The notes: generated by a model from the letters alone, not told the origin. Positions 1 through 64,000 are shown, counted from the first letter of the stretch. The stretch is 64,000 bases of DNA from a virus (IMGVR_UViG_3300027708_000060:7938-71937); one strand, 5' to 3'. Numbers and translations are program-made.

Positions 1-726
1 AATGACACAGTCGTTATGTATCGTGCTTTTGCTAGAGAGCTTGAGCGCTTACGTGATGAGTGTGAGCCAGGTTGGAACAAAGGCGTACCAAGTGGTAAGC
101 TAAATGTCCAACGTGTTATCAATGGATGTGAAGTAGACGAAGCCTTTGACCGTTGGGAAGAGGGTAACGATGGTGCTGATGTAGAAGCGGTGATCTTAGT
201 TGATCGATCCGGTTCTATGAGCAGTGACCAAAATGATCGTAGCGCATCCTTAGCATGCTGGACTATCAAGCGTGCTCTTGAGGCTATCGATGCACCGGTA
301 ACGGTGTACGCATTCGATGATAAAACCGAGATTGCCTACAAACGTACAGAGCGTGCTCACAAAACACGCTTTAAGTTTATATATGGCAATGGAGGTACCA
401 ATCCATATGGCTCACTGATTGCTGCTGAACAGCTTCTCATGTCTTCTCGTAAGAAGAACAAAATGCTGTTTATCATTACTGATGGTGCGTTTAACCACGA
501 AAGAAATGACGAGGTTATACAACGTATTAGTAAGCGTGGCATTCTAACTGCGATGACTCTAATCATGCGTGATCGAGATTACACGTGGTATACAGAACGT
601 GGAGAAAGCGATAATAGTTTTCGCCATGAAGCTGAAATCTATGGGCGTATCAACTCTGCCCGTGATCTAATCCCATTTGCCAAAGCGGTAGTAATGGGTG
701 CAATCAAAAAGCGTAGAAGCGCTTAA
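1..726 (+). CDS. VWA (MIDAS) domain protein, CobT/MoxR-partner type, 5' truncated by the window edge
   Basis: ILVDRSGSM MIDAS motif, GGT and FIITDG motifs; frame is open back to position 1. Confidence 0.85.
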   Translation, partial: NDTVVMYRAFARELERLRDECEPGWNKGVPSGKLNVQRVINGCEVDEAFDRWEEGNDGADVEAVILVDRSGSMSSDQNDRSASLACWTIKRALEAIDAPVTVYAFDDKTEIAYKRTERAHKTRFKFIYGNGGTNPYGSLIAAEQLLMSSRKKNKMLFIITDGAFNHERNDEVIQRISKRGILTAMTLIMRDRDYTWYTERGESDNSFRHEAEIYGRINSARDLIPFAKAVVMGAIKKRRSA

Positions 727-748
727 CCAACACAAACAAGGAGGAAAA

Positions 749-940
749 ATGTACACAGTATATGACAATGTCACAGAAACACTTATAGGGCCATTCAATG
801 ACTATGAAAGTGCAGAGATGTTCATACTGCATGCTTCAGATGCCATGATTGATGGTGGCGCCAATCTAACAATCGAATCCATCTCTGAACCACAGGAATG
901 GGCAATGGATAATCACCTATTAATGGAAGCGGTAATGTAA
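749..940 (+). CDS. hypothetical protein
   Basis: AAGGAGG RBS before ATG 749; TAATG coupling to the next gene. Confidence 0.7.
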   Translation: MYTVYDNVTETLIGPFNDYESAEMFILHASDAMIDGGANLTIESISEPQEWAMDNHLLMEAVM

Positions 941-1260
941 TGGGAGAAGTGTTTAACTTCGAAGAATATCTAACAGCAAAAAAAGCTGGAGTATCTATAC
1001 AGGCACTCAGGTCTGCTAGACAAGTAGCAGGGGAGATGATTAAAGAATTTACTCCAGAAGAATTAGCGGGTGAGTACTATCAATATGATGTGGATCCAGA
1101 TGAGTCAGATTGGCCGCCTGGTTACCCATTTATATTGAAAGAGGACTCGCTAAAACCTGAACACCAAATGTGTAAACATTTTGAGTGGGAGGTAATGGAA
1201 GAGGACTATCAAGTCCGTTGTACATCATGTAACCTAAACGCTTGGAGCGCACCATGGTAA
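940..1260 (+). CDS. hypothetical protein with C-terminal CxH...CxxC zinc-ribbon-like motif
   Basis: CKH...CTSC; coupled to neighbours. Confidence 0.65.
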   Translation: MGEVFNFEEYLTAKKAGVSIQALRSARQVAGEMIKEFTPEELAGEYYQYDVDPDESDWPPGYPFILKEDSLKPEHQMCKHFEWEVMEEDYQVRCTSCNLNAWSAPW

Positions 1261-1706
1261 ATACATTTCTACCGTATGCAAACTTCGTGCAAGTAGCGGA
1301 ATCCTTAGACGATAGGAGATTGGGTAAGCAACGTGTAGAAGCGTTTCAAATACTCAAGGCCAACCTGGGTCTAACTGAGGGATGGCGCAATCACCCTGCT
1401 GCTGTAATGTGGCGTGGTAACGAAGGTATGCTAGCTGCCTATGCTATCACTATGTGTAATGAGTGGTCAAAGCGTGGGTTCGTAGATAATATGAGGGGGC
1501 AAATAATCGAACTTATGAAACAACATAAGCTTGTAGCTATCAAGAAACCTTGGTGGTTAGGAGCAGAAGAGTTTCATAAGAGTCATCAATCTAACTTAAA
1601 GCGTAAGCTTCCAGAGCATTATGACTTTGAGGTAGAAGATGACTTGCCATACAAATGGCCTATGCCAGATGGGTCATTCCGAGTAACAACAAAGGGGGTG
1701 GAATAA
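1254..1706 (+). CDS. pyrimidine-dimer DNA glycosylase / endonuclease V-like protein (MSMEG_6728 family)
   Basis: TFLPY..F...A..LD.RRLGKQRVEA.QI, GWRNHPA..MWRG, PWWLG, H.SHQSNL.RK motifs. Confidence 0.85.
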   Translation: MVNTFLPYANFVQVAESLDDRRLGKQRVEAFQILKANLGLTEGWRNHPAAVMWRGNEGMLAAYAITMCNEWSKRGFVDNMRGQIIELMKQHKLVAIKKPWWLGAEEFHKSHQSNLKRKLPEHYDFEVEDDLPYKWPMPDGSFRVTTKGVE

Positions 1707-1930
1707 TGGTAGATAGAAATATGTATAGAGTAACAATCCATGAACATAGGATATATGACTCATTCATTACAGCATCATCCGAAGCTGAAGCTAAAGCTCT
1801 TGCTGAAGAACAGATTATGGATGAGAACTCAGCCAAATGGCGTGAGGACTTTAACGCTGGATGGGCTGAAGTAGGAGACATATATAATGAAACCGAAGAA
1901 GATGAAATAAATGCCGCACTGATACTGTGA
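1706..1930 (+). CDS. hypothetical acidic protein
   Basis: TAATG coupling with the previous gene; intact ORF. Confidence 0.6.
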   Translation: MVDRNMYRVTIHEHRIYDSFITASSEAEAKALAEEQIMDENSAKWREDFNAGWAEVGDIYNETEEDEINAALIL

Positions 1931-1967
1931 CATCGCCCAACACAAACATCAGCAGAAATGGGAGAAA

Positions 1968-2177
1968 ATGTCCAATGACAAGTTAACAACAAAACTCAAA
2001 ATACTCTATGAGGTAACTATTGCCAAGTGGCGTATTGGAGATCAAGAACAAATAGAAAACCGAGAATGGTGTCTATATGTGTATGACCGCAACAAAGAAG
2101 AATGGATCCAGGTTAATGCATTAGATTCACCAGGCGAAGGTGCAGTTATTAAACACATACACATAATAGAAGAGTAA
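1968..2177 (+). CDS. hypothetical protein
   Basis: GGAG RBS; intact ORF in operon. Confidence 0.6.
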   Translation: MSNDKLTTKLKILYEVTIAKWRIGDQEQIENREWCLYVYDRNKEEWIQVNALDSPGEGAVIKHIHIIEE

Positions 2178-2244
2178 CCCCGGGCGCATGTCCGGGGTAC
2201 TCAACTGAGGGTGATAACTCTGTCGTACTTAGAGCTAGCACCTT
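2172..2244 (+). promoter_or_regulatory. two adjacent RNA hairpins upstream of the HicA-like gene
   Basis: GAGTA-a-CCCCGGGC-gcat-GTCCGGGG-TACTC (2172-2202) and AGGGTG..CTCT-loop-AGAG..CACCTT (2208-2244). Confidence 0.5.
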
Positions 2245-2276
2245 TAGTATACCTTACACACTAGAAAGGATATCCA

Positions 2277-2516
2277 ATGTTCGAATTTGCTAACTTTCAA
2301 TTGAAGGATAAACAAATGCGAAAACTGATCTCTGCTCTAGAGGATGCTGGCCTTGACGTCTCAATAACGCCAGGCAAGCACCACATAAAAGTGGTCAATA
2401 GTGACACCAAACAAGTGGTATTCTTTGGACAACAGTCCTTAGGAGACTTTAGAGCAGGAAAAAATATACTCAGAGACCTAAAGAAGGTAGGCTTTGAGTC
2501 AAACATAAAACTATAG
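2277..2516 (+). CDS. HicA-like toxin-fold protein
   Basis: MRKLISALEDAGLDVSITPGKHHIKV...VVFF....GDFRAGKNILRDLKKVG fits the actinophage HicA-like pattern; AGAAAGGA RBS. Confidence 0.6.
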   Translation: MFEFANFQLKDKQMRKLISALEDAGLDVSITPGKHHIKVVNSDTKQVVFFGQQSLGDFRAGKNILRDLKKVGFESNIKL

Positions 2517-2527
2517 GAGAGCAACAA

Positions 2528-2818
2528 ATGGATAAAAAAGTATCACAAATGCTAAAAGCAGATCTAAATAAGAACGTCATCGTAGAAAAAGGTGGAGCAT
2601 GGTTACTACATATAACAGTAACAGAAGAAGACACCACCATAACAGATAGCTTTACAGCATGGGCTAACCCATCTGCTGCTAAACGCTATCTAAAGCAGTT
2701 CGTAATCAGATTCACACCACGCAAGTCTATTAAGATGGTAGTTCAAGCTACAACTCCACTAGGTAAGCCGTCTCATTTAACTGGCGAACTAACCTATAAG
2801 GTAGACGAGAGAGCATAA
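2528..2818 (+). CDS. hypothetical protein
   Basis: AGGAG RBS; intact ORF. Confidence 0.65.
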   Translation: MDKKVSQMLKADLNKNVIVEKGGAWLLHITVTEEDTTITDSFTAWANPSAAKRYLKQFVIRFTPRKSIKMVVQATTPLGKPSHLTGELTYKVDERA

Positions 2819-3015
2819 TGGATATGGAAACAGTTAAACCCCTGACATGTAGTAACTGCCATGGCAGGGGATATCTATTCTTTGGTAACACAGAAGAATG
2901 GGATGTACAACCTTGTGAAGACTGTGATGATGAGGCGGGAGCTAACTATCTCCTAGCTGCTGATGCATATGACCAAATAGAAATGGAAATGGAGGACAAA
3001 GATGGCACGTTATAG
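2818..3015 (+). CDS. small CxxCxGxG...CxxC zinc-finger protein
   Basis: CSNCHGRG and CEDC motifs; TAATG coupling. Confidence 0.6.
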   Translation: MDMETVKPLTCSNCHGRGYLFFGNTEEWDVQPCEDCDDEAGANYLLAADAYDQIEMEMEDKDGTL

Positions 3016-3214
3016 CGTTATATTCGATAGTAGTAGGGCAGGAGTATTATCATTCATAGCGGATGATGATAACCACGCAATTGAAATCTATGAAAATCTT
3101 TTAACAGAGGATATCTATATAGATGATCTTGATGATGCCCAGGAACAAACTGAAGAGAGTAGTTCTACGTTCTATGAACTACGCTCTGGTAACGGTAAGT
3201 TAATAGCCGAATAA
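3002..3214 (+). CDS. hypothetical acidic protein
   Basis: GGAGG RBS; last gene of the plus-strand block. Confidence 0.6.
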   Translation: MARYSVIFDSSRAGVLSFIADDDNHAIEIYENLLTEDIYIDDLDDAQEQTEESSSTFYELRSGNGKLIAE

Positions 3215-3221
3215 TCTCAAA

Positions 3222-3262
3222 CAAAAAGCCCCTCGGCCATTATGGTCGGGGGGCTTAATGTT
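3222..3262. terminator. intrinsic terminator between convergent blocks, possibly bidirectional
   Basis: AAGCCCCTCGGCCA-tta-TGGTCGGGGGGCTT stem with an A-run on the left and T-rich sequence on the right. Confidence 0.8.
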
Positions 3263-3274
3263 TGTGTTGGCCGT

Positions 3275-3436
3275 TTATGCGAGGTCTTCGTCAGCCTCTG
3301 GCTCATCATCAACAATTGAATCCTCTAGATCTTCTAGATCTTCCTCATCGAAATCAAAGTCTTCAAAGCCATCCTCAAGCTCTGCTTCAAAATCTTCATC
3401 GAATAGGTCTGGATTGATATCTTGCTCTTCTGACAC
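3275..3436 (-). CDS. 53-aa hyperacidic microprotein (not in the ORF track)
   Basis: AGGAG RBS then GTG; (M)SEEQDINPDLFDEDFEAELEDGFEDFDFDEEDLEDLEDSIVDDEPEADEDLA; lies between the RNR stop and the terminator. Confidence 0.7.
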   Translation of the reverse strand: MSEEQDINPDLFDEDFEAELEDGFEDFDFDEEDLEDLEDSIVDDEPEADEDLA

Positions 3437-3445
3437 GCTATCTCC

Positions 3446-5479
3446 TTAGTTAGTTTTGATGTCTTCTGGATTTACATCTTTGATCATTTTTACTTCACAT
3501 GCGTCTGTTGTACAGTAAGCCTCACCAACAGCATCAAATGCCATTCCAGCATAGACACCGCTTAGATCGATTGGGAATAGGGTCATGCGACCTTCTTCGT
3601 ACTCTTCAGGATTACTGCGAGTATATGGCATCTGGGGGTATGCCCCGTCATCCATTGCTAAGAATGAAACAGTTTTAAGTTGTCCATCATACATGTGCAG
3701 AGCTGTACCAATTGCTTCTGCTTCAGTCTTAGGGTCAAATGATACGGTGACAGATACAGAGTTGTCAGACCAATATCGTTGTGCAGTTGCGGCTAGTGCC
3801 ATTTTTTCATAGATAGATACTTCCTTTTCAGAGCGTACTGCTTGTGCTTCGATTGGGAAGTACACAACTGATGTTGTATCTGGGGAATGTACCTCAGGTT
3901 CAACACGGTAATTAGCCATCTTAAACAGTGGCAGCATAGGATCATTGTTAGCAAAACGAATGGTACGAAGGAAGTACTTTCCACCCGGTGTCCAGTGAAC
4001 TCCAGGAGACTCGCCAGCTAAAATAGAGACTGTTCCTGATGGCTTGATGGTTGTGGTCTTAATAGACTCACGGATACCTAACCACTCTGAGTAACTCTTA
4101 TCATAGCCTTGAACTGTTGCATAGCCCTCATCCATCCACTTACGTAGGACAGGGAGGCCTTTAGTGTCAGCAAAATTAGCCACGCCTGAAATAGAGGTTC
4201 CAATGCGACGGTTGCGTTGCATGATTGCATTGGTTTCTTCCCAGTGAGTTGGAAGAAGAGTTACAGTCTTAGCATAGAGATAAGCGAACTTAAGAGTGCG
4301 CTTGAAATCCTCAAGAGTCTCGTGGCGACCAATATAGGTCTCAACAAGAGTACAGCACTCCATAGATTCTAGAGATTGCTCAGCACATGGGTTATAGCCG
4401 GCAGCTCTCCAGTCTTTATTATTAATTGGGTCTGATAGACGACCGTATTGACGGGTAACATCCATCCAGATTACGCCAGGTTCACCGTTACGAGCAATAC
4501 CATCAATGATGGGAGATAGATCTTGTCCTACAGATACCTCAACAGAGTTGTTAGACATCCAGCCGTGGCCTATACGTTCTGGGTACTTATCGTAGTTCTT
4601 AAGATTAAGAAATACTTCATCATCAATCTTACCCATAAGTAGCTCAGCTGATCGGCGTACGTTTCCAGATACTACGCATACTCCAATTAAGTTTCCAAGA
4701 TCTGCGATATCACGAACGGTTAGCTTTTCTCCAGCACGGCCTGAGAAGATACTGTCAATGTGCTTATGAAGTTTGATTAGTGGTTCTGCTCCGGCTGCTG
4801 TGCCCCCAAAGGTTTTAATCTGAGTTCCTGCAGGCCTGATTTGGCTGTAGTCGAATACAGGCTTCTTCTTATCTGATGTAAGGTAGCTATTGATGACGGT
4901 AGTGGTGCTTTCAACCCAGCCCTCACGGGTGTCTGGGATGATGATTGGATCGGAATCTGGTTGTGGGTCATAGATCGTAAAGTCCTTGTCTGCACCCTTG
5001 GTATCAAAGCCTACGCCGACTCCCAGCATAGATGCTTCCATTAAGAATGCGAATGGTTTGGCAGGGTTAATCTTGGTCATCGCATCTGTGGATACAAAGG
5101 AACAGTTCTGCAACGCTGCAGAATTCTTTTGAACATTGACGAGGGGAGTTCCCATCATCCATAGACCACGACCAGGTGGAGTCCATTTGAATTCGAACAT
5201 ACGGTCGAATGCTTCTTTAGCCGAGGCTTGAGCCTTAGCATCTGACCATGGGAGACGTTGGCTCTTAGCATGGTCTTTTTGGATTGAGTACATGCCATTA
5301 ATAACACGCTCACAAGTATCTGCCCAAGTCTCCTTGGTTCCATCCTCTTTAAGACGAGAATAAGTTCTGATAAAAGTAATTTCCCCGACAGAGTTTCCCG
5401 CAGCATCACGGTACCCCCAGTTAACCTTCTTGGAACGGTAGGTATTTACAAACTCTTCAGCAAGATTAAACGAAAACAA
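3446..5479 (-). CDS. nrdJ: class II (adenosylcobalamin-dependent) ribonucleotide reductase, monomeric RTPR type
   Basis: PPGRGLW, ALQNC, VVSGNVRRSA, NPCAEQSL, TTIKPSGTVS and C-terminal CTTDAC motifs; TTG start. Confidence 0.93.
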   Translation of the reverse strand: MFSFNLAEEFVNTYRSKKVNWGYRDAAGNSVGEITFIRTYSRLKEDGTKETWADTCERVINGMYSIQKDHAKSQRLPWSDAKAQASAKEAFDRMFEFKWTPPGRGLWMMGTPLVNVQKNSAALQNCSFVSTDAMTKINPAKPFAFLMEASMLGVGVGFDTKGADKDFTIYDPQPDSDPIIIPDTREGWVESTTTVINSYLTSDKKKPVFDYSQIRPAGTQIKTFGGTAAGAEPLIKLHKHIDSIFSGRAGEKLTVRDIADLGNLIGVCVVSGNVRRSAELLMGKIDDEVFLNLKNYDKYPERIGHGWMSNNSVEVSVGQDLSPIIDGIARNGEPGVIWMDVTRQYGRLSDPINNKDWRAAGYNPCAEQSLESMECCTLVETYIGRHETLEDFKRTLKFAYLYAKTVTLLPTHWEETNAIMQRNRRIGTSISGVANFADTKGLPVLRKWMDEGYATVQGYDKSYSEWLGIRESIKTTTIKPSGTVSILAGESPGVHWTPGGKYFLRTIRFANNDPMLPLFKMANYRVEPEVHSPDTTSVVYFPIEAQAVRSEKEVSIYEKMALAATAQRYWSDNSVSVTVSFDPKTEAEAIGTALHMYDGQLKTVSFLAMDDGAYPQMPYTRSNPEEYEEGRMTLFPIDLSGVYAGMAFDAVGEAYCTTDACEVKMIKDVNPEDIKTN

Positions 5480-5520
5480 TTACAGCCTCTTTTCTAGGTG
5501 GGATTTACTATTAACAGGTA

Positions 5521-6999
5521 TTAAAGTTTAAAGCCCTCATCTAATATTCTACTCGATTGGGCCTCACTTAGTCCACCGTTAGGGAGCTCACGGAGAGTGT
5601 TAGCTTTGTCACCAAATAGGGCTGACAATACACCGCCAGAAGTTTGGCGCTCTGCTGTGATACGGATGAACTCTTTATTCTCTTCCAGTTCTTTCATTTG
5701 ACCAACCAATTTAAAGAGTCGATCAATCTCTTGTCCAGTGTTAGGATCCGGGTATCCGCCGTTCAATTCCTCTGCATATCGTGCAAAAGCGACTCTAGCG
5801 CCCTGCATTTCGATAACTGTGTTGAGTAAACCCTTAAGTTGCTCTTTAGTCTTAATCTCTACAGGTAGATTGAAAGCACAACTATTAGCAGGTTTAAAAG
5901 CAGGACAATTTGCCGCTACAAAGCAAGTATCGCATTGACGAAGTGATGCAGAGGTGCTAGAAAGGATAGGTACATCTTTAAGAACATCTTTTCCATCCTC
6001 ATCTTTTTCAACAACCGTCTTAACTTTTACACCAAAAACAGGCAGAATCTGACGGTCATTTACGTCTCTTTCTGCCAAAACTTTCCTACCTTCTGAAGGT
6101 CTCTTATCAGGAAGCGCACCACCTGTTTCCGCACTTCCTGGGTCATCTATAAACTCACTGTTATCAGATAGCTTCTTACCGGATCTTTTATCCAAGGCGT
6201 TCTCCAGTTGCATGTAGGACCATATAGCGAGGCGGGTTACCTCATTACTATCGTCATTAATAATCTTGTCGTAGTCTAAACCAGCTCTCTCAATGATCGC
6301 TTTATAGCGAGGACGAGCTTGATCTTTTTGCTTCTTCTGGTAACGAACCAAACGGGTTCCATCCCAGACAATTGTTTCTCCACGCATCATTGGACTTAAC
6401 CAAGAAAGACTGCTTGCTGTGGTCAATGCCACCTGGCGTAGGTTATCAGGTTTGGCACATGCCACACCGTGAAATTGTAGATCAGGGAACTCATTTAGAA
6501 GGGCTCTAGAACGGGCTGCAAGGCTTGTATCGTCCTCTAAAGTCTCTCCTAGTAGGGCAATGTTCATGTATCGCTCTGCAAGGCCGTAGAGGGCCGTATG
6601 GCCTAATTCTGGGTGCCACACTACCCAAAGCTTATCTTCCCCAAGATTCTCAATCATAGTGGTGCGATGGTAGTTAGTCCATGAAGGCCCAAGTACTTTA
6701 GCGTCTAGCTCAGTAGCTCCAGAGATTCTTTCGGCATTGATGCCGACCCATTCCTGGTAGTTCTCCGCATACTCTTGAATCTCACGCTCAGTCATGTTAA
6801 GGTCATTGATCTGGTGCCCGCCACCATCTACGTAGACTTTAACATCATCCGGAAATCTTCCCTGGATCAAGTAATCTTTGGTCTTAGGCAAGCCACGCTT
6901 GACTAAACGATAATAGTTGACGCTAACATGCTTAACTCCCATGTTAGTAAGTAATATGCGATGGGACGGTACTTCAGCCCCCATGAATACCAGGTTCAT
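5521..6999 (-). CDS. divergent TGT/DpdA-like TIM-barrel protein with C-terminal Cys cluster
   Basis: Motif order VYVDGGGHQ, ELD, VVWH, IALLG, FHGVA, ASSLSW parallels DSGxF, LD, PVxH, IALGG, IHxFG, SxDSxSW; then CDTC-x5-C-x8-C. Confidence 0.55.
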   Translation of the reverse strand: MNLVFMGAEVPSHRILLTNMGVKHVSVNYYRLVKRGLPKTKDYLIQGRFPDDVKVYVDGGGHQINDLNMTEREIQEYAENYQEWVGINAERISGATELDAKVLGPSWTNYHRTTMIENLGEDKLWVVWHPELGHTALYGLAERYMNIALLGETLEDDTSLAARSRALLNEFPDLQFHGVACAKPDNLRQVALTTASSLSWLSPMMRGETIVWDGTRLVRYQKKQKDQARPRYKAIIERAGLDYDKIINDDSNEVTRLAIWSYMQLENALDKRSGKKLSDNSEFIDDPGSAETGGALPDKRPSEGRKVLAERDVNDRQILPVFGVKVKTVVEKDEDGKDVLKDVPILSSTSASLRQCDTCFVAANCPAFKPANSCAFNLPVEIKTKEQLKGLLNTVIEMQGARVAFARYAEELNGGYPDPNTGQEIDRLFKLVGQMKELEENKEFIRITAERQTSGGVLSALFGDKANTLRELPNGGLSEAQSSRILDEGFKL

Positions 7000-7457
7000 T
7001 CGAACCGGTTGATTCTACTACCTAGGTGAGCTTCCAAAAGAGCTTCACGCTGCAGATCTACTTCTTTCTGCAGATCTTCCCACGGTTTAACACTGCGGTT
7101 AGTTCTAACAAAACGAGGAGAAGCAAACATAATAGTTGGGATGTTCATAGATAGGGCAGCAGCGCAAAAATCTGCGTCTGAGTCAATAAATAGCTCAACC
7201 TTGCCTTGCGACTTAGCTATATCCAGGTGGCGTAGGCGTAGCTCTTGTCCTACAAAAAACTTTGAATTATCATAGATATCGCCGTACCCAAAGATTAAAT
7301 GGCTACGAAGCCAATGCTCAGTTTTATCTGGATCCATATCGGAGCTTAAAACAACACGATAAACTTCAGAAAGAATTCGGAACAGCTTAATGCCTTCCGG
7401 GATTGGATCTCCAACCTCGGTCATTAAAACACCCTCTATTGCAATAATTGCTGACAT
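6996..7457 (-). CDS. HAD-fold-like protein with degenerate motif I
   Basis: IIAIEGVL (cf. DxDGVL), P.PEG..L, VVLSS, T..WL and LFIDSD resemble PNKP-type HAD phosphatases. Confidence 0.5.
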   Translation of the reverse strand: MSAIIAIEGVLMTEVGDPIPEGIKLFRILSEVYRVVLSSDMDPDKTEHWLRSHLIFGYGDIYDNSKFFVGQELRLRHLDIAKSQGKVELFIDSDADFCAAALSMNIPTIMFASPRFVRTNRSVKPWEDLQKEVDLQREALLEAHLGSRINRFE

Positions 7458-7555
7458 CATTCCTCATCTTTGTCCAAATGTTTCTGCTCACAATATCTTG
7501 CGAGAGAAGTTACCACGTACATCTTGTTGCAGATCTGGCATTGGTACCTGTCCAT
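7457..7555 (-). CDS. 32-aa zinc-finger microprotein (not in the ORF track)
   Basis: MDRYQCQICNKMYVVTSLARYCEQKHLDKDEE; CxxC...CxxxH; TAGAAT 6 nt upstream of ATG; TGATG overlap with the next gene. Confidence 0.65.
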   Translation of the reverse strand: MDRYQCQICNKMYVVTSLARYCEQKHLDKDEE

Positions 7556-7573
7556 GCCCTTATTCTACAGCAT

Positions 7574-8488
7574 CTAACCTCGGAGTGTTCTCCGTATAAG
7601 CGTAGCTGTAGTTGGAAGCTCTATACCATAGAGCTCTTTTTGACTCTTTTTTTCTAACGAATCTCTTTGATCTTTGATAGTTCTTAAAGCTTGTATAGCT
7701 CCAGATTTCTTACCGGCTTGCCAGCGATAGTTGTGGAAGTCTGCGTACCCGGTACCCGTCTGACTGAATGCAATATTGCGACCATGATGAACATCATCAT
7801 AGAATGCGACAGCTTGATCTTGAGCAAGTCTCAGCTTTCTCTCAGCATTAATTCGATAAGCATCATTTGGTGCTCCTCTAAGATCATTGATAGCGCTGTT
7901 ATACCTATCTAAGATCTCCGCCGCCATGTCATGATCACGCTGTGCTTTTTGTTCCCAATCACGACTGAATGGTGGTTGAGGATTGTGCTCAGGTTTTACA
8001 GTCCAAGCATCCGCAATAAGATCATAGGCTGCATACGGGTTAATCTCCCGAATATCAGTTGCAGGGTTTACATAAAATGTAAGCTCGTAGCCTTCCCAGT
8101 TACGGGTATTAGGCATAATCTCAGCATTAAAGCTTTCATTGAACATAGAAGCTATCTCTTGATTAGAGAAGCCTATATATTCTGGGTTTGATTGACGAAA
8201 CTTTACATACTCAATACCAACAAGACAATCCAGATCGCCAGGTTGACGAGCTGCTTGCCATTGATAAGAGACACCAGAACCAGCTAACCAAGCTCTAGTC
8301 CAATTATATGGATCAGAGAAATTGCGGCCTAAGAAATCAAAAAGAATCTCTAAGATTCCATCACGCATAGTTATGCGTAATGATTCACCTTGGAATAAAC
8401 GAGGATCTAGTTCAGCTGCAGGTGCGCTGAAATAAGAAGTAGCCCCGGGTGCAATACCCGGAGCCTTCTGATAATCATAAATTCCCAT
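7574..8488 (-). CDS. Pol-beta superfamily nucleotidyltransferase
   Basis: WLAGSGVSYQW...GDLDCLV (hGS...DxD) and downstream ELTFYV strand; helical C-terminal domain. Confidence 0.75.
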   Translation of the reverse strand: MGIYDYQKAPGIAPGATSYFSAPAAELDPRLFQGESLRITMRDGILEILFDFLGRNFSDPYNWTRAWLAGSGVSYQWQAARQPGDLDCLVGIEYVKFRQSNPEYIGFSNQEIASMFNESFNAEIMPNTRNWEGYELTFYVNPATDIREINPYAAYDLIADAWTVKPEHNPQPPFSRDWEQKAQRDHDMAAEILDRYNSAINDLRGAPNDAYRINAERKLRLAQDQAVAFYDDVHHGRNIAFSQTGTGYADFHNYRWQAGKKSGAIQALRTIKDQRDSLEKKSQKELYGIELPTTATLIRRTLRG

Positions 8489-8542
8489 ATCCGTATTCTT
8501 TCATCCTCACGTAGTTACGTCTTGGCTTGAATACTATTAATA

Positions 8543-8824
8543 TTAGGAGTTTTTAGCTGCCTTAGCTTCTTCTGCAATAGCTGCAATTCGAAGCGCTGAG
8601 TATTCAGCTGCTGCCTGTGCCTGAAGATCCATAAGAATTTCAGAGGTGTAGCGGCGAACTTCGATAAGAGTTGCTTCACGCTCTACTGGCAAAGAAAATA
8701 CCGATGGGCTCTTTTCAATGAATACGTTTCCGCCATCATCAATAAGAACAGCAAAACCAAACTTAATTGCTGGATGAGCTGGAGCTTCGGCTGTCGCATC
8801 TGAGGTTGTTGTTTCGTCTGTCAT
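8543..8824 (-). CDS. hypothetical protein
   Basis: intact ORF with AGGA RBS. Confidence 0.65.
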   Translation of the reverse strand: MTDETTTSDATAEAPAHPAIKFGFAVLIDDGGNVFIEKSPSVFSLPVEREATLIEVRRYTSEILMDLQAQAAAEYSALRIAAIAEEAKAAKNS

Positions 8825-8832
8825 TTTATATC

Positions 8833-9411
8833 CTATTCGTATAGTCCGAGTTTTTTACGGTTTTGTTCTACTACAAAAGTCTTAGCTGGGCAAAAGTCGC
8901 ACAAGTATACCTTTGTGCCACCAGATTTTGCTGCAGTTTCAAGACCGAGTTCTTTTCTAGCTTCTGCTGTGCTTTTTGGTACCAAGCGCTTGCTTTCAAC
9001 TTTCCAATCATAACATCCCTCTACAGGACGTAAGTGTAGATTAAAGCACTTCATAGCATCATCAAAGAATGTTGCCTTGGTCGTATAGTAATCAGGATCT
9101 ATATCAGCTAAGCCGCCACCGACCTTGTTACGAAGGTTTTCAATAATCTGCTTACGTACCTCAGGACGAGAGTACAGCTTAACTCCCACTTTAGATAAAA
9201 ATCCGCTATGTGGAATTCCTGCAGATTCATGACGATCAATCAAAACCTGAAGAGTTACGTCGTCATCTGGATGACCTTCAAAGTCTGGAAGCTCTTCAAT
9301 TGATTTGCAGTTATAGCAGTAGAGCAGACGAATCTTAGGACCGTCGTCCTTGATCTCTGTGTATGTTCCTTCATCGGCGTTGCCGCCTTGACCCAAAATT
9401 GGAATGGTCAT
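8833..9411 (-). CDS. hypothetical Cys/His-rich, probably zinc-binding, protein
   Basis: CYNC, H..H, C...H....C and CDFCP motifs. Confidence 0.65.
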   Translation of the reverse strand: MTIPILGQGGNADEGTYTEIKDDGPKIRLLYCYNCKSIEELPDFEGHPDDDVTLQVLIDRHESAGIPHSGFLSKVGVKLYSRPEVRKQIIENLRNKVGGGLADIDPDYYTTKATFFDDAMKCFNLHLRPVEGCYDWKVESKRLVPKSTAEARKELGLETAAKSGGTKVYLCDFCPAKTFVVEQNRKKLGLYE

Positions 9412-9457
9412 TTATTTACCCCACTTATCCCTCTATACAATATCGTACCACAAAATG

Positions 9458-10696
9458 CTAGCGGCCAGAACCACCGTTAAATTCTTCATTACGAGATAGG
9501 TAGCTTTGCCAATCTTCATCAGCATTAGCTTCCTTACGCTCTTCAAAGTCATTAGATCCGGCAGCGTTCTGTACATAAGATGAGAATGCGCCAGGACGGC
9601 GTGAAATAGGGAGGGCTTTTTGCTTCTTACCCTTGTTTTTAGCTTCAAACTCTTTTTGCATTTGCTGGCCCTTAACATGCTCTACGACATGCTTAGGCTG
9701 AACTACGCCTTCACCATGATTCTCAATGATGGCACGCCAAATATCTTTATCTAAATATGTACCGTGCTTCTTGGCTTCCTTAGCTACAGACATAACCTTT
9801 TCAATAGGTGCTTCTCCTGGAGCAGCATCTTTTTTAGCTACATAGTTACCCTTAGCAATAGGCTTACGCTTGCCTTTAGCAGCTTCACCAAGAGGCTTGT
9901 AAAAACGTGTGAGCTTTCCCGCTTTATTTTTTACGTAACCCTTTGAATAATCTCTACGTTCTTCTTCAGACTCACCGATTTTTTGTAGCTCTTCAGCTGT
10001 ACGGCCGCCCTTACCGGAACGAGCACGCTCTAGAGCTGTTTCTAATGCAGTAGCTTTAAACTCAGGAGTTCTTTCTATGCCCTTAGTTGTACCTGGAGTA
10101 CGGCCTGGACCAGCGTAGCCGGCCTTAGTCTCTACCCAAGAACGCTCATCTTCTGGGCTAATACCTTTACCAAAGACCATATATGCAGACATAAGAGCTC
10201 TTTTATCATTCCTCATACCAGCTTCTTCTCCAATTTGACGAGTAGCTACGTCTGGAGTAATTGCTTCTGGAGATTTTACGTATGTATCTGGGTTCTTTTT
10301 ACGCCATGTGGCAAGATGTTCTTGTTCTTCTGAAAGGCAGCTTGCGCATAGTGGATAGCCTACGCCACCTTCTACGCTAGTAGATGGGGTATGAAAGATG
10401 TGAGTTGCTTTAGGATGTCCTTGATTCTTATTTGCGTTAAAGCAAGGAAGCCCTTGATCAGACTTGCGGCGCTGTGTGATAGCTGTAGTTTTTAAAGCTG
10501 CAGAAGTTCCTGATTCAGGGTTGCTTGGAAATACTTCAATGCTCTTCTGCTTAGCACGATGCTTAGGTTCACGGAGAATTTCTTCTCCTTGAATGTTTTC
10601 GCCTTCATCGCCACGATCATCTTCAGGATCAAAGGCAGAACGATAACCTTTACCGGCATGTGTTTTAGCAAAGCTTAGAATCTCTTCTGCCGACAT
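9458..10696 (-). CDS. hypothetical low-complexity basic protein with one zinc-finger-like motif
   Basis: 412-aa ORF; C...H...CASC; K/E/G-rich. Confidence 0.65.
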   Translation of the reverse strand: MSAEEILSFAKTHAGKGYRSAFDPEDDRGDEGENIQGEEILREPKHRAKQKSIEVFPSNPESGTSAALKTTAITQRRKSDQGLPCFNANKNQGHPKATHIFHTPSTSVEGGVGYPLCASCLSEEQEHLATWRKKNPDTYVKSPEAITPDVATRQIGEEAGMRNDKRALMSAYMVFGKGISPEDERSWVETKAGYAGPGRTPGTTKGIERTPEFKATALETALERARSGKGGRTAEELQKIGESEEERRDYSKGYVKNKAGKLTRFYKPLGEAAKGKRKPIAKGNYVAKKDAAPGEAPIEKVMSVAKEAKKHGTYLDKDIWRAIIENHGEGVVQPKHVVEHVKGQQMQKEFEAKNKGKKQKALPISRRPGAFSSYVQNAAGSNDFEERKEANADEDWQSYLSRNEEFNGGSGR

Positions 10697-10698
10697 AG

Positions 10699-10905
10699 TT
10701 ACTTCTTCCCGTATAAGTTCTTTACCTTAGGATCTTTTTCACCTTCAAGGACAGGTTTATTACGAAGCCCTTTAACACCAGTTAGCTCTGTGTCATCAGG
10801 TACTCCGCTAGCTGCCACAGCTTTCATAATTTCTTCAGAAGAAATAACACCAGTGCGAAATTTTACGTGGGGTCGCTTAAATTCTCTGCGGGGTACTGTA
10901 GCCAT
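10699..10905 (-). CDS. hypothetical protein
   Basis: tightly packed ORF in operon. Confidence 0.55.
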   Translation of the reverse strand: MATVPRREFKRPHVKFRTGVISSEEIMKAVAASGVPDDTELTGVKGLRNKPVLEGEKDPKVKNLYGKK

Positions 10906-10907
10906 TA

Positions 10908-11192
10908 TTAATCCTTTGTTGGGTCTTTCATGTTAATCATACGATCAACAGACTCATCGCCTGCTTTCATATTACGCTTAATCTGCTGATCACGTAAAGA
11001 ATGAATTTTTGCTTCTTGTTGCCCTACATCAAAATGTTCTTGCCTTAGCGGCTCTTCTGCTACAGGTTCTTTTGTTTCATGGGTGTCCTGCTCAGGTTCA
11101 AACAATGCATCTTTAGCTTTATTTACGGAATGCCGAAAGCGCATAGCTCTAGTCATAGGAAATTTGACTACATTGTCTGGAGTTTCTTCCAC
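10908..11192 (-). CDS. hypothetical protein
   Basis: GTG start; tightly packed. Confidence 0.55.
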   Translation of the reverse strand: MEETPDNVVKFPMTRAMRFRHSVNKAKDALFEPEQDTHETKEPVAEEPLRQEHFDVGQQEAKIHSLRDQQIKRNMKAGDESVDRMINMKDPTKD

Positions 11193-11196
11193 AATA

Positions 11197-11475
11197 TTAG
11201 TATGTACCTAACATCTGATCATTAGAGATGTGAGCTACAGGCATAGCTGCACGAGGTGTTGAATTAGCCTCGTCAGATCCTGGAGCAACCTTGTTAGGTG
11301 TCTCTTGATCAATAAAATCATAGTTCCAGTATGGGTGTAGTCCACGGCGATTGGCTAGAGTAATATCTTCGCCTGTACCTGGAGCAACAGTTGTATTAGG
11401 ACGTACCTTGCGGTACTTTCCATCTGTGGCGCCTTCATTAACGCTTTGGTTAAGTGATTTATTCTCTGTGCGCAT
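11197..11475 (-). CDS. hypothetical protein
   Basis: AAGGA RBS; intact ORF. Confidence 0.6.
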   Translation of the reverse strand: MRTENKSLNQSVNEGATDGKYRKVRPNTTVAPGTGEDITLANRRGLHPYWNYDFIDQETPNKVAPGSDEANSTPRAAMPVAHISNDQMLGTY

Positions 11476-11483
11476 AGTTATCC

Positions 11484-11960
11484 TTAGTGTTTGTTATATT
11501 CTGGTAAATACTTTTTAGTTGTTGGAATTTCTTTTGATTGCCCACCAGCTGGAGATTTTGGCTTTATCTTAGGTACTATAGGTGAACCGCCATTTGGTTT
11601 ATCATCATCATCATAAGGACGATGTGGTTTACGACGTTTAGCACTGTCTTCATCTTTAAACCAACTATCCTCCTGGGAAGAGTTAGGCTTTGATTTAGGT
11701 GTTTCAATTACTGGAGTTGGTTTTGGCTTTGGCTTTGGCTTAGTATATGGGCCATGATCATGCCAATAACGATGTCCTTCGTGATCACCAAAATCAGTTT
11801 TAGGTTTAGGGCTACCTGATTCAGGTTTCTTAGGCTCTACCTTATCAGCAGTACGAGGAATAACATGAACAGATGGCTTGTTCAAATCCCATTTGTTTCC
11901 ACGGATTGCTTCTCCAACACGCTTAGTGTTGTGCTCTCTACGCTTCTTGTTTAGATCCAT
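11484..11960 (-). CDS. hypothetical Lys/Pro-rich disordered protein
   Basis: KPKPKPKP tracts; TAATG coupling. Confidence 0.6.
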   Translation of the reverse strand: MDLNKKRREHNTKRVGEAIRGNKWDLNKPSVHVIPRTADKVEPKKPESGSPKPKTDFGDHEGHRYWHDHGPYTKPKPKPKPTPVIETPKSKPNSSQEDSWFKDEDSAKRRKPHRPYDDDDKPNGGSPIVPKIKPKSPAGGQSKEIPTTKKYLPEYNKH

Positions 11961-12115
11961 TACTTTTTCTTCGCTTTCTTTTTATCTGTCGGTTTAGCTG
12001 AAGCCTTGGCTTTAGCCTCAATTTGAGCCTTACGTTCAGGAGTCATGACTTTAAGTTTTTCAACTTTATAGTCCATATCCTTGCCATGAGGATCTTTGAT
12101 ACGCATCTTTGCCAT
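11960..12115 (-). CDS. 51-aa Lys-rich microprotein (not in the ORF track)
   Basis: MAKMRIKDPHGKDMDYKVEKLKVMTPERKAQIEAKAKASAKPTDKKKAKKK; AGGA RBS; TAATG coupling. Confidence 0.6.
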   Translation of the reverse strand: MAKMRIKDPHGKDMDYKVEKLKVMTPERKAQIEAKAKASAKPTDKKKAKKK

Positions 12116-12130
12116 GGTGTCATTATTCCT

Positions 12131-12334
12131 TTATTTTGCTTTTGTGTCAGGACTATGGTGTTTTCTAACACGTGGACGGGTAACTTTTTTACCCCTAGCG
12201 TGGCTGGTCTTCTGGCGACGCTTTGTGGAGGCTGACTTGCTGCCTGGATTTAAGCTGGAAGATTGTCCGGAGACCCAAAGGCCTGCGGCTTTCTTATTCC
12301 AGCTATCTACTGAGGTGAATTGTCTACTCTGCAC
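12131..12334 (-). CDS. small basic protein
   Basis: R/K-rich ORF filling the operon gap. Confidence 0.5.
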   Translation of the reverse strand: MQSRQFTSVDSWNKKAAGLWVSGQSSSLNPGSKSASTKRRQKTSHARGKKVTRPRVRKHHSPDTKAK

Positions 12335-12500
12335 GGCTAGCCATCAAACTCTTAGAATGCTTCTCATAGTTAGCGTTACGGCAATAAGGGCATAGACCAT
12401 CATCACTGTACATAGCTTCTAGAGGAGTCATTGGGTACCCGCAGTTCTTACAAACTAAAGTACCATCATAGATAGTGGTAGTTGAGATATCTTCAGCCAT
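12324..12500 (-). CDS. small zinc-ribbon protein
   Basis: CKNC...CPYC. Confidence 0.6.
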   Translation of the reverse strand: MAEDISTTTIYDGTLVCKNCGYPMTPLEAMYSDDGLCPYCRNANYEKHSKSLMASRAE

Positions 12501-12819
12501 TTGCGGTGCACTCACAAGCGCCTTGAGCTGTCTTAAGAGTCTCGCACTTGCGGCAAACGCCAGATGAATGCAGAACATGATCTGGAATTCTGTGAGTTCC
12601 TGCTGGGGTCATAACAGAATCAATCTTGCCGCCTGTGGTCCAGCGGGTAACAGTCTTTGGATCTACGCTGTAGATAGCCGCTACTTGTGAAGGAGTATAA
12701 AGCTTAGGCTTCTTCATAGCAGAAGACTTATTAGTTCCTGGTGTACGTGCTGCTGGAGCTGCTGGAGCTGCTGGAGCTGCTGGAGCTGCAGGTGCAGCTT
12801 TCTTTTTTCTAGGTGCCAT
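12493..12819 (-). CDS. BldC-like (MerR/Xis winged-HTH) DNA-binding protein with N-terminal APA repeats and C-terminal Cys motif
   Basis: YTPSQVAAIYSVDPKTVTRWTTGGKIDSVMTPAGTHR closely matches the BldC pattern LTPAEVA..F.VDPKTVTRWA..GK..S..T.GGHRR. Confidence 0.8.
   Translation of the reverse strand: MAPRKKKAAPAAPAAPAAPAAPAARTPGTNKSSAMKKPKLYTPSQVAAIYSVDPKTVTRWTTGGKIDSVMTPAGTHRIPDHVLHSSGVCRKCETLKTAQGACECTANG
12752..12796. repeat. 9-bp tandem repeat (GCTGGAGCT x4 plus one degenerate copy) encoding (APA)n
   Basis: directly visible in sequence. Confidence 0.9.
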
Positions 12820-13178
12820 TACCACACACTTTCTGAGACGTTACGGGCTGTACCAGAGTACGAACCATTTTCACGTGTGAAGTCCACACGAGTTGGGTAG
12901 AACTCTTCGTTCACATCCATCACGTCCATGATACCAAGTGCACGAGTGCGGTACCCAAAACGTGGTGGAAATAATTGTACCTGAGGTAGAGGTGGGCGAA
13001 CTAAATCTTGTAGCAAAGCTGCTGGCATTGTAGCTGAGCGAAGTGCCCGCACCATAAAAGCTTCTTGTGCGTTAGCAAAAGGCCCCATGTAGTCATAGCG
13101 TAATAGCGATGCATCTGGATCTTCGCTAACAACTGGACGACCCTTACTATGGTCATAGACGCCATCTTGGTGTTGCAT
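12819..13178 (-). CDS. hypothetical protein
   Basis: TAATG coupling on both sides. Confidence 0.6.
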   Translation of the reverse strand: MQHQDGVYDHSKGRPVVSEDPDASLLRYDYMGPFANAQEAFMVRALRSATMPAALLQDLVRPPLPQVQLFPPRFGYRTRALGIMDVMDVNEEFYPTRVDFTRENGSYSGTARNVSESVW

Positions 13179-13402
13179 TAGGCCCTCCCGTGAAGTTTAC
13201 GTATCTTATGTTCTACCATACCCATTTTAAATGAGCCTATTCTTCCAATATCTTTTTTAATGCCATGTAAACGAGCATCGTTGCAGTGACTGCAAGTATT
13301 ACCATGGCCCATATCTCTAATACCGGCCATACCGTCAGTGTGCTCATGCGCAAAGTTTTCTCCCTCGTCGTAATACTCTGCTGAAGGTGCGTCCCAACCC
13401 AT
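13178..13402 (-). CDS. hypothetical protein with His/CxxC motif
   Basis: HGNTCSHC; TAATG coupling. Confidence 0.55.
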   Translation of the reverse strand: MGWDAPSAEYYDEGENFAHEHTDGMAGIRDMGHGNTCSHCNDARLHGIKKDIGRIGSFKMGMVEHKIRKLHGRA

Positions 13403-13947
13403 TATTGCCACCTTGGTTTCATATGCTGAAAGTTTTGTCCGGTGCGAGGATTAAATTCTGCAGGCACGTTAGATGAAATATTTGCTTTACCATCATTAAC
13501 TAACTGTGGAGCTGGAGCTAATGCCATTTTAGGAGCATTACGCTTGTTCAGATAGACCACTGCCCCGTCGACCTCAGTCAAGTGGTAGTTTTTCTTATTG
13601 AGTCTTCTATCTGGTTGAAAGTTCTCTGGCCATAAATATTGGGCGGGATCGATACGTTCTCCACGGTGAACACCACGTTGATACGCACGTTGGTTCTGTC
13701 GATTCTTAAGTGAATCTAAAACTGTGTCGCCTATTGAGTAAGGCTTTCCTTTATCGTCACGGCGTGTACGAATTGTTCCAAGGTAACCGTCAGGATATTC
13801 TGCTTGAGGAGCACGGCCCACACCAATACGAAGAAAGTCCATAGCACTACGAGGTACGACTGGGGTTCCACCACCGCCGGTGGTTGTATATGCGCCGATA
13901 TATCCGCTGGCTCCTAGGTACTGCCAGTTATTATGAGAGTTAGGCAT
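13402..13947 (-). CDS. hypothetical protein
   Basis: intact coupled ORF; AEYPDGYLGTI and YQRGVHRGERID segments. Confidence 0.65.
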   Translation of the reverse strand: MPNSHNNWQYLGASGYIGAYTTTGGGGTPVVPRSAMDFLRIGVGRAPQAEYPDGYLGTIRTRRDDKGKPYSIGDTVLDSLKNRQNQRAYQRGVHRGERIDPAQYLWPENFQPDRRLNKKNYHLTEVDGAVVYLNKRNAPKMALAPAPQLVNDGKANISSNVPAEFNPRTGQNFQHMKPRWQ

Positions 13948-14204
13948 TAGTGTCCTGCCTCCCATTGATCAAAGTCTTGAGCTTGTCTATGCCTATTATA
14001 ACTATCCGTGTACTTTTTTGGTAGATGAGATAGATCTGGAACATCATCACTATTATTAGCGAGGTATTGTACTTCATTTTGAATACATTCATCACAAGCT
14101 AGAGCTGATCTGTGCTTACCTTGAGGAATTCTGTAAACAGGCACGGTATTTTTACCATAGTGGTCTTCAGGCATACCACAGAAGTCGCATTCTCTTGAGC
14201 TCAT
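13947..14204 (-). CDS. hypothetical zinc-finger protein
   Basis: CDFC...CDEC; TATGAT 6 nt upstream of ATG. Confidence 0.6.
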   Translation of the reverse strand: MSSRECDFCGMPEDHYGKNTVPVYRIPQGKHRSALACDECIQNEVQYLANNSDDVPDLSHLPKKYTDSYNRHRQAQDFDQWEAGH

Positions 14205-14225
14205 GCCCCCATCATACCCTTAAAA

Positions 14226-14255
14226 GCAAAAGGCCGGGGTGTGTATCCCCGGCCG
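14226..14255 (-). terminator. intrinsic terminator after the lysis genes
   Basis: GGCCGGGG-loop-CCCCGGCC followed by TTTTGCTTTT on the minus strand. Confidence 0.85.
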
Positions 14256-14269
14256 ATTGCGTTTAATGA

Positions 14270-14464
14270 TTACTTTGAAGCGCCGATACCGAATGCGGCG
14301 TCCTTTGGATTTAGGAAGCGTAGAACTACTGGAAGTAGTGCTGCTACTCCGCCCATGGCTACAGCCTTGGCGTCGTGGTTTCCGGACATATAAACAGCAA
14401 GAGCTGCTGCTAAGAATGAGCGGGCCCATGAGGCTGCCATTGCTTGGATTTGCGTTGTGTTCAT
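14270..14464 (-). CDS. putative holin
   Basis: 64 aa, two hydrophobic segments, SWARSFLAA...LRFLNP.D..FG pattern; directly after the endolysin. Confidence 0.65.
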   Translation of the reverse strand: MNTTQIQAMAASWARSFLAAALAVYMSGNHDAKAVAMGGVAALLPVVLRFLNPKDAAFGIGASK

Positions 14465-14524
14465 GTTTCTCCTTGTTTAGGTTAATCCCCTTTAGGGGCT
14501 ATATCTATTCTACAGGGAAAAGTA

Positions 14525-15070
14525 TTAGTTTGTCCAATTTGGATGGCCAAAACCAACTACAAATGGTAACAAACCGCGTTTATTTGCTTTAAACGCACGA
14601 ATACGTTGAGCACATTCTCCACCATTTGCTTGGCTACCTGTGGCCTTATGCTCAGGGGAGGTGTTTCCTTCGATAGTAGTTATAGTGCCATCGCCATTGT
14701 CTTTAACCACAATGCCGACATGCTCTACTTCTGCCCCACCCTTTACAAAATCAAAATAAACAAGATCTCCAGGTTGTGGTTTTGCAGTTGCTGCATCAGA
14801 CCATTTTTTATTAGCTTTAAATGCTGATGCTCCTGAAGGTGTAAAAACTGTATTAGGAATTTTTACTCCAGATTCATTTGCTACCCACATACAAAAACTT
14901 CCGCACCATGCTTGAAAGTTGGCCTTAGTAAATGCACCATAAATAGTTTCATTATCTTTAGGCCCCTCAATAACACCAACTTGAGATGCAGCTACTTCTA
15001 AAAAACGAGCTGCTGAACCTGTCGGATGTGTTGTAACAGGTGGTACTGGTTTTGCTACTGCTGTTGTCAT
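14525..15070 (-). CDS. CHAP-domain endolysin
   Basis: AWCGSF, PGDLVYF, HVGIV and TIEGNT motifs. Confidence 0.88.
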   Translation of the reverse strand: MTTAVAKPVPPVTTHPTGSAARFLEVAASQVGVIEGPKDNETIYGAFTKANFQAWCGSFCMWVANESGVKIPNTVFTPSGASAFKANKKWSDAATAKPQPGDLVYFDFVKGGAEVEHVGIVVKDNGDGTITTIEGNTSPEHKATGSQANGGECAQRIRAFKANKRGLLPFVVGFGHPNWTN

Positions 15071-15071
15071 A

Positions 15072-15398
15072 TTAGTCACCCTCTTCTACGTGTTGTTCAA
15101 ACCGGCCTTCCAACTTGGAAACCGAATTTTTAATTTTATCTTGATTAGATTTAAGATCCACTAACATAGGAATAATTTCTAAATTAATTTTATCATGAAT
15201 TGAAGATCCATGGTTAGGGGTCATCTCAGTCTTAATAACTTTAATATCTGACATACTTTCGTCAATCACATGGTGTATTGCTTTTTTAGCAACAAACCAT
15301 AGAACGCTAACTACTCCAGCGCTAACAAAAAAGTAAGAATAAATTACTGTTGCCCAGTCTGAAGTCGTCATATATCTCTCCGGATTTTGTAGTGACAA
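15072..15398 (-). CDS. membrane protein with coiled coil, lysis-associated
   Basis: one TM helix then PNHGSSIHD and a coiled coil ending LEGRFEQH; directly before the endolysin. Confidence 0.6.
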   Translation of the reverse strand: MSLQNPERYMTTSDWATVIYSYFFVSAGVVSVLWFVAKKAIHHVIDESMSDIKVIKTEMTPNHGSSIHDKINLEIIPMLVDLKSNQDKIKNSVSKLEGRFEQHVEEGD

Positions 15399-15465
15399 TA
15401 AAGATAGTATGCCGACAAAAATACACCTTGTAATGTTAAACTATCTATGAGCATAGAAGGAGCTA

Positions 15466-15747
15466 ATGATGAGTAAAATATATAACACGATTATGCGGAT
15501 TGTGGCAGTATTTGCATCTAGTGGTTTATCTGTAATTGGTGCGGGTGCTTTAGTTGGAATTAGTACACTTAAAGTTGTAGCAATAGCTGGGATTACAGGT
15601 GTAGCCACAGTTGTTGAACGTCTTGCTCGTTCTTTTTTAGACGACGGTAAACTAGATCAAGATGAAATTGATGCTGCTTTCTCTCAGATTGACTCAAAAG
15701 CTAAAACTGAAGCAGATCTGATATTAGAGCAAAAAAAAGTTAAGTAG
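15466..15747 (+). CDS. small membrane protein (holin/antiholin-like) on the opposite strand
   Basis: two hydrophobic segments, LARSFLDDGKLDQDEIDAAF; AAGGAG RBS; TGnTAAACT upstream. Confidence 0.65.
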   Translation: MMSKIYNTIMRIVAVFASSGLSVIGAGALVGISTLKVVAIAGITGVATVVERLARSFLDDGKLDQDEIDAAFSQIDSKAKTEADLILEQKKVK

Positions 15748-15748
15748 T

Positions 15749-15781
15749 AAAAAGCCCCCTATCGCTAGGGGGCTTTTTTTA
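15749..15781. terminator. bidirectional intrinsic terminator
   Basis: AAAAAGCCCCCTA-tcgc-TAGGGGGCTTTTTTT. Confidence 0.9.
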
Positions 15782-16936
15782 TTATAGTGGGTTACCCGTT
15801 ACATCCACGGTAGAATGAATTTCTTGCCCACGATACATGGTTTTACCCTTATGAATATGTACTTGATCAAAGTGGAAGCTATCATCATCTCCATCTTTAA
15901 AGAAGATAACGCTTACTCCTTGTTGCCAGTTTTCAAAGTACTGTAAAGCTTGGCCCTTACCATCCACGCCACCTTTTACAGATGGGACCGCACCATCAAC
16001 CCGGCATAGGCATCCTGGGCTAAAAGATACACTCTTAATTGCCTGGTCACGATCAAATACCGTCTTGCTTTGCTGTTCCATACGATGCGTATGACCAAAT
16101 AAGGTTGAGATGTTAGGATTCGAGTTGGCATATTGCGCCGCAGTAGAACCACTAGAGTTAGCACGGTCACCGTGCATAGCACGCAAACGCTTATTAATCC
16201 AATGAGCTGCAGCAGGGTATCCATCGATAAATTCCACTCCTAGTTCTTCACAACGTAATAGATTTTGTAGGCTTAGCACTGGCCAAGACTCAGGCATGTT
16301 AGCTACCTTAATTCCGTATGCTGATGCGGCATTGTTATTGATAAACATGCTGAGTCGCTTATCATGATTACCTTCAAGCAGAATGATGCGGGCATATGCT
16401 CCTGCTTCAGCACGTTGCTGAGCAAGGAAGAGGTGACCACGATCAATAGCAAGCTGGGCAGTATGGGCAAAGTTAGGCTCTTGGTCATACTTACCATACA
16501 TAGGTAGATCTAAGAAATCCCCAAGGTTAATTACCTGGGCTAGTGGGTGACCGTGGTCTAACCCTACAACTTGTAACGCCACATCCATAGCAGATTCATC
16601 ATGGAATGGGTCTAAGGTACCATCTTCATATTTGCGATAACCGATCTGTGGATCTGGTAAAGCTACAGCAACTTTCCAGTCACTGCTTATCAAAGCAGGA
16701 GTGCGAACCTTTGGTTGCACCACTGTTGGGGCTGCCTGTTGTACTGGCTGCCACTCTGGTCCCTCGCTCCATTTGGGAGAAAGAATAATTTTTGTATCAT
16801 CTGGATTAGTAGAAAGGCTAACCTTACTAATCTTACCTACATCATCAGGTGTAAGACCGTTGGCCTTAAGTAGTTTATCTATAGAGCTTAGAGCTCCATC
16901 TGCTTTAGCGGTATTGTATGAGTCTTCTAGTGACAT
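15782..16936 (-). CDS. calcineurin-like metallophosphoesterase
   Basis: LPDPQ, NLGDFLD, EGNHD, HGD and GHTH motifs. Confidence 0.85.
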   Translation of the reverse strand: MSLEDSYNTAKADGALSSIDKLLKANGLTPDDVGKISKVSLSTNPDDTKIILSPKWSEGPEWQPVQQAAPTVVQPKVRTPALISSDWKVAVALPDPQIGYRKYEDGTLDPFHDESAMDVALQVVGLDHGHPLAQVINLGDFLDLPMYGKYDQEPNFAHTAQLAIDRGHLFLAQQRAEAGAYARIILLEGNHDKRLSMFINNNAASAYGIKVANMPESWPVLSLQNLLRCEELGVEFIDGYPAAAHWINKRLRAMHGDRANSSGSTAAQYANSNPNISTLFGHTHRMEQQSKTVFDRDQAIKSVSFSPGCLCRVDGAVPSVKGGVDGKGQALQYFENWQQGVSVIFFKDGDDDSFHFDQVHIHKGKTMYRGQEIHSTVDVTGNPL

Positions 16937-17166
16937 GTGCAGTTTCCATTTCTATGCTCTCTTAGAGAGGTTAGTCCGAATATTGCTCCAGCAGATTTAT
17001 AAAGATCAAATAGACTTCGTGTAGAAAAATCATCATCATTTAAAGATGTCTTGAATGCAGCCAGGTCTTTTTCATTCAGTGTGGTGGACCAAGCGCCTAC
17101 TACACACATACCTGCTACATAAGGGTTTGTTACTTTAGCTTCAGAATATAAAGAATCTAAGCTCAT
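16927..17166 (-). CDS. hypothetical protein
   Basis: AAGGAGG RBS; C...HRNGNCTC motif. Confidence 0.6.
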   Translation of the reverse strand: MSLDSLYSEAKVTNPYVAGMCVVGAWSTTLNEKDLAAFKTSLNDDDFSTRSLFDLYKSAGAIFGLTSLREHRNGNCTCH

Positions 17167-17185
17167 TGCTCCTCCTTGATTATTT

Positions 17186-17230
17186 AATAGAGGCCTACCT
17201 AAATAGGCCCCTATCAAACATTGTACTACA
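17186..17230 (-). promoter_or_regulatory. TACAAT -10 element followed by a 5' hairpin
   Basis: minus strand reads TGTAG-TACAAT-gtttg-ATAGGGGCCTA-tttagg-TAGGCCTCTAT. Confidence 0.5.
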
Positions 17231-17232
17231 TA

Positions 17233-17568
17233 TTAGTATGAAGATTCAATTCCAGCTGCAAAACCACGATGAGTAACTGGAGGAATGATTGGGCTGTTAG
17301 CCTGTGTCATACCTGCAGCTGGATCGTTTGGCTTTACAATGTTAGAAATGATTGTATGTGCAGCGCCATTACGCTCTGCCATTGTGTGAGAACGTGAAGG
17401 CTTAGCTTCGACTGTTGGGTCTCCTGCTTGAGCGCCCTTACGTGCCATAAGCTTTCCTGAAGAAGGATTAGCTGATGGTGATGTAAATGCAACTCCGCCA
17501 CGTCCCATTGAAGAGCGACCTTGTGTGTTCTCTGCTGCTACTGCAGCATCGATATCTGATTTTGCCAT
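17233..17568 (-). CDS. hypothetical low-complexity protein
   Basis: intact ORF. Confidence 0.6.
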   Translation of the reverse strand: MAKSDIDAAVAAENTQGRSSMGRGGVAFTSPSANPSSGKLMARKGAQAGDPTVEAKPSRSHTMAERNGAAHTIISNIVKPNDPAAGMTQANSPIIPPVTHRGFAAGIESSY

Positions 17569-17615
17569 AGTTGGTACCTAACTGTTAGAGGTGAGATCTC
17601 ATCTCAAATCTTATA

Positions 17616-17909
17616 TTAACTTACGTTGATTGTAAAGACAATTGCACTAATCTGTCCGTCTCTTGAATCTACCGTAGTAAATCCTGGGCGACAGGTTAGG
17701 TTCATACCTCGTGGTGCAACGTAACCGCTGGCAATAGCAATAGCTTTTACCGCCTGGTTAACTGCTGAGGCCCCCACTGCACGTAAGTGCACCTGAGGTT
17801 TTTCATAAAGGGCGTGGGCAATAGCCGACCCGACTGACTGTGCATTAGAGCCAGCCCCTACACGTAGGAACTTCTCTTCTGTATTAGGTGTTGTTGGAGT
17901 ATCGGTCAC
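17616..17909 (-). CDS. spoVS: SpoVS-family (Alba-like fold) protein
   Basis: LRVGAGSNAQSVGSAIA...RAVGASAVNQAVKAIAIASGYVAPRG.NL.C.PGF matches SpoVS (GAGALNQAVKAVAIARGFVAP.G). Confidence 0.88.
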   Translation of the reverse strand: MTDTPTTPNTEEKFLRVGAGSNAQSVGSAIAHALYEKPQVHLRAVGASAVNQAVKAIAIASGYVAPRGMNLTCRPGFTTVDSRDGQISAIVFTINVS

Positions 17910-17995
17910 GATTTGTAGTCCTTTGGTTTCGATTTGTGTGCCCACCTAAAGCCCTACAATACCCTTTAAACGCCCGTCAGTACCCCTATAAGCCT

Positions 17996-18334
17996 CTAAC
18001 TCTTAGGTACCTTGTTCAGGAGCTCAACCCAGACTGAAGCCGGCATAGTGGCGTACCACTCGTTTACATCGGTAGTTCCTTTTTTCTTATGAATAACTAC
18101 ACCAGTCCACGCACCATCATTCTTCATCTCTACAGCAAGTTCCTTAAGCCATTCAGATAATTTCATCGTGGCTTGATTCTTGATCTCTATAGTGACCCCA
18201 GGAATCCCGGATACATCTCCCTTATCAAGAGTTGCCCCGGCTAATCTGCGGTCTGCATATGGATACCACTGCTTAAGCCATGCAACTACAGCACGCTCAG
18301 CTCCACTACCTTTTGCCTTAGCTGGATTGCTCAC
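17996..18334 (-). CDS. Holliday junction resolvase-like PD-(D/E)XK nuclease
   Basis: KAKGSGAERAV, DKGDV, IEIKN motifs. Confidence 0.8.
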   Translation of the reverse strand: MSNPAKAKGSGAERAVVAWLKQWYPYADRRLAGATLDKGDVSGIPGVTIEIKNQATMKLSEWLKELAVEMKNDGAWTGVVIHKKKGTTDVNEWYATMPASVWVELLNKVPKS

Positions 18335-18434
18335 AAGTACATTCCTCGCAACATTTTGTTTTAGCTAAAGGAAGCTGCTTGGCATCAATACCTAGCTCTT
18401 CATCTGTAAACAATGATAGTTGTTCCCAGGTCAT
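18318..18434 (-). CDS. 38-aa microprotein with QLSLF motif and Cys cluster (not in the ORF track)
   Basis: MTWEQLSLFTDEELGIDAKQLPLAKTKCCEECTCEQSS; ATGA overlap with the upstream stop. Confidence 0.6.
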   Translation of the reverse strand: MTWEQLSLFTDEELGIDAKQLPLAKTKCCEECTCEQSS

Positions 18435-18910
18435 GTTGTATACCTCCGCTGTCTTGATCGTAACCCACCATCTGACGTGCGGCGGGTAAGTTCACGGGAG
18501 ACTACAGAGCAGTCTCTCTCAATGTTCTGAGTTCTAGTTTCGATGAGCTTACGGAATGCATACTTCGTATCGAAGTCGTAGATCAATTCCTGGATCTCAT
18601 CTGAAGCTTGGATCTGTGCTTTGATTAAGGTGACTGTGTCACCTTTATTACCGGTCCAGCTTTTAAGCAAAGCCACTGCTTCTGCATTTTTTAAAACGCT
18701 CTCTGCTTCACGCTCATTGATGACAGAGATAGCAAAGGCTCCAGCTAAGTGATCATTCCACTGTGTGTACTGTACAAAGAGATCCATAAGACCTTCATCA
18801 TCCAGCTCAGTAATGTCACGTGGCAAAGACGGCATGCCATACTCTGGCTTAGAAGTTAAAGCAAAGCCTAACTCATTAAGTGCAGCCACTACCTTGTTAG
18901 AAATACTCAT
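18431..18910 (-). CDS. helical coiled-coil protein in the recombination module
   Basis: helical-looking composition; ATGA coupling to the exonuclease. Confidence 0.6.
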   Translation of the reverse strand: MSISNKVVAALNELGFALTSKPEYGMPSLPRDITELDDEGLMDLFVQYTQWNDHLAGAFAISVINEREAESVLKNAEAVALLKSWTGNKGDTVTLIKAQIQASDEIQELIYDFDTKYAFRKLIETRTQNIERDCSVVSRELTRRTSDGGLRSRQRRYTT

Positions 18911-19761
18911 TCGGTTTCCTCCTTAAATGGTGCGCAACGCTTGCATCCCTTTTCAGAGTCAATGTTACATACCGGTGGACGATCATTATTTACAGCCCAA
19001 GCTACGTCCAGTGCTTTATCAAAGATGTCAGCTGTGTATTCTGAGTTGTATCTAACCACGAACTCTTTGTATTCTTGGTTAGCTTTAAGCTCATAGATAA
19101 AAACAATCTCATCCGGAGCAGTTTCAAGCAATCCTTCTTCTACCATCAGATGACAAAGGTGTAGATAAACCTGACCTTGTAGCTGGTGAGAACGAAGGGG
19201 TGTGCGGATATTTTTCCACACAGTATCAATATCATTGTTGTACTGAGCCATAAGCGCAGGCATTTCCATGCGGATAGTGCCGGTACCAATAGACTTAATT
19301 TCAATCAGGCAGTCATCGCCTAGTCCTTTGATCCAACCATCAGCATGCCCACGCATCATGTGCTTATCGCTGCGTAGTGGAACTTCTAAGTAATCATCTG
19401 ATAGGGATACCCCCCATGCAGGCTCTGTTGAGGTAGCCCACTTACCGTATAGAACACCCATCTCTTTAAACCATTCCTGCCACTTAGCATGGATGGTATG
19501 GCCTTCTGCAAAGATAGATGCTAAGCGAAGAGTTGTCTTATCACGAGTCTCTTGATAGTTACCTTTGATGGCGTGGTATTGGGCAAGCGCACACCATTCA
19601 GATTTAATAATGTCTGAGGGATGGATATAACTTTGATCTCTATCATCGAAGGGCTTAGATAGAACATAGCGTTCTAGTGCGCCCATAAGGCGGGTATCAC
19701 GCTTGTTTGCATTAAGGAATGCTTTTAAATCTTTACTAGGAACCGTCACCGGCTTTCCCAT
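18907..19761 (-). CDS. Cas4-like / RecB-family PD-(D/E)XK exonuclease
   Basis: HPS...WC, G..IH, GHADG, IEIKS, Q.Q.Y and C-terminal C...C..C. Confidence 0.8.
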   Translation of the reverse strand: MGKPVTVPSKDLKAFLNANKRDTRLMGALERYVLSKPFDDRDQSYIHPSDIIKSEWCALAQYHAIKGNYQETRDKTTLRLASIFAEGHTIHAKWQEWFKEMGVLYGKWATSTEPAWGVSLSDDYLEVPLRSDKHMMRGHADGWIKGLGDDCLIEIKSIGTGTIRMEMPALMAQYNNDIDTVWKNIRTPLRSHQLQGQVYLHLCHLMVEEGLLETAPDEIVFIYELKANQEYKEFVVRYNSEYTADIFDKALDVAWAVNNDRPPVCNIDSEKGCKRCAPFKEETE

Positions 19762-20077
19762 ACTTGCTCCCTTGGTCAATCCACTCATCTAAAGTTATCC
19801 CCTGTTTCTTAAGTTTACGTTCGGCCGCATTTCTTTCTCTGTGGGATAGCCCACCAAAGATTCCATGTAACTCATTGTTGTTGATAGCTTCCTTAAGACA
19901 TTCTTTACGTACAGGACACGGTGGTCGCCCATCCTTGCCCCAACATATTGCTTTAGCCTTATCCGCTATCGGCTTGTAGAGAGCTTTGTCTCGGGGTGGG
20001 AAGAACATCTCTGTATCTTCGCCCTGACACTTGGCATCATATCTCCAAGTCCATTCCGGGTCGTCGCTATATCGCAC
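19736..20077 (-). CDS. whiB: WhiB-family transcription factor (copy 1)
   Basis: AKC....EMFF, AKAIC...CPVRKECL, GIFGGLS.RER. Confidence 0.9.
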   Translation of the reverse strand: MRYSDDPEWTWRYDAKCQGEDTEMFFPPRDKALYKPIADKAKAICWGKDGRPPCPVRKECLKEAINNNELHGIFGGLSHRERNAAERKLKKQGITLDEWIDQGSKYGKAGDGS

Positions 20078-20394
20078 TATTCACCTCTTACTGCATTACG
20101 CAGTTCAAAAAAATCCTCCTCCAATAGCACGACGTAGTTTTCACCATCAAGATGCAGACCAAGTACTGGCGTTCTGCTATCAAGTATTGCTTCTCTAGTA
20201 ATCTTTTCAAGTACATCTGACTTAATTGTTACCGACTTTTTACCAGTCCACTTGTGCTCGATAAGGAGGTCATCTGTTCTGACGTCCCCCTTACGAGACC
20301 AAAATGCACCAGAGGCGGCACTGCGCTTGCCACCCGTAGCTTTCTCTAATCGCTTTTCATGCTTTAGAGATTGTTTCTGCCCCTCACTCTTCAT
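20077..20394 (-). CDS. PD-(D/E)XK endonuclease / resolvase-like protein
   Basis: HEKR, ASGA, KGDV and LIEHK motifs. Confidence 0.7.
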   Translation of the reverse strand: MKSEGQKQSLKHEKRLEKATGGKRSAASGAFWSRKGDVRTDDLLIEHKWTGKKSVTIKSDVLEKITREAILDSRTPVLGLHLDGENYVVLLEEDFFELRNAVRGE

Positions 20395-21445
20395 CAGGAC
20401 TTAGCATCAATACTGGGGTTGATTTCAAGGTATCCATCACAGCTGCTGTGAGTTCTTCCTTAAGATCAATCTCTTCACGAAGCGAGTCAATAAGAGCTTG
20501 AGCTCCTTGCCACTTACGATCATTATAGTACATCCAACCGCCACGTCGATCCACGATGCCATTAAGTATAGATAAAGCTACGATTTCTTTACCAGAGTCA
20601 TAGCTTCCTGCATCAATTGGCCCACCATTAGCAAAGTAGAAGTCTAAGTAAGCGGTTTGCTGTGGAGGATAGGTCTTGTTCTTAATAGTACGGACACGGA
20701 TTGTTTGCCCCACACGGCGTTTTTCCTGTCCGGTGCCTACCTCAAGCCACTCATCACGCTTTACTTCGCAACGAATACTGTAGGCATAGTCTTTGCCAAG
20801 ACCTCCCGGTGTTGTACGAGGATCGCCATGCATTACGCCGATCTTCATACGGTATTGGTTGATCATCATGCCCAGTACGGGGCGTTCTGATTCAATCAAA
20901 TCTCTTTTAGTTGCTGAGGCCACCTTACGGAAGAACTTATTAGTTATTAAAGCTCCTCGTCCAACGGTGAATTCATCCATTTCTTTCTCATCTTCCGCTC
21001 CAGGAACGAGGGCAGGAAGAGAATCAATAACAACCATATCCACCGACTTGCTTTCCATGAACTTGATGACTGCTTCATAAGCATCCTCCATATTATTAGT
21101 CTCTACAAGTATTACACGCTTAGTATCTACCCCACATAGTTCTGCATACTTAGAGTCAAAGTCCTCAGCAGCAATCCATACAGCGGTAAAGTCTGGGTTA
21201 ATCTTTTGGTTAGCAGCAATAGTCTTTAGAGCAAGCGCAGTCTTACCGTGAGACGCTTCCCCAACTAGCTCTACCCAACGGTTCATAGCCCAACCTCCAC
21301 CAAGAACCACGTCTAGGGTTAAAGACCCTGAAGTAATACGTTGGCTAAGGATCACATCGCTAGCAGCAACTACAGTGTTAGCACCAAGCTTTTTATTAAG
21401 CTGTGCAACAATCTTTAGCGCCTCTGAATTAATTGTCATTGTCAT
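20384..21445 (-). CDS. recA: RecA-like recombinase
   Basis: SGSLTLDVVLGGG, Walker A GEASHGKT, VVIDSL, INQYR.KIGVM.GDP.TTPGG. Confidence 0.93.
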   Translation of the reverse strand: MTMTINSEALKIVAQLNKKLGANTVVAASDVILSQRITSGSLTLDVVLGGGWAMNRWVELVGEASHGKTALALKTIAANQKINPDFTAVWIAAEDFDSKYAELCGVDTKRVILVETNNMEDAYEAVIKFMESKSVDMVVIDSLPALVPGAEDEKEMDEFTVGRGALITNKFFRKVASATKRDLIESERPVLGMMINQYRMKIGVMHGDPRTTPGGLGKDYAYSIRCEVKRDEWLEVGTGQEKRRVGQTIRVRTIKNKTYPPQQTAYLDFYFANGGPIDAGSYDSGKEIVALSILNGIVDRRGGWMYYNDRKWQGAQALIDSLREEIDLKEELTAAVMDTLKSTPVLMLSPDEE

Positions 21446-21837
21446 TAACCGATCCGATCTACTATGATATTTGGATTAAAGCCGCCACCTTGGCCTACTT
21501 GCTTTGCTTTCTGAGTAGGAGCTCCTGAAGAATTTGCAGGCATTCCAGCACCAGAGGCTTGCTGTATTACCGGGTAACCACAGTCATAGCAACGCATACG
21601 TTGTGTACCCTGAGGAGCAAAGTAATTACCAGAATTACATTCAGGACAATGATCAGATCTCCTAGCACTCTGAGCCCTAGTAGTTACCTGATCTGTATTA
21701 GGATCATAGTTAACCTGCACGTTTGGCTGTTGTGCCGGCGGCGTATAAGGAACCTGCTGTGTAGGTGAGCTTTGTACACCTGGTTGCCTTGGATTTTGAT
21801 TGCCTAGTTTATTTGCCCACCAGTTTGAGTTACTCAT
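21445..21837 (-). CDS. hypothetical zinc-ribbon protein
   Basis: CPEC...CYDC. Confidence 0.65.
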   Translation of the reverse strand: MSNSNWWANKLGNQNPRQPGVQSSPTQQVPYTPPAQQPNVQVNYDPNTDQVTTRAQSARRSDHCPECNSGNYFAPQGTQRMRCYDCGYPVIQQASGAGMPANSSGAPTQKAKQVGQGGGFNPNIIVDRIG

Positions 21838-22261
21838 GTATATATCCTGCCCTTGATTCTAGTAGTTCTAAATTAAAAAGAGTTGAGATGCAAGAAAGAG
21901 ATGCAGACAAGGCTATGATCTTAAACAGTGAAGCTATACGCTCGACAGATGCCTCGTCTATTCCCAAAGAACTTATTTCATCCTCGTCATCATCGATAGT
22001 ATATGCAGCTGCAGCTATGCGACCAGCCATATCTGAATGAGAGTCTATGAAGGGAAGTAAGTCAGCAAAGCGTTCTAAACGTTTTTGACTAGCTTGTGAT
22101 TCCATATCTGCAACTTCATCTGAGATGGGAGGAAGACCTAAAGCATCTGCTATACCCTCAGCAGGCTCTAGCATAGTGTCGTAGATTACTTGACGGATCA
22201 AGATAGGCAATGGAATATGCTTAAGCTCTCTCCTAATAAACTTCTTTTTACGTCTAAACAT
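21830..22261 (-). CDS. hypothetical protein
   Basis: TAATG coupling to polA. Confidence 0.6.
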   Translation of the reverse strand: MFRRKKKFIRRELKHIPLPILIRQVIYDTMLEPAEGIADALGLPPISDEVADMESQASQKRLERFADLLPFIDSHSDMAGRIAAAAYTIDDDEDEISSLGIDEASVERIASLFKIIALSASLSCISTLFNLELLESRAGYIHE

Positions 22262-24240
22262 TAGTCTTTTGCCTCTCCCCATTTGTTAACGATTTTAACA
22301 TCGGCTAACATAGGGATATTTAGGGCTTTGATGCCCTCCATAGCCTCACGAATAGCGGCTGCTGTTTCTTCTATGAGTTCTTTAGGCGCTGTAGTAACTA
22401 ACTCATCGTGGATGGTAAGGATCATTGCAGCACCGTCTGGTAACAAACTATATGCCCGGACCATTGCAAGCTTAATAAGATCCGCAGCTGAGCCTTGGAT
22501 CACTGTGTTGAATGCTTGTCGTTCTGCTCCGGCACGTCTCCCCATTTCTGGAGAGAGTAGGTCTGGAAGATAGCGACGGCGATTCATATATGTAAGAGCA
22601 TAAGGAACTGGACCACGTCTGCGTGTTTCAGCAACAACCTGCTTCTTATACTTTGAGATAGATGGAAACTTACGGCTAAAGTTATCTAAAAGATCACGTG
22701 CTTCTTTAGAAGATACTCCAATAGAAGTAGCAATCTTTTCAGGACCGATGCCATACATCATACCAAGTACTAAGGTCTTAGCACCTGAACGATCCACACC
22801 AACAGTGTCACCAATAGTCGTATAAATATCTACACCGTCTAAATAATTCTGGCATAGAATCCTGTCACCACTAAATGATGAAAGAATGCGTGGCTCGATC
22901 TGTGAGTAGTCAGCTACTACAAGCTGATGTCCTTCAGGAGCTATGAACAGATTGCGGATAGCCTTACCATTGATAGTACGTGGATTAGGTACGTTCTGTA
23001 GGTTAGGGTTCCGACTTGAAAAGCGCCCTGTATCTGCACCATATTGGATGAAGTCAGTGTGAATACGACCTCTTAGAAGGAGAGATTTCTTGGCAATAGT
23101 TTTAGCTTTGCCCCCCGTAGTGCGAACAATGTCGCCACCGAGATAAGGAATCACATAAGTCGTAAGCAACTTATTCAAGTCGGAATAATTAAGTAGGGCA
23201 TCAACCAAAGCATCCTTGCCCTGGAATACTTTAAGCGCAGGTTCAGACACCGAGTAGTCTGAAATGACGGGAGCCAACCCCGCTTCGCTATTGCTGATGC
23301 CCTTAGGCGTAAGTAGGCGAGGTCGGAGTCCACGACCGCCCACTTCTTTAGATGAAAAGAGTAGTCTTTGTTTCTCTGGAACACTATTAATATTAAAAGC
23401 TTTAGCAGCTAGTTGATAGATAGTTGCTTTAGTTGTTTCTAATTGAAGCTCTAGATTATCTTTAAGAATCTGAAGAGCATCAACATCTATATCTGCACCA
23501 TGCAGCTCCATACTTGAGATAACACGAAGGACATCCATCTCAAGATTAAATACGCCACGTACGTTATCCCTATCAAGTCGTGGCTCAAACTTCTTCCACA
23601 ACTTCCAGGTCCATTCGGCGTCTAGCGCAGCATAGGTAGCTACGTCATTAAAGGTATGTGCTTCAATCTGTGCACCAACACCTTTAACCATGTTGTAATC
23701 AAACTCACGCTTCAAGCAGTCATCAAGTCCTAGTTGACGGCTATTACGGGTATCAAGAATAAAAGCAGCATTAAGAGTACAAGCATAGGGTTGCGAAGGC
23801 AACTGCCCTAGATACTTTGTTACGCTTTGTAAATCAAACTTAAGGTTGTGACCGATCTTTAATAGGTCACTAAAGAACAATGGTTTGAGGGCTTTGAATA
23901 CTTCACCTGGAGTTAATTGCTCAGGCGGCTCACTAAAAATCTTTGTAGCTTTACGTTCATCTTTACTGTGGTCAATTGCACGAAGGGGCAAGCCCTTAAT
24001 AATACGATCTTGGGCAGAAGGCAATAGAGGATACTCAGTACGAATATAGTCACCGTTAGGATGACCCATAGGAATTACATCTACACGGTCATAAGTAGCC
24101 AGGGCAATCCACACGACTTGATTTTGTCTAGGATCTCCACGGTAATCTCCCATTGTTTCTACGTCGTAGACAAAGGAATCCTTACTTAGGTAGTACTCGA
24201 CGAGCTCTGAGAGCTGTTCGTCGGTTGTAATAATATTCAT
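22261..24240 (-). CDS. polA: family A DNA polymerase with 3'-5' exonuclease
   Basis: YDVET, HNLKFD, YAALDA exonuclease motifs; TGRFSS.NPNLQN, ADYSQIE.R, R..AKT...G..YG, IQGSAAD, IHDEL. Confidence 0.95.
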   Translation of the reverse strand: MNIITTDEQLSELVEYYLSKDSFVYDVETMGDYRGDPRQNQVVWIALATYDRVDVIPMGHPNGDYIRTEYPLLPSAQDRIIKGLPLRAIDHSKDERKATKIFSEPPEQLTPGEVFKALKPLFFSDLLKIGHNLKFDLQSVTKYLGQLPSQPYACTLNAAFILDTRNSRQLGLDDCLKREFDYNMVKGVGAQIEAHTFNDVATYAALDAEWTWKLWKKFEPRLDRDNVRGVFNLEMDVLRVISSMELHGADIDVDALQILKDNLELQLETTKATIYQLAAKAFNINSVPEKQRLLFSSKEVGGRGLRPRLLTPKGISNSEAGLAPVISDYSVSEPALKVFQGKDALVDALLNYSDLNKLLTTYVIPYLGGDIVRTTGGKAKTIAKKSLLLRGRIHTDFIQYGADTGRFSSRNPNLQNVPNPRTINGKAIRNLFIAPEGHQLVVADYSQIEPRILSSFSGDRILCQNYLDGVDIYTTIGDTVGVDRSGAKTLVLGMMYGIGPEKIATSIGVSSKEARDLLDNFSRKFPSISKYKKQVVAETRRRGPVPYALTYMNRRRYLPDLLSPEMGRRAGAERQAFNTVIQGSAADLIKLAMVRAYSLLPDGAAMILTIHDELVTTAPKELIEETAAAIREAMEGIKALNIPMLADVKIVNKWGEAKD

Positions 24241-24260
24241 TGCGCTCCTGAAAGTAGGTT

Positions 24261-24300
24261 AAGGAGCCGGTAGAAAGGAGGTTCAAAAACCCGGCTCCCC
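24261..24300 (-). promoter_or_regulatory. stem-loop displaying an anti-Shine-Dalgarno sequence in the polA leader
   Basis: minus strand reads GGGGAGCCGG-gtttttgaACCTCCTTTCTA-CCGGCTCCTT. Confidence 0.6.
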
Positions 24301-24317
24301 AACATTAGTGGGATAGA

Positions 24318-25025
24318 TTAGTTAGCTGATGCGATTTCTCGTGCGATTTCAGCAAGCTCTTCTTTTGAAGACATATAAAGTGCTTCAGGGCCAAAGGCCT
24401 TAAGAGTCTTGATGTAGTCAGCTGTAGCAACTGGATCGATATCCCAATCTTCAGCAAGATCACGTTCCTTTACAGGAACAACGGAGTGAGTAGTCTTGGT
24501 ACCAGTACCAGCCTTACTTACTGCGTAGTACAAATCTGTGCGATTGAGTGGGCCTGTCTTAGGATCAGACGCAAGCTTCTCAAGTTGCTTACAGAGTCGT
24601 ACACCAACGATCATGAGTTCAAGCGATGGGCCTTCAGGATCAGAAAGGTTTAGCACTGTGAACGCAAACTTCTGTGATGGCACACTGCCTACTGCGATTA
24701 GTGGATCATTCTCACCGATAGAGATGAATGACTTCTTGCCTGGGCGATTAACCCAGTGCTGCATAAATGCCATTGGCTCGGATGAGATGAACTTAACAAG
24801 TTGGAGGTCTTCATCAAACTTAAAGTCGGTAGCGAACTTGCTGTTCTTTACAGAAGCTTGCTTAGCTGCTGCCCAACCGGTTTGGATGATAGACGAGTTG
24901 GTAGATGAGGTTGTCTCATCTTCCTCAATAAATAGATCTTCTTCAGTAACAGAAGATGGTGTTGTATAAGAGTCTACGTTTGGAACGTTAGACTTTGTAG
25001 CTCGTAGTGATGTTGTTGCAGTCAT
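24318..25025 (-). CDS. putative single-stranded DNA-binding protein (gp32-like)
   Basis: position next to polA; beta-rich core with QHW and SK.GTG.KT..S segments. Confidence 0.5.
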   Translation of the reverse strand: MTATTSLRATKSNVPNVDSYTTPSSVTEEDLFIEEDETTSSTNSSIIQTGWAAAKQASVKNSKFATDFKFDEDLQLVKFISSEPMAFMQHWVNRPGKKSFISIGENDPLIAVGSVPSQKFAFTVLNLSDPEGPSLELMIVGVRLCKQLEKLASDPKTGPLNRTDLYYAVSKAGTGTKTTHSVVPVKERDLAEDWDIDPVATADYIKTLKAFGPEALYMSSKEELAEIAREIASAN

Positions 25026-25058
25026 GTTGGTCTTCTTTCATAGGTTATTGGTCATTGG

Positions 25059-25529
25059 TCAGTTAGTTTCTTGATCGTGAATACGCTTCCAAGTTTCCAT
25101 TAGTTCAATGGATAAATCGTTATGCCTATTCCAATCAATTCTTGGAGCTTCTATAAGCCCTCGGGCTTCAAAAGCTTCAAGTGTAGCCACTATCATTGTT
25201 CTGCTGTACATCCGCCAACCTGGCTTCTTTACACCATCAACAAGCATAGACTTTAGTCTGTAAGGTGCACGTGGTATATAACCTTTACGTTCCCAAAGTC
25301 TTACAGTTACTAGTGGCCTACCTAATGCAAGAGCAAAAGCCCCTGCACTAAATAATTCTACCACACTTCCGTTAGGTAGTTTTTTACTTTGTGGGTTTGA
25401 GTCCCACGAGCCCTCTTCTTTAACCTTTGGCTTTTTAGCCTTAGGATTTAAAGGGCGACGCTTTCTTTTAGAACCTGGGTAGTATTCATCGAGCTCCGAT
25501 AGCAGACGATCGATTTGTTCGCCACTCAT
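25059..25529 (-). CDS. MerR-like HTH DNA-binding protein
   Basis: FS.G.FA.ALGR..VTVRLWERKGYIP...R.YS. Confidence 0.7.
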   Translation of the reverse strand: MSGEQIDRLLSELDEYYPGSKRKRRPLNPKAKKPKVKEEGSWDSNPQSKKLPNGSVVELFSAGAFALALGRPLVTVRLWERKGYIPRAPYRLKSMLVDGVKKPGWRMYSRTMIVATLEAFEARGLIEAPRIDWNRHNDLSIELMETWKRIHDQETN

Positions 25530-25851
25530 GAGAGTCCTTTCCTCCCCAGTTAGTAGATTCTTTATGCTTAGTTAGATGGATAGACTTATGCTCCTGAGAA
25601 TACTGCGTAGGCTTCTTAGAAGCTTTCTTCATTGCAGCATCACGTGCCTTTTGGGTAGCAATCTGTGCATCCTTTTCTTCCTTAAGCAATAGAGAATGAT
25701 GTTCTGTTAGAACAATCTCTACTAGAGCCTTAGCAACCGCAGCTAAATTCTCTTCATCTACGCCAGGAAAGTTATCCTGGATGAAGTTTTCTAACTGTGG
25801 TGCAAGGATATCAACATGTCTGTATGCCGCTGTTTGAGTGTATACGGTCAT
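25486..25851 (-). CDS. hypothetical protein
   Basis: ATGA coupling; intact ORF. Confidence 0.55.
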   Translation of the reverse strand: MTVYTQTAAYRHVDILAPQLENFIQDNFPGVDEENLAAVAKALVEIVLTEHHSLLLKEEKDAQIATQKARDAAMKKASKKPTQYSQEHKSIHLTKHKESTNWGGKDSHEWRTNRSSAIGAR

Positions 25852-26285
25852 GACTTGCTCGGAATAAATGCATATGAAACGGACTTAGGAAACATTGAGT
25901 CGATCTCTTCTTCGGTGAGAGATCCCTCATACAGGCAAGCCATAACTTCTGACTCATCTAGTACTGGCACAAGCTTGTAGCAACGATCTGTTAGACCCTT
26001 TTGCTTTAGGATTGCACGAGCAGTATCTTCATCAAGCTTTTGTGTGACTCGACGTTGACGTTGTAGAGACAGGTAACCATCTACCTCTTCAGGCAATGAG
26101 TACCAGATATGACCCTTTTCATCAGGAGTGCCCTCGGCATCTACAAGCTCAGATAACTCTGTCTTAAGACTGGACTGTTCCTTGGTTAGGTCTTCTATAC
26201 GACCACGCAGACTTACGTATTTACGCACCTTGGCAAGCACTGGATTGCCTTCTTTAGGTGTTTCTCTTTCAATAACTTTTGGCAT
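25848..26285 (-). CDS. hypothetical protein with N-terminal coiled coil
   Basis: intact ORF; TTGCCT-17bp-TAAAGT promoter-like sequence upstream. Confidence 0.65.
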   Translation of the reverse strand: MPKVIERETPKEGNPVLAKVRKYVSLRGRIEDLTKEQSSLKTELSELVDAEGTPDEKGHIWYSLPEEVDGYLSLQRQRRVTQKLDEDTARAILKQKGLTDRCYKLVPVLDESEVMACLYEGSLTEEEIDSMFPKSVSYAFIPSKS

Positions 26286-26324
26286 TTGTATACCCCCCTT
26301 ATTAAATACTTTACCACAAAAGCA

Positions 26325-26480
26325 CTACTCAGGCAAATCGACCTTAATATACTCTTTGAGGGCAGCCACGATTACATCCGTGACTGTACGGCCATCAATC
26401 TGAGCTTTGTCTTTGACAGCAGTCCACAGCTCAGTGGATACCCGGATGGTACGGGTCGGGGTCTTAGGTGCATTAGGCAT
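26325..26480 (-). CDS. ribbon-helix-helix DNA-binding protein, 51 aa (not in the ORF track)
   Basis: MPNAPKTPTRTIRVSTELWTAVKDKAQIDGRTVTDVIVAALKEYIKVDLPE fits the RHH pattern; TAAACT 6 nt before ATG. Confidence 0.75.
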   Translation of the reverse strand: MPNAPKTPTRTIRVSTELWTAVKDKAQIDGRTVTDVIVAALKEYIKVDLPE

Positions 26481-26489
26481 GTCATAAGT

Positions 26490-28040
26490 TTAGACTATGG
26501 CCCTTTGCAAGAACGCTTTAAGACTACCTAAATTCATCTCTACGCCACCGGTAGCATTGATACCTTCTCCATCCATCACAGCGTCGGCCACTGCATTCTT
26601 TTGCAGCAACATGTCGTGCTGGCGCTCCTCTATAGACCCCTCCATTAAGAAGTCTTGAATAACGATACTAGGCCAAGTCGAAGACGCCCTGCGTATGCGG
26701 CCATTTCTTTGAAGAGCCAGGCCAGCATTCCATGGCAGATCATAATTAATGAGAAGATTGGCTTGAGGAAGGTCAACACCATAACCTCCAGCATCAGAAG
26801 AAACAAGGATGCGGCAATCTGGATCAGTCTGAAACCAAATCTTAGATTCTTCTTTTTGTTTTGCATCCATCTCTCCAGTATATTTTGCTGAGGCGTGTCC
26901 TAAGTGTTCTTGAATTAACCAAACCATATGTACATAGCTAGTAAAGATAACTAGCTTGTTAGCATCATTCTGTTCTAAGAAATCGTCCACATATTGTTTA
27001 AGCGCTATAAGCTTTGGAGACTTAGTAAGCATATCTAACTTACCGGCTTCTTTTAAAGCATCTACATAGCCTGATCCTGAGGTGTCAAATAAACTTGGAC
27101 TATCACAGAGCATTCTTAATGCTGTTAGTTTAGACATGATCTTACCTTTAAGAGCATTGGCCGCCTCGTTTTGATTCTCACCAGAGTAGTGTGAGAATAT
27201 GTCAAAAGAAGCCCCATAGTTATCTATGGCTTGCTCTAGGTCCTCTAGGATTTCATTAGCTATATGATTGTAAAGTTTAACTCCAGCCCTATCAAAGGAA
27301 ATACGAAGAGGCTCTGCAAAGATAGTGTCCGGCAGGTAGGGCGCAACATCAGGATCTTGCTGACGTTTACGCACGCTAACCTGGGACATCGCTGTATTTA
27401 AAGTCTGTAGATTTCGGTAGCGTTCTACTCCACCGAAATGATTACGTACAATAAATGTTTTATCAAACAAATCGTAGCGTCCTAATACTTTAGAATCTAC
27501 AAATTGCATAATGCTATAGAGTTCTTCAGGTTTACCGTTTTCAATTGGAGTACCGGTAAGAGCAAACTTTACCCTACTATCTAGTTTCTTTACGTGTTTG
27601 GAACGTTTGGATCTAAAGCTTTTGATTGCGGTTGCTTCGTCGCATACGATGAAGCCTCTGCAGAGCTTTGATACTTGCTCCCAGTCGTTAACAACTTGCT
27701 CATAGTTAAGGATGACGTAATCAACGAGAGAATGCCCCCAGTCGAATGCCTCTTCATATTGGGCCTGTCTTTGTTTTGGCGTTCCATCAACGACCAAAGG
27801 GTGTGCAGTGTCATCTGTAAATTTCCTAATCTGTTCTGCCCATTGATATTTAAGACTTGATAAGCAGATAATGATACCAGGTTCTGTGATCTTTCCTTGT
27901 TCTTTTAATTCTTCTAGAGCTGCAATAGTCAAAACAGTTTTACCCAAGCCAAGATCGTAGGCCACAAGCATCTTTTTGCGTGCGATCATAGCCTCTACGG
28001 CATCAACTTGATAAGGTAAAAGTGTCCCTGTAAAACTCAT
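26490..28040 (-). CDS. SNF2-family (SF2) helicase
   Basis: DLGLGKT, CDEA, LTGTPIEN, G.G..L..A and QRNGRIRR motifs. Confidence 0.9.
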   Translation of the reverse strand: MSFTGTLLPYQVDAVEAMIARKKMLVAYDLGLGKTVLTIAALEELKEQGKITEPGIIICLSSLKYQWAEQIRKFTDDTAHPLVVDGTPKQRQAQYEEAFDWGHSLVDYVILNYEQVVNDWEQVSKLCRGFIVCDEATAIKSFRSKRSKHVKKLDSRVKFALTGTPIENGKPEELYSIMQFVDSKVLGRYDLFDKTFIVRNHFGGVERYRNLQTLNTAMSQVSVRKRQQDPDVAPYLPDTIFAEPLRISFDRAGVKLYNHIANEILEDLEQAIDNYGASFDIFSHYSGENQNEAANALKGKIMSKLTALRMLCDSPSLFDTSGSGYVDALKEAGKLDMLTKSPKLIALKQYVDDFLEQNDANKLVIFTSYVHMVWLIQEHLGHASAKYTGEMDAKQKEESKIWFQTDPDCRILVSSDAGGYGVDLPQANLLINYDLPWNAGLALQRNGRIRRASSTWPSIVIQDFLMEGSIEERQHDMLLQKNAVADAVMDGEGINATGGVEMNLGSLKAFLQRAIV

Positions 28041-28588
28041 ACGAGCGACATCATCCTTGTCTTAATCATAAGTTCTAAGTCTTCTATAGAAGAGTTGTTA
28101 GTAAAGATCTGATCTACCGGGTAGTCGTCCATTTGGTTTTCAGACACATGATTATTAACAGCTCCAACATTTAAGCGCTTTATGCGCCAGAGCTGACCAT
28201 GGTTAGCTCGTATCATATCTGCTTCATTAATAAATCTAACATCTGTTATAACATAGTTCATATCTGGTCTAGGATCATTAAGCATTGTTTTCATTGCTTC
28301 ATGTACCCAAAATCCTTCTCCAAATACTTTGCGAGCAGCTACACCAGAGTTCTGTAATAGGCGACGAATCTGTGGGGATTGCTTAGCTTTTTCCCACCCA
28401 TCACGGTCTACCCGTGCTTTAACGAACAAAGGTTCACCAGCAATAGAATCAAACATTGGATTGGTCTCATAAAGAAACTCACGGATCTTATCTGCAAACG
28501 CTACTCTGGTAAACCCATACTGGTTTATTAAGATCTTAGCTACCGTATCTTTACCTGACTGTGCGTACCCTGTCAAACCTATGATCAT
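28037..28588 (-). CDS. deoxynucleoside monophosphate kinase
   Basis: IIGLTGYAQSGKDT, AFAD..R, R.LLQ..G, ITDVRF.NE, H.SE. Confidence 0.88.
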   Translation of the reverse strand: MIIGLTGYAQSGKDTVAKILINQYGFTRVAFADKIREFLYETNPMFDSIAGEPLFVKARVDRDGWEKAKQSPQIRRLLQNSGVAARKVFGEGFWVHEAMKTMLNDPRPDMNYVITDVRFINEADMIRANHGQLWRIKRLNVGAVNNHVSENQMDDYPVDQIFTNNSSIEDLELMIKTRMMSLV

Positions 28589-28824
28589 GACCCATCCCTC
28601 ACTATTTTAACTGCTTCTGTTAATCCGGCTGCTTCTAGTTGTTTAGCTATTTGTTCACGTATACGATCTTCCCAAAGTTTTCTTTTATGAGAACGTTTTT
28701 TATCTGGATGTTGGTTTTGAAATACCCCATTAGGATCGTGAACATGGCAAAAGCCTTCATCAGTAATACGTTCAGTAATTAAACAAGGAGTTCCCTTTAA
28801 TGTTATAGCTTTACATTTGTTCAT
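28585..28824 (-). CDS. small protein with C-x8-C...C..H zinc motif
   Basis: CKAITLKGTPC...FCHVH. Confidence 0.6.
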   Translation of the reverse strand: MNKCKAITLKGTPCLITERITDEGFCHVHDPNGVFQNQHPDKKRSHKRKLWEDRIREQIAKQLEAAGLTEAVKIVRDGS

Positions 28825-29786
28825 AAAAATGCCGCCTCACCGAACACTGAATGTTTTGAACCCTCTAAGCAATAGTGTACCAAATCCTCTGGCATATCGC
28901 CAATGTCCTTGTATTCACTACCTTGATAGTTTAAAAACCAACACTCCATTCCCTCTTTGCGTGTTCGTTCTAAAAGATCTGAAGATGCTTTCTTTCCCGC
29001 AGCATCATTATCCATTGCAAGAATTAATTTATCTGCACCCTTCATTAGCTGGATCTGATCCGCACTTACAGCTGCACCAAATGTTGAGACGCCCCCAATA
29101 ACCCCCAATGATGCTAGACGTACGGAGTCTAAAGGAGACTCAACTACAATCATTGTTCCTCCAGTAAATGCGTCAAGACCAAATAAAGTTTTGGATTTAG
29201 CCACACCGGTAGGACGATTACGAAAGAATCTTTCTGTCTGACTCTTTTCTTGCCAACCCATTAATGTTTTAGTTGCTGGGTTACGAATAGGCGTAATCCA
29301 AGAGTTCTTTAAAGGACTCCAACGTACTCCGTAAAGCTTGCAAGCCTTCTCAGTTAAACCCCTAGCAGATAAAGCCCAATCAGGGGCTACACTGTCAAAG
29401 ATTGACAGCCTTGCCTCACTCATGCTAACTGGTGCTGGAAGTGCGATGTAGGTATTGCGGGCTTCCTCAAGCTGACGAGCAAGGTGTTCAAAATTAACTT
29501 CGATATTGTTACGAAGCCAATCTTTGGCAGCATCAAAGTCAACGTGTCCCCATGGAGTTGTAAACTCTTTAACTTCACCCACAAGAGTAAGCAAAGTTCC
29601 TTTGTATCCACAGGAGAAGCAGTGGTGAACACCAGACTCAGCATTCATAGACCAAGAAGGATGGTTGTCTTCCCGGCCTGTGCGCTCTAAGTGCATTGGG
29701 CATAAGCCAAGCAGCTCATCCCCACGCTGAGTAGTCTCAATACCTAAGGTAAGTAAGACTCCTTCTACTGCGCCCTCTGCATACAT
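28821..29786 (-). CDS. DNA primase (CHC2 zinc finger plus TOPRIM)
   Basis: CPMH...CFSC; VVES.LD; MDNDAAG; KDIGD. Confidence 0.88.
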   Translation of the reverse strand: MYAEGAVEGVLLTLGIETTQRGDELLGLCPMHLERTGREDNHPSWSMNAESGVHHCFSCGYKGTLLTLVGEVKEFTTPWGHVDFDAAKDWLRNNIEVNFEHLARQLEEARNTYIALPAPVSMSEARLSIFDSVAPDWALSARGLTEKACKLYGVRWSPLKNSWITPIRNPATKTLMGWQEKSQTERFFRNRPTGVAKSKTLFGLDAFTGGTMIVVESPLDSVRLASLGVIGGVSTFGAAVSADQIQLMKGADKLILAMDNDAAGKKASSDLLERTRKEGMECWFLNYQGSEYKDIGDMPEDLVHYCLEGSKHSVFGEAAFL

Positions 29787-29998
29787 TATTCAACCCCTCT
29801 GAACCAACCTGGCTTGTCTGGAAGTGTAGGAGCTGTGGCTTTAGAACCACAAAGCGCACACTCCATATCTGTAAAGTACATCCCAATCTCATAGTCTTCA
29901 AACATTACTTGAAGATTCCAAACTCGAGATCCACATACGCAAACGTGTGTAGGCTCTCCTTGTAGATCTATTGCTAAATTTTCTTCTTTATTAATCAT
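29786..29998 (-). CDS. small zinc-ribbon protein
   Basis: CVCG...CALC. Confidence 0.6.
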   Translation of the reverse strand: MINKEENLAIDLQGEPTHVCVCGSRVWNLQVMFEDYEIGMYFTDMECALCGSKATAPTLPDKPGWFRGVE

Positions 29999-30255
29999 CG
30001 TCTCGCCTTTCTGCGAATACTACGGCGTTCTTTAGGGGTTGTTCCACCCCATACACCTTCTTTTTCATTAGTCTTTAAAGCAAATTCTAAGCATTTGTCT
30101 TTAAGCCAGCAGCTACTGCAAATATTTTTAGCCATATCAAAATCAGATTCGTTATAGTTTCCAAGATCATCTGCTTCAGGGTAAAAAATATCTGTAGGAT
30201 ACTGCAGGCATAGCTGAGTACCATCAAATGGACTGGATATTATTGAAAGCTGCAT
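29995..30255 (-). CDS. whiB: WhiB-family transcription factor (copy 2)
   Basis: C....DIFYP, AKNICSSC.L...CL, GVWGGTTP.ERR. Confidence 0.9.
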   Translation of the reverse strand: MQLSIISSPFDGTQLCLQYPTDIFYPEADDLGNYNESDFDMAKNICSSCWLKDKCLEFALKTNEKEGVWGGTTPKERRSIRRKARR

Positions 30256-31459
30256 ACTCTTCAAAGCGACCCTCCTCCCAATCCCACAGTAGATCTGTGG
30301 ATCCCATACCTGATATACGGCTAGCTGCCACGCTTAGAGAACGAGATGAGTCATCCTCTTCATCCTGTCGTTGTAAAACTAGAACAATGTCTGAGTCCTG
30401 CAAGAACGATGATGTGTAACCAATAGAGTCTGCAGTTACCTTGCCCCCACGCATTTTAGAGCGCAGAGTCTGAGTACTAACTACAACCGGAATGTCGTAG
30501 CGCTGTGCTACACGTTTCATTCCACGAGTAAGACTACGAAGTGATCTCTCACTTTCAGTCTCACCGGTCTCTTCGTCAAACATAAGATACATACCGTCCA
30601 CAAATAAAATGTCAGGTTTATATTTTTCTACCTTTGCACAGAGCCCTGTAATAGTTCTAGAAGCCACTGTGTCAGGCATCCAGAAGTCATCACGTGCCAT
30701 ACCTAAATGATTTAAGTAGCTCTTCTCTTCATCAGGACGCAACGCACCCATGATCAAACGCTTGTGTGAGATATGAGAACGCATCGCATCATAGCGAGTC
30801 TTCATTTCTCTAGCGGTCATTTCAAACGACTGAAACATGACCCGTTGGTTTTCATCCTGTGCTCTAATAGCCATCTGCATAGCAAGCACGGACTTACCGG
30901 TCTTAGGAGGGGCTGCAATAGTCCACAGCTGTTGTTTCAAAACACCGGAGGTAATCTCATCAATAGTTTTAAAACCAGTAGATAACCCAAGCAAACCATT
31001 AGGACGAGTCTTGATAGCAATGTATTCATCGTAACGTTGCATAGGATGATCACTAAGATTCTCATCAGTAGAATCTCTTTGATTATCATTCATCAAGATT
31101 TGTGCTGCTGATGCCATGGTCTGCAATGCAGTGTTGTGATCTTGTTGTGATACTGCCTGCTGAGCTTCCAGCAAAGCATCGATAGTCTTCTGACGCTTAC
31201 GGTATTCTATTAACTGGTCGAGTAAATACTCAATGCTGTCTTCTACGGCATGCAAAGTATACGTAGGAAAGTTATCTCTAACCGTTACGGCTGTAGGGAC
31301 TTCTCCGTACTTCTCGTTATGTTTAGAAACAAACTTCCATACCTGCTTGTTAAGGTCGTTAAAGAACCAGTCTTCTTGTACCCCGCACTCAAGCAGCGGT
31401 TGAATATCTCTGCTACGGATAGCTTTAGATAATAAACGCTCTTCATTATTGGCGGCCAT
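30224..31459 (-). CDS. dnaB: DnaB-like replicative helicase
   Basis: GLSTGF..ID, APPKTGKS, SFEM, LFVDG, QDSD.V. Confidence 0.88.
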   Translation of the reverse strand: MAANNEERLLSKAIRSRDIQPLLECGVQEDWFFNDLNKQVWKFVSKHNEKYGEVPTAVTVRDNFPTYTLHAVEDSIEYLLDQLIEYRKRQKTIDALLEAQQAVSQQDHNTALQTMASAAQILMNDNQRDSTDENLSDHPMQRYDEYIAIKTRPNGLLGLSTGFKTIDEITSGVLKQQLWTIAAPPKTGKSVLAMQMAIRAQDENQRVMFQSFEMTAREMKTRYDAMRSHISHKRLIMGALRPDEEKSYLNHLGMARDDFWMPDTVASRTITGLCAKVEKYKPDILFVDGMYLMFDEETGETESERSLRSLTRGMKRVAQRYDIPVVVSTQTLRSKMRGGKVTADSIGYTSSFLQDSDIVLVLQRQDEEDDSSRSLSVAASRISGMGSTDLLWDWEEGRFEEYAAFNNIQSI

Positions 31460-31862
31460 TCACTCTCCCCTCATCCAAAAACCAGTGACCGTATCTTAGC
31501 GCACGATCTGGAATATCAATTACATGCTTTACTTCTGGCCTATAAGGAAGCTCTGCTACAAGATCAGCAACTACGTTGTAAGCTTTTGCATAGTTAAACG
31601 GATTAGTTCCTAGGTTATCTAAATCCTCTAGGATTCTATCCATATCATTTTGAGATCTTTCAAACCCCACAAGCTCTAGTGAATACTCATAGGTATCTTT
31701 AAATCTCCAGAAATGAGCAAGGGCTCTTCTATCATAGGTTGTCTCTATGTAAGGAACTGAAATGCCCAGCACCTTGTTAATTCTAGGTTCTCTTACAAGC
31801 AAGCAATCTAAAGAAACTAGAACTCGCATTGGGATTTCATTTGAAATATCGCCCCCACGCAT
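31446..31862 (-). CDS. hypothetical protein
   Basis: intact ORF in the replication operon. Confidence 0.6.
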   Translation of the reverse strand: MRGGDISNEIPMRVLVSLDCLLVREPRINKVLGISVPYIETTYDRRALAHFWRFKDTYEYSLELVGFERSQNDMDRILEDLDNLGTNPFNYAKAYNVVADLVAELPYRPEVKHVIDIPDRALRYGHWFLDEGRVNGRQ

Positions 31863-31864
31863 TT

Positions 31865-32161
31865 CTAAACTATTTCTATTTTGCCGTAGTTTACCAGAAG
31901 CTGTCTGAAGGCTTCCGGATCTTCACTAGCGGTAGCACTTTGTTCACGATCTACCTTGTTAGAAATTTCTACAGGATAGACACCGCCGTTTAAATTCATA
32001 CGGTCTTTAACAAAGCGTGTGTGCTTGCAAGTATTGCGTGTATCAAAGCCAGCACAATTACAACGCAACTTGAGAGAGCTGTGATGCACGTGCACTTCAT
32101 GAACACCTGTTTCAGATAAAAAAATCTGAGTGATCATCCAACCCATAGTTTTCTCTTTCAT
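31865..32161 (-). CDS. SWIM zinc-finger protein
   Basis: CNC.GF.....CKH. Confidence 0.7.
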   Translation of the reverse strand: MKEKTMGWMITQIFLSETGVHEVHVHHSSLKLRCNCAGFDTRNTCKHTRFVKDRMNLNGGVYPVEISNKVDREQSATASEDPEAFRQLLVNYGKIEIV

Positions 32162-32799
32162 TTGCGTCGATCCCCTGTCTCTGATTCTACATCAGCCCAC
32201 ATGAATGCTTCATGGGCAAAGCTTTCCATTGCTTCTCCGTAAGTACTTCTCCACTTTGAAAACTTAACATTTGTAGTTACGATAGTTGGTAATCCCGCAT
32301 TAAAGCGAGAACGCAACACCGCATCAAACATATTTTCTGACCAACCACTTGCAGTTCGATATTCTTTTCCTAAGTCATCTAAGATAAAAAGTGGTATGGC
32401 ATCTCTTACATCCCCGTTAATCTTTTGAATCAAGTCCTTAGCTTCAGAGTCTGTCCAAGACTCCTTCTCAAGCCGTAGGTATTTTGGGTAATCCATAAAT
32501 AGACCTGGCTGGTTAGAGGAGACTGGCATAGTACGAATAAGCTCCTGCAGGGCTACAGAGGCCAATGTGGTCTTGCCATGACCTGGTAACCCTACCAAGG
32601 CTAGTCCAAGGCCGCTAGAGGGGCTTCCAGGGCTTTTAATGACCATCCCTGACCGGACTGTATCTACCCATTTCTGGACCACGGAGACAACCTGAGGGTT
32701 ATCTAGGTCTGAGAACTCCATACCGATGGTTTTCATAGGCAAGGTAGCCCGCAGGATAGCGTGGCGGGTTGTAGGAGACTCTTTGTTAATGTCGTACAT
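32158..32799 (-). CDS. DnaC/IstB-like AAA+ helicase loader
   Basis: GLPGHGKT, FILDDLGKE, R.R....PTIVTTN. Confidence 0.88.
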   Translation of the reverse strand: MYDINKESPTTRHAILRATLPMKTIGMEFSDLDNPQVVSVVQKWVDTVRSGMVIKSPGSPSSGLGLALVGLPGHGKTTLASVALQELIRTMPVSSNQPGLFMDYPKYLRLEKESWTDSEAKDLIQKINGDVRDAIPLFILDDLGKEYRTASGWSENMFDAVLRSRFNAGLPTIVTTNVKFSKWRSTYGEAMESFAHEAFMWADVESETGDRRK

Positions 32800-33719
32800 T
32801 ACTTGCCCCCTAGTAGTCGTAGCATCTTTTCTTGCTGGTTTCTAACCATCTCTTCATCGTATGAGTCAGGAAGTTCTTCCCGAGTCACAGTTCCCTCTAC
32901 CGTCTGATAGTAAGCGATGAACTTACGCCAGATAGGAATACCTGTTCCAGCGTTGTTTAAATTGCGTGGGTCCTCAAAGAACATTCTAATCGATGTAAGT
33001 ACCTGTTGTCTAGTCGCACCTTTACCAACCTGCTGGTTAATCCATAACGCTAGTGAGCGTGTGTTAAGCTGCATGGTGAGATGTCCAGCTGTACTTGCGT
33101 TTAGTAATGATCCAAACTCTGAAACTAAATCTGCTGTACTCCAGTTCTCCTCAGGCATATTGCTGCGATGAGTAACTGAAGTCTCAGGCTTAGCCCCATA
33201 CTTAAGTCTGCGCATAGCGACCTTGTCTTCAATTCGACCTACCGCTCCAGCAGGATCCTCTTCGACAAACTTTTTAGGCTTAGGAGTTTCATCTCCATCT
33301 AAATCCCATCCCATTTCAACTCCTTCTTTACTTGGGAAATTTTTTCCCAATATAGTAGAACTACGTAGTAGTTCTACTATAGGTTTATCTACTGTAGATA
33401 TATCGTTAGTACTAGTCACAGCAGCTGTATCACTATAGACATACAAGAGCCCTGAAAATCCGGTGTCGGTGCCAAGAAGCTTTTTAGCCCCTTTTGTGAA
33501 CTTCATGTATGAATTCCACTTCCCGTTAACTTGCTCTCGGGTCGTGATAATGTATCCAAAACGTTTCAATTCGTTGATTGCAGACTGGATAGCGTCTCTG
33601 CCTTCGGGCATGACAGCAGAAAGCTCGTCGGCAGATACAGGTCTGCCTAGCTCTGCGTAATATGCGAACACCCCTTTTGCCCTAGCGGACAAGTACGGAT
33701 TTGAATATGCTGATTTCAT
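32799..33719 (-). CDS. putative replication initiator with N-terminal winged HTH
   Basis: LSARAKG...EGRDAIQSAINELKRFGYI pattern; directly upstream of the DnaC-like loader. Confidence 0.65.
   Translation of the reverse strand: MKSAYSNPYLSARAKGVFAYYAELGRPVSADELSAVMPEGRDAIQSAINELKRFGYIITTREQVNGKWNSYMKFTKGAKKLLGTDTGFSGLLYVYSDTAAVTSTNDISTVDKPIVELLRSSTILGKNFPSKEGVEMGWDLDGDETPKPKKFVEEDPAGAVGRIEDKVAMRRLKYGAKPETSVTHRSNMPEENWSTADLVSEFGSLLNASTAGHLTMQLNTRSLALWINQQVGKGATRQQVLTSIRMFFEDPRNLNNAGTGIPIWRKFIAYYQTVEGTVTREELPDSYDEEMVRNQQEKMLRLLGGK
33332..33400. repeat. three near-abutting palindromes inside the initiator gene, candidate origin
   Basis: TTGGGAAA-ttt-TTTCCCAA; TATAGTAGAACTAC-gta-GTAGTTCTACTATA; TATCTAC-t-GTAGATA. 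Confidence 0.75.
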
Positions 33720-33740
33720 AAAGCCCCCTCTTTAAATATT

Positions 33741-34007
33741 CTACCGAGGTGGGATACGTTTTGGCAAATCGCCTTTTGGAAGTCCGGTAAAGATCTGTTC
33801 CACAAGCAGTGACAGTGTAAGCCCAATGAATGTGGATGCTAGAATGTAAGGAAATAGAAAGCGCAACCTTACTGTCAAGATTAGACAAAAGATTAAACTT
33901 AGTACAAGACCTAACAAGCTACGCCACTTACCAAGCTTGAGTAAGAATGCTTCTACTGCAGCCAAAATACACGCTGTTGCTAACGCTGAAACTATTAATG
34001 TGCCCAT
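33741..34007 (-). CDS. small membrane protein, about 3 TM
   Basis: very hydrophobic 88-aa ORF; TAGACT 7 nt before ATG. Confidence 0.65.
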   Translation of the reverse strand: MGTLIVSALATACILAAVEAFLLKLGKWRSLLGLVLSLIFCLILTVRLRFLFPYILASTFIGLTLSLLVEQIFTGLPKGDLPKRIPPR

Positions 34008-34017
34008 ATAAAACAGT

Positions 34018-35982
34018 CTACTCTCTAAAGACAACTCTGTCAATATCGAAGCCTTGACCTGAGACATATGTGGTTGGGCCACAAGATATGGTAACAATTG
34101 CGTATGCGGATCCAGTAATAGAGCTAACCGGAAATGAGTTTCCAATATAAGCCCAACGATTAGTGTGAGTTATTGAAACAACTTTAGACCTAGCAGTTGA
34201 AGTAATTTCTGAGTTAGAAGCCCCTGTAGAGTCTTTAGAGTTAGTAGTTTTAGCGCCGGTAATATTATCTTGATATACAACTATAACGTTATCATTAATG
34301 TCGTAGTAATCTACTCTTAGGCTATAGATGCCTAAAGAGTCTGAGTTAATTGGACGTATAGCTACAGAAGAATAATAACCGGCATCAGCAACAATATAAA
34401 TTTTTCCAGTTTGAATACCAAAATATGGGCTGAAACTAGAGCCTGCCGTAGTAACTCGGCAATATCCTTGGCCATGAGTGACACTATCACCTAATAAAGT
34501 TCCACTAGCAATTTTTCTAGTTAATGTAGAGTTAACTGCAGCCCAACCATTTAAATCATTTTCAAAAGAAGAAGAGGAAATTTTAGCGTTAGGTAGGTCT
34601 GCGTAAACATCAGATGATCGGCCTGTAGCAATTCCCCAGTTCCCCCCTACGGGCATATAGTTTCCTAAAGTTGCATTTAATCTATTAATTTTAGTTCCAT
34701 AGTTAGAAAAATAACTGCTCTTTCCTCCACCAACACTTTGAACTTTAGCTGCCCAAATAGTTTTACCAGAAGTTAAAGGGTTATTAATAATAAAAGTACT
34801 TCCAGAAGTTATATCTAAATATTGATTTACTATTCGACCATACTCGCCATGAACTCCATCAATATGAAAGTATGTTGAGGTAGAGCCTGTAGTATTAGAT
34901 ATAGAAATAGTAAAAGGAACAGTAGTGGCACCAGCAGCTAACTGAACTACGGTGTGAATTCTTTTCCAATCCCCCTTTTCAGCTGAAGAAATTGTAAATG
35001 TATTTGTACCTAATGTATATGTTGCTTGAGCTCCACGAACATAGGCAGAAATGATAAAGTCTTCTCCACCGACTGCTGCTGAAGAAAGATAAGCAGTTCC
35101 GCTTAAAGATCCGGTAGAAGAATAAGTTAACTTTCCAAAATAATTGCCATACTTAGGTAACAAACCCGCATCTGAAGCAATACGGGTAAGAGTACCGCTA
35201 CCTGCTGTCCAGTCTGTAGTATTTGTTTCAAATCCCGAGTTACTTACATAGTTATATACTTCTTTAAATTCCCATTTACAATCTGCGGGGGCGTAATATT
35301 GTTGAGTCAATGGATTAGTGATAGCTATTCCACCATCGCCAGAAAAAAATGGATCAATTGCAGAAGACTTTTCAAGGAGTCCTCCATCTAACCAGTAACT
35401 ATCTCCAGCCACATTGTCTGTAAAATAAAAACTTACTTTAACTAAAGGATTGCCAGCATCTTGAGAAAATGGTGGGGTAATACCTGTACCATAAACTTGA
35501 ATAGGTGCAGTAGTAGAAAGAGTAAAAGGATTGCTATCTACAAAATATTGAGTAGTTGGGTAATATTGTCCATCAGCATCTGAAAGAATTGATGACTGCA
35601 GTTGTGTAGAGGATTGATTAGAAAATTCAATTCTTACTTTTACTGTCCTAGCCGCAGACCCCAGTATATAAGCACTGGCAACAATTTGTTGTCCTGGCTC
35701 TATAGCAACCCAATCAGAGATATAAGCAGCGGTACCGGTAGCAATAGAAGTTAACTTGCCTACTTTAGTTCCGTGAACAATTGCCGCAGTAGTTACACTG
35801 TCTTGACTAAGGTTTCCATTTAAAGGAGTCCAAGAAGATAAACCGTATTCCATTTCTGGATTGTAAAAGTAGTTTTCTTTTTCACCAGCAACATTAATGT
35901 AGATCTTACGGGCGTCTTCATACATAAGACTATGAGATGCTTCAGCAAATTGAAGCATGTCAAAGTAAACATTGTCAGCCAT
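34018..35982 (-). CDS. baseplate/tail protein with tandem carbohydrate-binding-like (CBM4/9-type) domains
   Basis: repeated N..NxxFE...W and Y.SAY...W.R...(F/W).D modules; AAGGAG RBS. Confidence 0.7.
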   Translation of the reverse strand: MADNVYFDMLQFAEASHSLMYEDARKIYINVAGEKENYFYNPEMEYGLSSWTPLNGNLSQDSVTTAAIVHGTKVGKLTSIATGTAAYISDWVAIEPGQQIVASAYILGSAARTVKVRIEFSNQSSTQLQSSILSDADGQYYPTTQYFVDSNPFTLSTTAPIQVYGTGITPPFSQDAGNPLVKVSFYFTDNVAGDSYWLDGGLLEKSSAIDPFFSGDGGIAITNPLTQQYYAPADCKWEFKEVYNYVSNSGFETNTTDWTAGSGTLTRIASDAGLLPKYGNYFGKLTYSSTGSLSGTAYLSSAAVGGEDFIISAYVRGAQATYTLGTNTFTISSAEKGDWKRIHTVVQLAAGATTVPFTISISNTTGSTSTYFHIDGVHGEYGRIVNQYLDITSGSTFIINNPLTSGKTIWAAKVQSVGGGKSSYFSNYGTKINRLNATLGNYMPVGGNWGIATGRSSDVYADLPNAKISSSSFENDLNGWAAVNSTLTRKIASGTLLGDSVTHGQGYCRVTTAGSSFSPYFGIQTGKIYIVADAGYYSSVAIRPINSDSLGIYSLRVDYYDINDNVIVVYQDNITGAKTTNSKDSTGASNSEITSTARSKVVSITHTNRWAYIGNSFPVSSITGSAYAIVTISCGPTTYVSGQGFDIDRVVFRE

Positions 35983-36006
35983 CAGATCTCCTTAAAGAGT
36001 AAATAA

Positions 36007-36228
36007 TTATTCTGTTGGGGTTTCTATAACTGGTGGATTTGATAATTCAGCAATAACATTTTTAGCCCATTCAGTTGCTTCCTCTTTAGAAGCCCAAGGT
36101 TGATTGCTATTGTTAGGATTAAAAGGTTGAAGAATATCAGGTGCGCCTGCCTCATTAGGTGTATTGGCGTTCCAAATACGAACGGTGTTTTCGTCATCTA
36201 CTTCATAGCGAAATGGATTTTTTGCCAT
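36007..36228 (-). CDS. hypothetical protein, possibly a fibre accessory
   Basis: TAATG coupling; QP..P....PW...EA..WA pattern. Confidence 0.6.
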   Translation of the reverse strand: MAKNPFRYEVDDENTVRIWNANTPNEAGAPDILQPFNPNNSNQPWASKEEATEWAKNVIAELSNPPVIETPTE

Positions 36229-36902
36229 TATGGTCTTATTCCTTCCCAAGTAAGTTTTACAGTTTTGTGGTGTGTTACACGAACGCTAGGGTCAAACCAG
36301 ATTTCAAAACCAGCTTGACTTGCACTTTCGCAAAACGATAGGTCTTCTCCCATCATATTAAAATTATACCCTTTTCCGTCTACTTGTGCAGTAACTTGTA
36401 CAGATTGAAACCACGGGCGAGGAATACTTTCAAATACGCCCTGTTTAATACATATAAATCCAAAGCCTGCCCCAGCAATTTTAACAGGTTCTTTCATCTC
36501 TAATACTTCTTCGTAAGTAATTGGTGAAGCTAATGTTTCTTTATGAATTGGAACAGTACCGTTAGCCATTAAATATCCGCCTGAAATAATATCTTTATCG
36601 CTTCTGTAAAGCTTTACTACGTCTTCAGGTTCAAAAGCAATATCAGAATCTATCCACATTAACTTGTCGTAAGTAAGACCACCTTCTAATGGTCGTTGTT
36701 CTGTAAAAGAATTTTCTCTAGTTCCGCTTAATGTTACTTCTCGAGCATCCCCAACATGAGATGAAACCCCGTTAGCAAACGCAAAAGTAATTTTTTCTTG
36801 CGCTAAATAAGCAACTAATCTTAATAATGATTGAACATAAGAACCTAACATAGATGAACCTGGAGTACAGATTACTATATTTGCGTGTGGTTTGCCTTCC
36901 AT
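36228..36902 (-). CDS. GT-A fold (GT2-like) glycosyltransferase
   Basis: ICTP, WIDSDI (DxD), GFGF..IK..VFE, GEDLSFC, H.K motifs. Confidence 0.75.
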   Translation of the reverse strand: MEGKPHANIVICTPGSSMLGSYVQSLLRLVAYLAQEKITFAFANGVSSHVGDAREVTLSGTRENSFTEQRPLEGGLTYDKLMWIDSDIAFEPEDVVKLYRSDKDIISGGYLMANGTVPIHKETLASPITYEEVLEMKEPVKIAGAGFGFICIKQGVFESIPRPWFQSVQVTAQVDGKGYNFNMMGEDLSFCESASQAGFEIWFDPSVRVTHHKTVKLTWEGIRP

Positions 36903-36915
36903 TTTTTACCTTTCG

Positions 36916-38274
36916 TTATGAAGCAGAATAAATTGAAACAGTAAACGGAATTAATGGCTGTAAATTTGCGAAATTATTGCCACCACTACTCGTACTCCAA
37001 TAAATTTGATTATTATAGATTAAAGGATAGGTGCTAGTATTTTGAGCAGCCCAAGAGCTAGTAGCATTTTGAATATTACTAAACAAAGTATTTTCTCCCG
37101 TAACTGTTCTCCAAGTAATTGCATCTGTAGAAAAATGCAAAATATATCTACTTTTACGAGGAGCTGTTTCTGGAATGTTACCTGTATCCATATACCAATA
37201 ATATCCATTAGCAAAAAATAAGTTATTAGTTGATATAGTTGGATTTGATTGGTTACCTCTTCCGTTAATAGAGGTAATTGTCCAAGTAGTTCCATCAGTA
37301 GAATATGCACCGTTTGCTGCACTTCCATAAGTAAGGTTATTTACTGAGCCACCCACTAAAAATTTACCATTTCCAAAAGTTGCAGAGTTAAAAGTATTTG
37401 TATATGCAACAGTACGGGCTGCCCAAGTAATTCCGTCAGTAGATGAAATAATTGTTCCAGAAGCGCCAGCAGCTACAAACGCGTTGTTTCCATATACCCC
37501 ACAGTACATGGCCGCACCACTTGTAGGAACGGTTCTAGCTGTCCAAGTAGCTGCATCTGTAGATGAATAAATAGAGGAGGTGGAGTTTCCAGAATTAGCT
37601 ACAGTAATAAAAGTATTAGTATTAGATCCAAAAAATATTTGTGTTGTTGCTGTAGTTGCCCCGCCAACGCGAGACCAGCTAACACCAGCATCTGTAGTTC
37701 TAAAATAATAGTTAGTAAGAATATCTGTGGCAGGCAATAAACCGATAGAATTACCGTAAGCCGAAACTCCAGCAATATTTGGGCTACCTGTAGTCGTATA
37801 TGTAGCAAGAGCTGAAGATACAGTTTGAGCCGTAGTTCCTACTATTTTATTTACAAAAGTCTGGGCACCAGTCCAAGAAGTAAAAAATATGGATGTTCCA
37901 ATTATTACAGTACTTTGAAAAGCGGGGGTTCCATAGGAGGCTCCGCCAGCCGTATTAAGATTTATTCGATTTTCTTTTCCAGTTCCTAATCCAGCTCCTA
38001 CTGTAAAGTTTGATTCGGTAGTTGTTAAAGATATATATTGATTTTGAAAAGAAGCTAATTCATCTGAGTAATACGCGTTAACAGGTGAGTTAGCAGATAT
38101 ATAGGCTAAACCTTCTGCAGGAGCTACGTTAATAATATAGTTTCCAGCATTAAGTGAAGTTGTATAAAATCCTATGCCTTTACCAACGTTTCCAGAATAA
38201 ACTAAAGAAGTTGCACCAGCAGGTAAAGAAGATGATGAAGAACTTGCGGCTACAGGAAATGTACTAATACCCAT
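36916..38274 (-). CDS. tail fibre / receptor-binding protein with BNR (Asp-box) repeats
   Basis: repeated STDGxTW motifs. Confidence 0.7.
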   Translation of the reverse strand: MGISTFPVAASSSSSSLPAGATSLVYSGNVGKGIGFYTTSLNAGNYIINVAPAEGLAYISANSPVNAYYSDELASFQNQYISLTTTESNFTVGAGLGTGKENRINLNTAGGASYGTPAFQSTVIIGTSIFFTSWTGAQTFVNKIVGTTAQTVSSALATYTTTGSPNIAGVSAYGNSIGLLPATDILTNYYFRTTDAGVSWSRVGGATTATTQIFFGSNTNTFITVANSGNSTSSIYSSTDAATWTARTVPTSGAAMYCGVYGNNAFVAAGASGTIISSTDGITWAARTVAYTNTFNSATFGNGKFLVGGSVNNLTYGSAANGAYSTDGTTWTITSINGRGNQSNPTISTNNLFFANGYYWYMDTGNIPETAPRKSRYILHFSTDAITWRTVTGENTLFSNIQNATSSWAAQNTSTYPLIYNNQIYWSTSSGGNNFANLQPLIPFTVSIYSAS

Positions 38275-38275
38275 T

Positions 38276-38593
38276 TTAGACTATCTCCACTCCGCTTATG
38301 TGAAAGTTAATAGTAGTTGCTGAAGCGCCACCCCTTATAATTTTAGGAGTTGCGTTAGCAGGTATTACTTGCTTGCAATCAATGTAGACAGTTGTACTTG
38401 CGGCAATTGTTGTTGCCGTATGTAAATCAACTCCGTCTATTGTAAGAGTAAAGGTACCAGCAGATGCTGCTGTATTGGTAACGGCAATGTTAGTTACTAC
38501 TGTCGTGGTTGAGGTAGTAGGCACTGTATACAACGTAGTTGTTGTAGTGGTTGTGGCTGCTCCTCTAAAGAGGGTTTTTGCTGATACGGCCAT
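38276..38593 (-). CDS. small tail-associated structural protein
   Basis: LFRGAA...TLYTVP...FHISGVEI pattern. Confidence 0.6.
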   Translation of the reverse strand: MAVSAKTLFRGAATTTTTTTLYTVPTTSTTTVVTNIAVTNTAASAGTFTLTIDGVDLHTATTIAASTTVYIDCKQVIPANATPKIIRGGASATTINFHISGVEIV

Positions 38594-38868
38594 TATAGAT
38601 ACGCTCCCATAGTAGTAAGGATTATGTTGTCATCTGCCCCAGAAGTTGTTGTAAGTGAAGGAATTATAGAGGTCCAAGTAGTTCCATTATAGTACTCTAG
38701 TATGTGGCTGTCTGTACGATAAGATACCATACCTTCAGCTAGCACGCTAGTAAGGGCGGTTGTACGTGCAGAGGCAGAGGCAAAAACCATTGTACTTTGA
38801 TTCATTAGATAGCTATTAACATTTGCAGCAGTGAGAATATCGCCACTGTTAAATAGTTTATATGTCAT
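38593..38868 (-). CDS. tail fibre N-terminal anchor-type protein
   Basis: YK.F..GD.LTAA.VN.YLM.Q...F.SA.AR....EGM..Y..D....YYNG..W. Confidence 0.6.
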   Translation of the reverse strand: MTYKLFNSGDILTAANVNSYLMNQSTMVFASASARTTALTSVLAEGMVSYRTDSHILEYYNGTTWTSIIPSLTTTSGADDNIILTTMGAYL

Positions 38869-38878
38869 TTTTTCCTTA

Positions 38879-40201
38879 CTATCCTAGCACTGAGGTGTCG
38901 AGTATACCATTGACAGAGCTGTCTAGGGTGAATGTATTAGTAGAAATACTAGTGGAAATAGTAATAGTAATCTGGGCAAAAACAGAATTTAAAGGAGAAA
39001 GTTTACCGTTTCTACCTGAATCAGAGGCGGTAGTAAACTCAGAAAAAGTAGTAGATGTGGTTAGGCTGGTACCGGCTGCGGTTGTTCCCAAAGACTTACC
39101 AAACTGGTCATACCAAGTAATGGTAGCAGAAATTGTTTTAGCACTGCCCGCATCATGACGTACCCAACCACTAAATAGATAGCGGGTATTGGCGCTAATC
39201 GGTATGCCGTTAGTTTTTATATCAAGGCCTGAAGCCGGTAATGACATAGTTACTGAGCTTAATCCAGCAGTGTTTAATTTACCTACGCCTGTATTTTTTG
39301 CAGGGTATGCTGAATCAATAAATGGGGTAGGGGCAATTATACTTTCAATAGTGTAAGTTGATTTAATAAGAGTACCCGCAGAAACGCCCCACCGTCCTAT
39401 AGATTCTTCAAAAGAAGAGTCGTTATAGTCAAGCATTAAATTATGACCTAAAGAATAGCTGGCGCCCCAGTGAGTCAAAGCTGTGGTGTAGGTTGTTAAA
39501 CCAAGCGAAGTTCCTTTATAAGAGTTTATGATATTTCCGGTTGAGGAAATAGAACGATTGTAAATATCTCCTAATGCAGCTTCGTAAGTAAACCCTAAAC
39601 TTGTAGATTTATTTTGCAACAAAGCACTTGGAGTATAAATTGGATTTAAAGAATTTCCTAGTACATTTCCCTCTACCCGCATATAATCGTACATAAAAGC
39701 AAATACGCCAAGGATAGTTACAAAGCTATTATCTCCATAGTAGGATAAACCTTCTCCAATATTACTACTTTGATTAAGCCATGCTTTAGGCAACCAATTA
39801 CTTATTTTAACTAAAGAGTTTTTGTCAGAAACAAGAAACGTATAGGTAGAGCCACAAAATTTCCAGCTAGATCCGTTAAATAACCAAATAGAATATGATA
39901 TTTCTAAGTCTTGATAATCTGCAATAACATCTGTATAGGAAATACCAATTGAGTTATAGGCACCTCCGATAAGGATTGTACCTTTATTTGGATCATCTAA
40001 TGTACCGGTGTAGCTTTTTACTAACGCCCAGTGAGTAGGTGTAGGATCAGAAGGATCGGGAATTATCGGGCTCCAAGAAAGCTTAATAGTTTGGTAATCA
40101 CTTGAAAGTGCAACAATATTAGACTGGTAGTAAACACCTACTACAGAGGTAACTCCATAGCGTACTCCAGACCCATATAGTTTAGTACCATACTTTGCCA
40201 T
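38879..40201 (-). CDS. baseplate wedge / tail protein I-like, with an incomplete C-terminal CBM-like domain
   Basis: YG...YG..YG N-terminus, LP..W and YKGT..GL motifs; follows baseplate J. Confidence 0.65.
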   Translation of the reverse strand: MAKYGTKLYGSGVRYGVTSVVGVYYQSNIVALSSDYQTIKLSWSPIIPDPSDPTPTHWALVKSYTGTLDDPNKGTILIGGAYNSIGISYTDVIADYQDLEISYSIWLFNGSSWKFCGSTYTFLVSDKNSLVKISNWLPKAWLNQSSNIGEGLSYYGDNSFVTILGVFAFMYDYMRVEGNVLGNSLNPIYTPSALLQNKSTSLGFTYEAALGDIYNRSISSTGNIINSYKGTSLGLTTYTTALTHWGASYSLGHNLMLDYNDSSFEESIGRWGVSAGTLIKSTYTIESIIAPTPFIDSAYPAKNTGVGKLNTAGLSSVTMSLPASGLDIKTNGIPISANTRYLFSGWVRHDAGSAKTISATITWYDQFGKSLGTTAAGTSLTTSTTFSEFTTASDSGRNGKLSPLNSVFAQITITISTSISTNTFTLDSSVNGILDTSVLG

Positions 40202-40204
40202 TTA

Positions 40205-41956
40205 TTAAATACCACCAGTAACTGTAGTTGTTAAGGCAGAAGCAAGAAGATATGGAATTTCATTTGCAGCAAGAGTTAAAGAGTTATTTACGGTAGCTGA
40301 TGCGTCTCTAGAAAACTGAGTTACAGTTGCAGAAATAACACCTGGTACAGATTGAATAGCTGTAGTTATTTGAGATAAGTTAATTACATCACCAAATACG
40401 TTATTGTCATAGTAAAATATTCCGCCTTGTCCAAGAAAAGCTTGATAAATTGCTAGTTTAATATCTGAATTTTTGTATGCTGAATTTGCAACTACAGTAG
40501 AAGATAAGTAAATAGGGACATATGTTGGAGGTAGAATTGTTAAGGAAGTTCCTGTTAAAATTTTATCTGACATATAAGTTTGAACTGCTGTTGAAAGATT
40601 AGTCCAAGCAGAAGTTGGGGTTAATGAAATAGCTAGTCCATTGCCAATATATGTTGCTGTTGGAGTACCGGCTACAGTAAAAGAAGAAGATGTTGGGATA
40701 GCAGTAATAACTGCTCCCTGTAAATTATATACACTTGGATTTACACCAGATATATTAACAGTATTTCCAATAGCAAAGCCATGATCTACATCTGTAGCAA
40801 ACGTAACCGCAGAACCGGTTGTAGAAGTACCAACAATATTAACTTGAGGGTATCCGGTAGCTGCTTGTCCATCATTCATAGGTTGAATATAAAGGTTAAT
40901 ATTTGTGTATACACTTGATGCAGCATTGGCTTTGCCAACACCTTCTGTTAGATTTGCTAAATAAGCATAATCTGATAGAGTTACTGCTCTACGACGAGTA
41001 AGTACTGCAGCTTTAATTTTATTTTTAATATCAACTGTAGAGTCTGCGTCAGCACCCCCAGTAGCTGGAGTACTATTAGATACTGTAAAGTAAGTTGTTA
41101 CTTGTGGATCTAAATTTCCAGGAAAAAAAGTAAGTTCTGTAATTGCTAAAGATTTAATATTTCCCGCAGAACCAACACTAACTTTATATGATGCACTAAT
41201 TAATTGCCCACTAGGAGGAATAGCGCCGTTCACATTGTCTCCAAAAACAATGTTAATTGTTCCATCTTCATTAGGAGATGTAGTAAATACCCTATCTCCA
41301 GGACCAGCTTCAAATAGGTTATCTTTATAGGTCCAGATACCAAAAGCAACACCTTGACCTACATATACTGTAATAGAGTTATTTACTACGCCTGTTTCAG
41401 GAATATAAAATGTTTGATTAGCAGAACCATCTGAAGAACCTAAGTTAGCTGGAAGAGATATGTTATAGGTACTATCAATTAAGTCTGGTTTATCTGTATT
41501 TACTGTCTTTCCTTCTTGACAAGGTAAAGTAATAGATGCCCCAGGAACTATAGCAGTCGCTGCAGTTGTTGTTTCAAAATACACTTCTGCATAAGCACCA
41601 AAAGATAGCGGCGCCATAACTTGTGTACCAATAGGTATATCAATAGTATTAGAACTTACATTAGTAAAAGTTACATTTACAGTTGCTGGGGTAGGACCTG
41701 AAATAACATAGTCATATAGTTTTGCAAAAGAAAGCAAAGTCTTACGCTGGATAGCGGTATCTATAGTTGTCTCATTAGCAATTCTATCTAAGTAATGTGA
41801 CATAATGTCTCCCATATAAGCAAACGTTTCTACAAGAACATTGCCCAAATCTGAATAGTCAGTAGGGTTCCAATTAGTACCGGTACGCTCCCTAATAAGT
41901 GCAATTAAATCCGCTTTTAATGCGGCAAAGTCTCTGGATGTATAGTCGATTTGCAT
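40205..41956 (-). CDS. baseplate J / gp6-like wedge protein
   Basis: IDYTSRDF, W...SD.G..L.E.FAY.GD, FGD...G.IP, GGAD, RAVT..DY. Confidence 0.88.
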   Translation of the reverse strand: MQIDYTSRDFAALKADLIALIRERTGTNWNPTDYSDLGNVLVETFAYMGDIMSHYLDRIANETTIDTAIQRKTLLSFAKLYDYVISGPTPATVNVTFTNVSSNTIDIPIGTQVMAPLSFGAYAEVYFETTTAATAIVPGASITLPCQEGKTVNTDKPDLIDSTYNISLPANLGSSDGSANQTFYIPETGVVNNSITVYVGQGVAFGIWTYKDNLFEAGPGDRVFTTSPNEDGTINIVFGDNVNGAIPPSGQLISASYKVSVGSAGNIKSLAITELTFFPGNLDPQVTTYFTVSNSTPATGGADADSTVDIKNKIKAAVLTRRRAVTLSDYAYLANLTEGVGKANAASSVYTNINLYIQPMNDGQAATGYPQVNIVGTSTTGSAVTFATDVDHGFAIGNTVNISGVNPSVYNLQGAVITAIPTSSSFTVAGTPTATYIGNGLAISLTPTSAWTNLSTAVQTYMSDKILTGTSLTILPPTYVPIYLSSTVVANSAYKNSDIKLAIYQAFLGQGGIFYYDNNVFGDVINLSQITTAIQSVPGVISATVTQFSRDASATVNNSLTLAANEIPYLLASALTTTVTGGI

Positions 41957-41958
41957 AA

Positions 41959-42351
41959 TTACCCCGCAATAATTCCGCTGTAGCTAATGGTGCCTGTATT
42001 AATTGTTAAAGAAGTAAGTGTATCATCCGGCAGCTTTAAAGACACAATTACATTTTCTGTACCGTCAAAATTATTTCCAGCAAAATCTACTGAGGTCACA
42101 GAAACTTCTGGAATCCATTTTGAAATAGCTTCTGAAATTGCCAAAGGAATAGCAATTTGAGCATCACTATCGTTTTCAAATAAAGACTTACTCCAGTCAA
42201 CTCCATAAGTAGGAAGCATAGGGCGTTGCCCTACGTAATAAGATAGCAAAGTCAAAACTTTATCGACATAAATTTTAGCAGCTGACTCAGTATATTGAAC
42301 TACCCCTGAATCAGGACCAATTGTATACGGATAACTTAAGGCTTTACTCAT
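41959..42351 (-). CDS. baseplate wedge gp25/gpW-like protein
   Basis: G.R.M.P.YG, LFE, I..AI..W.P motifs. Confidence 0.8.
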   Translation of the reverse strand: MSKALSYPYTIGPDSGVVQYTESAAKIYVDKVLTLLSYYVGQRPMLPTYGVDWSKSLFENDSDAQIAIPLAISEAISKWIPEVSVTSVDFAGNNFDGTENVIVSLKLPDDTLTSLTINTGTISYSGIIAG

Positions 42352-42956
42352 GACTGTACTCCTATCCATACTGGGTAATCAGGATCCCCAGCAATAAACA
42401 TTACCCAAACTAGTTGGTTTACCGCAGGAATAGTTCTGTGAAATGTATGCTCTGGGGTTTTAAGACTAGTAGATGAACTAGTAATTCCAGGAGCACTGAG
42501 ACCACTAGCAGTAGTATAGGCGCTAGTTTCCTGTATGTCTGTTGTAGATGTAGGTGCAGTTACGGCAACATTTTTTGTAATCATAGTTTTAGTTGGTGTG
42601 TGGGCATGATTAAGTTGTTTAGTTGCATCTTTAGCAACTACAGTAAGTGCTGGGATACTAATGGTTACTGTTCCTCCTTGAGGATCTGAACCTGATGCAC
42701 TTGTTGTAGAGGTTGTAAGAAGGGCAGCAACTTGTGTTGCTGTATGTGGTAGATGATCTGGATGATAAGAGGAGTCTGTAATGGGTAAACAAGCTGAAGC
42801 CCAATTATGAGATTCAACACCAGTAGGTCCATGAACTAAAACTTGAATTCTATTTTTATTTAAAGGATCTTTTACGTTAGTTACTTGTCCAGAGTAAATA
42901 CCATAAAAACGAGGACGACCCTGAGGATCCATCATATATTCAGTGCTGTGATTCAT
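42348..42956 (-). CDS. baseplate spike gp5/gpV OB-fold protein with an internal insertion
   Basis: FYGIY.G.V....DP....RI.V.V....WA and P.V...VWVMF.AGDP.YPVW.G. Confidence 0.75.
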   Translation of the reverse strand: MNHSTEYMMDPQGRPRFYGIYSGQVTNVKDPLNKNRIQVLVHGPTGVESHNWASACLPITDSSYHPDHLPHTATQVAALLTTSTTSASGSDPQGGTVTISIPALTVVAKDATKQLNHAHTPTKTMITKNVAVTAPTSTTDIQETSAYTTASGLSAPGITSSSTSLKTPEHTFHRTIPAVNQLVWVMFIAGDPDYPVWIGVQS

Positions 42957-43567
42957 TGTAGTACCTTTCCACTACTAGTAGCAGACCATTGTACCGTTTT
43001 TTTAATTCCATCAATATTTGGTGGAGAATAGATAAAATTAGTACTTCCAGCAACTTTAGGTACAGCAATTTGAGATATATTTTGTACAGCCGTTTTAACA
43101 GTAGCTCCATAAGAAGGATTAAGAGTTGAAGAATTTGGGGATAAGTTGTACTCAACTAATTTAGAAGAGGCACTAGTTAATGATTGATTTGCAAAATCAC
43201 TTTGAACATCCCTAGTATCAGATCTATCTCTAGCTTTAGGATCACTATCCCCAATAAAATCTGTGCCAACTTCAAGGTTTAAAATGTAGTTTGCAACACG
43301 TCCTCCGAACACATGTTCAACAGAAAGAACTGTCCAGTAACCAGACATACCATTAGGAAGACCATCAAGATAAATTGGATCATAAGGACGCAAAGTAGCA
43401 TGCCCTACTATACTAACTTTTGCTCTATGTTGATACTTATTAGATTCATTATAGGACTGGGCAACATGTTTAGAGTTAACTAAATCTTTAATTACTTCAT
43501 GGGGATGATGTTTTTTAAATACAGCAGTTTGTGTACCGTCAGATTTATTATTAGAAAAGTTACTCAT
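42953..43567 (-). CDS. baseplate hub (gpD/gp27-like), C-terminal part
   Basis: A...GH..LRP...I.L.G......G.W.V.SV.H.F....Y...L. Confidence 0.6.
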   Translation of the reverse strand: MSNFSNNKSDGTQTAVFKKHHPHEVIKDLVNSKHVAQSYNESNKYQHRAKVSIVGHATLRPYDPIYLDGLPNGMSGYWTVLSVEHVFGGRVANYILNLEVGTDFIGDSDPKARDRSDTRDVQSDFANQSLTSASSKLVEYNLSPNSSTLNPSYGATVKTAVQNISQIAVPKVAGSTNFIYSPPNIDGIKKTVQWSATSSGKVLQ

Positions 43568-44433
43568 TATTTACCAATTTTCTGAGTAAAATAAGTTTTA
43601 CTAGGAATAACAACTCCAGGATTGCCCCTCTTAGGGGCAGTATGTGAATGAGTAACTTTAATTGTAGAAGCAGTTTTACTATTAATTCCACTAATAACCC
43701 TATCAATTCTTAACCCAGCTTCTGGAGCCTGGTCTGAAATTTCAGGTTCAAAGATAAGAATAGTTCCTGTCATACGAAGTTCTCTTGGAACTACTCCACC
43801 TATTTCATCATCTACATAGTTAAAGTATGGGGCTGACATTTTTTTACTTTGATAAATTTTATCTTTAGATACAAAAGTAATAGTAGTATTTTCAGTTAAT
43901 AATGCAAAACCAGTTTGTTTAGCTAAACTTCTACATAGTTGCCAATCACTTTGACCAGATTGAACAACTTGATCTCGTACTCTAGGATCTCTTTGAGTCA
44001 CTGCTTCCATACTATGTTTTTTAGCAATTTTAGAAATAACTTGGTCTGAGGTTATATTTTTATAGATTTTTTGATCTGTATTTTTTAACACCCAAGATGC
44101 ACCTACGCAGACAACATCTGTATTACCACCTTGAAAAGTATTGTCTTGACGAACATGGTGAATATACCCATGCCAAGTAGACTTTAACTTTCCTGACCGA
44201 TAGGTAAAGATTATTGGATCACCTGAGAGTAATGCCTGTCGCCTATTAACTGGTTTACCTTTGTAATGAAGAACTAAACGATCGTGTTCTTCTGGATCTT
44301 GATGTAGTTCAGCACTAATTAATATAAGATCCATGTCAGAAGCTTTAGGAAAAGATGCGGCAAAAGTACTATCTTGTGCGTTAGAGTTCCATACAAAGTT
44401 TTTTTGATCAGGAGTGTTAGTGTTAATTGCCAT
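43567..44433 (-). CDS. baseplate hub (gpD/gp27-like), N-terminal part
   Basis: T.DQVI.KIA..H, Q.GQSDW.L...LA...GF. Confidence 0.7.
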   Translation of the reverse strand: MAINTNTPDQKNFVWNSNAQDSTFAASFPKASDMDLILISAELHQDPEEHDRLVLHYKGKPVNRRQALLSGDPIIFTYRSGKLKSTWHGYIHHVRQDNTFQGGNTDVVCVGASWVLKNTDQKIYKNITSDQVISKIAKKHSMEAVTQRDPRVRDQVVQSGQSDWQLCRSLAKQTGFALLTENTTITFVSKDKIYQSKKMSAPYFNYVDDEIGGVVPRELRMTGTILIFEPEISDQAPEAGLRIDRVISGINSKTASTIKVTHSHTAPKRGNPGVVIPSKTYFTQKIGK

Positions 44434-44704
44434 AAGGAATCCTTAATATAGTTCCTTCTGGAATACCAAATGGGTCGTCAATTTCAGGATTAATTTCCAT
44501 AATTTCCCACCAATACTTTGCTCCTATACCAAATACCTCAGAAAGTCTAGAAAGATTATCTCCATTTTTCCAAGTATAACTAATATAATTAATTGTTTTG
44601 CTATCAGGAAAATTTCTAAATACAGAGATAATGTAATCTCCTGTATATTTATGAGGAGTTTGAGTTAAAGAACCGTCATAATATCTTGATACTCTTTCAA
44701 TCAT
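44423..44704 (-). CDS. LysM-like baseplate protein (gpX/gp53-like)
   Basis: Y....GD.L..L.......WW.I...NP.I.DPF.I..GT.LRIP. Confidence 0.8.
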   Translation of the reverse strand: MIERVSRYYDGSLTQTPHKYTGDYIISVFRNFPDSKTINYISYTWKNGDNLSRLSEVFGIGAKYWWEIMEINPEIDDPFGIPEGTILRIPYGN

Positions 44705-46470
44705 TATGAACCCGGTGCCTTTCCGCCATTAGCTATCCACTGTTTAATAGAATCTGCCCCAACAACGCTTGCCGGTAAACTACTATCTGTCCATAAAGCT
44801 GGGTAACGACTAAACGTAATGTTTACTGTGCTCAACATAGGGACCATGTTTAGATCAAACATAACATGATTTACTTGAAAACCAGTTACTGACCCAAAAT
44901 ATTTTAAATTTTTATTTAATTGAAGCCAACAAGGAACACCAGTAGTATAACCAAAATCTGCAGTAGCACCTTCATATAAACTATCAAATAACAGTGGTTT
45001 TTTTAAAGGATCTCCATTTAAAACACGGTATAAAAATTCTATATCATACTCTGTACCACGATTTAAAATGCCCTCTATTTCCCAAGGTTTTAAATCTCTA
45101 CCGTACAATTGTTTTTGAGGAACTTCTGGATATGACATTCGTAAATAACTTAAATCAGGAATTCTATTTAAATATAATTCAAAAGATACAGTTGAATTAC
45201 CAGTAAGTAAACTAGCAGGATCTTTTGAACCTAAAGTCCAATCAATTGAATTGTTAGAAGATGTATTATAATTAAATGTAGTTGGATTGTACATAAATCT
45301 AAAACCCCATTGATTTGATCCTGTAGAAATAACTTCTTTTAATTTATCAGGGTTTCTATTTAAAGTTTTAGCTCCATTTACATCTTGATAAATTGTTCCA
45401 CGTTCACTTGCTGCAAAAGTTGGAACAGTTTTTAACCTATTTGTAACCGTATAAAGATCTCTATAACTATAATCATTAGTAGTATCATAAATTAATTTTT
45501 CTGAAAAAGATGTTCTTGAAGCTTGATCATATGGAGGTGGATTATATCTATAAACATCTTTTGGTTCTTCAGTAGGAATACTTTTATAGGTAACTCGATC
45601 TACAGCATTACAATCTGTACTACTACTTTTTATTCTTAACCATTGCTGTAAAGCTGCTTGACTAAATTTAAGTTTAGAACTTTTTGTGACCAAATCTGCA
45701 TCTTTTGGTGCAGGGTGCGCTGTTAATGTGTTTCCATTTTTATCACAGCTCCAAAGAACTGAATAACTTTGGGTAAGATGATATATTAAAAACCACCACT
45801 GTGTAGAACAAATGTCATAGTAATAATTTGAAACTGTTTGCTCATATCCAGGAGAAAGTTTAGCTCCCACACCACTTGCATCTCTAGTAGCTATTTCAAT
45901 AGCAGGTGCTGGAAAAGTTGGTTGAGTATGTGTAGTTGTCCAAGTAATACTTGGTACTGCATTAGATGTAGTTCTCCAGTTTATACCTGAAATTTTTGTT
46001 GCATTAGGGCTAAGAGTACTTTTTGTATAAGCCTCAATTTGAGGTGTAGCTACTACCTGACCATTTGTAGTTTTTGAGGTGCGATTAAAACTAATTCTAT
46101 AATGAGAATTTTCATATATAAGTCCTCCTGTGCGAACATTTTTATCAGTAGTGCCTGGACTAACAGTAACTCCAATAGTTAATCCTGCCTCTAATCCATT
46201 TCTTTGATTAGTAGATGAGTTAGTTGATACTAATATTCCTTTGCCATCAATTCCGGTAGTTCCAGCGTTAAAAGCAGTTTGCCAATCAGAAAAAGTTTGT
46301 ATATTACTGGCATAGATATCAATTACATAATAAACATACCATGCAGTATTAGTTATAATATTAGTATCAGGAACTCTTGTTACTTCTGCTGTGTTAAGTA
46401 AAGTAGCAAGAGATTCTCCTTCTCGCTCTGTTTTATAACGTTTAACATCTGCATAATATTTTGTAGCCAT
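44704..46470 (-). CDS. tail tube initiator-like protein with a large N-terminal extension
   Basis: C-terminal GF.F.YNP...F.L.LNR...G.V......H..F...M.P....V.I.F; follows the tape measure gene. Confidence 0.55.
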   Translation of the reverse strand: MATKYYADVKRYKTEREGESLATLLNTAEVTRVPDTNIITNTAWYVYYVIDIYASNIQTFSDWQTAFNAGTTGIDGKGILVSTNSSTNQRNGLEAGLTIGVTVSPGTTDKNVRTGGLIYENSHYRISFNRTSKTTNGQVVATPQIEAYTKSTLSPNATKISGINWRTTSNAVPSITWTTTHTQPTFPAPAIEIATRDASGVGAKLSPGYEQTVSNYYYDICSTQWWFLIYHLTQSYSVLWSCDKNGNTLTAHPAPKDADLVTKSSKLKFSQAALQQWLRIKSSSTDCNAVDRVTYKSIPTEEPKDVYRYNPPPYDQASRTSFSEKLIYDTTNDYSYRDLYTVTNRLKTVPTFAASERGTIYQDVNGAKTLNRNPDKLKEVISTGSNQWGFRFMYNPTTFNYNTSSNNSIDWTLGSKDPASLLTGNSTVSFELYLNRIPDLSYLRMSYPEVPQKQLYGRDLKPWEIEGILNRGTEYDIEFLYRVLNGDPLKKPLLFDSLYEGATADFGYTTGVPCWLQLNKNLKYFGSVTGFQVNHVMFDLNMVPMLSTVNITFSRYPALWTDSSLPASVVGADSIKQWIANGGKAPGS

Positions 46471-48767
46471 TAAAGAGCACTTCCAATCCTCTTAAGTACA
46501 TCACTTTCAGCAAGTTTTTTACCAATTAATTTAACCATACGATCTGTTTCTTGAACGCTTCCTTGAGCAATATTAACTTTCATTTGTAGATTAATAACTA
46601 CATTTTTACCACTAGACATACCTTTAGCAGTTCCAATATTCATACCTTCAATAGGACCACCTAAATCTTCATTAAATCCTGCGCTAGTTAATGATGTTCC
46701 TAAACTTGGACTTGATAAACTTTTTATATTTACTGAGTGATTGCTTACAATTTTTTTAGCTTTTGTATTTTTTGCAATAGCCATAGATTGACCAGAAACA
46801 CCCTTAGGTACTATAACTGAATTAGAACTAGCACTAATAGGGGTTGCAGGTGCCCCACTTAAATAAGGAGCAGGGTTTATCTTTACTCCTTTTTCGTTAA
46901 GAATTTCAAAGTGAAGATGGGGACCAGTAGAGTTACCCGCTCCAGCGGCACCAGATTTACCTCCGGATTTACCAAGAGCTTGTCCAGGAGTTACTTTTTG
47001 TCCCCTAGAAACACTAACTTGAGACATGTGGGCATATCTAGATTTAGTACCATCATCATGTTGTACCTCAATCCAGTTACCATAACCCATAGCGTCATTG
47101 CCAAGATAACTAATGTGTCCATCGGTAACAGCGGTTAGTGTACTTCCTACGGCTGTACCAAAGTCAATACCTTTATGGTCAATAGATCCTTTACCTCCAG
47201 GAGATTCACGTTTTCCAAATTCAGAAGTAATGTGAGTTCCCTTTGGAACAGGGCTATAAAAAGATAGCGGAGCAGAACTTCCAGAAGCTCCAGTACCTAA
47301 GTTACCGTGATCACTAGGGCCACCTTTACCACCAGCAGAAAGAATTTTAGCTACAAGTGCTTGAGTAGCAACTTCATCTGCAGTTCCTAGAGTACCTACA
47401 GTCCCTGCTTCAGCTAAAGCAGCTTGTGTTTCTAAAAGCCCAATCTCTCCTATCTTAATAAGATTTTTTGGTTTTGATATAAATCTTCCAGCACCCTTTA
47501 AGAAACCACCCATCTTACCTAATAATGATTTTCCACCTGCAGCGGCACCAGCACCGCCCAAAATTTTACTCATCATCTTGTAGCCCATATAGTCTTTTGC
47601 AAGACCCATAGCACCACCGGCTAAACCAGAAACAGTTCCTCCCATGCCACCAGCATTAGGGAATGTTTGAAGAATACCCTTAAGAGTCATAAGACCCTGA
47701 TTAACCGGACCAAGCAATCCTGCCATAGTGCTGTATGCATCATTAAGTGATGCAGCAGTACGAAGAGATGCATCATAACCACCGACTAAACCTTGTTCAG
47801 TTGCGGCAAGTTTTTTATTTTCACTAGAGTTAAATCTAAAGTTAGCACGAATAGGGCTGCTTTGATCTACGCCCATAGCATTAAGAATTGAGTTTGGGTC
47901 TTTCATTTGAGATGAAGTAAGCGAAGAGCCATTAGATGCACGAGCTAAAATACCTGCTTGAATAGTCTGCATTAATGCTTGGTCGCCACCAGTAATTTGT
48001 TGAATGGTTGCATAACCCTTACTTCCAGGGTTTAATACCATTGCTGCTTGTTCTTTTGTAATCTTTTGTCCACGATACAAAAAGCTATATACGTCATTAA
48101 TAATTTGGTTTGGCGGTTTTAAGTTACCTTGACGATCACGGATTTGAATGCCAGCACGTAAGAAACTCATGCCATTCATACCGGCCATACTTGCAGCAGC
48201 CTGTTCGTTGCTCATGCCAGTCATAGCACTTAGGCCAGCAAGTTGACCCATAATATTTTTAGAGCTTAGTGAATTAGCGGTATAACCACCTTGATACATT
48301 AAGTTCATTGCGGCCATGGTTGGACCCATAGCACTTGTTGCTCCGCCGCCTACTTGATTGTTAGCTTGAAGAATTGCAGTACGGGAGGACATGCCACTAA
48401 GTCCGGCATATGTATCCGCACCCATACGTTGCGTAACAGCAGCCATAGTATTAGGTGCCATGGAGCTATAGACAGCCGCCCCAGCAGTTGCTACGCCAAT
48501 ACCTATACCTACTTTTTCAGCACGGGTAAACTCACCAAGGCCTAGGCGTCCAGCGCCAGGCCTTCCTGCACTCATTTTTCCTGTAGCGGCTTCGGTGTCT
48601 TTAATGGCTTTAGACCACTCATCAACCATTTGGTCTACAAGTTTTTTAGCCTCTTTAAAGTATTTAATAAAGTTTTTAGGAAGACCATCAAAGTCAACAT
48701 CATCCCCCATGGCAGAAAAAGGCGTAGACTCAGCATCCGATGGTGGGAACATACTTTGAGTTGCCAT
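46470..48767 (-). CDS. tape measure protein with C-terminal M23 peptidase
   Basis: Ala/Gly/Met-rich helical region; HKGID, GYGN, YAHM and STGPHLHFE motifs. Confidence 0.85.
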   Translation of the reverse strand: MATQSMFPPSDAESTPFSAMGDDVDFDGLPKNFIKYFKEAKKLVDQMVDEWSKAIKDTEAATGKMSAGRPGAGRLGLGEFTRAEKVGIGIGVATAGAAVYSSMAPNTMAAVTQRMGADTYAGLSGMSSRTAILQANNQVGGGATSAMGPTMAAMNLMYQGGYTANSLSSKNIMGQLAGLSAMTGMSNEQAAASMAGMNGMSFLRAGIQIRDRQGNLKPPNQIINDVYSFLYRGQKITKEQAAMVLNPGSKGYATIQQITGGDQALMQTIQAGILARASNGSSLTSSQMKDPNSILNAMGVDQSSPIRANFRFNSSENKKLAATEQGLVGGYDASLRTAASLNDAYSTMAGLLGPVNQGLMTLKGILQTFPNAGGMGGTVSGLAGGAMGLAKDYMGYKMMSKILGGAGAAAGGKSLLGKMGGFLKGAGRFISKPKNLIKIGEIGLLETQAALAEAGTVGTLGTADEVATQALVAKILSAGGKGGPSDHGNLGTGASGSSAPLSFYSPVPKGTHITSEFGKRESPGGKGSIDHKGIDFGTAVGSTLTAVTDGHISYLGNDAMGYGNWIEVQHDDGTKSRYAHMSQVSVSRGQKVTPGQALGKSGGKSGAAGAGNSTGPHLHFEILNEKGVKINPAPYLSGAPATPISASSNSVIVPKGVSGQSMAIAKNTKAKKIVSNHSVNIKSLSSPSLGTSLTSAGFNEDLGGPIEGMNIGTAKGMSSGKNVVINLQMKVNIAQGSVQETDRMVKLIGKKLAESDVLKRIGSAL

Positions 48768-48772
48768 TTACA

Positions 48773-48925
48773 TCACCGCCTTATTCTAGCCGTAGCTCTA
48801 TCTAACCAATTTATACGTTCCCTCATACTAAGGTTACGTACCTCATTTAATGTCCACCCAGGATAACTTTGGATCAATAGATCCTGCATATCCATAAGCA
48901 GTTCGTAGTCAATCTCGTTAGCGAA
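48773..48925 (-). CDS. tail assembly chaperone second frame, possibly reached by +1 frameshift
   Basis: +1 frame FANEIDYELLMDMQDLLIQSYPGWTLNEVRNLSMRERINWLDRATARIRR fills the gap before the tape measure gene. Confidence 0.6.
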   Translation of the reverse strand, partial: FANEIDYELLMDMQDLLIQSYPGWTLNEVRNLSMRERINWLDRATARIRR

Positions 48926-49739
48926 ACAACTCCGCTAAAGTTAGCGGAAGCGGTACCTCCGTGCCGCAAGACTGACATGGAATTTTTATTTCACTGAGTT
49001 GTGGGCCTGGGTTGCGGTTTGTAATCTCTTGCAAAATGTCTCTACGATCTTTTAAACTTAGTTTTCGAACATCGTCTAAACTAAGTACTGGAATATCGTT
49101 AATGGACTCAATGCAATTCTTCAAAAGAATTGTATCTAATTCTGCTGAAGTTTTATTGGTAGACGTAACAATAGCTTTTTGCGTACTTCCAGTAGGAAGA
49201 GTTACTACTACATCTCCAACCTTACATTTAACGGTAAAAATATGGTCCCCATCAAGTTTTTTAAGGGGCACATCTTTAACCAAATCTATTTCAAATACCT
49301 GCTCTACGCCACAGCTTGGGCATTCTCCTGGTCCAAGTTTAACCTCAGTACCAAAAGTAGCATTTCTAATAGCTAAAAGTAAAAGCTCACGATCTCCGGC
49401 ATAGAGAGCATCTAACGTCTCTTTATCTGCGGGTTCATCGCCAATCTTTACTGTAGCTCTTTCTAGGATTGTTAGTAGGGCTTTACCTGGATCATTAATC
49501 TTAGAGATTAATTCCTCATCTATCCCATTTAATTCTCTAATCTCTGCTGTAGAAATTAAGCCCAAAAATGGATCTACTAAACCTCCCAATAGTTCAACCG
49601 TCGTATCAGGTGGCGGCAGTGTAGAAACCTTTTGGGTACTAGCTGCCACCACCGGATCCGGTGAAGTCATTGCCTTAGCTGCAATTTCATTTGCTAAAGC
49701 TGGATTGCTTGTCGCATTTATAGTCGTATCATTTGCCAT
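48918..49739 (-). CDS. tail assembly chaperone / T4 gp26-like hub assembly protein
   Basis: RELNG.DEE, GDR..LLL.IR..TFG, CPSC, L...DR, CQSC; lies between tube and tape measure genes. Confidence 0.75.
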   Translation of the reverse strand: MANDTTINATSNPALANEIAAKAMTSPDPVVAASTQKVSTLPPPDTTVELLGGLVDPFLGLISTAEIRELNGIDEELISKINDPGKALLTILERATVKIGDEPADKETLDALYAGDRELLLLAIRNATFGTEVKLGPGECPSCGVEQVFEIDLVKDVPLKKLDGDHIFTVKCKVGDVVVTLPTGSTQKAIVTSTNKTSAELDTILLKNCIESINDIPVLSLDDVRKLSLKDRRDILQEITNRNPGPQLSEIKIPCQSCGTEVPLPLTLAELFR

Positions 49740-49759
49740 GTTATTTACCTTTGTTTAAT

Positions 49760-50383
49760 TTATCGTCCTAGGAAAGTCTTTCCATCGGCTGAACCTGTTG
49801 ATGTGTAATCCTTTGCGTATTGTACATCAAAACCTTCATGAACTAGAACCATGTCTTCTACCATAAGGGTATTAGCACCTGCGTCTAGATTACTGTAGGA
49901 AAGTGATGAGATCCAAGCATTATAAACACGGAAGCGAAGAGAGGTGTGTTGATCTTCAGGAAGTGCTGCTTGAGCTCCCGCACCTGTATCTGCTTGTGGA
50001 TTAGGATGACTTAAAACTTGGATATCAAGGTCGCAACGAAATCCTTGTCCTACGCCTGTTGTAAGGCTAGGGGTTAGGACTGAGAATAGACGCTTCATCC
50101 ATTTTGGATTTGAATCTTGTCCCAACAATACTCCTTTAGAAAGAGTAATTGGAGTAAACGCAGATTGACCCGGGATCTGGTGAACGTTAGTATTGTATCC
50201 ACCTTCACGGTAAGCAATTGGTTCAGTCGTTACAGATAGGCCAGATAGAGATACAAACCCCATCTTCATTGGCTTATCGCCTTTGCCCCATTCTGTTGTT
50301 GGATTAAAAGTTACTAGGAACTTAAAATTACGGACTGGGTCCGTCATTAAGGTACTAAGTAGATTTTCTGTTGGTGATGCCAT
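49760..50383 (-). CDS. tail tube protein (T4 gp19-like)
   Basis: DP.RNFKF.V, GF...SGL, YREGG, PG......ITL.KG, NAW, LDA, E...L.HEG. Confidence 0.9.
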   Translation of the reverse strand: MASPTENLLSTLMTDPVRNFKFLVTFNPTTEWGKGDKPMKMGFVSLSGLSVTTEPIAYREGGYNTNVHQIPGQSAFTPITLSKGVLLGQDSNPKWMKRLFSVLTPSLTTGVGQGFRCDLDIQVLSHPNPQADTGAGAQAALPEDQHTSLRFRVYNAWISSLSYSNLDAGANTLMVEDMVLVHEGFDVQYAKDYTSTGSADGKTFLGR

Positions 50384-50398
50384 TTTTATTTATCTCCT

Positions 50399-52408
50399 TT
50401 ACGCTGAAGCGTTTCCGGTTAGTTGTCCAAGTTTAATGACAACGAACTCTGCTGGGTATTCAAGAGAAACTCCAACTTCAATATTAACTTTACCTTGCTG
50501 CATATCACTGAAGCTGGTTGTAGTTGCATCGCACTTTACGTAATATGCTTGAGTTGGGTTTGTTCCACGTAGGCCACCTGATTGCCAATAAGCAAGCAAG
50601 AAGCTATTTAAATTAGTGCGAATTTGAGCCCATAGACGTGAGTCATTGTTCTCAAACAAAGCAAATGATGTTAGATCATTCATAGACTTTTCAATGTAAA
50701 TCAAAGAACGTCGAATGTTGATATAACGATTATTTGGAGTATTATCTAGAGTGCGACCACCCATGATAACGATACCTGCGCCAGGAACCTGACGAATGGC
50801 GTTAATAGGGTCAACACTTGTATTAATGGCGTCTAGCTCAGCGTTAGTAAACAAGTGTTCAGTAGATACGGCAAGAGCCATAACATTTTGAAGACCTGCT
50901 GGAGTTTTAGATGGACCACGAGAAGCATCAGTTGCAATGTATTGACCAACAACACCAGCACCAGGAGCTTGTAGACGAGTTACGCCAATGCTCTTAGTTG
51001 TATCTGGGATGTTATACCAAGGATAGTAAGCTGCAGCAATATTTCCTGAAGTAGCTCCAGAAAAAATTGCGTATGTTGCAGTTACTTGAGTTTGTGCAGC
51101 TGTTGCTGACAGTCCAGAAGGAGTATCAAATACTGCAAAACAGTCAGTACGACTAGAAGCATAAACCACAGCATCGCCGTGAAGTTGTGCGGTTAGAGTA
51201 CCTGTTGCAGCATATGGAGCATCTGGTGCGTAAATAACCAATGGGTTAACTATTGAATCAAATGTTGTCCAAGCAGAAGCATAATCTGCACGTGCAACAG
51301 TTGTACCATCACTGCCCCCAGAAAGCGCAACAGGTGTTGCGTTAACTGCTGGAGACTTTGTATTATCTAAACTATTAGAGATATTAATTACTGAAGTAGT
51401 ATTAGAGTTAACAACAGATAAAACAAAATTTCTATCTGTCGAGGACATACTTAAATCGGTGTAAGACTCAAGCAAAGTTGTGGTTGAGTTTCCATTAACA
51501 GTAGTTGTCTGGTAAACCTCAAGACCAAAACGAGAAGCAGATCCTGCGGTTACAATCTTAACTGAATAAGCACCAGACCAAGCTCCTGCGCTAGCAGCGT
51601 TAATAGTAAATACTGTATTAGAAGCTGTTGTTACAGTAACAGTAGCTGTGGCAGAGGCACCAGTAACTGCAGTACCTGTAGCGGTACTTGTAACAGTAAA
51701 CTGTGAGCTTGAGCGAGTAGCAATAGTTGCGCTACTTAAGTTAAATGCTGTTGTTGAAAGACCAGTAATAGTTACTGTCTGTCCAACGGCAAATGTGTTA
51801 GTAGCTGTGTATGTAACGGTATTACTTAGAGCCGTAGCTGTAGCTGTAGCACCAGTTACTGCGGTTCCTGTAGCAGCATTTGTTACTGTAAATTGTGAAC
51901 CAGTAGCTGTAGCAATTGTTACAGAAGTTAAGTTAAAAGCAGCTGTAGATAAACCAGTAATAGATACTGTTTGACCAGCTACAAACGTATTAGTTGCTGT
52001 ATAGGTAACTGTACCGGATGCAGCTGATGCTGCGGTAACTGTAGCTGTAGTAGATTGACTAGAGGCTGCAGTAACTGTAGCAGTAGTGGTAGTAGTGGTT
52101 CCGGTACCATCGTTAATAGCGACAGTTCCTATTCCAGAACCTGATCCAATAACACGCTTTACATATAGGTTGCGGCCGTTATTAGCAAAAAAGTTATAAG
52201 CAGCCCAAGTAGTTGGGTATAAGTCATTTAATCCACCAAAAGTCTTAACAAAATCTGGCCAAGTACTTACTTGTACAGGTGCTGATGTAGGACCTTGTGG
52301 AAGAATTCCAACAAATGCTCCGACAGCGTTTGCAGTATTTGCAGCCTGCACAGCTTGTGGAAGAGACACTTCTTGGATATAGACTCCGGGACGGGCAAGA
52401 TTTGCCAT
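50399..52408 (-). CDS. contractile tail sheath protein
   Basis: RPGVYIQE, YYPW, D..RG..K.PAG, INAIR, G.RTL, RYINIRR, FE.N, PAEFVVI. Confidence 0.93.
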   Translation of the reverse strand: MANLARPGVYIQEVSLPQAVQAANTANAVGAFVGILPQGPTSAPVQVSTWPDFVKTFGGLNDLYPTTWAAYNFFANNGRNLYVKRVIGSGSGIGTVAINDGTGTTTTTTATVTAASSQSTTATVTAASAASGTVTYTATNTFVAGQTVSITGLSTAAFNLTSVTIATATGSQFTVTNAATGTAVTGATATATALSNTVTYTATNTFAVGQTVTITGLSTTAFNLSSATIATRSSSQFTVTSTATGTAVTGASATATVTVTTASNTVFTINAASAGAWSGAYSVKIVTAGSASRFGLEVYQTTTVNGNSTTTLLESYTDLSMSSTDRNFVLSVVNSNTTSVINISNSLDNTKSPAVNATPVALSGGSDGTTVARADYASAWTTFDSIVNPLVIYAPDAPYAATGTLTAQLHGDAVVYASSRTDCFAVFDTPSGLSATAAQTQVTATYAIFSGATSGNIAAAYYPWYNIPDTTKSIGVTRLQAPGAGVVGQYIATDASRGPSKTPAGLQNVMALAVSTEHLFTNAELDAINTSVDPINAIRQVPGAGIVIMGGRTLDNTPNNRYINIRRSLIYIEKSMNDLTSFALFENNDSRLWAQIRTNLNSFLLAYWQSGGLRGTNPTQAYYVKCDATTTSFSDMQQGKVNIEVGVSLEYPAEFVVIKLGQLTGNASA

Positions 52409-52441
52409 TCGGGGTTTCTCCTTTAGGGTTAGGTTGTTTTC

Positions 52442-53062
52442 TTAGTGAGACGGGGTTGTTTGCCAAATAGTTGCGTTAAGGGTAGTTTGATACCCTAGTG
52501 ATGTATTGACATCGGTTACAGTATAAACTGCGCTGAGTTGATCAGGGAACAGTTCTGCACTGATTCGAATATTATAGACATTACTGAATAGGCGTTTGCC
52601 ACCTTCAGTAGTATCTCTTTTTGAGAAGCCCAACATATCTAGACGACGCATAGTGCTATCTTCTGGGATGGTGAGTTGCCCAAATCTAAGTGGTAGTCTG
52701 CCAGGTGCAAATAACTTAGCCATAATCTGACGATCATGACGAGGTTGACGAGACCATGTGGAGACTTGGTAGATAAGGTCTACCGGGATAGGAAAGTTAA
52801 CTGGTTGACTTTCAGTAGTGTAATTTGGAGTCATACCTTCAGGAGTATAGGTAAGGTCTACACTTCCGCGATGAGCGCGTTCGATATCTTCACGAACACC
52901 TACTAAATCTAAAGTTATATACGGGTAGCTCTGTTGACGGATATCTTTATCTGGTTGGCCATAGTAAACAGCAACTGGGCGGGTGGCATTTCCACTATCA
53001 GATACTGTGATACCTGAGAGTAGAGTTTTTAATGCAGCATCCTCATTAATAATAAATGGCAT
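52442..53062 (-). CDS. putative tail terminator / neck protein
   Basis: YPYIT and P..L.YQV....R motifs; directly upstream of the sheath. Confidence 0.6.
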   Translation of the reverse strand: MPFIINEDAALKTLLSGITVSDSGNATRPVAVYYGQPDKDIRQQSYPYITLDLVGVREDIERAHRGSVDLTYTPEGMTPNYTTESQPVNFPIPVDLIYQVSTWSRQPRHDRQIMAKLFAPGRLPLRFGQLTIPEDSTMRRLDMLGFSKRDTTEGGKRLFSNVYNIRISAELFPDQLSAVYTVTDVNTSLGYQTTLNATIWQTTPSH

Positions 53063-53331
53063 TATTTAACCCCTAAAACAAATGTGCGTAAAGCCGGAGC
53101 AGGAGGAACATGTTGAGTTCCATACTCTAATGTAAGTACGGCTTCTTCAATTTTTTGTGGGTAAGAAATAGAATGGCCAGTACCATTGTGAGAAATTTTA
53201 ATATGATCTGTAATTTCTGCAGGCCAGCCATATGAAGTTGCATGGCTACGAAGCTTTGCAGTATAGTGAGGGATTACTTGTTTTTCCGCTTTGACTATAG
53301 CACTATTGAAGAGTTTTTTAATATTAGCCAC
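53062..53331 (-). CDS. putative neck/tail completion protein
   Basis: LEYGT...PP.P..R.F motif; GTG start at 53331. Confidence 0.55.
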   Translation of the reverse strand: MANIKKLFNSAIVKAEKQVIPHYTAKLRSHATSYGWPAEITDHIKISHNGTGHSISYPQKIEEAVLTLEYGTQHVPPAPALRTFVLGVK

Positions 53332-53485
53332 GGTTACGGAGCCACTTCGATAGCAAAAACCCCGCAGCAAAACCAACAACGATTTTCTTACCACCGTTTT
53401 GGTTAAGGCTGGCTAAGCCACGAACAAACTCCTGTTTATCGGCATCAGTCTCTTCACGAGCAAGCCGATTAGCTAAATTAATCAT
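53324..53485 (-). CDS. 53-aa microprotein with hydrophobic C-terminus (not in the ORF track)
   Basis: GGAGG RBS; MINLANRLAREETDADKQEFVRGLASLNQNGGKKIVVGFAAGFLLSKWLRNRG. Confidence 0.6.
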   Translation of the reverse strand: MINLANRLAREETDADKQEFVRGLASLNQNGGKKIVVGFAAGFLLSKWLRNRG

Positions 53486-53489
53486 AATT

Positions 53490-53556
53490 CCTCCATAGGA
53501 AGGCGCAGGGTGTTACAAGCAGGGTTCCAGATTGCTCTGGCGTCGTTCCCTATAAT
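53490..53556 (-). promoter_or_regulatory. TATTAT -10 element and structured 5' leader of the tail operon
   Basis: CCAGA-GCAA-TCTGG GNRA hairpin, two ACCCTGC copies, TAGGGA/TTCCTA closing stem next to the RBS. Confidence 0.5.
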
Positions 53557-53559
53557 AAA

Positions 53560-53586
53560 CGAAAAAGCCCCCACTTGGGGGGCTAA
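53560..53586 (-). terminator. intrinsic terminator
   Basis: minus strand AGCCCCC-caagt-GGGGGCT followed by TTTTCGTTT. Confidence 0.85.
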
Positions 53587-53590
53587 GTCG

Positions 53591-53767
53591 TTACTTCTTT
53601 TTAGCTTTTTTTGCTTTACAATCTTTGCACTTACCGCAAGTACAGGCTTTCTTTTTGCCTTTAACTTTATCGGCTAGCTTGGCATCATTCTTTTCGTCCT
53701 GCTTTTCAAACTTCTTCTTTTGAGCCGGGGTCATGCCTTTTTCAAACTTCTTATCATTGTGAGCCAT
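53591..53767 (-). CDS. 58-aa Lys-rich microprotein with CxCxxCxxC (not in the ORF track)
   Basis: MAHNDKKFEKG...KKKACTCGKCKDCKAKKAKKK; TAATG coupling. Confidence 0.65.
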   Translation of the reverse strand: MAHNDKKFEKGMTPAQKKKFEKQDEKNDAKLADKVKGKKKACTCGKCKDCKAKKAKKK

Positions 53768-53910
53768 TACATGCCTTTCTTTCTTACTGCGCTAGTCTTC
53801 TTAGCCTTACTTTTTGAGTTAGACTTTTTAGCAAACTTTTTATTAGCAGCAGATAGGGTCTTCATGCCATGCTTATCTTTTGGCTTACCACAGCCACAGG
53901 TAGCACACAT
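53767..53910 (-). CDS. 47-aa Lys-rich microprotein starting MCATCGCG (not in the ORF track)
   Basis: MCATCGCGKPKDKHGMKTLSAANKKFAKKSNSKSKAKKTSAVRKKGM; TAATG coupling on both sides. Confidence 0.65.
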   Translation of the reverse strand: MCATCGCGKPKDKHGMKTLSAANKKFAKKSNSKSKAKKTSAVRKKGM

Positions 53911-54104
53911 TACTTCTTACCCCTACCCTTGATGTTATTAGTCTCACGGCCCTTGATGTTATCAGTCTTACGGCTTGGGTATGATCCTGAAGAGTCTTTT
54001 TTACTAACGCGCTCTTTGCCAGAATCAATGTGCATCTTCTTAGCGTTGTCTACAACTTTTCCAGTGCCTTTGCAGCTTTCGCAGGCTTTTGTTGGGGTTG
54101 CCAT
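53910..54104 (-). CDS. small basic protein with CxxCxGxG
   Basis: CESCKGTG; TAATG coupling. Confidence 0.6.
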   Translation of the reverse strand: MATPTKACESCKGTGKVVDNAKKMHIDSGKERVSKKDSSGSYPSRKTDNIKGRETNNIKGRGKK

Positions 54105-54310
54105 TATTTCTTACCTTTCGTATGGGGGTTTTTCTTATGCCATTCTTTAGTTGCCTTGACGCCTTCTTTAACTGTCTTAGCTCCAGCTTTCTTGGTGAGG
54201 TTAATCTTATCCCACTTAGGGTCATTTTTCCCCGCATGGTCAACTATAACGTCGCCCTTTTTATTCTTCTTTACTACGTGGACTTTGCCACTAACCTTTA
54301 GTTTTGCCAT
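54104..54310 (-). CDS. small Lys-rich protein
   Basis: 68 aa, strongly basic; TAATG coupling. Confidence 0.6.
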   Translation of the reverse strand: MAKLKVSGKVHVVKKNKKGDVIVDHAGKNDPKWDKINLTKKAGAKTVKEGVKATKEWHKKNPHTKGKK

Positions 54311-54318
54311 TTTTACCC

Positions 54319-54900
54319 CTATAGTGAAGTCTGATCAAAGGCAGAATAACCAGCATAGCGCTGGAACTGCGCGTCATTTACTAGTTCTTCCGGATTTACC
54401 TGTTCACAGGATATCTGTAACAAGGTGTATTTGTTCTTAATTATACCGTGTGGTGATACCTGTGTCGGAGAGAATACTTCATTTCTGAATACGATTCTAT
54501 CACGCAGGTATGCGTCTGGGTTTATCTCTATAGTTGAAAGCTCACGACGATTGGCCGCATTTCCACCATAAAAGTTTAGATGGTTTTCAATAACATCAAC
54601 GTTAATTGTAACGGTTAAGATATCTGTGTTATAGAAACCACGGTCGTTCTGTACCGTAGCACCCTGCTCTAAATGGGCATTAACTACAGGTATAGTAAAT
54701 GGGCTAAGCCACTTACGACCTCCACCAACTACTGATGAACCCACATCATAGATTGGATCTACCGCAGTATTTACTGGATCAAAAATCCACCAGTCTACAA
54801 ATGTACCGACAGTCTGTACTAATTCAGTAATAGTACCGGAGACAAAAGACCCACGTTCATACTGGATGTTGAAGCGTCCCTCTTTTTGGTCTCCACGCAT
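54319..54900 (-). CDS. putative head-closure / head-tail connector protein
   Basis: DPIYDVG, RGFY..D and DRIVFR.EVF motifs; position in the neck region. Confidence 0.5.
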   Translation of the reverse strand: MRGDQKEGRFNIQYERGSFVSGTITELVQTVGTFVDWWIFDPVNTAVDPIYDVGSSVVGGGRKWLSPFTIPVVNAHLEQGATVQNDRGFYNTDILTVTINVDVIENHLNFYGGNAANRRELSTIEINPDAYLRDRIVFRNEVFSPTQVSPHGIIKNKYTLLQISCEQVNPEELVNDAQFQRYAGYSAFDQTSL

Positions 54901-54902
54901 CT

Positions 54903-55151
54903 TTACTCCGTATCTTCGGTGTATTCGCCCCATTTACCAATGGGACATGTTGCTAAATCTAACTTAGTTTTTGCTGCCATAAAGCATCCACACTTTAAAC
55001 ACTGCTTCGTCATTTTTTGCAAAAAAGGACAAGATAAACATATGGTATACCTAGCGTCAGCTTTTTCTTTAGGAATTGTTTGACTTTTAAGTCTCAATAA
55101 ATCTAAAGGAGTAACTCCGTTTTTAGCTTTATATTCTTCCCAAGGATTCAT
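54903..55151 (-). CDS. Cys-rich small protein (DUF6171-like)
   Basis: R..IC..C........C..CGCFM..KT.L....CP.GKW. Confidence 0.7.
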   Translation of the reverse strand: MNPWEEYKAKNGVTPLDLLRLKSQTIPKEKADARYTICLSCPFLQKMTKQCLKCGCFMAAKTKLDLATCPIGKWGEYTEDTE

Positions 55152-55172
55152 TTTTTGCCTCCCCTACAAAAC

Positions 55173-55436
55173 TTAGTTACCGGCAGCCTTAGCACGTGCA
55201 GCAAGAACATCTTCATAACGAGTGAATTTACCTGTGCTTGGGTTATATGTATCACCCTGCATAATTCTATCAGTATTAAAACCTAGATCCACAAAAATTG
55301 GGTTGCTTTTAAAAGCTGCAAGAGTAGACTCTTCAACAGCCATAACCTGTAGAACTTCGGTACCAACAATAAGTGCTACCTTAGGCAGGTCATCACGGTA
55401 CGGATCTATTTGCTTATTATTTGACTCAGTAGCCAT
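55173..55436 (-). CDS. hypothetical protein, fibre-chaperone-like
   Basis: A.I...EV..V.......A.F.SNP..V...G..Y....F; paralog of 57065-57400. Confidence 0.6.
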   Translation of the reverse strand: MATESNNKQIDPYRDDLPKVALIVGTEVLQVMAVEESTLAAFKSNPIFVDLGFNTDRIMQGDTYNPSTGKFTRYEDVLAARAKAAGN

Positions 55437-55508
55437 TAAAATCTCCTAAAATTAATTTACCAATTTCCTATAGTATACAGGAAACTTATATAAGTAAGAC
55501 CTATAGTA

Positions 55509-56297
55509 TTAAAGATACCGTTTTTTAGTGCGGTAAAGCTTTTTATAAACCCCGCCTACTTCCTTGCCGCCAGGCCCTTGCCTATCTTTTTCGTACTGTT
55601 CTGTTAACAAATTTTGGCTTACCCTAAATTCATCGGAAGGGTTAGTGATAATTTTTGAAGACCACTCATCTCTTTTAAAAGGGGTAATCTGGGCTATAGG
55701 GGTTCCTGCGGGTAAAACCCCACTAAACGTATTCTTAACAAGGAATGGAAAATTTATAGGCCTAAAATAAGAGTCTGTATCTACAACCCCACCAAGGGTA
55801 TAAAAGGGTAGGTATGGGGAATTAGATGGATGACTTATCAAAGAGCTATACCCAGCTGGAGTTTTGATTACATATGGGTTAATCCACTTATAGGCAAAGA
55901 CACAATACTCAGAAGAAAATGGCATACCCCCAAGTTGTTCTATGGGGTGCATACTTACTGGTTGATAGGATGTATTAAAAGCCCCGGATATTGTATGGTG
56001 ACCTTTTTCCTCATCATACTTAAATGTATAGTCTCTAGCGGTAACAATATAGTACCCTAAAGTTAAAACATCTAACACAGGAATGCAACGTTTAATTGTA
56101 AAATTAGTGTGCGTAACATTTTCTTCTTCATGAGTAATTGAAGTTCTAATAGTAAGGTCTTTATACCAGTCAGGTATTTTATCTATGCCCCTTACTATAT
56201 TTACGGGGGAACTATTTAAATCAGTATCAGTAAGCAAAAACTCAATTGTGTTATCTTTTGTTGGCGTAATGCTTAATTTTTTATTATTTTTAAACAT
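55509..56297 (-). CDS. conserved phage protein, possible dUTPase-like beta-clip fold (paralog 2)
   Basis: IPDWYK, T.KRC.P..D....GY, KW.NP..I.TP.GYS, G.VDTD, GTP.AQ..PF.R..W. Confidence 0.65.
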   Translation of the reverse strand: MFKNNKKLSITPTKDNTIEFLLTDTDLNSSPVNIVRGIDKIPDWYKDLTIRTSITHEEENVTHTNFTIKRCIPVLDVLTLGYYIVTARDYTFKYDEEKGHHTISGAFNTSYQPVSMHPIEQLGGMPFSSEYCVFAYKWINPYVIKTPAGYSSLISHPSNSPYLPFYTLGGVVDTDSYFRPINFPFLVKNTFSGVLPAGTPIAQITPFKRDEWSSKIITNPSDEFRVSQNLLTEQYEKDRQGPGGKEVGGVYKKLYRTKKRYL

Positions 56298-57048
56298 CTG
56301 TATCATTTCTATATTTTTTAGGTACCCAAAGTTTAGACCTATAATAACCAAATTGCACAGACCTAGCTTTATTGGCAATAAATTTTTCTTTAGGACCGGC
56401 TACTTTAGAGGTAGCCATCCATTCTTGCCGATTAATCGGTATTAACTGAGCAAAAGGAGTTCCTTTTTCAATAACACCTGTCCAACCTTCTTTCAAAAAG
56501 AAAGGAATATTTCCATGAGGGACATATCTATCACTGTCTACTATAGCGGATAATGTTGTAAAAGGTAATTGTGCTTGGTTTAAAGGATGTGTAACAAGCA
56601 CGCTCCACCCCTTAGGAACTTCCCAACCCCATTTACTATCCCATACCATGTGATTGTGAGAATGACCGGCAGGACGTGGAATCGTATACCCAATAGCTCC
56701 ATTTCTTTCTTTAACCATTCCCCAATCAATGGCGCTATAAATATTTTCCCCCTTAGAATTTTTATCTAAATATTTGTACTTAATTTCTACCCCGTCATTT
56801 TTAGTAATTTCAATATCAACCCAAGTAGTAAGAAAATAACCTGAATTAAGAGCATCAAGAAATGGCATGCAAGATTTCATACCTGCAGCTTTTAAATCTG
56901 GGGTACTCATATCTAAAGCACCAGTTTCTCTATTAATAAAAGATTCCCCTTCTTTCCACCAATTAGGTAAAATTGATGCTGCGGGTATTGGAATATTAAT
57001 TGGAAGAGTGTATCCAGAATCTAGTACAAACTCTATTTTTTTATACAT
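56290..57048 (-). CDS. conserved phage protein, possible dUTPase-like beta-clip fold (paralog 1)
   Basis: LP.WWK, K.C.PF.DA...GY, P.GWS.L.THP.N, PF.TL...VDSD, GTP.AQLIP..R..W. Confidence 0.65.
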   Translation of the reverse strand: MYKKIEFVLDSGYTLPINIPIPAASILPNWWKEGESFINRETGALDMSTPDLKAAGMKSCMPFLDALNSGYFLTTWVDIEITKNDGVEIKYKYLDKNSKGENIYSAIDWGMVKERNGAIGYTIPRPAGHSHNHMVWDSKWGWEVPKGWSVLVTHPLNQAQLPFTTLSAIVDSDRYVPHGNIPFFLKEGWTGVIEKGTPFAQLIPINRQEWMATSKVAGPKEKFIANKARSVQFGYYRSKLWVPKKYRNDTDV

Positions 57049-57064
57049 TTTGCCTCCTTAAAAG

Positions 57065-57400
57065 TTATTTTATAAACTTATTGTTTTTATATTTATATCC
57101 AACTTTAACCATAGTAAGGTCTAATACTTCAACAATTTTTGGATTACTTAATAAAATAGCAGCTAATCTTTCTTGACAGTGCATGATCTCTACTACTTCA
57201 TCATCTATTATAAAAGCAAGATGTTTATTAACAGAAGAGGTATCTGGCAATAAATTTTGTTCTATAATATTTTTCATTTGTAAGTCTTTATACCAATGAA
57301 AATGAAAACCTAATTTATGCGGCAAAGATTTTATAAAGTTTTTTCTTTTGTTATTTTTGTATTGTTTAAGTTCTTCTTTGTACCGATTTTTAAATGCCAT
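57065..57400 (-). CDS. hypothetical protein, fibre-chaperone-like
   Basis: LAFIIDDEVVEI.....RLAAILLSNP.IVE...G.KY....F. Confidence 0.6.
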   Translation of the reverse strand: MAFKNRYKEELKQYKNNKRKNFIKSLPHKLGFHFHWYKDLQMKNIIEQNLLPDTSSVNKHLAFIIDDEVVEIMHCQERLAAILLSNPKIVEVLDLTMVKVGYKYKNNKFIK

Positions 57401-57408
57401 TTTTATCC

Positions 57409-58533
57409 CTAAATTGTTATAAAGTCTACTTCGTAACTAGAAAATGTAGTGCCCTGTGCATAGTTTGCTGGAGCAAGAATTATACCATGAGTTGTAGTTG
57501 CTGTGTAACTTGGGGCTGTATAGGTCTGATCAGAGCCAATTTGACTGCCAAATCCTGAAGCTGAATAGGCCCTAACAGTTATGTTTCCTGTTGATCCGTA
57601 TATTAATGTTTTAAGGCCAACAACTAAAGATGAAAAAGTAAACGTTGCTGCCGTAGTAATTGTTCCAGCTATAGACTTAAGAACATTTACTGTATAGGCA
57701 TAAGAGTACGTAGTTGTATAATATGGCGCATTAGTTCCAGTAGCGCAAGTATAATTATAAGCTGCGTTACTTCCTGAAGGACAGGAAAAAGAATTTCCAG
57801 TGTTACTACCACCATCAGGACAAGAATAATTATACGTCGGGTTAACTCCAGAACATGAATAATAAGTGGTTGGATTAGTTCCGATAGCACATGTATAGGA
57901 ATTGTAATAACTGCCGTAAACGTAAGAATAACAGGTGCCATAGATAGTATTTCCAGGGGTAGAGCAAGTACCAAAATAGATATTTCCACCACCAGTACAT
58001 GTACCATAGTTGGGATTTCCAGCGTTATAGCAAGTGCCGTAGTTAGTAGTAGCGGGGGAATAACAAGTACCGTAGCTAGTACTACCAGCTACATATTGAG
58101 TTTGAGAGTTTTGAGTTTCATTAGTAGCCGTAGCCCACCAGTTATTGCTATCAGTCACCCAAAAAGCAGCACCAACACCTGGAGTTAAGCCATCTTGAAG
58201 AATCGTTACATCTGTAGAACCAAAGTCAATAGTTGCAATTGGGTATGTACTGGCAGCAGAATTAGCTGTTGCTGTGTTACTTACAATGCCCCAAGCACCG
58301 CGAATGTTACTCCAAGTTTTAATTCCATCAGGAGAGCCTAAAGAAGTGGCGCTAGTAGTACGTTGAAAGTTATCTAAGAAAGTAGATAAAAACCATTTTT
58401 TCCATACACCGCTAACTTTAACCCAACCAGAGGTTACGTTATGCCAACCAGAGGCCCCCCCTGTAGTTACCTTTACAAATATAGTTTTAGCGGCATGGTT
58501 CCAAGACCCACCTACTTTAATCTGACCTTGCAT
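57409..58533 (-). CDS. tail fibre / receptor-binding protein with ten regularly spaced Cys
   Basis: N-terminal KV.G.W repeats, DNF.R lectin-like domain, 5x GTC plus 5x (Y/F)(T/S)C repeats. Confidence 0.7.
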   Translation of the reverse strand: MQGQIKVGGSWNHAAKTIFVKVTTGGASGWHNVTSGWVKVSGVWKKWFLSTFLDNFQRTTSATSLGSPDGIKTWSNIRGAWGIVSNTATANSAASTYPIATIDFGSTDVTILQDGLTPGVGAAFWVTDSNNWWATATNETQNSQTQYVAGSTSYGTCYSPATTNYGTCYNAGNPNYGTCTGGGNIYFGTCSTPGNTIYGTCYSYVYGSYYNSYTCAIGTNPTTYYSCSGVNPTYNYSCPDGGSNTGNSFSCPSGSNAAYNYTCATGTNAPYYTTTYSYAYTVNVLKSIAGTITTAATFTFSSLVVGLKTLIYGSTGNITVRAYSASGFGSQIGSDQTYTAPSYTATTTHGIILAPANYAQGTTFSSYEVDFITI

Positions 58534-59456
58534 TATACGTAGACCAACCAAATATCTCCATCAAGATATCCTGTGGTAGTAGAAGGTGCCGCAGTGTTTA
58601 AATAAATATTACGAACTACGCCAGAAGATGTGTTTGCTGCAGTAACCGCAGCGTTAGCTGTAGCTAGGTAGGTAGTTGGGGTAGCCCATGTTGCGGTCGT
58701 ACCATTGCTTGTTAAAACGGTTCCAGAGGCCCCTAGACCGAGTCTAGAAACAGCCCCAGCTCCTGACCCTAGGATAAGGTCTCCAACCGCTGTAACGGTC
58801 GCTAGAGGGATTTTAGAGGTATCTGTAGGGATAGCCCAAGCAGCAGTAGTGCCATTGCTTACAAGAGCATATCCGGTAGTACCGATACCTAAACGACCGA
58901 CCGTAGCATTTCCAGTTCCAAGTATAAGATCACCGGCAGTTGTTACGGTAGATAAAGGAATCTTAGCTGCCGCAGCAGTTGATGCCGCAGAGGTAGCAGA
59001 AGTTAAAGTTGTATAGTCTGAACTACCTACATAGAGAACGTTACTTCCGCTAACTTGTGGTAGGCCAGTAGAGCTTAGGGTAAAGATTCCTGCGGTAAGA
59101 AGATTATTAGTTCCGGAACTTGTAGTAAGAGTTAATCCTGGGGCAGCGGTTGCTGTAGTTACGGTAATTGTGCTTCCACCGGATTTAAAAACATAAGGTC
59201 CAGAAGACGTACCTTGTAAAATTCCCGCCTCAATATTAGCAATACGATCATAGAGAGTTCCCCAAGTTGTACTTTGAGAGAACGACCCAGACCATGTAGA
59301 GACAAGAGGATTTTGTGACGTGGCCGCACTACCGATAACTGTCTCAATCTGCTTTACTTCTTCTTGCAGAGAGTTAACGTTGTCAGCAATAACGGTGTTT
59401 ACAAGGTCCTGTTGAGCGGTGTAGTTTCGTACGCTATTAGGAAATACAGCTGTCAT
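58533..59456 (-). CDS. tail fibre protein
   Basis: A..VN.LQEE...IE..IG start, two GDLILG.G...RL..G..G.(A/V)L.SNGT...W repeats, GDIWL end. Confidence 0.75.
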   Translation of the reverse strand: MTAVFPNSVRNYTAQQDLVNTVIADNVNSLQEEVKQIETVIGSAATSQNPLVSTWSGSFSQSTTWGTLYDRIANIEAGILQGTSSGPYVFKSGGSTITVTTATAAPGLTLTTSSGTNNLLTAGIFTLSSTGLPQVSGSNVLYVGSSDYTTLTSATSAASTAAAAKIPLSTVTTAGDLILGTGNATVGRLGIGTTGYALVSNGTTAAWAIPTDTSKIPLATVTAVGDLILGSGAGAVSRLGLGASGTVLTSNGTTATWATPTTYLATANAAVTAANTSSGVVRNIYLNTAAPSTTTGYLDGDIWLVYV

Positions 59457-59500
59457 GGTGCTCCTTAGTTATGCCCCTACTATAGCAGGAGGGATATCTA

Positions 59501-60058
59501 TTAGGAAGGGTTTATACGCTTAAAATTATCTATAATGGCTTCCACATAGTTACTAGGAATGTCCATAGTAAGTAGTTTGGAAAATATAGCTTTTGACTCT
59601 TCGGCTCTTCCTATCCACCAACCAGCAACCGCTTTTTCAAACTCTAGGGCAAAGTTTCCAGGGTAACCTACATCAACGGGCAGGGGCGTTTGCTCAACTT
59701 TAGAAAGGCCCATAACTGCCCAGGTATAGGCTTCATGCCATTCCGCTTTTTGTTCATGATACTGGGCCATAATAAAATAAGCTTCAGGACGATCCGGGTT
59801 AACTATCAAAGCTTGGCGCCAACAATTAAGTACCGTATGCTCTCTGTTATTTTGGGTAGAAAGACAAACCGCCATTTTTAATAGGGAAGCATACGCCAGG
59901 TCATTGTGGGTATCTACCCCATATTCAGCAGTCCTCAAATAAAAGGTTATAGCAGAAGCTGCTTGCTTAAGATCTTCGTACTTAACCGCTACCCTAAAGT
60001 TTAACTCCGGGTTAAAAGGATCCTTAGACAGGTCTACTATCAACTCTTCAATTCTCAT
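59501..60058 (-). CDS. TPR-repeat protein
   Basis: A.SA..FYLR.AEYG and P.RPEAYF helical repeats. Confidence 0.7.
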   Translation of the reverse strand: MRIEELIVDLSKDPFNPELNFRVAVKYEDLKQAASAITFYLRTAEYGVDTHNDLAYASLLKMAVCLSTQNNREHTVLNCWRQALIVNPDRPEAYFIMAQYHEQKAEWHEAYTWAVMGLSKVEQTPLPVDVGYPGNFALEFEKAVAGWWIGRAEESKAIFSKLLTMDIPSNYVEAIIDNFKRINPS

Positions 60059-61037
60059 AGTTAAGGGCCTCCACGATTAATTCCTCTACCAATATACCTG
60101 GAGTACGAATAATGAAAGCGCAGTTATCGCTGACGCTAAAGCTTAGGAGTAGATCCCTATCAAGCTCTGCCGCTCCAACGCAGAATTCAATTCGAGCATC
60201 TAGGAAAGAGAAGGGTTTAGATAAACCTACTAGATCTAGATTGTTATTCCAGACACATAATCTATGACGATAGATGCCGTCTTTTTGAATTAAGTAATTT
60301 TTAAATAGATCTACTTCATGGGTGATTGAGATGTAACCGTCACCCCATCTGACAAGTTGAGACCCCCCACGTTGATCTTTGTTTGGTCTGATACCTTGCT
60401 TGAGGGATACTTGTTTGGTAGTTTTGATCTCTGGGATGTATTGCACAACTTCCACAGGAGAAGCCCACTTAATAAAATTATAAGGACTATCAGCAATAGG
60501 CATCCAGTTTTTTTCACAGTATGATGTATCAGGTTCTGGAGTCGGGATACGATCACGGCTAACCTCTTTAACAGTCCAAGTTTCTTTATCAATATCTATC
60601 TGGGTAAGTTCCATACGACCTTGACCACTAGTTGTGGTATCACGCCGCACCCCAATAATATAATACTTATTATCCCATTGAACAAGGCGAGCATCTTCTA
60701 AACCAACAAACTCCCAGATAGGAGTGTGTAGATTTAACATCTCTATTATTGTGTGGTTAATAACTTCAAGGTTTTTATCTAACCTTACTAAGTAGTTTTC
60801 AGTAATTAAACGTTGATCTTTTTCAGGGTGTAGGTATGCCAAAGGGCCCCAGGGTGAGGGAAAGAGTTGTTTATTCTCAGAGTGGTATAACGTATAGTTA
60901 GTAGCCCTGACGTTAACTAAGATGTCCCCATCACTATCTATGTAGATAGATGGATTCATCAAAGCTGTAAGATCGTGTGGAAAAACTATGGGGGCTAACT
61001 TACCGCCTTGTTCTACCGCCCTCTGCACCAAATTCAT
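60048..61037 (-). CDS. beta-propeller glycosidase-like protein (GH43/GH130-like fold)
   Basis: NPSI, GLEDARL, CEKNW.P, RGGSQL and IEFC.G motifs. Confidence 0.65.
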   Translation of the reverse strand: MNLVQRAVEQGGKLAPIVFPHDLTALMNPSIYIDSDGDILVNVRATNYTLYHSENKQLFPSPWGPLAYLHPEKDQRLITENYLVRLDKNLEVINHTIIEMLNLHTPIWEFVGLEDARLVQWDNKYYIIGVRRDTTTSGQGRMELTQIDIDKETWTVKEVSRDRIPTPEPDTSYCEKNWMPIADSPYNFIKWASPVEVVQYIPEIKTTKQVSLKQGIRPNKDQRGGSQLVRWGDGYISITHEVDLFKNYLIQKDGIYRHRLCVWNNNLDLVGLSKPFSFLDARIEFCVGAAELDRDLLLSFSVSDNCAFIIRTPGILVEELIVEALNYEN

Positions 61038-61042
61038 GGTGT

Positions 61043-61324
61043 TTAGTCTACAGTAGGGTTAGCCACCTGAGCGACTAGGGCATTAATCTCTTCTTGGGTT
61101 AATCCCATATCAATTAGTTTTTGAGTAGCAGAGTCTATAGGCGCCACTGGTTCAGGGGCTGTAAAGCGCCCTGTCTCTGCATCATAAGTCCAACCAATTC
61201 CCGCTGGATTCTCATCTGTATATTCAATTAATTCTGCGCCCATAACTCTAGCCGCATCTTCTTTATCATCAGCAACTATTACATTGCTTACTATATTACC
61301 GCCCATTACTGCATATGTAGCCAT
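61043..61324 (-). CDS. small fibre-associated protein
   Basis: MATYAV....V.NVIVAD...AGIGWTYD...F pattern; AAGGAG RBS. Confidence 0.65.
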   Translation of the reverse strand: MATYAVMGGNIVSNVIVADDKEDAARVMGAELIEYTDENPAGIGWTYDAETGRFTAPEPVAPIDSATQKLIDMGLTQEEINALVAQVANPTVD

Positions 61325-61336
61325 TTTTATTTCTCC

Positions 61337-62161
61337 TTAGTAGTAAAGGTATACAACGCCGTTACCGCCTGAGCCAGCAGTACCTGAGTTACAAGCCGCT
61401 CCGCCCCCACCCCCACCTGAACCACCATTTCCGCCATTATTACCAGAAGCGGCTGAGCCGTTTGATGTGTAACCAGCGCCCCCGCCACCAGCGCCGAAAG
61501 ATGTTCCTGTGCCTGATGAACCAGCACCGCCATTGTAAAAATCGCCTTGACCGCCAGCGCCACCTGATGCTGCTAATGTTGTATTTACTGAACCACCACC
61601 ACCAGTAATCAAACCTCTTGCTGCGGCTACTGTGCTTGTTCCACCATTGTTTGCGCCGCCTCCACCTGAAACTCCTGCCCCGCCTGAACCACCAGAAGTT
61701 CCCCCACCACCTGCGTAACCAACAGCATTTGTAGCAGCAGCAGGTGCGCCCGTATAAGAAATTGTTGAAGTGGCGGATTGATTGGGAGTTGTTGCACCCC
61801 CACCTGCTCCACCACTATTGGTAGCCGCACCTGAACCGCCACCAGCAAAAACCATTCCGTAAATACTTGCACCGCCGTTTGCGCCCGCCGTTGCCGCTGA
61901 GGTTCCAGTACCGCCAGCGCCGACAGTTACGGAAGTTGTAACATAAGTCCAACCAGCAGAATAACCACCTGCTCCCCCGCCATTTGCGGAAGTTGTTGAT
62001 GAAGCCCCTGCGCCACCACCGCCAATAACAACGGCGTAAACTCTGTTAATACCAGCAGGGATGGTTACTGAAAAAGTTCCAGGTGTGGCAAAAGTTTGCC
62101 GTAACTGAAGCCCATAAGGAGAATCGGTAAATGATGAATTGTTATAGATAGATACGCTCAT
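61337..62161 (-). CDS. glycine-rich tail fibre / adhesin (copy 2)
   Basis: PYGLQL.QT, TIPAGI..VYA...GGGG, GGGGG runs, ends G.VYLYY. Confidence 0.75.
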   Translation of the reverse strand: MSVSIYNNSSFTDSPYGLQLRQTFATPGTFSVTIPAGINRVYAVVIGGGGAGASSTTSANGGGAGGYSAGWTYVTTSVTVGAGGTGTSAATAGANGGASIYGMVFAGGGSGAATNSGGAGGGATTPNQSATSTISYTGAPAAATNAVGYAGGGGTSGGSGGAGVSGGGGANNGGTSTVAAARGLITGGGGSVNTTLAASGGAGGQGDFYNGGAGSSGTGTSFGAGGGGAGYTSNGSAASGNNGGNGGSGGGGGGAACNSGTAGSGGNGVVYLYY

Positions 62162-62170
62162 AGTTTGCTC

Positions 62171-63091
62171 CTAGTAGAAAAGGTAAAGAATCCCTGCGCC
62201 GCCTGCGCCCGCGGTTGCTGGGGAACCACCACCCGCACCACCGCCGCCGCCACCACCAAGTCCACCAGCACCGCCAGTTGTACCAGAACCAGCAGTTCCG
62301 TTACCTGCAACTCCGCCACCACCACCGCCACCTGCGCCAGCACTTGAACCTGAATTTACACCAGCACCGCCTGTTGTTTGTGCGCCAGTCAAAATGTTTA
62401 TTCCGTTACCACCATTGCCGCTAATGTTTCTTGTGCTTGATGATGCTGCACCAGCGCCGCCACCACCTGCTAAACCATTGCCACCATTTCCTGCTGTATT
62501 TGTTGCAGCAGTTGAGGCAGAAGCGTAACCACCATTACCGCCAGAAATTCCATCTCCACCTTTACTGCCAAGAGTAGTTGAAAGTGAACCAAAACCACCG
62601 CCACCGCCACCTCCAGTACCGCCAAATAAAATTCCTGTACCTGATGAACCAGCAATGCCGCCTGGAATTCCCCAATAATTTGTTGCACCAGCAGCATTAT
62701 AAGAACCAGCACCACCTAAAACACCAGCGCCACCTGCTCCGCCGCCACCGCCCGCAATGATATTTCCATATCGTGTATAACCACCTGAAGTGGCAGTAAG
62801 CCCACCATTTCCACCAGCGCCCACAACACAAGTTGAGTTTGCTAAAGTCCAACCCCAAGCGACTCCACCTGCTCCGCCACTACCACCACCACCACCAACT
62901 GCAATGGCATAAACAAAAGTAATACCTGCGGGGATGGTTACTGATGTAGTTCCAGCGTAGATTGTTTGTTGTAGTTGTAATCCATAAGGCAAGATGAAAT
63001 GTGTATTAGGAGTAGGCGTAGAAGATCCAGATGATGGATTCCAAGAAGAAACCTGTGAACTTACTTCGCCTCTAGGTAGATATTGATGCAT
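62171..63091 (-). CDS. glycine-rich tail fibre / adhesin (copy 1)
   Basis: PYGLQL.QT, TIPAGI..VYA...GGGG, GGGGG runs, ends GILYLFY. Confidence 0.75.
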   Translation of the reverse strand: MHQYLPRGEVSSQVSSWNPSSGSSTPTPNTHFILPYGLQLQQTIYAGTTSVTIPAGITFVYAIAVGGGGGSGGAGGVAWGWTLANSTCVVGAGGNGGLTATSGGYTRYGNIIAGGGGGAGGAGVLGGAGSYNAAGATNYWGIPGGIAGSSGTGILFGGTGGGGGGGFGSLSTTLGSKGGDGISGGNGGYASASTAATNTAGNGGNGLAGGGGAGAASSSTRNISGNGGNGINILTGAQTTGGAGVNSGSSAGAGGGGGGGVAGNGTAGSGTTGGAGGLGGGGGGGAGGGSPATAGAGGAGILYLFY

Positions 63092-63100
63092 ACCTAGACC

Positions 63101-64000
63101 TTAGACTATACGATTAACGTAGCCTGAAAGCGCAATGACGTTGGCTGTTGAAGCGTACGCATAGATTGCCGAATATAAAGTAGAAGACGTATTGTTAGAT
63201 AAAATTAATCCTGGCGTAATAAGAGTTAGACCAGATTGAGCGGGGATAGTAATAATCTGTTGTCCAGATATAAATGGAGATGCGCCTGTCTGAGCAATTC
63301 CATATTGAAGAGTTAACTGAGTAGCGGCGTTAGATAGGTTGTTTGCATAAAGCCAAACTTCATCAAGACCAGTACCTGTGTTGTTATGAATAAATGTACC
63401 TACTGTTGGAGATGCTGTAGCCGTACCAGTTTGAGAAGTAAGCGCACCAGTTGTTGTAGATAAGACTGGGGTTGTAAAGGTATAAGAGCCAGAAGAACCA
63501 CCGACGGCGGTAATTGGTGAAGAAGAGACGTTATAAGGAGAAGATGCGTTAGAAGCAGTAAGTAAACCAGTAACAGTAACTAATTGAGTAGTTGCAAACT
63601 GTACTGTTGATGTAGTTGTATAAACGGCGTTATATGAAGTCGCTGTACCAGTCTGAGCAGTTAATGCCACAGATAGTGATGGGCTGTAAGGCACAGATGC
63701 GGTAAATGTAGTAGTAGACGGTACGGATGTAATAATAATGTTAGCCAAGTTAGCCAAGGCGTTGTTGGTTCCTGTTAAACCTGTAATAGTAATTAGTTGG
63801 CCAATAACAAATCCGTGAGCCGCTGAAGTTGTATAGGAAATAACGTTAGATGGCGCAGTTAGTGTCGCTGCTGTAACGGTTGCGGTGGTAGTCGTAGGGG
63901 AGGCCACGGCGGTAACATAGATACCAGAGGCAAGGGTGGTAGAGGCTGCAGTAACGAGGGTCGGGTAGGAATAAGGTTGACCCGATAAGATTACCTTGCT
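63101..64000 (-). CDS. Thr-rich virion protein with two inserted beta-rich repeats, 5' truncated by the window edge
   Basis: frame open to 64000 (SKVILSG...); C-terminal IH...LDEVWLYA.N...IPAQSGL.L..PGL...GYVNRI. Confidence 0.7.
   Translation of the reverse strand, partial: SKVILSGQPYSYPTLVTAASTTLASGIYVTAVASPTTTTATVTAATLTAPSNVISYTTSAAHGFVIGQLITITGLTGTNNALANLANIIITSVPSTTTFTASVPYSPSLSVALTAQTGTATSYNAVYTTTSTVQFATTQLVTVTGLLTASNASSPYNVSSSPITAVGGSSGSYTFTTPVLSTTTGALTSQTGTATASPTVGTFIHNNTGTGLDEVWLYANNLSNAATQLTLQYGIAQTGASPFISGQQIITIPAQSGLTLITPGLILSNNTSSTLYSAIYAYASTANVIALSGYVNRIV

Follow-up and report, generated by a model that had tools for sequence, protein, structure and literature searches.

The analysis of a 64,000-nucleotide stretch of viral DNA (hereafter the window) has identified a module of five genes, namely up192, up93, an NTase gene, a HAD-like gene and a DpdA-like gene with an optional micro-ORF, and this module is widespread among phages of actinobacteria. 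The 492-aa product of the DpdA-like gene is a true relative of DpdA and belongs to the long-form lineage typified by gp021 of Bacillus phage BCD7. Judged by its aligned sequence against the published mechanism, the known double-displacement guanine exchange is shown to be impossible for this protein, and it very probably does not function as a 7-deazaguanine or queuine transglycosylase. The module probably does a job different from this exchange, because its DpdA relative is devoid of the exchange residue and no source of the modified base was found.

The ORF and Pfam checks have supported the four minus-strand genes originally predicted, followed by a class II RNR, at the positions given in the table. 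The set of four was found to be real and incomplete, as two more core members, up93 and up192, lie upstream. The genes are arranged in the order up192, up93, NTase, (micro-ORF), HAD-like and DpdA-like. There are 18 nt between the NTase stop and the start of the zinc-finger-like ORF (ZnF), and the stop/start coupling described for the last three genes was found in the form of two ATGA overlaps, one joining the ZnF stop to the HAD-like start and the other joining the HAD-like stop to the DpdA-like start. Downstream, a strong hairpin lies in the interval bounded by the RNR stop (3446) and the end of the last plus-strand ORF (3214); as a consensus match only, it is likely to be the end of the minus-strand transcription unit. 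Convergent gene sets flank this hairpin.

Table. Positions of the module genes and neighbouring features in the window.
Feature	Position	Strand	Description
up192	8833..9411	-	192-aa Cys/His-rich protein, probably metal-binding; core member
up93	8543..8824	-	93-aa protein; core member
NTase-like protein	7574..8488	-	304 aa; frequent, dispensable member
C2CH zinc-finger-like micro-protein	7457..7555	-	32 aa; insert specific to the lineage
HAD-like protein, motif-I nucleophile Asp absent	6996..7460	-	154 aa; closest partner of the DpdA-like gene
Long-form DpdA-like protein	5521..6999	-	492 aa; Ser196 replaces the nucleophile Asp
Class II (B12-dependent) ribonucleotide reductase	3446..5479	-	Pfam, PHROG; downstream neighbour, non-core
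Strong hairpin	3226..3256	.	Terminator-like scan; 14 pairs, 9 G-C

The profile search has shown that of the 144 loci having sufficient upstream DNA, to which the partner counts are restricted, 143 contain the HAD-like gene, 142 up93, 142 up192 and 128 the NTase gene. Co-occurrence in related genomes, on which the original prediction had staked its proposal, holds across very distant relatives. Order and strand of the five genes were kept in 125 of the 126 loci holding all five. All the module members are under purifying selection, with dN/dS of 0.03-0.2 against close relatives, these ratios being rough as dS was often saturated. Given the conservation of the module genes across over 140 loci and such low ratios, the ORFs are not chance occurrences. 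The up192 protein (gp42 of Streptomyces phage BRock being a homologue with 31% identity) has shown C32, H61, D118, C122, C133, C171 and C174 to be invariant and C35 and H126 to be nearly so in 25 sequences, a pattern which suggests that it is probably metal-binding; it has no match in Pfam, PHROG, NCBIfam, PADLOC or PDB sequences. For up93, no family match was obtained in Pfam, PHROG, NCBIfam or PADLOC.

The 492-aa protein is composed of a TGT-fold barrel (residues 1-272, AF2 pLDDT ~97), a disordered linker (~273-320) and a C-terminal domain consisting of a beta-hairpin, a four-Cys part and a helical part. The TGT-like TIM-barrel proposed earlier is borne out by the structural comparison: the top 50 Foldseek matches in the PDB were all TGT (best E 4.8e-6), and a VIA Z of 17.6 to TGT structures was obtained with an rmsd of 3.7-4.0 over 262-274 aligned residues, the best matches being P. 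horikoshii ArcTGT 1iq8 and the Z. mobilis TGT entries. At the profile level, phrog_887 matches residues 1-470 of 492 with an E of 1.9e-52 and the C-terminal part alone with 1.3e-31. The hhalign comparison gave BCD7 gp021 at Prob 99.9% (E 6e-32, 258 columns), the barrel of Bacteroides phage BS162P1 at Prob 98.4% and DpdA of Enterobacteria phage 9g at Prob 97% (E 9e-11). With an E limit of 1, Pfam TGT went unmatched throughout the record, the hhalign alignment to E. coli Tgt was insignificant except at the DSG motif, and the PADLOC models gave no match to the DpdA-like protein. In PHROG 887 and RefSeq the family carries the name 'queuine tRNA-ribosyltransferase', and the GiJojo homologue is annotated 'dpdA-like tRNA-guanine transglycosylase'.

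The C-terminal residues C356, C359, C365 and C374 are invariant in 107/107 sequences, and the four-Cys domain aligns with residues 603-733 of BCD7 gp021 (25% identity, E 5e-12). It had been described as an added domain; being common to BCD7 gp021, it is therefore inherited, and that description does not hold. This domain also bears on an improbable explanation, in which the protein, like a small terminase subunit, recognises DNA for packaging or for the handling of genome ends, with the C-terminal domain binding DNA and the dead barrel serving as a scaffold. In its favour, the BRock C-terminal domain weakly matches phrog_6902 (E 0.0056), which is named 'terminase small subunit', but the corresponding domain in the window gives no phrog_6902 match at E up to 1, and its tblastn search of 50,697 phage records recovered nothing beyond DpdA-like proteins and the split form of BS162P1. 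The location of the gene also argues against packaging, as it lies beside the RNR and closes a replication/nucleotide-metabolism operon with the tail and head genes tens of kb away, and in BRock some 16 kb separate it from the defined genome end.

The published mechanism of S. Montevideo DpdA employs Asp95, Asp130, His181 and Asp256, with Asp256 as the nucleophile and Asp95 as the acid/base residue; all three active-site Asp are called invariant in TGT and DpdA, and Ala at either tested residue abolished guanine exchange (PMC10164549). The Figure 6B legend names the mutants as Asp95Ala and Asp256Ala, and the mutated residue appears as 'Asp265' in a single sentence of the main text (PMC10164549). 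The columns of D58, D99, H177 and Ser196 are linked to Asp95, Asp130, His181 and Asp256, respectively, indirectly through the motifs of 9g and BCD7; phmmer with the 9g DpdA query found no PDB chain. The nucleophile column, whose Asp forms the covalent enzyme-DNA intermediate and which is occupied by Asp in 9g, BCD7 and BS162P1, is Ser196 in the 492-aa protein. Across the family it is filled by S, A, T or G, and Asp was found in only 1/107 family representatives, 0/161 viral loci and 0/18 actinobacterial genome loci.

In the hhalign comparison, D58 ('YVDGGG') shares its column with the Asp in 'LDSGAF' (9g), 'IDSGAY' (BCD7) and 'TDSGGF' (E. coli). This acid/base column is Asp in 74/107 representatives and 113/161 viral loci and has lost it in ~30% (non-Asp in 33/107; neither Asp nor Glu in 20/161). 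D99 and H177 align with the 'LD' and 'HG' of 9g and BCD7; D99, the base-recognition Asp, is kept in 91/107 and 151/161, and H177 in 92/107 representatives. Such column conservation ranks the recognition residues (D99, H177) above the catalytic D58. The earlier claim that both enzyme folds had lost their catalytic aspartates is thus right for the nucleophiles of the HAD-like and DpdA-like proteins and too broad for the barrel, where D58 and D99 are kept and only one of the three TGT/DpdA Asp is lost.

With regard to the modified base, QueC was not found in the record, which is ~73% complete, and QueC, QueD and FolE were absent from 3/3 complete relatives with terminal repeats, in agreement with the absence of preQ0 genes reported in the original prediction. 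The search covered QueC, QueD and FolE, and the positive controls BCD7 and 9g both score in it. With Ser196 at the position of the nucleophile Asp and no 7-deazaguanine precursor genes found, the known guanine exchange is therefore not available to this protein, and the standard dpd pathway does not fit, just as had been proposed. Nevertheless, the genuine DpdA homology and the PHROG 887, RefSeq and GiJojo labels would suit an ordinary DpdA or queuine tRNA-ribosyltransferase inserting host-made 7-deazaguanine into DNA or tRNA. This reading is very improbable: the nucleophile Asp is gone here and in nearly the whole clade, and the published Ala substitutions of the active-site Asp abolish exchange (PMC10164549). 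Pfam TGT is unmatched in the record, preQ0 genes were not found and the window contains no tRNA genes. Moreover, Mycobacterium phage Orion, which has DpdA only and a host without the preQ0 pathway, had DNA devoid of 7-deazaguanine (PMC6884629).

A rather unlikely alternative is that the barrel is still an enzyme working by another route, as a hydrolytic DNA glycosylase or a base/sugar transferase, in which another carboxylate (E208, E9 or E97) or water replaces the lost Asp, and the NTase and the HAD-like protein prepare or process the substrate in a new DNA/nucleotide modification pathway. The barrel acids are indeed near-invariant (E9 in 101/107, E97 in 98/107, D99 in 91/107 and E/D208 in 104/107), the purifying selection is strong, the base-pocket residues are retained, the NTase motif is intact and genes of nucleotide metabolism and replication surround the module in the window. 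However, BCD7 gp021 has E9, E97, D99 and E208 as well and has kept its nucleophile beside them; these acids are therefore lineage features rather than replacements for the lost Asp. Further, the acid/base Asp is lost in ~30% of the representatives, the HAD-like partner has no nucleophile and no base-precursor genes were found.

The HAD-like protein has a motif I reading A-I-E-G-V-L, which agrees with the degenerate DxD (AIE) noted in the original prediction. Its nucleophile position has no Asp in 29/29 diverse homologues, being filled by A, S, V, T, G and similar residues, and only G10 and W127 are invariant in these 29 homologues. BRock gp38 is a homologue (25%, E 2e-12). In the Atlas, the named clusters closest to the protein are of the NIF/HAD kind (0.92; 172 features in common), and a weak profile match to the HAD protein 3u26 (E 0.24) was obtained. 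None of the 29 members matches the Pfam HAD families. Searching the record with PF03031, PF06941 and PF13419 produced no match at E up to 10, and the hhalign comparison with E. coli GmhB yielded none either. A HAD fold of the 154-aa protein is thus only hinted at by the sequence comparisons.

The 32-aa ORF has a ligand pattern of C6-x2-C9...C22-x3-H26, and these four Cys/His ligands are kept across 12 homologous loci with the other positions variable and a dN/dS of 0.10-0.21. The Pfam zinc-finger matches are sub-threshold (PF22995, E 0.0066, scoring 16.6 bits where 27 are required; PF05605, E 0.0097). The CxxC/CxxxH finger of the original prediction therefore stands as far as its ligands are concerned, but it is not a core member: 83/139 loci have no room for this ORF, and it is confined to the closest relatives. 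An unrelated Cys-rich micro-ORF fills the same slot in another lineage.

The NTase-like protein is the sole component with an intact-looking catalytic motif. The motif WLAGSG...GDLD is present, and G70, S71, D85, L86 and D87 are invariant in 41/41 aligned homologues, so the GS...DLD was correctly described as intact. In the same 41 sequences E135 of 'YE(V/L)TFYVN' is conserved in at least 90%, and from this conservation we infer that it may form the third carboxylate of the Pol-beta motif. The AF2 model (pLDDT 89.9) has a small alpha/beta domain followed by a C-terminal helical bundle. The structural matches of the N-domain are weak (1ylq, Z 6.7 over 89/93 residues; 1no5, Z 6.2; PAPD1, Z 5.5), as are those of Foldseek in the PDB (best E 0.03), which are mostly ANT, CD-NTase, AadA, LinB and CCA enzymes. 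In BFVD, relatives were found at E 1e-9 to 1e-6 among uncharacterised phage proteins, one relative (E 1.3e-8) being named a Pol-beta NTase domain protein. No match was obtained in Pfam, NCBIfam, PHROG or PADLOC, and BRock gp39 is a homologue (35%, E 1e-64). The protein may be a Pol-beta-type nucleotidyltransferase, with weak support from the modelled fold. The NTase gene is missing from 16/144 loci, so the core function cannot depend on it.

The downstream RNR was identified by Pfam RNR_Alpha (2.5e-29) and RNR-II_ins_dom (4e-16) and by phrog_367 (E 2e-136). Nucleotide-loop assembly of cobamides employs CobU, CobC and CobT. By analogy, a trio of NTase, phosphatase-like and base-transferase-like proteins might form a small-molecule pathway serving the B12-dependent RNR, an explanation which we consider extremely improbable. 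The class II RNR does adjoin the module in 76/82 loci of the first set, and the likeness of enzyme types is our inference. On the other hand, this RNR type was found in only 1/5 complete distant module-carrying genomes, and there below the family cut-off, and the module persists in phages that have no B12-dependent enzyme at all; the 'phosphatase' and the 'transferase' are each without a nucleophile, the nearest relatives of the barrel act on DNA and the NTase is absent from 16/144 loci. The RNR neighbour of the original prediction is hence confirmed for this genome, but the adjacency is specific to this lineage.

Our preferred reading, which is held tentatively and draws on the retained and lost columns of the barrel, is that the DpdA-like protein may serve to bind DNA or guanine while exchanging no bases. 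In such a role it would dock on DNA, probably aided by the C-terminal four-Cys domain, and its retained pocket would hold guanine or a guanine-like base. The HAD-like protein, coupled to it in translation, would act as a partner without catalysis of its own, the metal-binding up192 together with up93 may be further subunits or assembly factors and the NTase, where present, would probably supply the chemistry, i.e. nucleotidylation of an acceptor. A more specific and quite unlikely version can be speculated, in which the dead DpdA is a base-flipping DNA-targeting subunit with pseudo-HAD and metal-binding partners, and the complex either protects particular guanine-containing sites against host restriction or offers DNA or protein to the NTase for a hitherto undescribed covalent nucleotidylation; that low probability covers the two routes jointly. 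If true, this would be a new phage DNA-protection/DNA-marking system derived from a 7-deazaguanine enzyme, the derivation having followed a move into hosts without preQ0.

Among the known systems, BCD7 gp021 (757 aa, PHROG 887) has the two-domain plan of the 492-aa protein in one chain, including the CxxCx5Cx8C and the helical C-terminal domain, whereas in BS162P1 the barrel and the four-Cys domain are encoded by the adjacent but separate genes 00087/00088, representing a split form. The nucleophile motif keeps its Asp in BCD7 (GDSTTW) and BS162P1 (VDSVTW) and reads ASSLSW in the 492-aa protein, and the linker is ~320 aa in BCD7 against ~50-80 aa here. Moreover, gp021 lies inside a FolE/QueC/QueE/QueD cluster, whereas QueC was not found in the record of this phage; the BCD7 neighbours gp015 and gp020, compared with the NTase profile, and gp016, compared with the HAD-like profile, gave no homologue. 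The short-form DpdA1 of 9g (gp03) and the S. Montevideo DpdA also have the TGT-fold barrel in common with the 492-aa protein, and the 9g columns of the 'DSG' acid/base, the 'LD' recognition residue and the 'HG' His align with it. Unlike these enzymes, the 492-aa protein is without the nucleophile Asp and has the extra C-terminal four-Cys domain, and the preQ0, Gat-QueC and DpdB genes are not adjacent to it. The NTase-like protein has the G-S...D-x-D and downstream Glu of MNT/HI0073, ANT(6), AadA, LinB and the CD-NTases, and resembles the minimal and ANT-type enzymes in its small alpha/beta domain and helical bundle, with the PDB matches being weak. Bacterial TGT, ArcTGT, QTRT1 and QTRT2 have a fold like that of the 492-aa barrel at 11-16% sequence identity, and QTRT2 provides the precedent of a non-catalytic TGT paralogue acting as a partner subunit.

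The 492-aa DpdA-like protein of the window is a true relative of DpdA. PHROG 887, annotated as 'queuine tRNA-ribosyltransferase', covers it from end to end (E 1.9e-52), while Pfam, NCBIfam and PADLOC gave no match and a sequence search of PDB chains with the single protein also returned none. In the AlphaFold2 model built from 107 diverse homologues, residues 1-272 reach a pLDDT of ~97, the linker is disordered and the C-terminal domain is moderately confident. The best Foldseek matches of this model in the PDB were all tRNA-guanine transglycosylases (TGT; E 5e-6), and VIA-align placed it on archaeal and bacterial TGT with Z 17.6 and rmsd 3.7-4.0 over 262-274 aligned residues, which supports the TGT-like barrel of the original prediction. 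The DpdA-like profile (A2) against PDB chains gave only ribosomal protein S6 (E 0.7) and was not usable. The family profile was also found to align with the short-form DpdA of phage 9g (Prob 97%, E 9e-11), with gp021, the long-form DpdA of Bacillus phage BCD7 (Prob 99.9%, E 6e-32, 258 columns) and with gene 00087 of Bacteroides phage BS162P1 (Prob 98.4%). BCD7 gp021 is 757 aa long and its C-terminus (603-733) aligns to the four-Cys/helical domain of the window protein (E 5e-12); in BS162P1 the four-Cys domain forms a gene of its own, immediately downstream of the barrel gene. From these alignments of barrel and four-Cys domain, the window protein belongs to the long-form DpdA lineage, and the domain, which had been described as an addition, is ancestral to that lineage. 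In one Streptomyces genome, a match at 7001-7615 of locus L186 covers only query residues 303-502 and could represent a free-standing four-Cys domain or else a truncated gene.

The known exchange mechanism requires a residue that the DpdA-like protein does not have. [quoted passage not shown] These residue numbers were mapped onto the window by motif correspondence and not by aligning directly with the solved structure. The alignments with 9g, BCD7 and BS162P1 put D58 in the column of the 'DSG' Asp, D99 in that of the 'LD' Asp and H177 in that of the 'HG' His. A phmmer search of the PDB with 9g DpdA returned no DpdA chain and no chain with the 9g sequence. At the nucleophile column, 'CDSSSW', 'GDSTTW' and 'VDSVTW' in 9g, BCD7 and BS162P1 are replaced by 'ASSLSW' in the window (Ser196), and across the family this column holds S, A, T or G. 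Asp was found here in 1 of the 107 representatives, in none of the 161 viral loci (two scans gave 159 IMG/VR loci, to which the Streptomyces phages BRock and GiJojo were added; a few contigs are included twice and BRock counts as both L001 and L110) and in none of the 18 full-length matches in actinobacterial genomes. Base-recognition residues are better kept across the family than the catalytic acid/base: D99 is retained in 91/107 representatives and 151/161 viral loci and H177 in 92/107, with Asp at the D58 position in only 74/107 and 113/161, respectively. The catalytic aspartates had been predicted to be lost; this holds for the nucleophile, and the acid/base D58 and the recognition residue D99 are both retained in the window. 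Position 193, three residues before the nucleophile column ('WDS' in part of the family), was considered as a shifted nucleophile and rejected, since it varies strongly (T, A, D, S, E, Y, V, H among others) and is Thr in the window. P0362 ('TADSGSW'), the only representative with an Asp in the nucleophile column, shares 42% identity with the window protein and retains D58, D99 and H177; within a clade that otherwise lacks the nucleophile, it could be an active member or a revertant.

The phage lineage is also without the 7-deazaguanine precursor pathway, for which QueC, QueD and FolE were searched. QueC was not found in the parent of the window, a 71.9-kb IMG/VR viral record with an estimated completeness of 73%, and QueC, QueD (PTPS) and FolE were not found in three complete relatives with terminal repeats, namely the BRock record (112.5 kb) and two genomes of 102.3 kb and 100.2 kb, the smaller of which encodes a DpdA-like protein at 91% identity. 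The same searches gave strong scores for the positive controls BCD7 and 9g, and these results agree with the absence of queC, queD and folE noted earlier.

The source phage is myovirus-like, with its tail sheath, baseplate, DNA polymerase, helicase, primase and recombinase genes all on the minus strand, and the module is located at the end of this long minus-strand unit. The stop/start coupling proposed for the last three genes (micro-ORF, HAD-like, DpdA-like) was seen as ATGA overlaps, and the NTase gene is separated from the micro-ORF by 18 nt. Elsewhere in the window, G+C falls to 0.33-0.38 at 34000-46000 (baseplate/tail-fibre region) against 0.42-0.47 outside it, and the large ORFs at 34018-35982, 36916-38274, 38879-40201 and 44704-46470 in this region have no PHROG match. 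Between the replication block and the module, small unknown genes surround a 384-aa metallo-phosphoesterase (15782-16936; phrog_20266, E 4e-98).

Features of the module and its surroundings in the window, with partner presence in the 144 loci that have at least 4.5 kb upstream and pairwise dN/dS against close relatives (dS often saturated, ratios rough)
Feature	Coordinates	Strand	Position	Present	dN/dS
up192	8833-9411	-	first in transcription order of module	142/144	0.03-0.07
up93	8543-8824	-	after up192	142/144	
NTase-like gene, 304 aa	7574-8488	-	after up93	128/144	0.07-0.13
Cys/His micro-ORF, 32 aa	7457-7555	-	after NTase		0.10-0.21
HAD-like gene, 154 aa	6996-7460	-	after micro-ORF	143/144	0.03-0.20
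TGT/DpdA-like gene, 492 aa	5521-6999	-	after HAD-like gene		0.065-0.13
class II RNR	3446-5479	-	after DpdA-like gene		0.03-0.055
strong hairpin	3226-3256	.	between module unit and convergent plus-strand genes		

The genes of the unit were found to co-occur in related genomes, as had been anticipated. By profile search, 126 loci have all five genes, with order and strand retained in 125 of these. BRock and GiJojo carry homologues in the same order (NTase 35%, E 1e-64; HAD-like 25%, E 2e-12; DpdA-like 33-35%; up192 30-31%); in BRock the DpdA-like protein is gp36, the HAD-like protein gp38, the NTase gp39 and up192 gp42. A locus search using two single distant proteins as query returned nothing, and smaller alignments gave loci. 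The DpdA-like family comprises 848 clusters at 50% identity (E <= 0.001), is found on at least 569-578 IMG/VR contigs and has prophage-like members in the genomes of Streptomyces, Nonomuraea, Kitasatospora and further actinobacteria. In bacterial genomes 19 matches were obtained, 17 of them in Actinomycetota and some inside Mb-sized contigs, and the HAD-like gene accompanies all 18 full-length DpdA-like copies. Module copies in large actinobacterial contigs (L168-L186; one Streptomyces contig has 7.6 Mb, a Terracoccus scaffold 1.1 Mb) suggest integrated or carried prophages, though BRock is described as virulent. A 115-kb contig assigned to Candidatus Saccharibacteria holds one match and could be a phage placed in the wrong bin. 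An adjacent RNR was seen in 76 of the 82 loci of the first set; this RNR type was found in only one of five complete distant carriers, below the cut-off there, which weakens an analogy with the cobamide pathway.

The 32-aa finger is present in 12 loci, and 83 of the 139 loci holding both NTase and HAD-like genes leave no room for a micro-ORF. In another lineage (L013, L014, L015, L017, L018, L023, L061, L065, L079, L080), the slot between the NTase and HAD-like genes is filled by a second, apparently unrelated Cys-rich micro-ORF of ~30-36 aa (CxxC...C...CxCxC), so that tiny Cys-rich proteins recur at this site. In several distant loci lacking the NTase, an ORF is found between up192 and the HAD-like gene (L112 5457-5921, L116 5031-5504, L119 4602-5105); its Cys/His-rich N-terminal pattern presumably resembles that of HNH homing endonucleases.

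In the HAD-like protein, motif I does read AIE (A-I-E-G-V-L), its nucleophile position is never Asp in 29 homologues and invariance is limited to G10 and W127. A putative HAD fold is hinted at by its protein-language-model neighbours, which are NIF/HAD clusters (0.92), by the annotation of its GiJojo homologue as 'hydrolase' and by an insignificant profile match to the HAD protein 3u26 of the PDB over the motif II region (E 0.24). None of the 29 homologues matches a HAD family of Pfam, three HAD models of Pfam had no match in the record, an hhalign comparison with E. coli GmhB gave no alignment and its A1 profile gave no PDB chain; PdxJ, the top PDB match of the A6 profile (E 0.0028), was taken as spurious. 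A complex predicted from the HAD-like protein and residues 1-275 of the DpdA-like protein scored 0.00, which counts neither for nor against binding. HAD-like, up93 and up192 proteins have no match in Pfam, NCBIfam or PADLOC; for up192, the profile (A7) found no PDB chain and the Atlas neighbour search nothing above 0.83.

The 304-aa protein is accepted as an NTase on motif and weak fold evidence. The intact GS...DLD motif noted earlier proved invariant (G70, S71, D85, L86, D87) in 41 homologues down to 33% identity, with E135 nearly so. Pfam, PHROG, NCBIfam and PADLOC gave no match, nor did PDB chains searched by sequence or by profile (A5). The model (pLDDT 89.9) consists of a small alpha/beta domain and, after it, a helical bundle; its Foldseek matches in the PDB are weak (best E 0.03) and mostly ANT(6), AadA, LinB, CD-NTases and CCA-adding enzymes. 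VIA aligned it to 1ylq (Z 6.7 over 89/93 residues) and 1no5 (Z 6.2), the higher-ranked rows being generic helical bundles on the C-terminal half. Clear structural relatives were found in BFVD among proteins of uncultured phages (E 1e-9 to 1e-6, 13-19% identity): one is named as a Pol-beta NTase domain protein, one of 812 aa, named 'Amidoligase enzyme', is fused to an amidoligase and another has 884 aa. These suggest that phages have a broader NTase family in which fusions to ligase domains sometimes occur. BCD7 gp015, gp016 and gp020 were not homologous to the NTase or HAD-like proteins in profile comparison.

The better retention of recognition residues, a HAD-like partner without a nucleophile and purifying selection on all of these genes together favour a binding role. 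We tentatively propose that the barrel and C-terminal domain of the DpdA-like protein may bind DNA or guanine without base exchange, and that the NTase would be the sole chemically active, and dispensable, member of the unit. Other chemistry in the barrel through the conserved carboxylates E9, E97 and E/D208 is a less likely alternative; these residues are also present in BCD7 gp021 beside its nucleophile and hence do not resemble replacements. Packaging in the manner of a small terminase is an idea drawn from one weak PHROG match of the BRock protein; the window protein has no such match, and the position of its gene does not fit. The pSt2308 record, which starts just upstream of the DpdA-like gene and has no terminase annotated nearby, was uninformative. 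A DNA-modification enzyme that lost its nucleophile and stayed under strong selection with fixed partners points to a new function, be it in DNA reading, protection or new chemistry, and the cultivable Streptomyces phages BRock and GiJojo would allow a direct functional test.

The searchable literature gave no published description of the clade or its partner genes, the supplementary tables of DpdA papers, which may list BRock or BCD7, lying outside this scope; the announcement of the BRock genome is silent on the DpdA-like gene. The database names, queuine tRNA-ribosyltransferase and DpdA, predict 7-deazaguanine DNA, which on the sequence evidence these phages cannot make. Hence, for a true DpdA relative without the exchange residue, in a lineage without the precursor pathway, these names are misleading, and surveys counting 'DpdA-encoding phages' would overcount. 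In BCD7, the preQ0 genes FolE, QueC, QueE and QueD directly adjoin gp021, whereas QueC, QueD and FolE were not found in the window lineage; in BS162P1, barrel and four-Cys domain are two genes, whereas here they form one chain.
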